This document shows, piece by piece, positions 1 to 64,000 of a DNA stretch of 64,000 nt (position 1 is its first letter; each line of letters begins with the position of its first letter). This DNA is from Macrostomum lignano (lineage: Eukaryota). The DNA lies in assembly GCA_002269645.1 (NCBI GenBank), contig NIVC01003976.1, positions 1 through 64,000 on the forward strand, written 5' to 3'. The notes under the pieces are model-generated. The model saw only the letters and a program-made list of their open reading frames with translations. It was not told where the DNA came from and searched no databases. Made by a program: the position numbers and the translations under genes.

Positions 1-665
1 GTTTTCTCTGAATCATGTTTGGTTCTCTGTATTCACAAGTCTTTGTTCTGTCTCATTGTCACGTTTGCTTCTCTATGAGTCTTTGTTCTGTCGCATTTTC
101 ACCGTTTGCTTCTCTTTGAAGTCTTTGTTCTGTTCCATTCTCACCGTTTTGCTTCTCTGTGAAGTCTTTGTTCTGTCCCATTCTCACCGTTTGATTCTCT
201 CTATTCACAAGTCTTTGTTCTGTCTCATTCTTACCGTTTGCTTCTCTGTAGGGTCTTTGTTCTGTCTCATTCTCACCGTTTGCTTCTCCGTGGAGTCTTT
301 GTTCTGTCTTAATTCCTTGTTCTGTCCCATTCTCACCGTTTGCTTCTCTGTGTAGTCTTTGTTCTGTCTCATTCTCACCGTTTGCTTCTCTGTAGAGTCT
401 TTGTTCTGTCTCATTCTCACCGTTTGCTTTTCTGTAGAGTCTTTGTTCTGTCTCATTCTCACCGTTTGCTTCTCTGTGTAGTCTTTGTTCTGTCTCATTC
501 TCAACGTTTGCTTCTCTGTGTAGTCTTTGTTCTGTCCTATTCTCGCCGTTTGCTTCTCTGTAGAGTCTTTGTTCTGTCTCATTCTCACCGTTTGCTTCTC
601 TGTGTAGTCTTTGTTCTGTTTCATTCTTACCGTTTGCTTCTCTGTGTAGTCTTTGTTCTGTCTCG
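1..665. repeat. 42-bp minisatellite (GTCTTTGTTCTGTCTCATTCTCACCGTTTGCTTCTCTGTAGA-type)
   Basis: About 15 tandem copies visible. They produce 14-aa periodic pseudo-ORFs (59..691 etc.). The array runs off the window start. Confidence 0.95.
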
Positions 666-1729
666 TTTTTATTACTATTTGCTTTAGCCAAGTCTTTTAA
701 ATAGCTTTTGCATTTTTATCCGCCTTAGCAAGATTACTGACTACTTTTATTTAATTCGAAAAAGTAGTTTCAAAGCAAATTAATTTTTGTTTCTGTTATT
801 CATGTTGGCTAGTTGTGGCCAGCCATTATTATTGACATTGCTCAACCTGTCCTGTTTTATGTTTTTTTGTACTGTCAGAGTCCCTCTTGAAGAAATTAAG
901 TATTCGACTATGAATTACTGATTTTGATCAGATTGTCCACCTTTTGTGTAAATTATTGCATGTCAAGTGTTTTGTGTTTCCTCTTCGCCTTTTTTAACTT
1001 TTTATTTTGTAAAGAAACAGACGCACTCTTGTATACACTACTACTAGTAATTTGTTTGCTAATACCTTCTGTTTCTTACTATTATTTATTATAATTTTAC
1101 TTTTTCAACTGTCTTCGTAAGCAAATGACTTCGTAAATTTTTTTTAAGTGATTTCACGTACAATTCAGGTACAAAGTAAACAGATCGTTATGATATATTA
1201 AAGCTAAAAGTACATTTCACACTATTTGTGTACTTTATCAACGAGAAGGAGGAAGGGGAATCGATCATTTATTTTGTTTTACTTTTGCAATAATAAAAAC
1301 GATTGGGCGTTAATAAATCTGACATGCTTGTTTATATGTACAAAGTATAACAAAGTTTTCATGTACATGAATGGTACAGTTTTAGAAATTAATCAACAAA
1401 TTTTGCTTCGAGTAGAATAATTCAATCATTCAAATACCCTAAACAAATTTCAAACGACATGCAATCCTGTCTCATGGTCGTGTTTTTCCTATCAAAGCTT
1501 AGTTTCGGTCTAATGAAAGTCTAATAAAATGATCTTATAAATATGTTCAGTTCACAGGCCCCGTCTTGAGTAATCGTTTGAGTATAAATTTTCACTGTGG
1601 CATTTAAATCGCTCAAATTAAAATGGTATTGCTCACACAAACGGTCTATCCCGCTGCAGTCATGTGACATCTGGCATGTCAGCTCGTCGACCTTCGAATT
1701 GTCAGACGGCACAATCCCCAGACTGCAGG

Positions 1730-11276
<9,547 letters not shown>

Positions 11277-11319
11277 AATAGTAATAGACGATGTGTGATA
11301 AAAAAACGATAATCATACA

Positions 11320-11775
11320 GTTTACAGGTGTGAACTAGGCTAGGCAATAAAACTATAATTGTACAGGTGTGAGGCTATAGGCAATAAAACTATAATTGTA
11401 CAGGTGTGAGGCTAGGCAATAAAACAATAATTGTACAGGTGCGAGGCTATAGGCAATAAAACTATAATTGTACAGGTGCGAGGCTATAGGCAATAAAACT
11501 ATAATTGTACAGGTGTGAGGCTATAGGCAATAAAACTATAATTGTACAGGTGTGAGGCTATAGGCAATAAAATTATAATTGTACAGGTGTGAGGCTAGGC
11601 AATAAAACTATATTTGTACAGGTGCGAGGCTATAGGCAATAAAACTATAATTGTACAGGTGTGAGGCCAGGCACTAAAACTATAATTGTACAGGTGTGAG
11701 GCTATAGGCAATAAAACCACAATTGTACAGGTGCGAGGCTATAGGCAATAAAACCATAATTGTACAGTTGCGAGG
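11320..11775. repeat. 37-bp minisatellite (GTACAGGTGTGAGGCTATAGGCAATAAAACTATAATT)
   Basis: About 12 units; 37-bp period measured between 11361 and 11398. Confidence 0.95.
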
Positions 11776-12289
11776 CTGCTATTCTAATTAAAACTACTAC
11801 AGGTTACACAGACAATGATTCATACGTTACTTCACCTGGAGATCGACTCCGCAATTTTGACTGGCCTGGCAGCTGAAGCAGCCTCACGGTAGATCTTCCC
11901 TGTAGTTTAGTCGTTGATTTATCGACATCATTGTCCGCCTCATCGCTGCAATCCATGCTTCAGTTTAGCTGTGCAGTTAACTTTCCTCTTGTACTGTAGT
12001 TTAGGGAAGTTCAGAAGTAAAAATTCTCGACTTAAATTCGTTTATAAGATCGCTGGAAAAATTGGGAGCAGGGAGACCGGGACCTGTGGGGTTGGCTATG
12101 CTTGAGTCGCGGGTCAGCCAGCCAATAGGATTCCGGCAATTTGTGCGGAGGTGGGGAGTGATGAACGAGCTTGATAGCGAGCTGCTTTCTTTGAGTCTGC
12201 TCCAATCCACGGTCACAAGTGATCTAATCTACATGTGTATAGTAACATCATGGAACTCCTTGTATAGATATGTAATGCATGTAGACTAC

Positions 12290-12480
12290 CAAACTCACCC
12301 CAATGTCACCATATCTCACCTCAATGTCACCAATATCTCACCCCAATGTTACCAATATCTCACCCCAATGTCACCAATATCTCACCCAATGCCACTAATA
12401 TCTCACCCAATGTCACCAAAATCACCCAAATGTCACCAAAATCACACCAATATCACCAAAATCACCCCAATGTCACTAAT
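12290..12480. repeat. ~21-bp repeat (ATCTCACCCCAATGTCACCAAT)
   Basis: About 8 degenerate units. Confidence 0.85.
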
Positions 12481-12789
12481 ATCATTAATCTCATCAATAT
12501 CATGTCTTGTAAAGGTTTCGAGGTGTTTGTTGATACTGGATGGTTAAATCTTTTAGGCGATGTGAAACATAGTTCCTTGCGATTTGTGAAATCAAATGCT
12601 ATTGAAAATCACGTTTTTAGCCACATTGATGATATATAATTGTTTGTCAACATCCTACTGCCCATTAAGTCTCAGTAGCAAAGTTAGAATATTTTAGTGA
12701 TAATTTCTTGGATCTGCATCTCTAATTACGTATTCAAATTAATTTTAACCTTTTAAGTCCCAATGAGAGAGTGTTAATTCCGCGCTAAA

Positions 12790-15700
12790 TTTTCGCCTGA
12801 GAGAGTGTTTAATCGGCGCTAAAGCTAAAGTCTCGCCTGAGAGTGTGTTTAATCGGCGCTAAAGTCTCGCCTGAGAGTGTTTAATCGGTGCTAAACTCTC
12901 GTCTGAGAGTGTGTTTAATTAGCGCTAAACTCTCGCCTGAGAGTGTGTTTAATTAGCGCTAAACTCTCGCCTGAGAGTGTGTTTAATCGGCGCTAAAGCT
13001 AAAGTCTCACCTGAGAGTGTGTTTAATTGGCGCTAAACTCTAGCCTGAGAGTGTGTTTAATCGGCGCTAAAGCTAAAGTCTCGCCTGAGAGTGTGTTTAA
13101 TCGGCGCTAAAGTCTCGCCTGAGAGTGTTTAATCGGCGCTAAACTCTCGCCTGAGAGTGTGTTTAATCGGTGCTAAACTCTCGTCTGAGAGTGTGTTTAA
13201 TCGGCGCTAAACTCTCGTCTGAGAGTGTTTTAATCGGCGCTAAACTCTCGTCTGAGAGTGTTTTAATCGGCGCTAAACTCTCGTCTGAGAGTGTTTAATC
13301 GGCGCTAAACTCTCGTCTGAGAGTGTGTTTAATCGGCGCTAAACTCTCGTCTGAGAGTGTGTTTAATCGGCGCTGAACTCTCGCCTGAGAGTGTGTTTAA
13401 TCGGCGCTAAACTCTCGTCTGAGAGTGTGTTTAATCGGCGCTGAACTCTCGCCTGAGAGTGTGTTTAATCGGCGCTAAACTCTCGTCTGAGAGTGTGTTT
13501 AATCGGCGCTGAACTCTCGCCTGAGAGTGTGTTTAATCGGCGCTAAACTCTCGTCTGAGAGTGTTTAATCGGCGCTAAACTCTCGTCTGAGAGTGTGTTT
13601 AATCGGCGCTAAACTCTCGTCTGAGAGTGTGTTTAATCGGCGCTGAACTCTCGCCTGAGAGTGTGTTTAATCGGCGCTAAACTCTCGTCTGAGAGTGTTT
13701 AATCGGCGCTAAACTCTCGTCTGAGAGTGTGTTTAATCGGCGCTAAACTCTCGTCTGAGAGTGTGTTTAATCGGCGCTGAACTCTCGCCTGAGAGTGTGT
13801 TTAATCGGCGCTAAACTCTCGTCTGAGAGTGTTTAATCGGCGCTAAACTCTCGTCTGAGAGTGTGTTTAATCGGCGCTGAACTCTCGCCTGAGAGTGTGT
13901 TTAATCGGCGCTAAACTCTGTCTGAGAGTGTTTAATCGGCGCTAAACTCTCGTCTGAGAGTGTGTTTAATCGGCGCTAAACTCTCGTCTGAGAGTGTGTT
14001 TAATCGGCGCTGAACTCTCGCCTGAGAGTGTGTTTAATCGGCGCTAAACTCTCGTCTGAGAGTGTGTTTAATCGGCGCTGAACTCTCGCCTGAGAGTGTG
14101 TTTAATCGGCGCTAAACTCTCGTCTGAGAGTGTTTAATCGGCGCTAAACTCTCGTCTGAGAGTGTGTTTAATCGGCGCTAAACTCTCGTCTGAGAGTGTT
14201 TTAATCGGCGCTAAACTCTCGTCTGAGAGAGTGTTTAATCGGCGCTAAACTCTCGTCTGAGAGTGTGTTTAATCGGCGCTAAACTCTCGTCTGAGAGTGT
14301 GTTTAATCGGCGCTGAACTCTCGCCTGAGAGTGTGTTTAATCGGCGCTAAACTCTCGTCTGAGAGTGTTTAATCGGCGCTAAACTCTCGTCTGAGAGTGT
14401 GTTTAATCGGCGCTGAACTCTCGCCTGAGAGTGTGTTTAATCGGTGCTAAACTCTCGCCCGAGAGAGTGTTTAATCGGCGCTAAACTCTCGTCTGAGAGT
14501 GTGTTTAATCGGCGCTAAACTCTCGTCTGAGAGTGTGTTTAATCGGCGCTAAACTCTCGTCTGAGAGTGTTTAATCGGCGCTAAACTCTCGTCTGAGAGT
14601 GTGTTTAATCGGCGCTGAACTCTCGCCTGAGAGTGTGTTTAATCGGTGCTAAACTCTCGCCCGAGAGAGTGTTTAATCGGCGCTAAACTCTCGTCTGAGA
14701 GAGTGTTTAATCGGCGCTAAACTCTCGTCTGAGAGTGTGTTTAATCGGCGCTAAACTCTCGTCTGAGAGTGTTTTAATCGGCGCTAAACTCTCGTCTGAG
14801 AGTGTTTAATCGGCGCTAAACTCTCGTCTGAGAGTGTGTTTAATCGGCGCTAAACTCTCGTCTGAGAGTGTTTAATCGGCGCTAAACTCTCGTCTGAGAG
14901 TGTGTTTAATCGGCGCTAAACTCTGTCTGAGAGAGTGTTTAATCGGCGCTAAACTCTCGTCTGAGAGTGTGTTTAATCGGCGCTAAACTCTCGTCTGAGA
15001 GTGTGTTTAATCGGCGCTGAACTCTCGCCTGAGAGTGTGTTTAATCGGCGCTAAACTCTCGTCTGAGAGTGTTTAATCGGCGCTAAACTCTCGTCTGAGA
15101 GTGTGTTTAATCGGCGCTGAACTCTCGCCTGAGAGTGTGTTTAATCGGTGCTAAACTCTCGCCCGAGAGAGTGTTTAATCGGCGCTAAACTCTCGTCTGA
15201 GAGAGTGTTTAATCGGCGCTAAACTCTCGTCTGAGAGTGTGTTTAATCGGCGCTAAACTCTCGTCTGAGAGTGTTTAATCGGCGCTAAACTCTCGTCTGA
15301 GAGTGTGTTTAATCGGCGCTGAACTCTCGCCTGAGAGTGTGTTTAATCGGCGCTAAACTCTCGTCTGAGAGTGTTTAATCGGCGCTAAACTCTCGCCTGA
15401 GAGTGTGTTTAATCGGTGCTAAACTCTCGTCTGAGAGTGTGTTTAATCGGCGCTGAACTCTCGCCTGAGAGTGTGTTTAATCGGCGCTAAACTCTCGTCT
15501 GAGAGTGTTTAATCGGCGCTAAACTCTCGTCTGAGAGTGTGTTTAATCGGCGCTGAACTCTCGCCTGAGAGTGTGTTTAATCGGCGCTAAACTCTGTCTG
15601 AGAGTGTTTAATCGGCGCTAAACTCTCGTCTGAGAGTGTGTTTAATCGGCGCTAAACTCTCGTCTGAGAGAGTGTTTAATCGGCGCTAAACTCTCGTCTG

Positions 15701-16738
15701 AGAGAGTGTTTAATCGGCGCTGAACTCTCGTCTGAGAGTGTGTTTAATCGGCGCTAAACTCTCGTCTGAGAGAGTGTTTAATCGGCGCTAAACTCTCGTC
15801 TGAGAGTGTGTTTAATCGGCGCTAAACTCTCGTCTGAGAGAGTGTTTAATCGGCGCTAAACTCTCGTCTGAGAGTGTGTTTAATCGGCGCTAAACTCTCG
15901 TCTGAGAGAGTGTTTAATCGGCGCTAAACTCTCGTCTGAGAGTGTGTTTAATCGGCGCTAAACTCTGTCTGAGAGAGTGTTTAATCGGCGCTAAACTCTC
16001 GTCTGAGAGAGTGTTTAATCGGCGCTAAACTCTCGTCTGAGAGAGTGTTTAATCGGCGCTAAACTCTCGTCTGAGAGAGTGTTTAATCGGCGCTAAACTC
16101 TCGTCTGAGAGTGTGTTTAATCGGCGCTAAACTCTCGTCTGAGAGAGTGTTTAATCGGCGCTAAACTCTGTCTGAGAGAGTGTTTAATCGGCGCTAAACT
16201 CTCGTCTGAGAGAGTGTTTAATCGGCGCTAAACTCTCGTCTGAGAGAGTGTTTAATCGGCGCTAAACTCTGTCTGAGAGAGTGTTTAATCGGCGCTAAAC
16301 TCTCGTCTGAGAGAGTGTTTAATCGGCGCTAAACTCTGTCTGAGAGAGTGTTTAATCGGCGCTAAACTCTGTCTGAGAGAGTGTTTAATCGGCGCTAAAC
16401 TCTCGTCTGAGAGAGTGTTTAATCGGCGCTAAACTCTCGTCTGAGAGAGTGTTTAATCGGCGCTAAACTCTGTCTGAGAGAGTGTTTAATCGGCGCTAAA
16501 CTCTCGTCTGAGAGAGTGTTTAATCGGCGCTAAACTCTCGTCTGAGAGTGTGTTTAATCGGCGCTAAACTCTCGTCTGAGAGAGTGTTTAATCGGCGCTA
16601 AACTCTGTCTGAGAGAGTGTTTAATCGGCGCTAAACTCTCGTCTGAGAGAGTGTTTAATCGGCGCTAAACTCTCGTCTGAGAGAGTGTTTAATCGGCGCT
16701 AAACTCTGTCTGAGAGAGTGTTTAATCGGCGCTAAACT
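12790..16738. repeat. ~4-kb satellite of 32-34-bp units (TTAATCGGCGCTAAACTCTCGTCTGAGAGT[GT]GT)
   Basis: About 120 head-to-tail units without spacers. Each has an internal ACTCTC/GAGAGT inverted repeat. Confidence 0.98.
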
Positions 16739-19700
16739 CAATCTCGTCCAATGCGAGTTTTTGAACAGCACAAGTCACAGCAGTAGTGAAGAGTTTAATA
16801 TGTGAATAAATAAACTACAAGTTGAAACGGCATATACATAAAAAACAATTTCAGCTTCTGTATTCAGACCTAAGCCGAGTTTGTTTCATAAAAAATTTCA
16901 AGTCGTTTCACTTTCAAATAATTTAAGTACATGTACGCTCTAAGTCGTAGCTATAGCACAAAAATAGCACTCGAAATTCGGAAATTGGCTCAAATTTATC
17001 AAATCGAAAAGAGCTAGAATATTTTACTAAGGCTGGCGTCATTCCCATGCAGTTCGCAGAGCAGTATACCAGGCAGTGCAATTGAATTTGGCCATGCAAA
17101 CACGGGTTTTTCGTCTTATCAACCTGGCTAAACTGTATGTTTATATTTTTAGCGATTAAACACGAACTGCGGCGTTAACTGTAACAAACCGTTGGGGGCT
17201 CTGTACACTGTACACTAATGTGAATCATTCCTATTCCGAATGTTTTGGTTCTTGACCTTCATGCATGCAGCGCAGTAAGCTTCATGCAGAGTTTTGTTAA
17301 TATGCGAATCAAAGCTGCAGCATAACAAACAGACTTCATTTTTTATTCACTCTACAAAAGACCCAATTGTCACTTAAATATTTAAATAGGCGCCGATTTT
17401 GTTTTAATAGTCAATTTCCTCTGAACAGTCCTTTATAAGCAAAAAAGACAAATCAATAATACATCAGATTACAGATACATTTTTTAATTGAAATTCATTT
17501 GAAGCTCAATAATACTTTTAGGAAAAAGTGCTTCTTTCATTAACAATAAACAAAACCAGTAAAACAAATAGCAAAATACTTCGATAAACTCATGGGGGGT
17601 TACCGCGAGTTACGTTTCAGACAGTCGACCAGCGCACAGCTCGCCCTTAACAGTCCTCCGTCCAATTTTACTTTTGACAGAAAATTGATTTTAAAAAATG
17701 AATCAATTTTTATTTCCTTGCCAAGGCAATAATTCAAATCGGATGAAAGAGTGTTAAGGCAGAGACTCGTGTGCGATACAAAAGAGGACTATAATTGTAT
17801 GAAGTTAACTGTAATACAAAATAATTAACTACAGAAACTTGAAGACTTACCGTTTATATTTATTTGGGTAAAACCAACAGAACTTTCTTTGGGATAGTAA
17901 TTCTGTCAGAAGAAAAGGCAAACTTCAGCAACTTCACCACGAGATGCATGCATGCAGCATGAGCTGCTGCAGAAGACAGCCCCCCTGACTCTCTTAATGG
18001 AATTTTTATTATAAAGCCAAATCTTGTTCTTATAGTCAATTCCCAATAGTTGTGTAAGCACCAGCTTATCCAACCCTGGGAGCTTATAGACGCCAGAGCG
18101 AAGCAGGGGGTGGACAGTCAGGGCCAGACGATAGACGAAACAAGCGAAGCGCTCTTATGCCAACCAAGGCTTAAAAAACCCTTTGCTAGCTGGCTTACTT
18201 TGATTCAAGAGGATCGAAAAGCCTTGGAATATGCATGGGCGGCTTTTTCTTGCATTCTTGCGAAGGAAAAGCTACTGTATCTATAAGTATGCGGTTCAGG
18301 GGAGGAGGCAGAAGGGGGCGGGGGACAGACGGCGCGTTTGTCTTTAAACTGGGGGACCGAGCGGAGTTGGGGTGGGCTGATCGAAGCAGAAACGACGAAA
18401 GCTGAAAATAGGGGGTTGGGGGTAGAGGGAAGGCCTGAACTGGACTGGAGTAAGGGGGGGGGGTCGGTTGGTTGTGTGGGCAGAGCGCCCATGCAGCCCC
18501 CCACAATTCGTGTCGCGTTGTGCTGCCCCGGGCCGCGTGGCAAAGGGTTTAAAACGGTTTTAGTTTTAAGGTCCAAAGAAAGGTTCTCCCCAGAGATCGA
18601 GGGACTGAGAGAGGGAGAGAGAGGGAGTAAAGCGCTCTTATTGCGCGTTATATAAGTGTGGACCCTTGGTGTTCTAGAGGGGGGTGGGGGCTGGTGTTGA
18701 GGGGAGCTGCTGATTTCGACTGAATTGCACGACAGCTTTATACTTGGCTATGCGTCCAGATAGCAGCCAGCACCATGCACGCTGTGCGCGCTATAGCGAG
18801 AAGGGGTTGGTGCGGTCCTGGCTTGGGGTGGCTGGTCCGAAGAGGGGGGGGCGGGACGGGGATTGGCGATTTGGCGCCCTCAGTTCCGCCTGAAACGATA
18901 CTATAGGGCAGTAAAGTAGGCAAGCCATATAGGGCTTAATACATGTTGAGCGGAGGTTCAGTTCAGGCAATTATTGAGGCTAAAGCAACCCCAAGTCCCC
19001 AACGAGGCCAACCGAAAGCCCCGACTAAAAACCGGCAGAGTCATATGGAGAACTCACACATGACACACACAACACTCGCGAGCAAAGCTCAACAAGCCGT
19101 GAGCCTTTTCCCTTTCCTGGGGAGAGGGGGTGGGGTCGTTCAGGGGACGGGCGGACGGACGGACCTCCCTGTTCCTATGCAGTTTTAGTTTTACACTACC
19201 ACAACCACAGTAACCGGCTAAGCTAGACTCTCCCCGTTGCCGCCCCGTACATTTCTTTGGTTTGTTTTCATATGCACGAGCACTGACTCTGCCCTCGCTC
19301 TCCGCCTTTGTTTCTGCTAGTTGGAATATATATACAATTGTAGCTTAGCTTTTCCTTTTTCTCTCAAAACTCCGAACTCCGAGGGTTTGACTTCGTGAAG
19401 AAATCGCGGAGAAAAAGGGTGTGTGAAACGTGGGGTGCGAGCTCTGTTTAGCTCAGCTCAGCACGCTCTGAGTGAAAGTTTGCTTTCTGTCGTCGGCCTC
19501 TATTTCTATCTTTCTATATGTTGCTGCTGTTGAGTTGAAGCAATTATATGCCTAGTAGCTGGTATCCATCTGGGAGGGGGGGGGGTCACAATTACAATTA
19601 GTCAAAGCTACAAGACTCATTGTAACAGGCGCCGGAGGAAAGAGAGTGTACCATTAAAGTTGACATTTGTAGAAAATAAAGATTCGATTTATTCAATGAT

Positions 19701-20860
19701 TGACATGAGTTGCCATACGCCCACTAATTCGATTCGAACTTACCCCGGTAATTTGAGCGATTAAAAGACAGGTAGCTGGGTGTAGCCTGTGGGCGCGGTG
19801 TGGCCGCGGTGTGGGTGAGCTGAAGAAATTCCCAACTCAATTTTCTGAAAGAGAAAAGTTACTTTTTCCGTGCAGAAATACACAAACGACAGGCAAAGTA
19901 AATGTTGGTGCATGGTGCGCGTCCATTGTCGAGGGACTAATGCTACTAATGCCTACTGACACGTCCTGCGAGCGGGACCTACAGCACTGTTGCCCTGCTT
20001 TGTTAGCTCTTTGCTAAGCTGTCAAGCTCTCAAAGAAAAATGTCAAATCAAACAATTAAACGTGCTTGCTTCCTTTTAGAAGTTTTAAGAAATCTGCTTT
20101 TAGTTCGAAATTTCTAATTTTAGCTTGATTGACAAGCGTAGCTTAACTATACAGACTTACATGTATGCTTAAGCTGCAGGAGTCAGTTCGTGCCTGGAAT
20201 CCAATGAACTCAGTGTAACCATTGAATTGGTTAAGTGCATCGTTTGAACATACGAGAGAGTCAATTTTTCACCACGGTATGAGAGAAAGAGATCACAAAT
20301 CATGAACGACAAAAACATATTGATTTGGATTGTTTTTTTAGCCAAATCTGCTCTCTTTCCGTTGCCCACAAAGAAATTTGCAGGTTTCTTATAGTATTAG
20401 ACGCCTGCCAGAATCTGTTTGTGTCAAAGGAATTGTATTATGACTTCACCTGTAAGACATGCATGGCAAAGTGATCTGCAGACCAAGAAAAATCCGCAAC
20501 GTCCAACAACACACAGATTGGGCTTCATTACAATGCAACATTATCCAAATGATTCTCCAAATCATGGACGCAGACTCATCCGCATCGGGGTTGTGAAAGC
20601 ATCTTTAAAGCATCTTTTCTGATGTTATTATTCTGTCCTTTGTTTCAGCTTGATTTGTGAGGTTTCAGCGTCTGTTGCCGCAGAATTCCTTTCTCGGGGT
20701 AGGTTAGACCCGCCATGCTCAATGCTAGCTAACAATGCTGTTTATGGATGGATTCTCAATTGAAAATTTATTGCACGATTTGCATGTTGTGCTAAAAACG
20801 AACTATATGTATATAGATGTAGATGCTTGTTCTTGGAGTCTCTGAAGGGGTCCTGGCAGT

Positions 20861-21256
20861 GGGTTGCTTTAACAAACGCGAAATTTCACAACCGCTAAAT
20901 CACCTTTCATAAACGCGAAACTTCATAACCGCGATCAGCTTCACAACCGCTAAATCACCTACTTTCATAAGCGCTAGACTTCACAAACGCGAAACTTCAC
21001 AACCGCTAAATGTCATCTACTTTCACAACCGCGAAACTTCATAACCGCGAAACTTCACAACCGCTAAAAGACTGTTGTATATGAAAGTAAGTGCAAAAAT
21101 TTTAGCGGTTGTGAAGTTTCGCGGTTATGAAGTTTCGCGGTTGTGAAAGTGACTGGAAAAAATTTAGCGGTTGTGAAGTTTCGCGTTTATGAAACTTAGC
21201 GCTTATGAAAGTAGGTGATTTAGCGGTTGTGAAATTTCGCGTTTGTGAAACCCACC
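20861..21256. mobile_element. 396-bp foldback MITE, Mutator/MULE-like
   Basis: The two halves are inverted copies of repeated TTCACAACCGCTAAA / AAACGCGAAA motifs. Identical 9-bp flanks CCTGGCAGT at 20852-20860 and 21257-21265. Termini start GG. A 9-bp TSD with long TIRs is typical of MULEs. Confidence 0.8.
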
Positions 21257-21354
21257 CCTGGCAGTTTAATGATTAAGCAATCTCTGGTACTATGATGGCT
21301 AATTGTTTTTCCTTTGGTTATTCTGGAACTGATCTGATTACTGCCGTTTTCACA

Positions 21355-21510
21355 GAGCCTGAGTCACTTAGAAGTCTTTTCTGAGTCACTCAGGAGTCTT
21401 CTCTGAGTCACTTAGGGGTCCTCTCTGAGTCACTTAGGAGTCTTCTCTGAGTCACTCAGGAGTCTTCTCTGAGTCACTCAGAAGTCTTCTCTGAGTCACT
21501 CAGGAACTCT
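21355..21510. repeat. 22-bp tandem repeat (CTGAGTCACTCAGGAGTCTTCT)
   Basis: About 7 units, each containing TGAGTCA. Confidence 0.9.
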
Positions 21511-22149
21511 AACCAAACTGTAGGTACTCAACAGATTTGGCTTCTAGTCCAGAAACCAACAGTTCATAAATCAATCCAAGAAAACGCTTTATTGTTCTAG
21601 AATCTTCGCTTTTTTCTTATATCACATGTCCCATTCATCAAACGCACAACGCGAGGTGTAGCAAGTAACTGATATAACGAATATGTAAATTGTATTGGGA
21701 AAAGTCTGAGGCGCATCAATTGAGCACTAGTAATAGAATTATATTAGGTTGTATATACACTATATAGGTTTCTCCGCGTGTCTTGTATAATTAACTATGA
21801 GCATAAGCCATAGGCAATAAAGTATAGTACGTATAATATCAGGTCTGTATGTAGCCAATTCAGCCTTATAGCACTAGCAGCTCCCTCTGTCACTCTCCAA
21901 CTCGACTCTCAACTAATTTTCCCACCCTTTCTCACCCTTGTGCAATTTTCCATATCGCTACTCTGCTACTCATATAGTCACAATATGTAGAGCAGCGAGC
22001 TCACACAGCTGTTGCTGGCGATCGTACATTATAAGAGCTGTCACGAGCTGGGGAATTGGCGATTCTCTATCGCTGAGGCCGGAGGCCTGAATGACTCATT
22101 GCCGCTGTTATTGCGCCGCGTATAAACAGACTTCTCATGCAGTATGTAA

Positions 22150-22161
22150 CTAGCTAGCTAG

Positions 22162-22203
<42 letters not shown>

Positions 22204-22216
22204 TACTTACTTACTT

Positions 22217-22247
<31 letters not shown>

Positions 22248-22300
22248 GACTAACTAACTAACTAATTTACTAACCAACCAACTAGTTTACTTACTGACTG
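22150..22300. repeat. (TAAC)n/(TTAC)n microsatellite
   Basis: Direct reading. Confidence 0.93.
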
Positions 22301-23959
22301 ACTGAGCTGGCACCTCTCAAACATAGACGCCCCTACGGTCATTCAGTCCAATGTAAAAGCTTAGCTGCACATTCGCTCCTGAAACCCCGCTGCATGCGTC
22401 AATCACTGGAGCGATCTCACGGTTTTTAGGCAACTCAAGTAGAATTTGCAGCAGCAGCATACTTAGCATGCTATTGATTATTTTATCGCTACAACTTAGC
22501 AGTATAGAGCCTATTAGCCCCACATCAATTCTTAAAATATGCTGCAGCAGACTCATGGCTTTCTCGATCGTTGATTTTAAGCCGTTTAGCTGTTTTCGGC
22601 CCACCTGCTCGTTCTCACACTGAGCTGCTTGTCGTGCTGCCCGTCAGAGCGGGTCAGATTAAAGTTTTGTTAATTTTTCGAGAACCTGGGCTAGCTCCGT
22701 AAAATACATTAACGTATTGGTTGATTGAATACATAAATCAGCTGGCTTAGTCAATAAAATGCAACTGTGCTGATGCTTCGATTGGTGCATCACGAGAGCA
22801 TTACGAGAGCAATAAAAGCTCGAGTGTACTTTGTTCGTTGTTTGTTTTATTAAATGCCGATTTTAAAGTGCCGACGGCGTCGAGGTGATGACTGAATGCT
22901 TGAGAGACTAGTTGAGGATGTCCGACAGTCGAGGCTTGATCAGCGAAACTAGAGAAATTCGCATCAGGGTGTTCATGGTCAACTGCATGGTGCCACCTGT
23001 TGAAGGTCTAGAAGCTCCGCCTGGGTGAAGGCCAGTGACCAACAAAGTCAGAGCTGATGCAGATACATGTGTTCGACGTGCTGATGAAGTTTGGAGGCTT
23101 GGCAAGACTCACTGAGGCGCAGTGCTGATTGGCGCTCAGGGTTGTACTGGATACACTAACGCTAATGAAAAAAAGCGACCTTCTGGCAGAATAATCGAAT
23201 ATCTCGACGGTTCGGTGGGCTGGCGACTTGATTCTTGTTTGAGAAGGTGCGCAACAAAAAGCTAGCCCGTGTTCTTGAATTTCGTGAGTCTGCGTTGCTC
23301 CGTTCCGGCGCAGCAAAAAAATTGTCAGGGGGAATTCCCCCCTCTTGGTTCGACGATCGGAAAAATCGCTTAGTCCTACTGTAAATAATATTATAGTGGG
23401 CACGAATAATATCGTATCTTCTTACTCGTATTAATAGTAATTGAACATATTACGCTTGCCAATCAGCAATTTATTTTTGTTATCAAGGTTTCTTATTTTT
23501 GTTTAAATTTCTTTTCTTATAAACACTATCATTATTTGTTTTACCGTGCCCCAACTAATAATAAGTTCAACTGTCCGCCTCAAATTTTGTGAAAGCCGTG
23601 AGGACTCAAAAATACAAGCCGTGAAGGCTAAAACGTAGGGTTAGGAATTAGGAACTTAGGCGAAATAGCAAATTTAGGAAAGACTAGCAATCTAGTGCGG
23701 CCCCCCTTCGGGGCGCCCAATAAGAAAGGAGCAAAAATAGTTCATGGAAAACAATAAAAAAACACATTTTCTTAAACACTAATTCCTTCTTCACATTTTA
23801 AAAATCACCTTATTCGTGTAAAATTGTCACGGACTAAGATGTTTGCAAAATTAAAAAATCACTTTTTCTCTAAAATTAACAAACAGTCAACAAAATATCG
23901 TTTCCCTAAATAGAAAATATTCCCAAGACAGCAAGCAACCCCCTCCAAAAGTGAACAAT

Positions 23960-24200
23960 CGCAGATAGCAAGCATCCTCTAATGCTCATAGCAAGAATCA
24001 CCACAGATAGCAAGCATCTGCAGATTAGCAAGCACCCCCCAGATATTATAGAAGCATCCACCCAGATAGCAAGCATCCACCCAGATAGCAAGCATCCTGC
24101 AGATAGCAAGCACCCCCCAGATATTATAGAAGCATCCACCCAGATAGCAAGCATCCACCCAGATAGCAAGCATCCTGCAGATAGCAAGAATCCCTAAATA
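23960..24200. repeat. GATAGCAAGCATCC-based degenerate repeat
   Basis: Repeated motif with a duplicated ~78-bp block. Confidence 0.8.
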
Positions 24201-24429
24201 GCAAGCATACCTGGATTGAAAGAATCCCATGCATGTAGCCAGCACCCCCTCTCCCAAATAGCAAGTATCCCCCCTCGAGAGCAAGCATCCACGAGACAGC
24301 AAGTAGCTAGTGCAAATGTTACTTCCGCTAATGCAATAATCGCTTTCTCAGGTTGTGCAACAATCCACGTCTCAGCGAGCGCAATAATCTCTTTTTTAGA
24401 CAGCGCAGTAATCAGCTTCTCAGCTAGTG

Positions 24430-27190
24430 CAATAATCCTTGGTTTATTAATAGCAATAATCCTTGATTAATCAAGTGCAATAATCCTTGGTTTATCAAGT
24501 GCAATAATCCTTGGTTTATCAAGTGCAGTAATCTTTGGCTTATAAAGTGCAATAATCCTTGGTTTATCAAGTGCAATAATCCTTTGTTTATCAAGTGCAA
24601 TAATCCTTGGTTTATCAAGTGCAATAATCCTTTGTTTATCAAGTGCAATAATCCTTGGTTTATTAAGTGCAATAATCCTTGGTTTATCAAGTGCAATAAT
24701 CCTTGGTTTATCTAGCGCAGTAATCCTTGGCTTATCAAGTGCAATAATCCTTGGTTTATCAAGTGCAATATTTGTTTATCAAGTGCAATAATCCTTGGTT
24801 TATCAAGTGAAATAATCCTTGGTTTATCAAGTGCAATAATCATTGGCTTATCAAGTGCAATAATCCTTGGTTTATCAAGTGCAATAATCCTTGGTTTATC
24901 AAGCGCAGTAATCCTTGGCCTATCAAGTGCAATAACCCTTGGCTTATCGAGTGCAGTAATCCTTGGTTTGCCAAGAGCAATAATCCTTGGTTTATCGAGT
25001 GCAGTAATCCTTAGTTTTCCAAGTGCAGTAATCCTTGGTTTATTAAGAGCAATAATCCTTGGCTTATCGAGTGCAGTAATCCTTGGTTTGCCAAGAGCAA
25101 TAATCCTTGGTTTATCGAGTGCAGTAATCCTTAGTTTTCCAAGTGCAGTAGTCCTTGGTTTATTAATAGCAATAATCCTTGAATAATCCAGTGCATTAAT
25201 CTCTGGCTTATCAAGTGCAACATTCTTTACTATCAAGTGCAATAATCCATGGCTTATCAAGCGCTGTAATCCTTGGCTTATCAAGTGCAATAATCCTTGG
25301 TTTATCAAGTGCAATAATCCTTTGTTTATCAAGTGCAATAATCCTTGGTTTATCAAGTGCAATAATCCTTGGTTTATCAAGTGCAATAATCCTTGGTTTA
25401 ACAAGTGCAATAACCCTTGGTTTATCAAGTGCAATAATCCTTGGTTTATCAAGTGCAATAATCCTTTGTTTATCAAGTGCAATAATCCTTGGTTTATCAA
25501 GTGCAATAATCCTTGGTTTATCAAGTGCAATAATCCTTGGTTTATCAAGCGCAGTAATCTTTGGCCTATCAAGTGCAATAATCCTTGGTTTATCAAGTGC
25601 AGTAATCCTTGGCCTATCAAGTGCAATAATCCTTGGTTTATCAAGTGCAGTAATCCTTGGCCTATCAAGTGCAAGAATCCTTGGTTTATCAAGTGCAATA
25701 ATCCTTGGTTTATTAAGTGCAATAATCCTTGGTTTATCAAGTGCAATAATCCTTGGTTTATCAAGTGCAATAATCCTTGGTTTATCAAGTGCAATAATCC
25801 TTGGTTTATCAAGTGCAATAATCCTTGGTTTATCAAGTGCAATAATCCTTGGTTTATCAAGTGCAATAATCCTTGGTTTATCAAGCGCAGTAATCCTTGG
25901 CCTATCAAGTGCAATAACCCTTGGCTTATCGAGTGCAGTAATCCTTGGTTTGCCAAGAGCAATAATCCTTGGTTTATCGAGTGCAGTAATCCTTAGTTTT
26001 CCAAGTGCAGTAATCCTTGGTTTATTAAGAGCAATAATCCTTGGCTTATCGAGTGCAGTAATCCTTGGTTTGCCAAGAGCAATAATCCTTGGTTTATCGA
26101 GTGCAGTAATCCTTAGTTTTCCAAGTGCAGTAGTCCTTGGTTTATTAATAGCAATAATCCTTGAATAATCCAGTGCATTAATATCTGGCTTATCAAGTGC
26201 AACATTCTTTACTATCAAGTGCAATAATCCATGGCTTATCAAGCGCTGTAATCCTTGGCTTATCAAGTGCAATAATCCTTGGTTTATCAAGTGCAATAAT
26301 CCTTTGTTTATCAAGTGCAATAATCCTTGGTTTATCAAGTGCAATAATCCTTGGTTTATCAAGTGCAATAATCCTTGGTTTAACAAGTGCAATAACCCTT
26401 GGTTTATCAAGTGCAATAATCCTTGGTTTATCAAGTGCAATAATCCTTTGTTTATCAAGTGCAATAATCCTTGGTTTATCAAGTGCAATAATCCTTGGTT
26501 TATCAAGTGCAATAATCCTTGGTTTATCAAGCGCAGTAATCTTTGGCCTATCAAGTGCAATAATCCTTGGTTTATCAAGTGCAGTAATCCTTGGCCTATC
26601 AAGTGCAATAATCCTTGGTTTATCAAGTGCAGTAATCCTTGGCCTATCAAGTGCAAGAATCCTTGGTTTATCAAGTGCAATAATCCTTGGTTTATTAAGT
26701 GCAATAATCCTTGGTTTATCAAGTGCAATAATCCTTGGTTTATCAAGTGCAATAATCCTTGGTTTATCAAGTGCAATAATCCTTGGTTTATCAAGTGCAA
26801 TAATCCTTGGTTTATCAAGTGCAATAATCCTTGGTTTATCAAGTGCAATAATCCTTGGTTTATCAAGCGCAGTAATCTTTGGCCTATCAAGTGCAATAAT
26901 CCTTGGTTTATCAAGTGCAGTAATCCTTGGCCTATCAAGTGCAATAATCCTTGGTTTATCAAGTGCAATAATCCTTGGTTTATCAAGTGCAATAATCCTT
27001 GGTTTATCAAGCGCAGTAATCTTTGGCCTATCAAGTGCAATAATCCTTGGTTTATCAAGTGCAGTAATCCTTGGTTTATTAAGTGCAATAATCCTTGGTT
27101 TATCAAGTGCAATAATCCTTGGTTTATCAAGTGCAGTAATCCTTGGTTTATTAATAGCAATAATCCTTGGCTTATCGAGTGCAGTAATCT
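24430..27190. repeat. 24-bp satellite (ATCAAGTGCAATAATCCTTGGTTT) with a ~982-bp higher-order duplication
   Basis: About 115 units. Diagnostic variant blocks recur with 982-bp spacing (25215 vs 26197). The array generates the 8-aa periodic ORFs LHLINQGL/DKPRIIAL. Confidence 0.98.
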
Positions 27191-27263
27191 AAGTGTTTTT
27201 ATTTAGTCCTTTAATAAAATCTTTTAATAAAAATTTTTACACTACTACTTTTAAACTACTTAG

Positions 27264-27857
27264 ATTCGAACCTAGGTCGCTGCATTAGCAGTCTGGTCTG
27301 TTCAGCTCTAGGCTAGCTCTCATCGAAGTTATCAGTGATGTTGTACCACTTATATAATTCAACACTCACACCAAGTTAGGTAGAGTAAAAAGTCTCACGA
27401 AGCAGTTATGACATAATCAATTTCTTAGGCAAGTCAGTACCAGTGTCTATGAAAGTTTACAATATGGTTACGTAATATAAATTCAGTACTGCGCTATGCT
27501 TTCACACTCAAAGCTGTGACGCAATTCAATTGAGTGTCAAATTCAGCCAGTACACAGACGATAAATAAAGTGTATTGTGATGCAATCTATTTCAGAATCA
27601 GAATTCAACCAGTCAGTTTTTCTGCTAGCATTCTTACGATGCATTTCAAGTCGAAAGAGCTACTTGACCTTTGCAAAAAAGCATGTTTTTCGAATATTTA
27701 ATCCCTTTAGCATCGAGCAATTTCTTAGCCACGATGCATGTACCGTCCCAGGAAAATTTCTGATCGAATGGTGCAAGTTTGAAGAAAATCGGTTGAGCCA
27801 ATTTTTCTGAAATCTATCACACACACATATACCGACAGACCATTTTTAGTATATGGA
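27264..27857 (+). mobile_element. Interspersed repeat copy 1 (unclassified; possibly non-autonomous Helitron-like)
   Basis: Clearly homologous, with scattered mismatches, to 30449-30988. Ends in ACAGACCATTTTTAGTATATGGACTAG. Confidence 0.5.
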
Positions 27858-28844
27858 CTAGCAATCTACGCCCCCCGTTGGGGAGCCAAAGAAATGCAAG
27901 ACACGTTTTTTTAATAAGCTACATGTATCCTTGAAATCTTAAAAAATCTCCTGTCAAACCTTGTAAGCCTTGACATGTCAGTAATTCCCCCCACAAGCTT
28001 TAAAATATCAACTCCCCCCCTTGACATCTCAGCAATGCCCCCAATAAGCCTTGGAACCCAAAAAAATCAACCTTAACCCAAGCCTAACCCTAACCCTAAC
28101 CTAACCCTAAAGCATTGAAATTTCAGTAATAATTCTCTCTAAGAGTCATTATAGCACTACTACAGCATTATAGCGATTCCCTGCAAGCCTCGACATCGTA
28201 GGGATTCCCAAATGAATCTCTTAACTTCGACATGAAGCTTCTTTTATTTTTTACATTACGCTTTTTTTTATCAGCGATCCCTCCCCTGAGGAGGCAGCAA
28301 ATAATGTAATAAAATTTTTTTCAATAAACTACATGTAGCTTCTGACTTTAGCCTTGAAATCTCATTTATACCCCCGTGAGCCTTGACATCTCAGCTATTC
28401 CCCCCGTAAGCCTTAACATGTCAGCGATGGCCCCCATAAACCTAGCAATTCCCAAATGAATCTTTTAACTTCGACATGACTTTTCTTTTATGTATACGTA
28501 GTGCTACTTTTATTTTCTACATGACTTTTCTTCTATCAGCGCCCCCCGTGGCGAGCCAACAAAGAATGCAATAAAAAATTGAGTAAAGTACATGAACTTT
28601 GAAGTAGCTTCTGACTTTTGCTTTGACATCACAGAAACCCCCCCCCCGTAATCTCAGTTATTCTCTGAGAGCCTTGACGTCTCAGTTTTTCTCCCCAGCA
28701 CAGCATTATGGCTGCATTTAATTTTTACATGACACCTTTCATGTCTGACATGATGCTTCTTTTATTCTACCATGATGCTTCTTAATTTTTTTAATGACAC
28801 TTTCATTAGTTTTTAAATAAGGCTTCTATGATTTTTTCTTGACG

Positions 28845-30380
28845 CTTCTATGATTTTTTACATGACGCTTCTATGATTGTTTACATGACGCCTCTATGAT
28901 TGTTTACATGACGCTTCTATGACATTTTACATGACGCTTCTACGATTTTTTACATGACGCTTCTATGATTGTTTACATGACGCTCCTATGATTTTTTTAC
29001 ATGACGCTTCTATGATTTTTTACATGACGCTTCTATGATTTTTTACATGACGCTTCTATGATTTTTTTGCATGACGCTTCTATGATTTTTTACATAACGC
29101 TTCTATGATTTGTACATGACGCTTCTATGATTGTTTACATGACGCTTCTATGATATTTTACATGACGCTTCTACGATTTTTTACATGACGCTTCTATGAC
29201 TGTTTACATGACGCTCCTATGATTTTTTAAATGACGCTTCTATGATTGTTTACATGACGCTTCTATGATTTTTTAAATGAAGCTTCTATGACATTTTACA
29301 TGACGCTTCTATGATTGTTTACATGACGCTTCTATGATTTTTTACATGACGCTTCTATGATTGTTATATGACGCTTCTACGATTTTTTACATGACGCTTT
29401 TATGATTGTTTACATGACGCTTCTATGACATTTTACATGACGCTTCTACGATTTTTTACATGACGCTTGTATGATTTTTACATGACGCCTCTATGATTGT
29501 TTACATGACGCTTCTATGATTTTTTACATGACGCTTCTATGATTGTTATATGACGCTTCTACGATTTTTTACATGACGCTTTTATGATTGTTTACATGAC
29601 GCTCCTATGATTTTTTTACATGACGCTTCTATGATTTTTTACATGACGCTTGTATGATTTTTACATGACGCCTCTATGATTGTTTACATGACGCTTCTAT
29701 GACATTTTACATGACGCTTCTACGATTTTTTACATGACGCTTCTATGATTGTTTACATGACGCTTCTATGATTTGTACACGACGCTTCTATGATTGTTTA
29801 CATGACGCTTCTATGATATTTTACATGACGCTTCTACGATTTTTTACATGACGCTTCTATGATTGTTTACATGACGCTCCTATGATTTTTTACATGACGC
29901 TTCTATGATTTTTTTCATGACGCTTCTATGATTGTTTACATGACGCTTCTATTATTTTTTACATGACGCTTCTATGACTTTTCATGGCGCTTCTATGATT
30001 TTTTACATGACGCTTCTATGATTGTTATATGACGCTTTTATGATTTTTTACATGACGCTTCTATGATTGTTTACATGACGCTTCTCTGATTTTTTACATG
30101 ACGCTTCTATAATTTTTTACATGACGCTTCTATGATTGTTTAAATGACGCTTCTCTGATTGTTTACATGACGCTTCTATGATTTTTATATGACGCTTCTA
30201 TGATTGTTTACATGACGCTTCTATGATTGTTTACATGACGCTTCTATGATTTTTTACATGACGCTTCTATGATTGTTTACATGACGCTTCTATGATTTTT
30301 TACATGACGCATCTATGATTTTTATATGACGCTACTATGATTTTTTATATGACGCTTCTATGATTTTTACATGACGCTTC
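28845..30380. repeat. 21-22-bp minisatellite (TTTTTACATGACGCTTCTATGA)
   Basis: About 70 tandem units. Confidence 0.97.
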
Positions 30381-30448
30381 TTTTTAAAAAGTCTTTTAGT
30401 TTTCCTGACGTTGAAAAGCTTTAATTAAAAAAATTATACTCTATGAAA

Positions 30449-30988
30449 ATTCGAACCATCGTCGCTGCATTTAGCAGTTCAGTTTGTTCACCTCTAGGCT
30501 AGCTCTCATCGTTTTGATAACATCAAATTTTGCAGTTATATAATTCAACACTTGAAAATCCAAGCATAGAGTAAATCACACGAAGCAGTTATGACATAAT
30601 CAGTTTCTCAGTCAGTCAGTATCAGTTAACAATATGGTTACGCAATTTAAATCAAGTCTGGTGCTACGCTTCCACACTGCATTTTCAATTCAAGTCGGAG
30701 TTACAATTAAGTTATGATGCAATCTATTTCAGAATCAGAATTCAACCAGTCAGTTTTTTCTCTAGCATTCTTACAATGCATTTCAAGTCGAAAAGTTTGC
30801 TTGACCTTTGCAAAAAAGCATGTTTTTCGAATATTTAATGCCTTTAGCATCGAGCAATTTCTTAGCCACGATGCATGTACAGTCACGGGAAAATTTCTGA
30901 TCGAACAGTGCTAGTTCGAACAAAATCGGTCCAGCCATTTTTTCTCTAATCGATCACATAGACACAGACAGACCATTTTTAGTATATA
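30449..30988 (+). mobile_element. Interspersed repeat copy 2 (direct repeat of 27264-27857)
   Basis: Shared TGATGCAATCTATTTCAGAATCAGAATTCAACCAGTCAG...GACCATTTTTAGTATAT. Confidence 0.5.
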
Positions 30989-31149
30989 CGAGTGGAACTC
31001 CTCCTTCGGAGGAGAAAGGGGAAGAACTCCCATCACCGGAATTCCATTCCCTGTAATATCCATCAACTGAAATTCCATGTCTTTAACCCTATCTTCCAAA
31101 TCGTCTCCAAATTCTTTACAAAATCTTTCAAAGACCATAGCTCAAAGAC

Positions 31150-31860
31150 TCTCAAGTCTCTCATATCTCCTCTCTCCTCTCTCTCATCTCATCTCTACCC
31201 CTGCTCCCTTATTTATCTCTTCTCCCTCGTCTTTCGTCTGTACCTTCTCCTGTCTTCTGTCTCCTCTCTTCACTCTTATCTCTCCCTCTTCTCTCCTCTC
31301 TCATATGTCATCTCTACTCACTTATCTATCGTCTCTCTTAACCCTCTCTCTCTCTTCTCTTTTCTCTTCTCTCTGCTCTCATTTCTCATATTTCATATAC
31401 GCTCTGACACTACTTTCTTGTCTCCCATCTTTCTTCCTCCTTTCCACTATCCCCTGTCTCTTCTCTTCTCTCTTTTCTATTCTCTCCATTCTCTCTTTTC
31501 TCCTTTCCTTGCTCCTTTCATCTCTCTCCTCTCTCCTCACTCTCTTCTCCTTTCGCTTCTCTCTCCTCTCTCTCCTCTCATCTTTACTACCTTATTTATA
31601 TCTTCTCCCTAGTCTTTCGTCTGTACTCTCTCCTGTCTCCTCTCTCCCCTGCTCTCTCATCCCTCATCTCCTCATCTCACTCTTTCTTTCTCCTCTACTC
31701 TCCCCTCTCTTCTATTGCCTCTGTACGCTCTTATCCCTCATCTATTCTCTCTCCTATCATCTCCAATCTGTCATGTCTAATATCTCCACTCAATTATACT
31801 CTGTTTTCTATCATCTCTTCTCTCTTCTCTTTTCAGTCTTCTCTTTACTCTCTTCTCTGA
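31150..31860. repeat. CT-rich polypyrimidine low-complexity tract
   Basis: About 700 bp almost entirely C/T on the + strand. Confidence 0.9.
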
Positions 31861-31899
31861 CTGATTGAAGATGCCAAATCCATCAAGATCCTCTCCGCG

Positions 31900-32200
31900 A
31901 AGCAAAAATCCTGTCTGTGCAACTAAAAACCATCGAAATCCTCTCAGTGAAACTGGACTCCTTCGAAATCCTCTCCTTGAAACTTAAATCCATCAAAATT
32001 GTTTCCATAAAACAGAAATCAATCATAAATTATCTCCGCGAAACAGAAAGCCTCTCCGTGAAGCTGAACATGATCGAAATCCTCTCCGTGAAACTGAACA
32101 CCATGGAAATCCTTTCGTGAAACTGAACATCATCGAAATCCTCTCCACGAAACAGAAATCTTCTCCGTCAGAATTTAAACATTGAAATCGTCTCCGCTAA
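31900..32200. repeat. Degenerate repeat (ATCGAAATCCTCTCCGTGAAACTGAAC)
   Basis: About 8 diverged units. Confidence 0.7.
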
Positions 32201-32251
32201 ACTTGACTTAATCGAATTTTTTCCGTCAAACAACTCAACTCGCCAGATTCA

Positions 32252-32285
32252 TTAGGGTTAGGGTTAGGGTTAGGGTTAGGGTTAG
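32252..32285 (+). repeat. Short interstitial (TTAGGG)5 telomere-type repeat
   Basis: Five perfect TTAGGG units plus TTAG. Confidence 0.9.
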
Positions 32286-33539
32286 AACTACGCACAGCTT
32301 CGTGTTAAAAGGCACAGATAAAAATATTGAACTAATTGAATCAATTCATTGCGCAACCGATTTCACAGTCAGTCAGTATCAGCCTCAGGTAAAGTTAACA
32401 AAAACATTGCGCAATCTAAATCAACCCTCCAATACACAGCAGCAGTGAGAAGTTGAACCCTCCCCCCAACAATCTTTGCAGATTAAAGTACAATCTTTGC
32501 AGAAAGTTAAAAGTATGGAAATAGTTTTTCAAATGCGGTGCTTTTTCTTTTCATATTTAAAGCAAACAACTTATATCCCCGAACTCAGCGTTGCAAGATC
32601 TTGCCAGCAATATAAGTTTCTCCTCTCAAAGTTTAAAACTCGAGGAACAGTTAGCGTTTGAAACTGTCTGATTTATAGCATTGAAGTATCGAGTGTACGT
32701 TCACTGCCTGCTTGCAAGATGATGCATTGAATTTCAATGTCCAACAAATACACAGGACTGCCCATTGAAAGGCAGGAAAACTTATCAGTAGCCATATCAT
32801 TGCGCAATTATCTATAAAGTCAGCCAGTGAGCCAGGGTTGACAAATTGAAATCAAGAAATTTTCTATGACAAATTGCTCTGATGCAGTTGAGATTTCGGA
32901 ACAGAAAATTATACCATTCTGTTCAGTTTTTCAAACTCTTTCCAACGGTGTGATTCACTTTTCTGTAGCTTGAAAATTAAAAGCAGAAATTAAGGTGCAA
33001 GTTTTCCCGTTTCTTACTTGCAGAGCGCAATGTACACTCTGTGATGAGTTAAAAAAATCAAGCCATCCATTCTCGCGCAGTGTGCACCTCCACCCCTTTT
33101 TAACACTGAGCAAGTAGGCCGCCAATTCTCAAGTGCCGGCGACCCTCCCCCAGCTGAAATGAAATACACTGCAGAGATAGGAGAAAAGTTGTGGCGCAAC
33201 CATACAAAATAGCGTCAAGTGGGAAGTCCATGGAATGCGATATATAGACATCTGGTCTGGCTGTCTGGTTTGTGCTGTTTTCTGCTTTTTTGAAGCACTT
33301 AAAATTGAAATTTGAAAATGAATTTTAAATTGTAGCATCGTCGGGACATTTGACATGTTTTGGTACCGGTTTGAAAGTTGAGTTGCAAGAATCCTAGGAG
33401 GAGATCGTCGACAAACCCGGCCCACCGGCCCACCCTACCACCGGACCACGACGTCAGCTTTAGTATATAGAGGATTTAGGTGTTCAAACAAATTAAACAA
33501 TAATGCAGGGCTGCAGCATGATAGGGACATTCGTGGAAC

Positions 33540-35700
33540 TCGTGGAATTCGCTGAACACTTCGGACACGACCCACAGCGTTGACTCGTAGAAGGCGTCGG
33601 CCTTTTGTCTGGACTGCAGCCGTCGCAGGACGCGGTCTCCTGGCCGAATGTCGTGGTCTGCTGCCTTGGCCCCTTGGTCGGCGTAGCGCTTCATCTTCTT
33701 CTTGGGCTGCTGATCCTTGTCCTTAGTGGCTGCTCTCGTCACGTCCACCGGCTGCGAGTGCTGGAGGTTGGGGATCGTGTCGATGATCTGCCGCCCGAAC
33801 AGGAGGCTGGCGGGCGCGATCCCAGTAGCGCTGTGCGGAATGCGTCTGTACGCAGCCAGGTACTCGTCGATCGCTGCCGTCCAGTCCCTGCCTTCGGCCA
33901 CGGCCGCACGGATGGCCTTGTTGAGCCCCTGGTTGCACCTTTCCGTAGCGCCGTTGGCCTGTGGGTACAGCGGAGTGATCCGGTGGTGCCTGGCGCCTTG
34001 GTCCGCCAGGAAGCTGCTGAACTCGGCCGACGCGAAGGGCGGGCCGTTGTCGGTCGTCACTTTCATCGGCTGCCCAAAGATGCTGAACCAATTCCGCAGC
34101 ACGTGGACCAGTGGGAAGCGCGAGAAGTGGCCCGTGCAGACAAACAGCGACTTGCCGTTGACGGGCCCGAGAAAGTCCATGCCGAGCTCCAGCCAGGGCG
34201 CCGCCGGTAGTTCGGTCGGCTTGAGCGGCGTCGCCTTCGGCGTGGTCTCACGGGTGCAAATCTGGCAGCTTAGGCAAGCCGCCACGTGCGCCTCTACCGA
34301 TGCTGGGCCAACAGCAGACCTTGGCTTGCAGGCGATCCAGCGTCTTTCTGATGCCCTGGTGGCCTTGGTGCGCCAGCTGCAGGCACCGGTAGCGCAGTGC
34401 TGTAGGCATGAAGATCTGGCCCAGACGCAGCAGCAGGCCGTCGAGCTCGGACAACTCGTGAGCGACGCCGTGCAGCCCCTTCAGGTTCGGGTTGCTCTTG
34501 TCCCAGCGATGACAGCGGATGCCGTGAAGCGTAGCTTGGACTGTAGCATCTTGGTCGGAGGTCGCTTTGATGGTCACCAGGCTGATGGACATCGGCGTTG
34601 CCGCTTGGACTGCCGTGGCCACGTAGATGACGTCTTCTGTTCACCAACGTTGTTGGGCGGCATCGACAGCGGCTGGCGGCTCAAAACGTAGAACGGGTTG
34701 TTGGCGCCGGGCTGGTACACCATCTGGAACACGAGGTCTTGCAGCCGCAGTCCCATTCGCTCGATCCGTGGCGGTGGCCGTGATCCCGGCTGAACAGCGA
34801 GAACAGCGGCTTGTGGTCTGTGATGACCTTGAACTGTCCGCCGCCGCTGAGGTAGAGATAGAATTTCAGTCCGCCGTACTTCACCGCCAGGGCCTCACGC
34901 TCCGTTCCATCTGGGAGTTGCGCTGCTCCGTCGGGCTCAGGCTGCGGCTGGCGTAGACCACCGGCCGTGTCGATCTGTCCGGCTGCACCTGGGCTAGGAT
35001 GGCGCCGACGCCGGTCGGGCTGGCGTCTACGATCAGCTGGGTCTACAGTTCGCTGTTGAAGAATGTCAGCGCCTGGCTGCTGGAGATCGTGCGCTTGATG
35101 TCGTTGAAGGCGGCTTCCTGCTGCTCGCCCCATGTCCACTCGGTGGCTCGCTTCGTCACCTCCCGCAACAGCTGGTGGGCCTTATCGGACAGGTTGCTGA
35201 TGAAGCGGGCCACGAAGGTGACGAGGCCCAGGAAGGAGCGGACCTCGGACGCGTTGGTCGGCCGCTTGAAGTTGCGGATGGCCTCCACCTTCTCCTTGCT
35301 CGGGTGGATGCCGGCGGCCGTGAGTCGCATGGCGAGGAAGTTGCCCTCCCGCTGGGCGAACCGACACTTCTTGGCGTTCAGTGTGATTTTGTTCTCCTTT
35401 GGCCGAGCCAGACAGTCTCGAAGACGCTGATTGTGCTCCTTGATGTCCTTCGTGTACACCAGGATGTCGTCATACATCCACTTTACGCCCGGGAGGCCGT
35501 TCAGGACGGAGGTCGTCACCCGCTGCAGGATCTCCGAGGCGGACATGTACCGATGGGCGTGGAGAACATCAGCAGGTCCCTGGACTCTTTGGCGACTTCA
35601 ATTTGATTGAAGACTTTGGCGACGTCGAGCTCTGAGAAGTACACAGACCCGGCCATCACGTCCCTCACCTCCTCCGCCAATCATGTGCGGCCACGTTGGT
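33540..35700 (-). pseudogene. Decayed Ty3/Gypsy pol fragment (RT, RNase H, integrase)
   Basis: RT: SVYFSELDVAKVFNQI and VKWMYDDILVY...KCRF. RNase H: LIVDASPTGVGAILAQ, EREALAVKYG and VITDHKPL. Integrase: HQGHQG...C..C, MDFLGP, TTDNGPPF and PQANGATER. The RT-RH-INT order is Gypsy-type. Multiple frameshifts, internal deletions, no gag or paired LTRs. Confidence 0.92.
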
Positions 35701-38700
35701 ATAAAAGGCATATGATGAGGACGCACTTTTTTCCAAATCCCGCGCTAGCACATGGGCACTAAACTTACTAGCCTACTAACAGTGGGCAATGGGCAATTTT
35801 TATCCTTTTTCTACAAATAGTTATAGAATCTATACTAGTAATAATGTCTGGTCATACTAGTAGTCATAATAACATAGGCGCAGCTTTTTGGGTCATAAAT
35901 CATCGCTTTCGAAGCTGGTCTGACAGCCACCTGCGCCTCACTCAGTGTTGAGGCGGGCGCCAGATGGTCTGAGGGGATGCGAATGATAGCAGCTTTTTTC
36001 TCATCATTTTGACAGGCCATCAAGATTTATGAGGTCAGGGCCTATTGTTCGTGTTCACTCAAGCGTGTGACAGCTTTGACAGCTATGCGTTTTACCCCTA
36101 AAAGTACTTTGGGATTAGCGATTAGCGATTTCTCTTCATTATCTTCACTTTCTATTTAATAAGAGCTTTCTAATGTATTTTTTCATTCATTTTTGCCAAT
36201 TCTACGCGAAAAGTCATAAATCATTTTGTTGCGATTTTGAGTGATTTATGGCCGCACCTGTCATGTTTTTACGACCCCGAGGGAGCTGATAGGATCTCCC
36301 GGTTACGTGATTCTGGGTAGCAACAAGCTTAGCCAATCAGAAAATTCGACGCTCATTTTAACAAATCGGCTCAGCCAATCAGAATCGATGTGTTCCATTA
36401 TAACAAACTGCGGTCCAGTTGGCGGCTATTTAAACCGGTGTTTTTGGCCCGCTCGGACTGCAACTTTTCTTGCGTCGGGCTGACACGGCTGCACCGGCCA
36501 GGAATTGACCGTCGTTTCTTGATCCCCGGATTGCGACTTCCCCCCCCCCATCATCATCAAGGACGAATTCTCCCGGTCATCAGTAGTGAACATCAAAGTC
36601 GAGAGCATCACCTGCTAGCTACCTGCGAAGGTTGTGACATCAGCATCATCCCGGGTCTACAGCTGCGAAGCACTAAGCCGATTCGATCACTGTGGATTAC
36701 CTGGTCTCCGGCTGTTGAGTTTCTGATTGGTTGGGTGAGAGGCTACCTAGACTTGCTTGATTGGGTGATCCCCTATCTGTCCCCTATTTCAGTAGCTGGA
36801 TTAGGCACACACTTTTGCTCATTTTGTTCAGCAGTGCTGTTATCGAAGCAGAAATCTTTCAATAATACTGTTAGTAGTCCAAAACTCCAATTCAATCTTA
36901 AGTGTGAAGTGATTTAAGGAGAAGGTTAAATCTAACAGTTATTTTTATCGGTTTTATTTCTTTGTTCGCCGATGGCTCAGATGAGTAGCTAAGCTAGTAA
37001 ACGCCGGTCACAGTGGACCAATGGCAAGGCAGTTCTCAGTCGATCAATCTATCAAATCAGTGAGCAAAATTGTCAATAGTGCAGAATCAGCGCCAGAGAT
37101 GTACTTTGTGCACTCAAGGTTAGCCAAGCGGCTCGGGTAATGAATCATGCGAGGTCTCTGAAGTTCGAGTTAGTCTATCATCAGCGCTATAAGAGGCTAG
37201 TTGGCGCATTGAAGGCCAAAAGTACAATTCCTCGTATTTAGCAATGTAATAGTACATGTAGCTACCCCATAGTCTCGCCACTGCAAGAATCCCCTGCACA
37301 AGTCCCCTCTGTACCTGCATGGCCAATGCGATCAAGTCCCAGCAGTGTCCCTTAACATCGGCTATGACTTCGAGATTGACAGCAAAAAGACACTAGTTGG
37401 CAGGTAAGTGCTAAGCCCCCTCTAGTCGGAAGCCCGATTTCGAAAGTTCCGGTTTGGTGAGCTAGGACGTACGGGCTGGTGGCAGCGGGTTAGTTAATCT
37501 GCGGATTAGCTGATCTCTACCTTCAAAATTCTCCCTGCTTGTCTCTCGCTGTCCCTCTCTTAGCTATAGGACCTAGACTGCTCGCCACACGATCAAGCTA
37601 CCATGGGGCTGACCATCTGACAGGAGTGGGGGGCCAGGACTCTAATTGATTTATTTCTGAGACCTGAGGACCGAAGGCTTCCCCACAAGGGGGCCGAAAG
37701 GTCGAAACCCATCACATAAAAGAGGAGAGGTAAGCCGGTGGTGCAGAGTACAGTGCGCGAGCACCTCTCACTGCTAGGCACTCCGTTTAACAACAACAAT
37801 TGAGTGCAGGGCTGCAGCATGACAGGGGCATTCGTGGAAATTGCGAAGATATATTAATTTTAGCGTTTATCAGCTAATCATCGAAAATGAATTAACATAT
37901 TGTATTTAGGCCTATAGACCTATAAATGTACTAAACTACACATGCATTGAGCAACACGTAGTGTTTCATTTTTATTATTTTTGTATTTTCTGTACAATAG
38001 TTTGGTGGATCGACAATTGATAAATATCTCTTCGATGGCTACGAATTACCCTGACCTTGAAAAGCAATTTAATGTGAAGCTATGTATGCATTCAATGTAA
38101 CACAAAGCCATGTTACGTTATACATACATGTACAGGTATATGGAACATACTCTGTTCTGTCATTTAAAAACAATCGTTATACTACAAACACCAGTAAGAA
38201 GTTGCACTTTGTTGAAATTGAATTTTAAAAATCGATAAATAAAATCGATAAATACAAATATAATTTAATAAATATATTTGAGATTTTACGATGATTTAAA
38301 TATTATATAGTGACTATTAAACAGTCAACGTGAGTTCATTTAAACAAATTATAAATACGACAGAAATAATCACATTGTTATGAAGAAAATAAACACTAAA
38401 ATAAATCCGAGAATATCCGAAGGGTTTGCATCTAAGTATCAACTGACACCAAATACCATGAAATTCATTGTGCATGCACATGTATAGGATCAAATCACAA
38501 GTGTGAAAAATAAGCAAATTTAATAATTTTGCCACAAATCTCAATGTTAATAACTTAATTACAGTGTCAATCTGTAAGAAAACTGCTGTAAACAAACATA
38601 AACAAATCCAGGTGCTCTAAGCCAACCCAAACTAGATAAAATAATAAGTTGATTTGTCCCACCATACAGGAAATGATTGTTTGTTTGTTCAATTTTTTGC

Positions 38701-39062
38701 CTGTCAAATTATATTTTAAGCTATAAATTAATTAAAGATCGTTAAGATTCAGTCTGCAAAAATCACCAAAAAGGAAACCTATAAGAAAATTACTGAATCA
38801 TCGATTAAGTGTACTATAGCATACTAATAACAAACAGTAGCTATGCTTGAAACTTACTATACATATTTTAAGCCATTAAAAACTGCATGAGCTTCGTAGT
38901 ATCATGAGTTCTTTCTTGACTTTGACAGAATTTTTTCACCTGAATTTTCGTCCAATTAATATTATGTACATGTAAATAAAAATGTAACTGTTTTACTCTC
39001 TATAGTAGTATTTTTAGAATCAATGGTTTGAACTAAAAAACGAGCAGAGTTTCAATTCGTTT

Positions 39063-42000
39063 TCAATTATTTTTCAATTGTCGCCGGACTCGTCTCCGAG
39101 CATAGATTTCGCCGCTGCTGCTGCTGATATTGTCGTCTCCGTCGATGGTGCTGCTGCCGTCGTCAGATAGAGGCGCGGACGAGCTGGAGGCGTCAAGCGA
39201 TACAACGGACGACGAATCGTCGGAACCGTACTTATTCTTCCGAGATTTAACTTTTATTTGAGGCTCGACTGACGACTTCTGTGGCGATTCGGAAACAGTC
39301 GGCATGGACTGCGCTGCGCCGCTCATGGGGTCATCAGCTGAAACCAATGGCTCATCAGCTTGCTGACTTGAATCCTGCAGCTTCTCCGCTTCTGCATCGA
39401 ACTCGTCGGACGTTTTTACCGGATTCGATCCAGGTTCCGTTGAGCTGTCAAGTTGCTGAGTTGCTGGAGGAGCTTCGATCTCAGCCTCCGGTTGACGCGG
39501 ACTTTGCTCTGCAGCTGGTGGCGCTGCTGACTGATTCGGACTTGCATCTTGTTGACGAGGACTTTGCTCTGCAGCTGGTAGCGCTGCTGACTGATTCGGA
39601 CTTGCATCTTGTTGACGCGGACTTTGCTCTGCAGCTGGTGGCTCTGCTGACTTTTTCGATTGCTCTACCAGATCGCTGCTCGAGGAATTCGTGGACAGGG
39701 ATTTGGACGCTACGCTACTGCTGCTGTCGCTGCTGTGGATTCTGCTGGTGCTGTTGTCGCTGTGGACCCTGCTACTGCTCTCACTGCTGCTTCTGCTTCT
39801 GCTTTTACTACGCTCTTCCTTGCCAACGGAGGATTCGCGAGAGCTCTGCTGCTTCTGCTGCGGCGGAAGTGGCGGTGACGGCGTTCTTGAGCGCCTAGAT
39901 GCTTGTACCACCTCCGGACTGACGCTGCGATCCCTATCGGAGGTGGATCTGTTGTCCGGCTCCTGCTCAACGCTGTTGCCGCTGCTTTTACTGAGCCGAT
40001 CCTCGTTTTCTGGCTTCCCACCGCCCAATACTCGAATATGGACCGCAACCTCCGGCTCTGAAGAGCTTCGACCTGATGTGGATTTGCTGTTCTCAGATTT
40101 TTTAGTGCTGTGGGACGACTTTGAAGATGAACCGTCGTTGAATTGCTTCTCGCTAGACGGCTGGTCTTCTTGCAGCTGTGGCTGTTTCTTATCAGCAGAA
40201 GAGCGAGAGGCGCTGCTATGGGTGCTTGGACTTTTTCCGGCGGGACATCCAGCGCTGGGCTGCTTTGGTTCGTCACTGGGCGGATGATGTATTTTTATTC
40301 GGCTTAGTCACGGAACATTTAGGTTGCTATACTTGTAATGACCTCAGAACTTACAATTAAAAAGCATGAACTCACATCAACTTTTTGGCCGCTACCATCG
40401 CCTCGCGTCGCTCCACTTCTTTCTTGGACAGTTTCGGCTGCAAGTATAGCAAAGGATTATTGATATGCAGTAGGTTTAGAGATGGATTGCAATAAATTGC
40501 TTTCATATTGCTCAGAATTTGATTTAAAAAATCTTACAGGAGGATTCCGCGTTTTCTGGTGCTGCAAAGACCGTCCTGAAAAGCAAGATGCATAACAATC
40601 ATTAGACCACTGATGTTTGTTTACGATTAATATGAAAAGTTTCGCTTGTTAATTTCACGAATTAGTTCAAGTTGGAGCTAGCGGAAGTGCCTAGCAAGAG
40701 TTTTCGACTAATAGACGACGTGAAATTTCGAGCTTATAAATAATAAGATTAGTGTAGTGAGCCGCTAATTTAGTGTTAGGCGTCCCCCTTTGTCAGCAGT
40801 TTCCCTCGCCCGCGTCCTCGCCCTGGGTTGCTGTCTGCCGCTGGTCAGCTTCCCGTCTCCCTTGTCTGTCTGTTGTTGCCCCTTTTCCTGCCCTGCTCGT
40901 TTTTTGTGCCTCTGTTTTCAGCCTCTCTGCTGTGGGCTGTTTCTGTTTCATTCCCGTCCCGGTTTCCTCTGTCATGTGAGCAAGTCACATGACAGATCTT
41001 GCGTTCTTGGAGTCCTAAAGTGCAGTAAACATGTTTACTGCACTCGCTGGTCCTGTCTATGGGAGAATCACTTGCCTCAGGGCCCTTGCAAAGGATGACT
41101 CATGTTTCTAAAAATAGATACTGAGTCATGCGGCCCCTTGCACTTTGCATCCACCAACCAAGCCTGGCAGGTGCTGCTGACGAGACGTCTTTTACGTTGA
41201 GCTGCAAATCTGCACGTCGTGCTGTGTTCGTTGACTTCGTTATTGCGTTCCGACGGGAAGCTCACCTCATCGAGGGCCGAGACCTGAAGGAACTGGTGGC
41301 AGCACTACCTACGCTACTGAGAGTTAAGAGAACTTCCCACTGAAAAGGCTCGAGACTTAAGGTAATCTTAAGTGCCTAAACCGGGAAGCAAACAGCATTC
41401 TACTTCATTAGTCTACTTAAAGTAGGCAGTTTCGCTCACCCTGTCTATGGTAGAAATCAACGTAGTTCTGCTCTTCAAGCATGCACGCCACGTGCAGCCG
41501 ATAATTCTGCAGCCGCCGAGGTGACTGCTGCGAGCTCGATCGGCACCGCTGATGCTGTTCGGCTCCTGCGCCGCTTTGTCGCCATTGACGACGACTTTTC
41601 TCCGCCTCTTGTTCGTCTTCGTCGTAATCGTCGTCGTCGTGGTCGACACGGCCTTCTTCCTGAGCGACTTTCGAGCTTTCAGCATCCAATGGTCTGATGT
41701 GAAGCTTCTCCAGCTTCTTCACGGGATATTTTGCCTGTGGATTTTAATAGTTAAATTTAAGCCCCAGTGTGACTGTAATGGGGGTAGAAAATGTTTATTG
41801 ATGGGGCAATAAATTAAGTAATTAAGTAATTAATACGAATCAATAGCCTACAATAGTTGAGACAGTTTTAGCCAATGCATGTAACAGGTTTTCTTGTTGA
41901 TTAAACTGGTTTATTTTATGATTCGAATTCACCACCAAGCGATTCTAAACCACCCCTTTATAGATTCTATCAACTTAGCTATAGATTCCACCTGCGAGTC

Positions 42001-42967
42001 CATAGATCAACCTACCTGTCTACAGATCCACCTACCTGTCTAAAGATCCACCTACCTATCTATGGATCCACCAACTGTCTATAGATCCACCTACCTGTCT
42101 ACAGATCCTTCTACCTGTCTATAGATCCTATCAACTTAGCTATAGATTCCACCCGCGAGTCTATAGCTCGTAGATCCACCTAACCTGTCTATAGATCCAC
42201 CTACCTGTCTATAGATCAACCTACCTGTCTATAGATCCACCTACCTGTCTACAGATCCTTCTACCTGTCTATAGATCCTATCAACTTAGCTATAGATTCC
42301 ACCCGCGAGTCTATAGCTCGTAGATCCACCTAACCTGTCTATAGATCCACCTACCTGTCTATAGATCAACCTACCTGTCTATAGATCCACCTACCTGTCT
42401 ATAGATCAACCTACCTATCTATAGATTCACCAACTGTCTATAGATCCACCTACCTGTCTATAGATCCACCTACATGTCTATAGATTCGCCTACCTGTCTA
42501 TAATCTACCCACCTACCTGTCTATAGATCCACCTACCTGTCTATAAATTTAATTCACCTTAATCTACTCATCTATATAGATTCCACCACCCCCATTTACA
42601 GATTCCACCAACTCATTGATAGATTCCATGCCACTTTTCCATGCTAACCTGTCCAAAAATACAACCTACCTGTATATAAATTCCACATACCTTGTCAATA
42701 GATGGCAACAGCATTCTCATAGATCTCAATCACCTTTCTATTATAGACTCCATTCACCTACCTGTCTATAGATTTAATAAATTCCACTAGGTTTTTCTAC
42801 AATACAACCTATTGCTACTGCCAAATAAAACTTAAAATACGTCGTATAGCTTCGCTTTATTTACAATTTTTCCTGCATAGCAACAAGAGTGCACAATTAA
42901 AAAAGCTGCCTGTTGCAGCTTGGATGTGAAAAATGGATCGACAAGTATGAAAGAGATTGGAGGAAGA

Positions 42968-43014
<47 letters not shown>

Positions 43015-44581
43015 GATGAATGAATGAGTGAATGGAAGGCAATGCATTTTGTCCTGACGAAGAGAGCCCAGAGGCTTGAAACCGGTTGCTAACTCAATAT
43101 GACTCTCCTCTCTCTTCTCTCTCGCGATAGATTTTTTCTACTTTGCTTATCTTACTGGGATTAGCCTAAAGAGAACCTGGGGTGGGATCTGGAGAAATAC
43201 ACAGATCGGCAGTGCAAGAATGAATAGATTTTTAGATTAAACTAAAGTAGAACCTATTTTTTTAAGAAACAATTCAGTCTATAAATCCATAATCGCCTGC
43301 GCCGATTACATCGATTACGCATTACACGATATTACGTTTATCGTCGGTTCTAGTAGAGCGACGGCCGGGATACAGGAATAAAGTATATAGGAATGTAGGT
43401 TTGGCATGCGCAGTGTAAACAATGCGAATCTATAGATGGACATAATAACAACAACTACATCAAAATAATAAATTGTAAACTGATTAATTTTATGTGTAGA
43501 TTATTGACTGCGTTTCCCTGTCAGGATAAAACACAGTGCAGTGCTTTGTGGGGCATGAATATACTTAGATAATAATAAATGACAAAAGTACAGCATGTAA
43601 CTTTGTTTGCTTTTGAATTTAAATTCTTACTAGCTTCAGTTATCCTAAAATGTATTTACAAAGACAAGAGTTCCCACTTCAATCAATTAATCAATAATTT
43701 ATTGAGAAACTTGTTAGTAAATAGTACAATGTAATGCTCTTATAGGCTCATAACTGAACTCACCACAACTTCGTTCGTTGTTCTCACTAGGCAGCGAACG
43801 TACGGGTTTGAGATGGACTTTTTTACGGATCTCTTAACCTTTGGCTTTACCAGCTGGGGCCTGCAGAAAGAATAGAACATGTATAAGGATGATTTTGTTT
43901 TGGAGCGGTATTTATTTAGAAAAAATGTAAACAATAAATATGATATTAGACACTCACACAGCGTCACTGGGCTCTTTTCTCTGGTATTGTTTGGACACTG
44001 GAAAGTTGTAGAGAACCTATCGAATCGAAATTAGAAGAGAACGAGTGCAAAAGTGTCTTTACGAACATAAATATATAATTATAAATTAAATATTTGTTAA
44101 AAAAGTTTTACTTGTCTTGGACAGGGATCCAAGACAATACTCATATGGTTTACATCTGTAAACCATGAAAATCATATGAGTGTACTTGTTAACTTGTAGC
44201 TAACGTTCAAATTTGTAGAATTTAACTTACTAATGATTCCCGTTGAGAACCGGATCGCGTAACAAAGCTGTTCTCCTGAATTTCGTAGTTAAAATGATTC
44301 TCTCTAAAAATAAAATTGTTTATTGCTCGATTAAATTTTATTTCGATTATAACTTTTTAAATGAATTCTAAAATTGGCATGTATACTTATTATTATTTAG
44401 AATAGTTTTTTTAGACAAGACTGAACAGTAAAAATCGAATCAAAAATAGCTGTGCTTACAAATGATGAGCGACTCGACGAAGAACTGCCTTTGATATTTT
44501 GGGATCTTCGCCTTCTTTTTGACCACCCTTGCGGCTATGCCGCTTTTGGGCCTGACTTTTAGACACTGCCTGTGCAGACAT
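39063..44581 (-). CDS. Uncharacterised ~627-aa Ser/Glu/Lys-rich, probably disordered protein. Exons 44581-44460, 44016-43960, 43860-43764, 41734-41440, 40575-40538, 40437-40376, 40275-39063
   Basis: Starts ATG MSAQAVSKSQ. All six introns are GT-AG with matching phases (2,2,0,1,0,2), giving a stop-free total of 1884 nt. The 1.2-kb terminal exon includes the 321-aa ORF. No domain recognised. Confidence 0.7.
41990..42780. repeat. 20-bp minisatellite (CTATAGATCCACCTACCTGT)
   Basis: About 30 units decaying to the right; intronic. Confidence 0.92.
42965..43010. repeat. (GA)n microsatellite
   Basis: Direct reading. Confidence 0.95.
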
Positions 44582-45042
44582 GACAAATTTTGAGATCTTG
44601 GTTCACTTACTAAGTCTTAATACCTCGATACCCTGCCTATTGAGTCTTGCTTGAAAATGAAACTCGACCATCAAATAAATTTTCAATGAAATCTTCTATT
44701 TTGAATCTGTCAAAGAAGCCACGGTCAACAAAAATCTGTTAAATAATTTTTTAACTTGTATACTATCTGCATGAGTACTTTGTTAAAGAACTGCATTGAT
44801 TGATTTTTTAGTTTTAATTTAATGAATTTATTTTCTATACATACTATATTTGTTTCTTTGTTTATTAGTTTAATAGGCGTTTTTTCAAAACTAATACTTT
44901 TTCAGAGAAATCTTAAGTAAAGTCACTAGTCAGGGACAAGGTGAAGTGTTAAGACTTAACTATTGTATCTCTTTTCTCAGTGTTTTGGTTGGAATATTCA
45001 TATCGTTAAATTTGAACGAACTATTTAGAAACAGCTTTCAAA
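44582..45042. promoter_or_regulatory. Putative shared bidirectional promoter/5'UTR region
   Basis: Only 461 bp separate the divergent ATGs at 44581 (-) and 45043 (+). The call rests on gene geometry, not on motifs. Confidence 0.55.
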
Positions 45043-48000
45043 ATGCCACTGGATCCAAAGTACAGCAGCCTTCCATATATTGTAAGTTGCATTTTTTAAT
45101 TTAATTTTGTTCACGCCTAAACTTTTAAGTGGTACTGTGGTGGTAGTATTATAGTATAAAGCAGACAAACATCGCTAGAGTTTTAGTATATTATAGTATA
45201 AGACACACACACAGACAGACAGAGTTTTGATTTTTAAATGGGCATTTCCGCCAAATAGGGACACAAATTGTGTCCGAGTGTGCAAAGAAGAAGAAAAATG
45301 TTGAAAACAGGAAATCTAACTAGAATTTGTTATTAAATTTCTTTTTTTATCTTGTAGAAGCACAAGAAATTTTCTGGTAACAATAAAAGTTGCCGATAAA
45401 AGTTATACTGATCTAAGAAGACGATTAATACCGTAGGAGAATAAAATTTTATATTGAGGCATAATTGCTTGCTTATAATTAACTTTCTTTCAGTCAATAA
45501 TTTTTTAATTGTTTCTTAATGCTTTTAATCAACTTTTTAATTCCGATTTTGTTATTTTTGCGCATAAGTTCATACAATATTTTTTAACTTTGTCAAAATG
45601 TTTTTTTCTGCGCGATATACCGAATGTAAATCTCTAATTTTACTTTTCAGTAACTAGCCGATCACCGTAATTATTCAGAAGTTCCAGTGCAACTTTGCAA
45701 GCAGCAAGAAATGCATATGCTTCCACAATCTAGAGAAAATTTTTCTGAAGCAATATTACAAGTAAATGTGGGGAAAATTGATTTAATACTATGTAAATTA
45801 CTATCTACATACTATAGTGCAAAATGTAAATTACATTTTTATTGATAAATAAACAAGAAATTAATGTGAAACTGTTTTATTTTCCAGCTTTTATACCTAA
45901 TGATAGTCTTGTAAGACTGATTTTGAGAAAAAAACTAGCAAAAAATAAAATAAAGGGTACAACATGAAAATACATCTCGTGTAAGTAGTGTGCTTACTAC
46001 ATTTAAATGTTAATATTTAAGGTATTTTGACAGATTAAGGTTCAGCAGACCACTTTTTGTGAAGCTCTGTATGTCAGCAATCCATAAATATATCGTTTTC
46101 AGCTGATAAAAAGCACTAAAAAAATTATTGGGTGCAACATGAGTACAATCTTGTGGTTAAGATGTCACATCGAAAAAAAATTAATGTCTTAGAAAAATGT
46201 ATTAAGCAAATTCTATTGCTAAAAAATATATTGATACATCATCGCAAAGATGTTTTCCTTCATTTAAGCTAAAAAACGTGAAGATTGAAAGCCTTATGAG
46301 TAAATGAGAGGGTACAACATGAGTACAAATGATGCAAAAACTTACCGTTTATACTTTTTGGTATAGCAAGAAAACTGACAAAAATCAATGACTTCTTCTT
46401 GCAGGTTTTGTGACGAAAAGGAATGATTTTAACAAAGTTTAATGTGTTTTTTTCATGAAACAAAGAGAATTACTATAAAGAATGTTTTCTTCGCTCTTTT
46501 ATTCAATGTTGAAGTTAAAAATTGTGTGTTTGGACATCCAAAAAAGTGGCGTCTACATAAGTTTAAAATGGTTTTTCAACATTAATTTTGCCGATTAACA
46601 ATCTTTAAATAGCTTTAAATTGAGCAAAAGTGGTTGTATTTTTCAGTTTAAGTCCTTGTTTGACTTCAATTAGCTGGCTTAAGCTACAATTCATCATTTT
46701 GTTTGTTGAAGTGTAATTTTCCGATAGTGCCTAATTGGCGGAAATGCCCAAATGTATAGATAGGCCTAGATATTAAATACCAGTATATTAAACAGCACAA
46801 ATAAGTACATTTATTGTAGTGAATATGGTTTTGAGTTAGTATCACTCTTTAATTCATTGATGGGTTTTCTATGTAGGCCTAGTGAAACTTAACAAATATT
46901 GACTGCACCTTTAAACTGTTTATAAGATGCAATTGTGCACCTTGTCTCTAGTGAAAAAAAGCCTTTTTTATAGTGTTCCGCCGTAAGGAGGGTCCATGTA
47001 CCATAGCTGTAGCCGTAAGCAAAACTACGGCTTATTCCAATTCTCCATATCCGTAGCCGTAGGGACCCCGAAATTACCATATTCCCGTAGTTCCCATAGC
47101 CATAGCCGTAGTTTTAACAAAAGTGCTTAAACAACTGCAAATTAAATTAGAAAATAAAAGAAACACTCGATTGCCTTTGTAAGATTATATTTCGTCTTTT
47201 TTCAGAGCAACAATACTTGATCGTTACTGAAAGTACTAACGCTAAATTTTTTCACATTAATAAAAATTAGAGTTTGCTAGTGTTTTATTGTACTTTTTTA
47301 GGTATATTTTATAAGTTTCTAGGTTGATAATACAGTTTACTAAACGTATATTTGTTTTACTCTACCTGTTTCTAAAAATTTTTTAATTTTTAACATTAAT
47401 AACTACGGCTATGGGAACGGTTAAAGTCAAAACTGGGGAGTCAGAAAATGTAGAAAAAAATTTGTTGTTTCAATTAGTAATTTCTTTTTACAATTTTTTA
47501 TATCTCGGTGAAGTGGTCTCGAAAAACATTTTTAAAGCACAAAATATACCCCTTGTTAAGTTTCCTACCAATTTGTTAATTTTAACTCTTACGGAACTGT
47601 ACGGACGTAGAATTAGAAACTAAATATAATATTCAACAATTAAATGTTTTATACTAATGCATAAAACTAATTTTTTGTTCAATAAATATTGCAATAAATG
47701 CTTTTTAAAGTAAATATTTAGTTGGATTTTGTTAAACTGCTTAATTTGTTTACTTCGCGCCTGTTTGTGTTCTGAAATACTCTCGTTTTTTAGCTTACGA
47801 ACAAATAGGCAAACGACAATGATGTATAAATAATTTTACTGAATGGATGGAATGACACGCTACGTATAGGTGTAGGTGTCCTTAAGTTGGTTATAAAATT
47901 GCTTCATCCATGCTGTAATTTATATTGGTAGTCTAGTTCAGATTAATATTTTATTATCCATGTCCCATTTGATTTGCCCATGTCAATAATTTTTTTGCTA

Positions 48001-51000
48001 ATGACGTAGTAATGAGACATGTAGTGTAAATACGAATTCGTAAAGCTTAGAATTACTTTGAAATTGAGACATGTTTTTATAGCCATAGTCCATAGACTAT
48101 TCATATTATCAACTAATACTGAACTGCTTACTATAGCCCATAGGCATAACTATGCACTCGCACTTGTAAATATACCCCATGTATAGCTAAATAATTAATA
48201 AGTAGCAGGTAAAACAATTAATAACTTTTTTTATTTTTTTTAACTTTCAAACTTTGTATATTAAAATGTAAATAGAATATAAAAAGTGGCTTGGAATATT
48301 TTGAAAAAGATTAATATATTTTCATTCATGATATATTACAACTAGAGTTTTAAGAACTTAGAACATAATTACAATATAAGAAGCAAAAAGTAATATCTAT
48401 TCTCTTCAGAAATGCATTTGAATATAGCAATATTTCCTATTGGATAGTTTTGATCAAAAATCAGGGATTTAATGTCTACTAACAGATTTAATTTATATTG
48501 TAATCTATTTTATATTCCTAATCTGCTCTAATAGAAATTATTTAACCTTATTTAAAATGATGTTTTTCACTTTTATTCAAGCAATGCCAGGACTTCTTTG
48601 AGACTGCTCTTCATATGCCTTTCATTCTGAGCTCTAGGCCTTAGGCCTTACCTACCTAAAGCCCAATGTAAACAATGAAACTAGTGGAGTTCCTGCATGT
48701 CATCTTCACAATTGGTTGAGTGAATCAAGCACTTTATTTATGTACAAACCTAGTCTATCCAAACAAACTGTTGCAATGTTGGCGACTCCACTTAGCAGCC
48801 CTCTTCTGCCCACAGGCCACAGCTGGTTCAGGAGGTGCTGCGCAGCTTACTTTTGGATTATGGCACCGCGAATTCTGGTGGCTATGTGGCCTACATTTTC
48901 GCACATACCACGAGGCGCACCTTTTTCTTTTTAAGGACCTTATGTTTGTCAGCGTGCTATTGTGTAGGCCTATTGTGTAGGCCTGAGATATACCGAAAAT
49001 ATTGCTTTGAATTTAAGTTAATTGATCTGCTTCAGGACTTTAATACTTGTGCCTAAAACTTCTAAAACCTATTGTTGTTGTCTGTTCGTCTTTTTCTTTT
49101 TAAAAATTAAAAGGCCTTAAAAGCTTTATTTAGAGCTTTGTGAGATTCGAATTTGTCTTGAAACTTGAAACTTGAAACTGGATAGGGGCATAGCCAAATA
49201 ACTTGTCTACCCTTCTTGAGACAGCCACATGGATTTTCTGTTCTGATCTGTGCGGAACTTTAAGCGCATGGTTTAAAAATGTTCACTTATGTCAAATCGG
49301 GGGTATCGGTTTACCTCGTCTTACTTTACTTACACATACATGCATACGAGTATTTAGCTTCAAAATTGATTTTGACTTGGAAGGCTATTATATCTGAGAC
49401 AAATGAAAATATGGAATATTTTGGGCTTGTGCCGGGCTATCGTAGCTATATGTTCGTTTTCTCTATTTGGTACTCGTACTCGTACACTGGCATTCTGTCT
49501 TGAGTGCTCTTTACGAGTATAGAGTTGTTTTTTATCTTCCTCTTTACTTTCCATCGTACTTTATAGTGTAGCTACAGTACGGAAGTTTTATCTCCATAGG
49601 TTGTGTCGTTATCGTAAGGATTATATTCTGTTTCTACAATACATTTATCGCATCGAGTACAGCCGGAGCTAAGTGTTTTTCTCGTTTTATGACATTTTCT
49701 CTCCTTGGCTTAAAAGTAATGTAAGAAGTTTAAAACTACATGTACTTTCCTCAACTAACACCATCGTCGCGTGTAATCGACGTCATACTTTACAATTCTC
49801 GAGCATTCATGCAGCTGACATCGCAGAAGAAGTTCCTTTGCCGGCTGATGTCAGTTTGCGGAGGCAGATCGACACACTGAGAGTGCAACCAGCGCTTGCA
49901 ACCATCGCACTGCACCCACTGGGCATCTGATGGCTGCAGACAGATCTCAGCATCGCATGCATTAACCTCGGCGACAGCACTCCGAGCGCCACGCCCTCTT
50001 CCACGGCCACGGCCTCGTCCATACATGGTGTTCCTGGTAGGCATGTGCAGGTGAGTGCTCGATACTGAACCTGCAGTGGGGGGCATTTTTCGGTTCGCCA
50101 TACGTGATGCATCTTGGAGATGTCCCGCATGTCGGACAACTTCAGCATCTCCAGTATGTTGCGGAACTCCTGAATATCCCGCTCCTCAATCAACCAAGAT
50201 AACACCTTTAGCGGATTGTCAGCCGATCGTATAGCCGATAGGACGTCCTGTGGCGTGATGACATTGCCTCGGCTGACAACGATTTGATCACAGCGGCGCT
50301 TAACAGCCGCGCCGACACCATCGGCAGCTCCTTTGCCATGGCCAGCCTCGGTGTACAACCATTGCCACTCAGTAATGTCAAGGTGCAGCAGTAGACGATT
50401 GAAGATATATATCATCTTCCTGCTGCGATATTGACTGGATGGTGAGTCGCTAAGCATCGACACCCGGCGAATGGGGACGCCCAGATCTTCGCACTCGTTC
50501 AGAAAAAACAGTAGTACAGGCTTGAGGTGCGCGGCAATTGCATCGGCAGTCTTAGCCTTGACGTCCGAAACAGTAATAAATGAAGTCGGCTTCCATCCAC
50601 TGACGTATCCAACTCCCTGATGCAGGACTATACTGTCTTGATCGCCAAAGTGCGCTGACTGCACCTCTTTGCTGTATTTTGCCGCATAATTCTCCGAGAA
50701 GTCGACGTGCAGTAAAAGGTGGCCAGGCTGCAGCGTCAACTTGAGGAACTTTATTGCGCGAAACTGGTTCCTAATGCGGTGAAAGTGGGAGGCAAAGGCT
50801 CGCAGTTTGCAATGAAGCAGACTGACTGCTTCCTGGCACTCTGCTATCAACTTGACCACCTCTACACCGCTGCGACCGTCCGTGCGCTGTCTCCAAGCCT
50901 CATACGTCACGCGAGGCTTCGCAGCCGCTACCTCGTTGACAACTGGCGACTTCGTCCTGCAGTCATCACAGGCACGCATGAGGCAGGCAGGAGAATCGTC

Positions 51001-54000
51001 CCTGCAGACGAAGAGCTGCAGCAGATCGCGAAGGCTGGTGCAGGGTATCAGGCGAGCAGTGTGCATAGCCTTCGCCAGATACTCCAAATTTGTGCATTGC
51101 ATGCACATGCACAGCGGCCTGTCGCAGAGACGCGGCTTGACTACCTGTAATGAATTGAGACAAATTCGATTGAATTGGAATTGAGTCGGAGTTGTTCACC
51201 AAAGTCTCTAGATTGAAGTGTCGGTCTCATATTTTTTTAATTTATTTTTTCGTAGGAATAACATATATAGCAGCGAAGAAGTACTGTACGTAGAAATCGA
51301 TTAGATTTGGGCTTTGTCAATCAAGGGAGGGTGTAAAATGATATGTTAGCTGCACAAGCTGGCACAGTTCATAGCAGTATCAGATAATTAATTAAATTTA
51401 CCTCGAACGGTTTCGTCTAAATGTAGAGAGGCTGATCTGGCGACGCTCAGGAAACTCGGCGAGGTACTTGCTATGCAGCGACTTCAGGGTGTCACACAAG
51501 TATCGCTTCTGCCGCTTCTCCTTTTCGCCAGTCACGCGGTCGACGCCCGTGATTGTCTCATGCTTTGCAGCACTGGCACGGGAATTTTCATCGTCATAAA
51601 AGAAGTCGACAATGTGCTGTTGTCTCTCTTTGATTCGTTTTACTGCTTGCCTTTTCAGAATTTTCGCTGTTGCACCAAAACACTTCAGCACTGCCTTGCG
51701 CTGTGCCCCAACTGGTGTGCTTGCCACAATGCACCGTGTCATCTTCCGGCAGATGGAAAAACGCCGTACTCTGGCAATCGCATCCTGTATTACATGCCTC
51801 GCCATTTCAGCATCTTTGTGTCGGCGCTCCGCTTTAGCTGATTGGCGCTGCTCTCTGCGCAGTTTGAGACGCAACTTGTTGATGGTCCGCTGATGACTAA
51901 AGATAGCATCGTCGTAGTGCTCAACCAACTTCCTGCGCTCTCGTAACCGGGCAGCATCAGAGCGGGAAAGTTTTGACCGTGTCGTCCTTTCTCCGGCATC
52001 TGGGGGTGGTGAACAGCCATGGTAGCGTCGATAGGCGCGCCGTCTCTCATGCTGCAGGTAGTCAGCATAGCTGTCAAATTTTTTTTCTATGTAGCGCTGC
52101 TGCTGTTCCTGCTTCACCTGTTTCCTAGATGGCCTAAATGGCATGCTCTGAAAAGGTTAGAAAATACATATAATGAGAACGGGAATTTCAGCTCAGATAT
52201 ATTGGCATATTTTTTCTCTCTCCGTATTTTATGCACTACTGCTAGTAGCAGTAGCATTCTCTCCTTTCCTTTTTCTTTTCATCTTATACTTTTCCGTAAT
52301 ATTTTCATCTCTAGCTGTTTCTTGTTTTCTTCTTTTTCTTTCATAGCTGAAAGGTACACTGTGGAGATGGAACATTTTACTGTCAGAGAGATAATGAGTG
52401 AACGCTTTGTCTGTATTTTTTGCTGTCTTCTTGTAGATTTCAAGATATTAAATTACGAGTATCAAGTTATTTGAGCATGATTACATAAGTTATTCTAATG
52501 TTATAATCTTCATGATGCCCCAAAATTATTGATGCTAGGTAAATCTGATTTCAATTAAATAAACCAATGAATTTGGTTCTAAGTAAATTTAAAGTCAATC
52601 AGACCTGATTAGTTGGTGTTAGTAAGTGACGTCTCTGATTAATCTTTGATATTCTACTATCTTTGGTGGCCTTAGACTAGAATAGCTAGTCATTAAAAAT
52701 TTTAACTGACAGTCAATAAATAAATGTTTAAAGTAATTTTTACAAAAATTAACTCAACTTATTCAGCATGAAATTTAAAGCATAATAAATATCATCAAAA
52801 ATAACTAACTAAATCCTAATTCATTACAAATTGTACATTAATTGGCAATAAAATTAAATTAGGTCCTCCCTGCTGTAAAGCAAAAAAAATGCTTCTTTAT
52901 AGGGTTCTTTGCAGTGCCTTTATGAAATATCTAAGCTTTTCATTGTACATGCTCCACACAGTGGGCTTCCGGAGAAAAAAATCATGACAAAAACTAACAT
53001 ATATGACATTCAGGAGCCAACAAAGAGTGCCATTTAGTAAAGAAAAAAAATGCTTCAAGCTTGATAAGTGTGTAATAACATATTGTAATTCTAAAAGCTG
53101 GCAATTATTCATTTTGTTACAACAGACTACTGGAGAAAATCACTTTGTGCTCCCTAACTATTAAAAAGTATCTTTATATTGTTGTAGAATATTTTACAGT
53201 AGGTAATATGTAAGGGTTTTTTTTAATAAAAAAGCTTGGATTTAATGCTAAATTATTTCTAAAATAGAAAAGTGAATAATCCCATTAGATACATCAATGT
53301 AGATTAGTCTTTAACCTATTCTCATATGAGCATACATGTGGGATGTCATAATTAATGTTAACCACCAAAACGAAGAATATTCGAACTCCAACAGGGTTTG
53401 TACAATAAAATCATTACTCATGCATGCATTTAACGCAAATTAACTTAAAACTTTCAATATCTACCTTAATTCCTACATTTTTGTAGCCCTAATTTGTAAA
53501 TCATATAGACATTTTTCGCACGTGGTCAGCGTGGTTGAATTTCCGCCAAAAAAATTATCGCTGAAAAAAGGACATATTTTGTCTTTTAGAGGGGCGAAAA
53601 AGACTATTTTTTTTAATTATGGTAATATTATTTATATTTCACGGTTTAATGGAAGATTAAACCAGTCATACTCATTAAAAAACAGATAAAACTTGGTATT
53701 ACAAAGTTTGAATGGTGTAAACTCGCGATGCCCTCGTTTTGACTTTGCCCCGGAATCTACAGAATGTGACAGCAAATACCATATTTCCGTAGTCGTAGCC
53801 ATAAGAGCAGCTAGCTACCGTAGGCGTATCTGTAGCTGCCGTAGGCACCTATTTTACCATATTTGCCGTAGGATCCCGTAGCTGTAGCTACAGCTACGGC
53901 GGAACACTACTTTTTTACTTATAATGCTTTTAATTTTTTACTACAAGGCTACAATATATTTATCAATGTTTTAGGTTATGGAATTAGGGAATTGGGATCA

Positions 54001-57000
54001 TACCACACTCATGATCATGTAGTATATGCCTATGCCCAAAAATTTGGGCATGCATTGGCCTTGCATGCCAAAATTAGGCATGCATAGTTGGTGTGCATCA
54101 TATATGCGCAACTGCTGGCCAACCTGGCCAATCTGGCCACTGTAAATTGTGGTGGACCAGGGGTAAGTCGCAAAAATGCCCACCCCAAAGAATATAGACA
54201 TAGTACTAATTAGATGATGAGGCACTCTTATAAGGCATCCCTTATAAGACAGTCATAGTTACTCTTACTATTTACCCAAAATTGTGTTAATGTTGCTCTA
54301 GGGTTTCTTTCACAGGTAATTTGCATTTCTGGTCAAAAAGTAAGTTGCATGGCCAGTGTAAACCAGGGGGGGTGCGCATGTACGGTGTGCATCACTCCTA
54401 AGAAAATAGTATGTATGTATACCTGGTGTATACTTTATAAAATCACACTGAAGAGTTTTTGTAAAGTAGAAAAAAGATGAAAAAAGTTCATTTTCAAGTG
54501 TAAATTTCAAGCTTTCTAGTTTTTTAGCCTGTTATGAAGCACTTAAACAAATCTTTGTGTATATTGATTTTTTGCTATAAATAATATTGCCTAAAAAGCA
54601 TTAAAACTAACCAAATTATTTGCTAAAAAGGGTTCATTACACAATTTTAAAAAGGCCCCTTTTTGTCACAATGTTAAAAAGGTCATTTATGGTTGCAATA
54701 CCAACATATTTTTGAGAATGGGTATGCACTCAATTTTTTTGGCGTGCATTTGCAATTATTCAATTTCTGTTTGGGTGTGCACCCAGCATGATCCGGACTA
54801 TAGGGATCATATTTTGAATACATATTAGCATAATAGATATGATTTAATAGGGGTTTTAGTTTTTTAATAAAAGCTTGGCTAGTATTTTGTTGAACTATAA
54901 AATATAGAATATTAGTTAAAATAGAATAATTTTTGTTGTATATAATAAGGCCAAGGCTAAATGCACAATTCCCTTACTTTACCATACTCTGGAAAGCATA
55001 TATCATGCCAGAAAATTCTAGTGTGCATTTGGTTTGGCCTAAAAATTGTGACATGTATTGGCATGCAATTGGGTATTGCATGCCAAAAGTGGCATGTTGG
55101 TGTGCTATGGTGTGGAATAGCTGGCATAGAATATGGCCTGGTGTGATAGTAGGTCATGTTTTGTTGAGACAAAAGTTTGTGAAAAGACATGGTCTTGTGA
55201 AGACAAGAGTCATACTTATTTTTATTGCAAAATGACAAGTAAATTTAAATGTGCCAAAAAGAAATGTTGTATATTTGCATGCTATAAAATTTTTTTTAAA
55301 ATGTTGAAGACTTTGCTTTTTTGAAGTGCATTTTTTAAATGTAAAAATTTGGTTCAGAGCATTCCGGCGTGCACTCAACATGATCCAGACTATGTTTGCC
55401 TTATACTGACTATGCAACTTACTTTTTGACCAAAAAATTGACTTATTTATCAAAGAAACATAAGAAAAAAGAAACATAATTTTGGATAAATTGCATGAGT
55501 AACTAGGATTATATTATTAAAGCTAAATATCTTGTCATCTAATTAGTATTTTAAGTTTTAAGTTTTGCTTTTTTCAAGTAGTCATTTTTGCAACTTACAT
55601 TGGCTGTGTTGTGCATATATGGGCCAAAGGGTAGTTGGGGTAGGGTTAATTTTAGCCTTTATTTATGTGCTCTTCTCCATTACATGAGCAATTGGGATTG
55701 ATCATATGCAATTTTTTGTGCTTCAAAATTGAATTCTATAAATATCTGTTGTAATATTCACAAAACAATTAGCTACTGATGTATTTAGTAATTATCCATT
55801 TAACTATACACATGAAATAGCTTATTGTCTAGTCACTGGACACAACTATTAAACATAAACCTAAAGAAATATTTTTGTCCAAAGAGCAAAAGTCCAAGTT
55901 CCTACAGCTGAAGCATCTGAAAACTCTTTATTTTAACCTTACTTTGTCTTTAGCATTATAGCCTAGCTTTTAATATACTCGTATGAGCAATGCTATTTAT
56001 TGATACCATGCAGAATTTGCATAATAAAGATGTGTCTTTTTTAGTATTTTATAGCATAAAAATTTATTTCTGTTTGCAGGCTACTGGCCAGCCAGATGTC
56101 TATGAGTCAGGAGATCTCCCAGAAAGTGATCAACAAAGAGACACAAAGGTAAGTATATATATTCAATGACCTAGTCATTGCCAAGCAGACATTCCATGTT
56201 AATCTCCCTTTCCCCCACAGTTCCCCAGCAACCAGGCAGAGTCAGGCGATGTGGATCAGTCCAGCCTCGATCCAGCCGCAGCCGCCGCAAAGTTCAAAGG
56301 CAAGCAGCTGGACTCCAGTCGGGTGGATTTCACTGACGCCATCAGAGCTGGTCGCAAAATTGGCTACGCTAGCAGTGCCGTTGGCGATCTTGAACTGCTC
56401 GATGAGGCTGCTAGGGATGCTGAAACACCGATGCAGAAGTACAGGTGACTACACATGTTACAGCTAGCAATCTGTGTTCACTGGTGGTGATATATCAATG
56501 CAAACAATGAATATTCAGGCACCAAAAATGAATCCTCAGATACCAAAATGAATCTACAGGTGCCAAAATGAATATTCAAGTACCAAAATGAATCTTCAGG
56601 CACCGAAATAGCTCTTCAGCTACCAAACTTGATCTTCAGGTACCAAAATGGATCTTCAGGTATCAAAATGGATCTTAGGTACCAAAATGAATATTCAAGT
56701 ACCAAAATGAATCTTCAGGCACCGAAATAGCTCTTCAGCTACCAAAATTGATCTTCAGGTACCAAAATGAATGTTCAAGTATCAAAATAAATCGTCAGGT
56801 ACCAAAATGAATCTTCAGGTACCAAGTTGGATCTTCAGGTACCAAAATAAATGCTCAGGTACCAAATTGGATCTTCAGCCACCAGAATGAATCCTTAGGT
56901 ACCAAAATGGATCTTCAGGTACCAAAATGGATCTTCAGGTACCAAAGTGGATCTTCAGGTACCAAAATGGATCTTCAGGTACCAAAGTGGATCTTCAGGT

Positions 57001-59739
57001 ACCAAAATGGATCTTCAGATACCAAAATGGATCTTCGGGTACCGAAATAGATCTTCAGATACCAATATGGATCTTCGGGTACCGAAATGGATCTTCAGAG
57101 TGCCAGAATGCAGTGCCTTGCACTTAATATAGGTCACCGACCTTAAATCTATTTTTTCCAATGCAGACGCCTACAAGCCGAGATTGCCGGCCTGTCTGCC
57201 GCTGTCGAGGAGGCACGCAAATCCGCCGATAGCGCCGGCGACGGCGACAGCGAAGTGTCGCCAGATCAGTTGGCTGCTATGATTCGCGGCGCCCAGTCCG
57301 AGCTGCTGGCGTTGCATCTGGACTCGCTTCTTGGCCCGGAGGCTGAGGGGCTGCACGTGTTCGATCCGGAGGGCTGTTTGGAGAAGCGACTGGCTGGTCA
57401 ATTAGAGCGATTAGGAAAACAGCAGCCAACTGCGGCGGCGGCTGCTCAAGGCGCCAGTGGCTCGCTGGTTTACGAGGTGAGAGCAATTGAAAATCTTGTT
57501 TGGGTATTCGGCGTGAGTAACTATGACATATTTAGCCTCGTCATCTTATTAGTACTTTTAGGTCCTGTATACAGTCACTGTTATTATAGCTGTATATGCA
57601 TAGGTAAATGATTCGTCGCCTAATTAGGGATATACTACACAATCTACAGGTGTACACCAAACCTACTAGCGGGGCACCCGCCGTACCTAAAGACCTCGAA
57701 GCTCGACTAGCCCGCCTCGAAGCGGCCATCGGCGAGGCTCACCTGCGCGCCCCGGCTCTGTCCGGCGATTTGGCCGGCCGACCTCTGCTGGAGGCAACTC
57801 ATCGACTGGCTGGTAAACTGGCCCTGCTGGAGCCGGCCAGTCTGGAGCAGGTGGACTCGCGACTGGCCGCACTTAACCATCGGTTGGCTCAGCTCACCAG
57901 CGACAAGCGGGAGCCCCTGGCCGATGCCGACACTCAGGTGAGATGAAGGTCACGGACAGGGAGGGAGTGAAGGTCACGGACAGGAAGAAAGTGAAGGTCA
58001 TGGACAGGGAGGGAGTGAAGGTCATCGCCAGGGAGGGAGTGAAGGTCATGGACAGGGAGGGAGTGGAGGGCATGGACATTGAGGGAGTGAAGGTCAGGAA
58101 CAGGGAGGGAAGGGCATGGACAGGTAGGAAGTGAAGGTCCTGGACAGGGAGGGAGTGAAGGTCATAGACAGGGTGGGAGGGAAGGGCATGGACAGGTAAG
58201 AAGTGAAGGTCATGAACAGGTAGGAAGTGAAGGTCCTGGACAGGGAGGGAGTGAAGGTCATGGACAGGGAGGGAGTGAAGGTCATGGACAGGGAGGGAGG
58301 GAAGGTCATAGACGGGTGGGAGTGAAGGTCAGGGACAGGGAGGGAGGGAAGGGCATGTATCGGTAGGAAATCAGGGGTGGACAGACGAATATGGCGTCAT
58401 AAATCATGCTGAATAGCATGACAACCGTGATTTAAAGTTTTTTACAGCCAGCGTTAATCCTCCACTGTTTCGCACTGCAGACTCGGGTTGCTGAACTCTA
58501 CGAACTGGTGAAGAAGTGGGACGGCCTGGCCGACTCCGTTCACGGCATTGTGGGCCGCCTGACCGCTTTGCGAGAGCTGCACGAGCAGGTACGGTTTTTT
58601 TCTTATTAAATATTTCCGTTTATAAAAAATTGGAAATTTAAAGCAATTCGACAGGTCTCTCTTAGCCTTCTAATCCTCTAGCAATCCGTCGCTCAAAATC
58701 CGCTCTTAATCCGCCCCTCAAAATCCGCTCTTAATCCGCCCCTCAAAACTCGTTCTCAATCCACCCCTCAAAACCCGCTCTCAATCCGCCCCTCAATCCG
58801 CCCCTCAGAATCCGCTCTCAATCCGCCCCTCAATCCGCCCCTCAGAATCCGCTCTCAATCCGCCGCTCAAAATCCGCTCTCAATCCGCCCCTCAATCCGC
58901 CCCTCAATTCGCCCCTCAGAATCCGCTCTCAATCCGCCGCTCAGAATCCGCTCTCACTCCGCCCCTTAAAATCTGCTCTCAATCCGCCTTTCAAAATCCG
59001 CTTTCAATCCGCCCCTAATTCACTCAATCCGATTTAAATCCGCCCCTCAAAATCCGCTCTCAATCCGCCCCTAATTCACTCAATCCGATTTAAATCCGCC
59101 CCTCAAAATCCGCTCTCAATCCGCCCCTAATTCACTCAATCCGATTTAAAATCCGCCCATCAAAACCCGCTCTCAATCCGCCCCTCAATCTGCCCCTCAA
59201 TCCGCCCCTCAGAATCCGCTCTCAATCCGCCGCTCAGAATCCGCTCTCACTCCGCCCCTTAAAATCTGCTCTCAATCCGCCTTTCAAAATCCGCTTTCAA
59301 TCCGCCCCTAATTCACTCAATCCGATTTAAATCCGCCCCTCAAAATCCGCTCTCAATCCGCCCCTCAATCCGCCCCTCAATCCGCCCCTCAGAATCCGCT
59401 CTTAATCCGCCGCTCAGAATCCGCTCTCACTCCGCCCCTTAAAATCTGCTCTCAATCCGCCTTTCAAAATCCGCTTTCAATCCGCCCCTAATTCACTCAA
59501 TCCGATTTAAATCCGCCCCTCAAAATCCGCTCTCAATCCGCCCCTCAAACTCCCGTTAGGCTATGCAATTCTCCGGCGCCCTGAATCTCATCGATCAATC
59601 TCAGCGAGCTTCATCAGCTCAGCTGGAGTCCTCGGCCAGCCTCCTAGCTGGGCTAGAGAAGCGCCTAACTGAAGATTTGAAGACTGTTCAAGCTAACACG
59701 GCCTCCCTGCAAGAGCGAATGAAGGCGCTTGGCAAATGA
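45043..59739 (+). CDS. DCTN2: Dynactin subunit 2 (p50 dynamitin), 405 aa. Exons 45043-45081, 56080-56148, 56221-56444, 57167-57476, 57650-57937, 58481-58588, 59560-59739
   Basis: MPLDPKYSSLPYI|ATGQPDVYESGDLPESDQ, AAAKFKGK...VDFTD, ETPMQKYRRLQAEI, LHLDSLLGP...DPEGCLEKRL, ELYELVKKWD...GRLTALRELHEQ|AMQF...LQERMKALGK* all match the dynamitin family. Every intron is GT-AG and in phase; 1218 nt with no frameshift. AATAAA at 59778. Confidence 0.96.
45240..46749. mobile_element. 1.5-kb non-autonomous TIR element, Sola1-like
   Basis: 23-bp TIRs GGGCATTTCCGCCAA(A/T)TAGG(G/C)AC with 2 mismatches. 4-bp TSD AAAT at 45236-39 and 46750-53; AWWT 4-bp TSDs are reported for Sola1. Internal GGGT(A/G)CAACATGA repeats; no transposase ORF. 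Confidence 0.8.
46971..53909 (-). mobile_element. 6,939-bp DNA transposon with 15-bp TIRs and an 8-bp TSD, carrying a transposase-PHD gene
   Basis: TIR TAGTGTTCCGCCGTA at 46971-46985 and its exact reverse complement at 53895-53909. TSD CTTTTTTA at 46963-70 and 53910-17. Subterminal CCGTAG and TACCATATT..CCGTAG arrays at both ends. Confidence 0.88.
49790..52144 (-). CDS. Putative DDD-type (Sola-like) transposase with C-terminal PHD finger, ~699 aa. Exons 52144-51402 and 51144-49790, with two 1-nt discrepancies
   Basis: N-terminal DFFYDDENSR..KHETIT..QKRYLCDTLKSLH..ISLSTF; Cys-rich CMC..C / C..C..C segments. Acidic motifs HVDFSENY, LSDSPSSQYR and EAGHGKGAADGVG. PHD CDAEIC..WVQCDGCKRWLHSQC..FFCDVSC lies in a shifted frame. 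Intron AG|GTAAAT...TTACAG|. Confidence 0.78.
54090..55640. mobile_element. Degenerate long-inverted-repeat (foldback) element, unclassified
   Basis: Perfect 20-bp inverted pair at 54331-54350 and 55412-55431; 14-bp pair at 54204-54217 and 55535-55548; further imperfect outer pairs. Ends and TSD not resolved. Confidence 0.55.
56510..57100. repeat. 20-bp minisatellite (GGTACCAAAATGGATCTTCA) in DCTN2 intron 3
   Basis: About 29 units. Confidence 0.95.
57938..58345. repeat. 24-bp minisatellite (GTGAAGGTCATGGACAGGGAGGGA) in DCTN2 intron 5
   Basis: About 17 units starting at the splice donor. Confidence 0.93.
58690..59547. repeat. AATCCGCCCCTC-based minisatellite with ~180-bp higher-order unit, DCTN2 intron 6
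   Basis: A diagnostic block recurs at 59244 and 59424. The array ends about 12 nt before the acceptor. Confidence 0.93.
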
Positions 59740-60174
59740 GAGCGACTGCTTGATAGGCAATAATCTAAGCAAGCAACAATAAATACGGTTCAAAAACTGC
59801 AGTTCTTTTGGAATTCGGGTCACCATTATCTATCTTTTATTGTTACTACTAAACTAGTTTTGCTACTGTAAGTAGTGTAATTATAAGGTACGCTATTATA
59901 ATCTATTATAAATCGTGTGTCTTTGCTTTGTTACGGGTATGCTTTAAGTAAAGTTGTGCACAGAAAGCTGTAAAGCTGTTCGGTTTGTAAGACTAAACAA
60001 TACTAATGCAATAACGCATAGATTTCGTATTGAACTATTAGCATTCAGTCTGCTATCTGCTTTCAATGCTTAGCAATTAAAAGCAGTGTTATTTTTGTGC
60101 CGGAAAATTGATAAGCTTCAAAAGTATACTCTTTGAGTAGAGTCAGCCTAAGAATCTGCCGATAGAATTGCTGG

Positions 60175-60765
60175 AACCCTAATTTAAATCCTGAACCATA
60201 ACACTAAACCCTAATCTAAATCCTGAACCATAACACTAAACCCTAATCTAAATCCTGAACCATAACACTAAACCCTAATCTAAATCCTAAACCATAACCC
60301 TAAACCCTAATTTAAATCCTAAACCATAACCTTAAACCCTAATCTAAATCCTAAACCATAACCTTAAACCCTAATCTAAATCCTAAACCATAACACTAAA
60401 CTCAAATCTAAACTCTAAACCATAATTCCAGACCCTAATCTAAACCCTAAACCATAACCCTAAACCCTAATCTAAATACTAAACCATAACCTAAACCCTA
60501 ACCAAAACACAAAATCATGACCCTAAACCCTAATCTAAATCCTAAACCATAACCCTAAACCCTAATCTGAATTCTGAACCATAACCCTAAACCCTAATCT
60601 AAATCCTAAACCATAACCCTAAACCCTAATCTAAATCCTAAACCATAACCTTAAACCCTAATCTAAACCCTAAACCATAACCCTAAACCCTAATCTAAAT
60701 ACTAAACCATAACCTAAACCCTAACCAAAACACAAAATCATAATCCTAAGCCCTAATCCTAACCG
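60175..60765. repeat. 32-bp minisatellite rich in CCCTAA-like motifs
   Basis: AACCCTAATCTAAATCCTAAACCAT... units with a 32-bp period. Confidence 0.9.
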
Positions 60766-61379
60766 AAGTCGTGGGCAGTCCAGCTTTAATACTCGTAGTT
60801 AACAACACAGAGAACATCAGTACCGTTGGTTTTGGTTAGCGAAACCGAGCAAACCAGTCTTACCCTGTGCTTGGATAGGCTAGCTTACTCATAACTCTGG
60901 TGACTGCATTTTGCATTATGTTTTTTTTCTACTCTTAAATATGCAGTCAGTTCGAATGCAGAATGACGGGCATGGAATGCTCCATACATTTTCCTACTCT
61001 CAAACATACTCGTAATAAAATATTAATCTGTTTTGTTGCGCTACTCGCTACTGAAGGAGGGGAAGTCAGTAGTAAAATTTGAGCGCGATTTTTTATTTTC
61101 TCTCTAGTTTCTCTTGGACGCGGGTTTTCGTGATTTAAAAAAAAGTTATTAAAAGAAATTCACCATAGTTATTGTTAACGTGTATTATTGAAGCTTTATT
61201 AATTATATCTAATAAACATTATACTGACAAAATTGAACTGTTCATGTTATATATAAATGTTAAACAGTTTTCTCTGCGTAACTATGCTTACCAGATGTTT
61301 ATCTATATATGGATATATTGATATCAGCTGATCTATTATAAATAAAAGCTATGTTCTTTTTGACGTATTCTTCTCCTAA

Positions 61380-63490
61380 GGTCATCTGAATTATCTCTGA
61401 AGTATCGTCTGAATCGTACCTGAATTGTCATCTAAATTGTACTTTTAAGTATCATCTGAATCGTCCCTGAAGTATCATCTGAATCGTGTCTGAAGTATCA
61501 TCTGAATCGTCCCTGAAATATCATCTGAATCATCCCTGAAATATCATCTGAATCATCCCTGAAGTATCATCTGAATCATCCTTGAAGTATCATCTGAATA
61601 ATCCCTGAAGTATCGTCTGAATAATCCCTGAAGTATCATCTGAATAATCCCTGAAATATCATCTGAATCATCCCTGAAGTATCATCTGAATAATCCCTGA
61701 AGTATCATCTGAATAATCCCTGAAATATCATCTGAATAATCCCTGAAGTATCATCTGAATCATCCCTGAAGTATCATCTGAATCATCCTTGAAGTATCAT
61801 CTGAATAATCCCTGAAGTATCATCTTAATTATCCCTGAAGTATCATCTTAATTATCCTTGAAGTATCATCTTAATTATCCTTGAAGTATCATCTTAATTA
61901 TCCTTGAAGTATTATCTGAATCGTCCCTGAAGTATCATCTTAAATATCCCTGAAGTATCATCTGAATAATCCCTGAAGTATCATCTTAATTATCCCTGAA
62001 GTATCATCTTAATTATCCTTGAAGTATCATCTTAATTATCCTTGAAGTATCATCTTAATTATCCTTGAAGTATTATCTGAATCGTCCCTAAAGTATCATC
62101 TTAAATATCCCTGAAGTATCATCTTAATCATCCTTGAAGTATCATCTTAATCATCCTTGAAGTATCATCTTAATTATGCTTGAAGTATCATCTTAATTAT
62201 CCTTGAAGTATCATCTTAATCATCCTTGAAGTATCATCTTAATTATCCTTGAAGTATCATCTTAATTATCCTTGAAGTATCATCTTAATCATCCTTGAAG
62301 TATCATCTGAATAATCCCTGAAGTATCATCTGAATCATCCTTGAAGTATCATCTGAATAATCCCTGAAGTATCATCTTAATTATCCCTGAAGTATCATCT
62401 TAATTATCCTTGAAGTATCATCTTAATTATCCTTGAAGTATCATCTTAATTATCCTTGAAGTATTATCTGAATCGTCCCTGAAGTATCATCTTAAATATC
62501 CCTGAAGTATCATCTGAATAATCCCTGAAGTATCATCTTAATTATCCCTGAAGTATCATCTTAATTATCCTTGAAGTATCATCTTAATTATCCTTGAAGT
62601 ATCATCTTAATTATCCTTGAAGTATTATCTGAATCGTCCCTGAAGTATCATCTTAAATATCCCTGAAGTATCATCTTAATCATCCTTGAAGTATCATCTT
62701 AATCATCCTTGAAGTATCATCTTAATCATCCTTGAAGTATCATCTTAATTATCCTTGAAGTATCATCTTAATTATCCTTGAAGTATCATCTTAATCATCC
62801 TTGAAGTATCATCTGAATAATCCTTGAAGTATCATCTGAATAATCTCTGAAGTAGCATCTTAATTATCCCTGAAGTATCATCTTAATTATCCTTGAAGTA
62901 TCATCTTAATTATCCTTGAAGTATCATCTTAATTATCCTTGAAGTATTATCTGAATCGTCCCTGAAGTATCATCTTAAATATCCCTGAAGTATCATCTGA
63001 ATAATCCCTGAAGTATCATCTTAATTATCCCTGAAGTATCATCTTAATTATCCTTGAAGTATCATCTTAATTATCCTTGAAGTATCATCTTAATTATCCT
63101 TGAAGTATTATCTGAATCGTCCCTGAAGTATCATCTTAAATATCCCTGAAGTATCATCTTAATCATCCTTGAAGTATCATCTTAATCATCCTTGAAGTAT
63201 CATCTTAATTATCCTTGAAGTATCATCTTAATTATCCTTGAAGTATCATCTTAATCATCCTTGAAGTATCATCTGAATAATCCCTGAAGTATCATCTGAA
63301 TCATCCTTGAAGTATCATCTGAATAATCCCTGAAGTATCATCTGAATCATCCTTGAAGTATCATCTGAATAATCTCTGAAGTAGCATCTTAATTATCCTT
63401 GAAGTATCATCTTAATTATCCTTGAAGTATTATCTGAATCGTTCCTTAAATATTACGAGCGTATCTCAATCAAACCTGAAGTATCATCTG
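61380..63490. repeat. 23-bp satellite (ATCATCTTAATTATCCTTGAAGT)
   Basis: About 90 units with recurring variant order. Confidence 0.97.
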
Positions 63491-64000
63491 AATCATTCCT
63501 AAAGTATCTCTTTTCTTTGTAGCATTATTTGTAGTATTGCTATGTTATAAAATCATTTTAATCCACCTGTTGCTCTCGAATAGTACACATCCAGCTAGCT
63601 GACGACTTCCTTTTTAATCAGTGGGCCAGTTATAATACTGTTTACTCTAAGCCAGTGGCAGCCTCGCCCCCACAGGGCGTGGCCGTTTAGTTCCGCGTTC
63701 GTGCACAACAGGTAGAAAAAATGCAAACCAACCAATCCGTGTCTTCGAGTTCCGAGTGCGGACTCAGAAAAAAGAAGAGATTTCATCTGATAAGAGCGAG
63801 CAGTTCAGGTTCTTCATCTTTTATCCACTGAAGTGTAACGCGCTACGGAAACTGCGAGCAGGACACCTTGAAATCTGGAGTATAATAAGTACATTATAGT
63901 TCATTACAGTACCGAAATCTGGGTTTTGAAGATTTTCTATTGTCATGAATTCTGACAGGAGGCCTGGCGTTTATCGATCGCTGTCAACCAGGTCGAGGGA

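What the first reader, a model, noticed from the sequence alone, without database searches (positions are those of the whole stretch)
46963..53917. Possibly intact transposon combining hAT-like ends (8-bp TSD) with a Sola-like DDD transposase
Seen in sequence: perfect 15-bp TIRs, a perfect 8-bp TSD, matching subterminal CCGTAG arrays, and a single large gene of about 699 aa after two 1-nt repairs. Established: 5'-YAGTG termini, 8-bp TSDs and subterminal repeats are hAT hallmarks. The protein lacks hAT motifs (BED finger, CxxH, RW, terminal E). Its D(FSENY)...SD(xxxQY)...(GHGK)xxD layout, with Asp codons at 50701, 50446 and 50320, resembles Sola-type transposases, which make 4-bp TSDs. I found no inner TIR pair for a nested insertion. 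Inference: either an unclassified DNA-transposon family with its own end and TSD signature, or a hAT shell that captured a foreign transposase.
Basis: partly seen in the sequence, partly recalled or inferred. Interest (0 to 1): 0.8.

Follow-up and report, generated by a model that had tools for sequence, protein, structure and literature searches.

The report
Sola2 transposase gene inside hAT-like ends
A 6.9-kb mobile element carries a nearly intact transposase gene of the Sola2 type, but its ends and 8-bp insertion footprint look like those of the unrelated hAT family, so either the gene is cargo in a foreign shell or this Sola2 branch has changed how it inserts.

Summary
There are perfect 15-bp TIRs (46971-46985 and 53895-53909), a perfect 8-bp TSD (CTTTTTTA), and CCGTAG arrays packed into the last ~140 bp of both ends. 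One minus-strand gene of 699 codons sits inside, with a 257-bp intron and two 1-nt frame defects.

The protein is not hAT. Its profile matches the published Sola2-1_HM catalytic core (hhalign 99.1 %, E 1e-18). An AlphaFold model (pLDDT 88) places D148, D233 and D275 on a compact RNase H fold, and a PHD finger closes the protein.

I recovered five complete relatives (35-41 % identity in the catalytic region), four from metagenomes and one from Bombyx mori. All have 5'-GGGT termini and 4-bp TSDs, as published for Sola2. The window gene belongs to a sister clade whose ends could not be recovered, because its contigs are 3.9 kb or shorter.

Best reading (0.5): a hAT-type enzyme supplied in trans last inserted this unit, and the Sola2 gene is cargo, either nested or captured.

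Rival (0.35): a Sola2 lineage that evolved new ends and an 8-bp stagger.

Only other copies from the host genome can decide between them.

The parts
46963..46970 (.). Left target-site duplication, CTTTTTTA
   Evidence: Identical to 53910-53917 and directly abuts the TIR.
46971..46985 (+). Left terminal inverted repeat, TAGTGTTCCGCCGTA (5'-TAGTG fits the hAT YARNG consensus)
   Evidence: 15/15 complementary to 53895-53909.
46986..47111 (+). Left subterminal array of CCGTAG / CCATAG / GCCGTAA units, including the composite unit TACCATATTCCCGTAG at 47075. A further inverted copy lies at 47403-47418.
48043..48056 (+). Weak candidate inner end: AAGC followed by TTAGAATTAC. It pairs with 53085-53098 to give a 5048-bp inner unit with a 4-bp TSD.
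   Evidence: This is the only inner pair with at least 10-bp TIRs and a 4-bp TSD. Such a pair appears by chance in 11 % of shuffles, and it does not resemble the GGGT termini. It is listed as a lead, not as a feature.
49790..51144 (-). Exon 2 of the transposase gene: Cys-rich region, RNase H-like DDD catalytic domain and C-terminal PHD finger. There is a 1-nt frame defect near 50040-50010. The stop codon is at 49792-49790.
50275..50721 (-). RNase H-fold catalytic core, with Asp148 (50703-50701, in HVDFSENY), Asp233 (50448-50446, in SDSPSSQY) and Asp275 (50322-50320, in GHGKGAADG)
   Evidence: These are invariant columns in the 35-sequence alignment. The AF2 model orders the elements b1-b2-b3-a1-b4-a2-b5-a. 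hhalign matches the Sola2-1_HM core.
49820..49945 (-). PHD finger at the C-terminus. It is reached only after the frame is repaired.
   Evidence: Pfam PF00628, E 1.7e-7, above the gathering score. The relative P0002 has the same C-terminal finger.
51145..51401 (-). Intron of 257 nt (GTAAAT...TTACAG), 34 % GC. The closest relatives lack it.
   Evidence: L002 reads straight through this position.
51402..52144 (-). Exon 1: basic N-terminal region with the family motif DDxNSRxxAxKxETIT...KRQKRYL. One G is missing at its 3' end.
53774..53894 (+). Right subterminal array: five CCGTAG units on the + strand, two composite TACCATATTT(G)CCGTAG units, and a 24-bp perfect palindrome at 53876-53899
53895..53909 (-). 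Right terminal inverted repeat
53910..53917 (.). Right target-site duplication, CTTTTTTA

Best explanation
This is a composite element. The 6939-bp unit was last inserted by a transposase that makes 8-bp staggered target cuts and recognises 5'-TAGTG termini with CCGTAG subterminal repeats. That points to a hAT-type enzyme supplied in trans from elsewhere in the genome.

The only gene inside is cargo. It encodes a 699-codon Sola2-family DDD transposase with a Cys-rich region, a compact RNase H catalytic core and a C-terminal PHD finger. It got there in one of two ways: a Sola2 element nested into a non-autonomous hAT-like element and its own short ends are no longer recognisable, or an internal Sola2 segment was captured.

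Shown: the ends, the TSD, the gene structure, the Sola2 affinity of the protein, and the 4-bp TSD and GGGT ends of its relatives. Inferred: that the 8-bp TSD reports the enzyme of the last insertion, and that this enzyme was not the encoded protein. The encoded protein now carries two frame defects, so it is probably inactive or truncated before its PHD finger.
For: 1. TSD length is a property of the enzyme, and it is 4 bp in every Sola2 element with known ends. That covers five complete relatives recovered here: L005 GTAT, L032 TGCT, L024 CTAG, L041/L042 ACAT and Bombyx L003 ATAT. It also covers the published elements from Dictyostelids to animals (PMC3627910; PMC10741241 citing Bao et al. 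2009).

2. Those relatives share a conserved 5'-GGGT(N)2-3TT terminus with 12-28-bp TIRs. The window element has none of this.

3. The window's ends combine three hAT hallmarks: an 8-bp TSD, a 5'-YARNG terminus, and a short TIR with dense subterminal hexamers (hAT criteria from established knowledge).

4. At 6.9 kb the unit is larger than the complete metagenomic relatives (4.4-5.4 kb). The single inner candidate pair (10-bp TIR, 4-bp TSD AAGC) would give a typical 5.05-kb Sola2 inside a 1.9-kb shell.

5. With one copy only, a short imperfect Sola2 TIR would sit at noise level, so failing to find inner ends is weak evidence against nesting. Chance alone gives 0.54 pairs at 12/14 or better with a 4-bp TSD.
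Against: 1. There is no hAT transposase, and six-frame Pfam scans of both non-coding arms find no hAT remnant.

2. No GGGT-type end lies in the correct orientation inside the element. No inner pair reaches 12/14 with a 4-bp TSD. The 10-bp candidate is compatible with chance (P = 0.11).

3. The cargo is a complete gene from start codon to stop, with its intron and all catalytic residues. That is what an autonomous element looks like, and it is unusual for captured DNA.

4. I know of no described case of a whole foreign DDD transposase gene carried between hAT ends.

5. No second copy of these TIRs could be examined.
Confidence: 0.5

Rival explanations
1. This is an autonomous element of a divergent Sola2 lineage. 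Its own transposase recognises TAGTG termini and CCGTAG-type subterminal sites and integrates with an 8-bp instead of a 4-bp stagger. The ends are cognate, and their hAT look is convergent.
For: 1. A single full-length transposase gene lies between perfect TIRs and a perfect TSD. The element has no other coding capacity.

2. All invariant family residues, including D148, D233 and D275, are present.

3. No credible inner ends were found.

4. In an NJ tree the window protein groups with proteins from JGI sample 3300040801 (P0002, P0005, L002, L085, L086). P0008, P0010 and P0067 join that clade more loosely. The whole clade is sister to, not nested in, the GGGT/4-bp elements. A change of ends on that branch therefore contradicts no observed relative.

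5. GGGT-type relatives also carry subterminal repeat arrays (GTAATCTCTGTTAC, 5-8 copies), mostly in direct orientation at both ends. The window element has the same layout.
Against: 1. A doubling of TSD length, from 4 to 8 bp, between transposases 35-41 % identical in the catalytic region has no precedent that I know of. Sola2 keeps 4 bp from amoebae to insects (PMC3627910).

2. The lineage would have had to acquire the 8-bp TSD, the YARNG terminus and the short TIR with hexamer arrays all together, and end up matching another superfamily.

3. The evidence rests on a single copy. Ends of the closest clade could not be recovered.
Confidence: 0.35
2. The TIR/TSD pair is a coincidence or an assembly artefact, and the gene is a stranded or domesticated Sola2-derived gene that is not inside a mobile unit at all.
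For: The region is AT-rich, and the TSD is low in complexity (CTTTTTTA). The window is highly repetitive.
Against: A perfect 15-bp inverted repeat abutted by a perfect 8-bp direct repeat never arose in 200 shuffles, and neither did any 12/6 pair. The same rare hexamer is concentrated at both ends (P = 7e-22). The TIR itself contains that motif.
Confidence: 0.03

Closest known systems
Sola2 DNA transposons (Sola superfamily; Bao et al. 2009; reference Sola2-1_HM from Hydra; family E.12 of Majorek et al. 2014)
   Same: The transposase is homologous. The family profile matches the Sola2-1_HM RNase H core over 124 columns (hhalign 99.1 %, E 1e-18). The motifs match in order: DF[AS]ENY, E[IV]QSxH[FW], [ST]D...HD, SDxxxxQY[KR], W.[FY]...HGK. 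It is a DDD triad on a compact RNase H fold with no insertion domain. Relatives have subterminal repeat arrays.
   Different: The TSD is 8 bp, not 4 bp. The terminus is TAGTG, whereas relatives have GGGT (animals and metagenomes) or GAA/GAG/GTT (Dictyostelids, PMC3627910 supplement). The TIR is 15 bp with hexamer arrays within 140 bp of the ends. The protein sits in a separate deep clade and has a C-terminal PHD finger.
Non-autonomous hAT elements (Ac/Ds-like architecture)
   Same: 8-bp TSD, a 5'-YARNG terminus (TAGTG), a short TIR, and clustered CG-containing subterminal hexamers. (Ac uses AAACGG; that comparison is from memory.)
   Different: There is no hAT transposase, BED finger, insertion domain or hAT dimerisation domain anywhere in the element. 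Foldseek found no Hermes-like match. The insert is a complete transposase gene of another superfamily.
Chimeric Sola2-Fanzor elements of Dictyostelids (Bao & Jurka 2013, PMC3627910)
   Same: They set a precedent for Sola2 elements that recombine with or carry foreign modules, with one end region shared and the rest replaced.
   Different: In those elements the ends and the 4-bp TSD remain Sola2 and the passenger is the foreign gene. Here the apparent passenger is the Sola2 gene and the ends are foreign.

Membership tests
Sola2 | Transposase homologous to Sola2 reference transposases | tested here: met
   hhalign of the 35-sequence family profile gives 99.1 % (E 1e-18) against the Sola2-1_HM core, 97.4 % against S. 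purpuratus Sola2, 24 % against Sola1-1_AP and 13 % against Sola3-1_HM. The reference sequences come from the PMC3985635 supplement.
Sola2 | DDD catalytic triad on an RNase H-like fold | tested here: met
   D148, D233 and D275 are invariant in 35 sequences. The AF2 model (pLDDT 88) places them on b1, after b4 and on the helix after b5. Foldseek finds only weak matches, all to RNase H-like domains such as PIWI, NurA and terminase. Catalysis itself was not tested.
Sola2 | 4-bp target-site duplication | tested here: not met
   The TSD here is 8 bp, CTTTTTTA. No 4-bp register fits the sequence. Relatives recovered here have 4 bp.
Sola2 | Termini like those of related Sola2 elements (G-initial; GGGT in animal relatives) | tested here: not met
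   The terminus is TAGTG. No GGGT-type end lies in the inward orientation inside the element.
hAT | 8-bp target-site duplication | tested here: met
hAT | Short TIRs beginning with 5'-YARNG | tested here: met
   TAGTGTTCCGCCGTA, 15 bp. The consensus is from established knowledge and was not re-derived here.
hAT | hAT transposase (BED finger, RNase H fold split by an all-alpha insertion domain, C-terminal hAT dimerisation domain, DDE) | tested here: not met
   Pfam finds no hAT domain in the gene or in six-frame translations of both arms. The third acidic residue lies 10 residues after b5, so there is no insertion domain. Foldseek against PDB returned no match at E <= 0.001 and no hAT (Hermes) entry among the top 50 listed.
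hAT | Target consensus nTnnnnAn | tested here: inconclusive
   CTTTTTTA has T at position 2 but T, not A, at position 7. One site cannot test a consensus.
hAT | Other genomic copies of the same TIRs mobilised by a hAT transposase | not testable with these tools
   The host genome is not in the searchable collections. The window protein is not on record. There is no second TIR copy in the window or in the fetched loci. The viral-contig hits are single chance 15-mers.
P element / other 8-bp-TSD superfamilies | Cognate transposase (THAP9/Tnp_P_element, MULE, Merlin and others) inside the element | tested here: not met
   No such Pfam domain was found in the gene or the arms.

The most novel reading that the evidence does not exclude
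A lineage of Sola2 DDD transposases has switched from the superfamily-wide 4-bp target stagger and G-initial ends to an 8-bp stagger with hAT-like TAGTG ends and hexamer arrays. That would be a natural example of a transposase retuning its transpososome geometry and end recognition within one protein family.
Probability: 0.35. Interest if true: 0.8.

Novelty: new variant of a known kind. Interest (0 to 1): 0.45.

Why it matters
TSD length and terminal sequence are the main criteria used to assign DNA transposons, and especially their non-autonomous derivatives and MITEs, to superfamilies.

If the gene is cargo, this shows that a whole transposase gene of one superfamily can travel inside the ends of another. 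Protein-based and end-based annotation pipelines would then classify such an element in conflicting ways.

If the ends are cognate, it would be the first Sola2 lineage with an 8-bp TSD. Closely related enzymes with 4-bp and 8-bp staggers would form a tractable pair for asking what sets target-cut spacing in an RNase H-fold transposase.

Either way, this work defines a deep, previously unnamed Sola2 clade with a C-terminal PHD finger. It also documents a conserved GGGT terminus and 4-bp TSD for its sister clade.

Tried and rejected
1. hAT transposase: rejected. There are no Pfam hAT domains, no insertion domain and no Hermes-like structural match.

2. Sequence search of PDB with the family profile: nothing significant.

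3. Nested Sola2 with GGGT-type ends: none in the right orientation. No inner pair reaches 12/14 TIR identity with a 4-bp TSD. One 10-bp/4-bp pair at 48047/53094 is compatible with chance (P = 0.11). It is kept only as a lead.

4. A shorter TSD register (2 or 4 bp): incompatible with the sequence read directly.

5. The 257-bp interruption as a TE insertion rather than an intron: it has no TIRs. Removing it as an insertion gives the same junction as splicing, so it is treated as an intron.

6. Finding other copies:
- The exact-protein look-up failed.
- The closest clade comes only from JGI sample 3300040801, on contigs of 3.9 kb or less with no ends.
- A TIR search of the fetched loci found nothing.
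- A TIR scan of viral contigs gave only single chance hits.
- P0024 is not on record.
- The Pinctada and ENA loci (L004, L001) showed no clear ends.

7. Remnants of any transposase in the non-coding arms: none.

8. Repeats shared between the element and the rest of the window: none.

9. Host identification through Rfam, tRNAs and Pfam on large ORFs: uninformative, only repeats and a Gypsy remnant.

10. The Bao et al. 2009 and Yuan & Wessler 2011 papers are not held in the library. Their content is cited only through papers that quote them.
Full report

Yes. TAGTGTTCCGCCGTA lies at 46971-46985, and its exact reverse complement lies at 53895-53909. CTTTTTTA abuts both ends, at 46963-46970 and 53910-53917. 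This bounds a 6939-bp unit. The 15-mer occurs nowhere else in the window, even with three mismatches allowed.

I scanned for inverted repeats that span the gene and are flanked by direct repeats. This pair ranks first. No pair as good as 12-bp TIR plus 6-bp TSD arose in 200 composition-preserving shuffles.

The hexamer CCGTAG/CTACGG occurs 18 times in the 64-kb window. Eleven of those copies fall in the outermost 150 bp of the two ends (binomial P = 7e-22). They are part of a longer unit, TACCATATTY(N)CCGTAG, found at 47075, 53777 and 53855. A 24-bp perfect palindrome at 53876-53899 abuts the right TIR.

**2. The gene.**

The gene lies on the minus strand.
- Exon 1 (52144-51402) encodes a basic N-terminal region.
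- A 257-nt segment (51401-51145) has GT...AG boundaries and 34 % GC. It behaves as an intron.
- Exon 2 (51144-49790) encodes a Cys-rich region, the catalytic domain and a PHD finger (PF00628, E 1.7e-7).

The closest relatives read straight through the intron position with ...FYRFRPDHIVRPKP.... This aligns residue for residue with ...FRRNRSR|VVKPRL.... The copy therefore lacks one G at the exon junction (AGG|G became AG|G).

A second 1-nt shift lies near 50040-50010, between the CxC...C motif and the GRGRGR/PHD tail. With both corrected, the length is 2100 nt, or 699 codons plus stop.

Coding GC is 52-54 % (GC3 62 %). The arms, the intron and the flanks are all 30-34 % GC.

**3. What the protein is.**

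Pfam has no model for the protein, apart from the PHD finger. A database search found 80 relatives, all unnamed. They come from Lepidoptera, a leafhopper, bivalves and host-associated metagenomes. The best match is 51 % identical.

In a 35-sequence alignment, D148, D233 and D275 are invariant, within the motifs HVDFSENY, SDSPSSQYR and EAGHGKGAADG. AlphaFold2 run on that alignment gives a confident model (pLDDT 88, pTM 0.86). The secondary-structure order is b1-b2-b3-a1-b4-a2-b5-a, as in RNase H. The three Asp residues sit where a DDE/D triad sits. There is no insertion domain between b5 and the last helix.

Foldseek against PDB finds only weak matches, all to RNase H-like domains (PIWI, NurA, terminase). 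It finds no hAT, P or RAG-type transposase. A profile search of PDB sequences is empty.

The supplement of Majorek et al. 2014 (PMC3985635) prints the RNase H cores of Sola1-1_AP, Sola2-1_HM and Sola3-1_HM. Profile comparison against these gives:
- Sola2-1_HM: 99.1 %, E 1e-18, over 124 columns
- S. purpuratus Sola2: 97.4 %
- Sola1: 24 %
- Sola3: 13 %

. The transposase is therefore of the Sola2 type.

**4. What the relatives' ends look like.**

One scan of metagenome contigs with the family profile returned 80 loci. I defined ends by inverted-repeat scans and by finding where copies stop aligning. This gave four complete metagenomic elements of 4.4-5.4 kb. A fifth complete element, in Bombyx mori, is 13 kb.

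| Element | Coordinates | TSD |
|---|---|---|
| L005 | 127-5479 | GTAT |
| L032 | 1823-6268 | TGCT |
| L024 | 861-5474 | CTAG |
| L041/L042 | 1405-6250 (L041) | ACAT |
| L003 (Bombyx mori) | 14045-27104 | ATAT |

. All begin with 5'-GGGT (GGGTCATTCTAC, GGGTGATTCTAC, GGGTTGTTCTAC, GGGTGAATTTCC, GGGTCATACACA). Their TIRs are 12-28 bp. Further single ends (L034, L040, L045, L046) also start with GGGTCATTCC.

This agrees with the literature. Sola elements are described as DDD transposons with 4-bp TSDs (PMC10741241, citing Bao et al. 2009). Dictyostelid Sola2 elements have 12-22-bp TIRs and 4-bp AT-rich TSDs (PMC3627910).

These relatives also carry 5-8 copies of a 14-mer, GTAATCTCTGTTAC, in their subterminal zones, mostly in direct orientation. 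The window contains no equivalent of that motif.

**5. Where the window protein sits.**

I built a neighbour-joining tree of the catalytic region, rooted on Sola2-1_HM. The window protein groups with proteins from a single JGI sample, 3300040801 (P0002, P0005, L002, L085, L086). P0008, P0010 and P0067 join this clade more loosely. The clade is sister to all the GGGT/4-bp elements and the insect and mollusc sequences.

All contigs of that clade are 3.9 kb or shorter and contain no ends. The window's own protein is not on record in the assembly index. The key question is what ends this clade normally has. It could not be answered with the data available.

**6. Is there a nested element?**

- No GGGT-type terminus lies in the inward orientation inside the element.
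- No inner pair has 12 of 14 or more matching TIR bases with a 4-bp TSD. Chance alone would give 0.54 such pairs.
- The only perfect inner pair is TTAGAATTAC at 48047 and 53094, with TSD AAGC. It would delimit a 5048-bp unit, a typical Sola2 size, inside a 1.9-kb shell. However, such a pair appears in 11 % of shuffles, and it does not resemble known Sola2 termini.
- Six-frame Pfam scans of both arms find no hAT or any other transposase remnant.
- No part of the element is repeated elsewhere in the window.

**7. Weighing the two readings.**

TSD length is set by the transposase, not by the ends. It is 4 bp in every Sola2 element with known ends, including enzymes far more distant from each other than the window protein is from the GGGT group. 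The window's ends differ from its relatives' ends in every respect, and they match hAT in TSD length, terminal pentamer and end architecture.

The simplest mechanistic reading is that a hAT-type enzyme acting in trans performed the last insertion, and that the Sola2 gene rode along. I give this 0.5.

Against it: the cargo is a complete gene, no hAT trace and no clear inner ends are present, and I know of no precedent for such cargo.

The alternative is a Sola2 lineage that evolved new ends and an 8-bp stagger. The tree permits it, and it is what a lone full-length transposase gene between perfect TIRs would normally mean. I give it 0.35. Coincidence or artefact is very unlikely (0.03).

**8. 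Novelty and verdict.**

The protein is a new, deep clade of a known superfamily. The combination with hAT-like ends and an 8-bp TSD is not described in the literature I could search. It rests on a single copy. It is a good lead that a genome-wide copy census would settle quickly, and it is of moderate interest until then.

Noticed in passing
window 33129-35546 (minus strand): A decayed Gypsy-type retrotransposon pol. Broken ORFs carry RVT_1, RT_RNaseH, Integrase_H2C2 and rve in order, in a GC-rich island (54-63 % GC).
   Followed up: partly
window 12764-16739, 24426-27189, 28771-30381, 61382-63439 and about 20 more arrays: The window is packed with different minisatellites of 20-40-bp period, up to 118 copies each. 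One array (60175-60758) has a 32-bp unit that contains telomere-like AACCCTAA. This suggests a heterochromatic or subtelomeric region.
   Followed up: no
window 53876-53899: A 24-bp perfect palindrome, CCGTAGCTGTAG|CTACAGCTACGG, built from the subterminal hexamer. It overlaps the inner five bases of the right TIR. The left end has no counterpart.
   Followed up: partly
window 47075, 53777, 53855: The hexamers are part of a 16-17-nt unit, TACCATATTY(N)CCGTAG, present once at the left end and twice at the right. All copies are on the + strand, so the two ends are asymmetric.
   Followed up: partly
L005, L022-L028, L032, L070 (metagenome relatives): GGGT-type Sola2 relatives carry 5-8 exact copies of GTAATCTCTGTTAC clustered 0.2-1 kb from both ends. 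They also share a conserved AAAGCAGAGCACAGGC about 130 bp from the 3' end. Both are candidate transposase-binding or regulatory sites.
   Followed up: partly
L001 6322-9087 and 10001-11713 (ENA contig_15350): An intact 570-aa homologue (P0006) lies 0.9 kb downstream of, and on the same strand as, a THAP9/P-element-type transposase gene. No TIR pair enclosing both was found. P elements also make 8-bp TSDs.
   Followed up: partly
L022, L025, L027, L028: Contigs of one Sola2 family have flanks that do not match across the element. The left flank of L022 and the right flank of L025 share AGCG, so the metagenome assembler appears to have joined flanks of different insertions through the repeat.
   Followed up: partly
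window 49790-52144 versus its arms; L002 1500-3500 versus its flanks: There is a sharp GC contrast: coding sequence is 52-59 % GC (GC3 62 %), while the arms, intron and flanks are 23-34 % GC. The contrast appears both in the window element and in its closest relative's contig.
   Followed up: no
window 3835-3929 (minus strand): ARAGORN calls a 95-nt tRNA-Arg(CCT)-like sequence inside a microsatellite-rich stretch. Rfam did not confirm it at gathering score, so it is probably spurious or a pseudogene.
   Followed up: no
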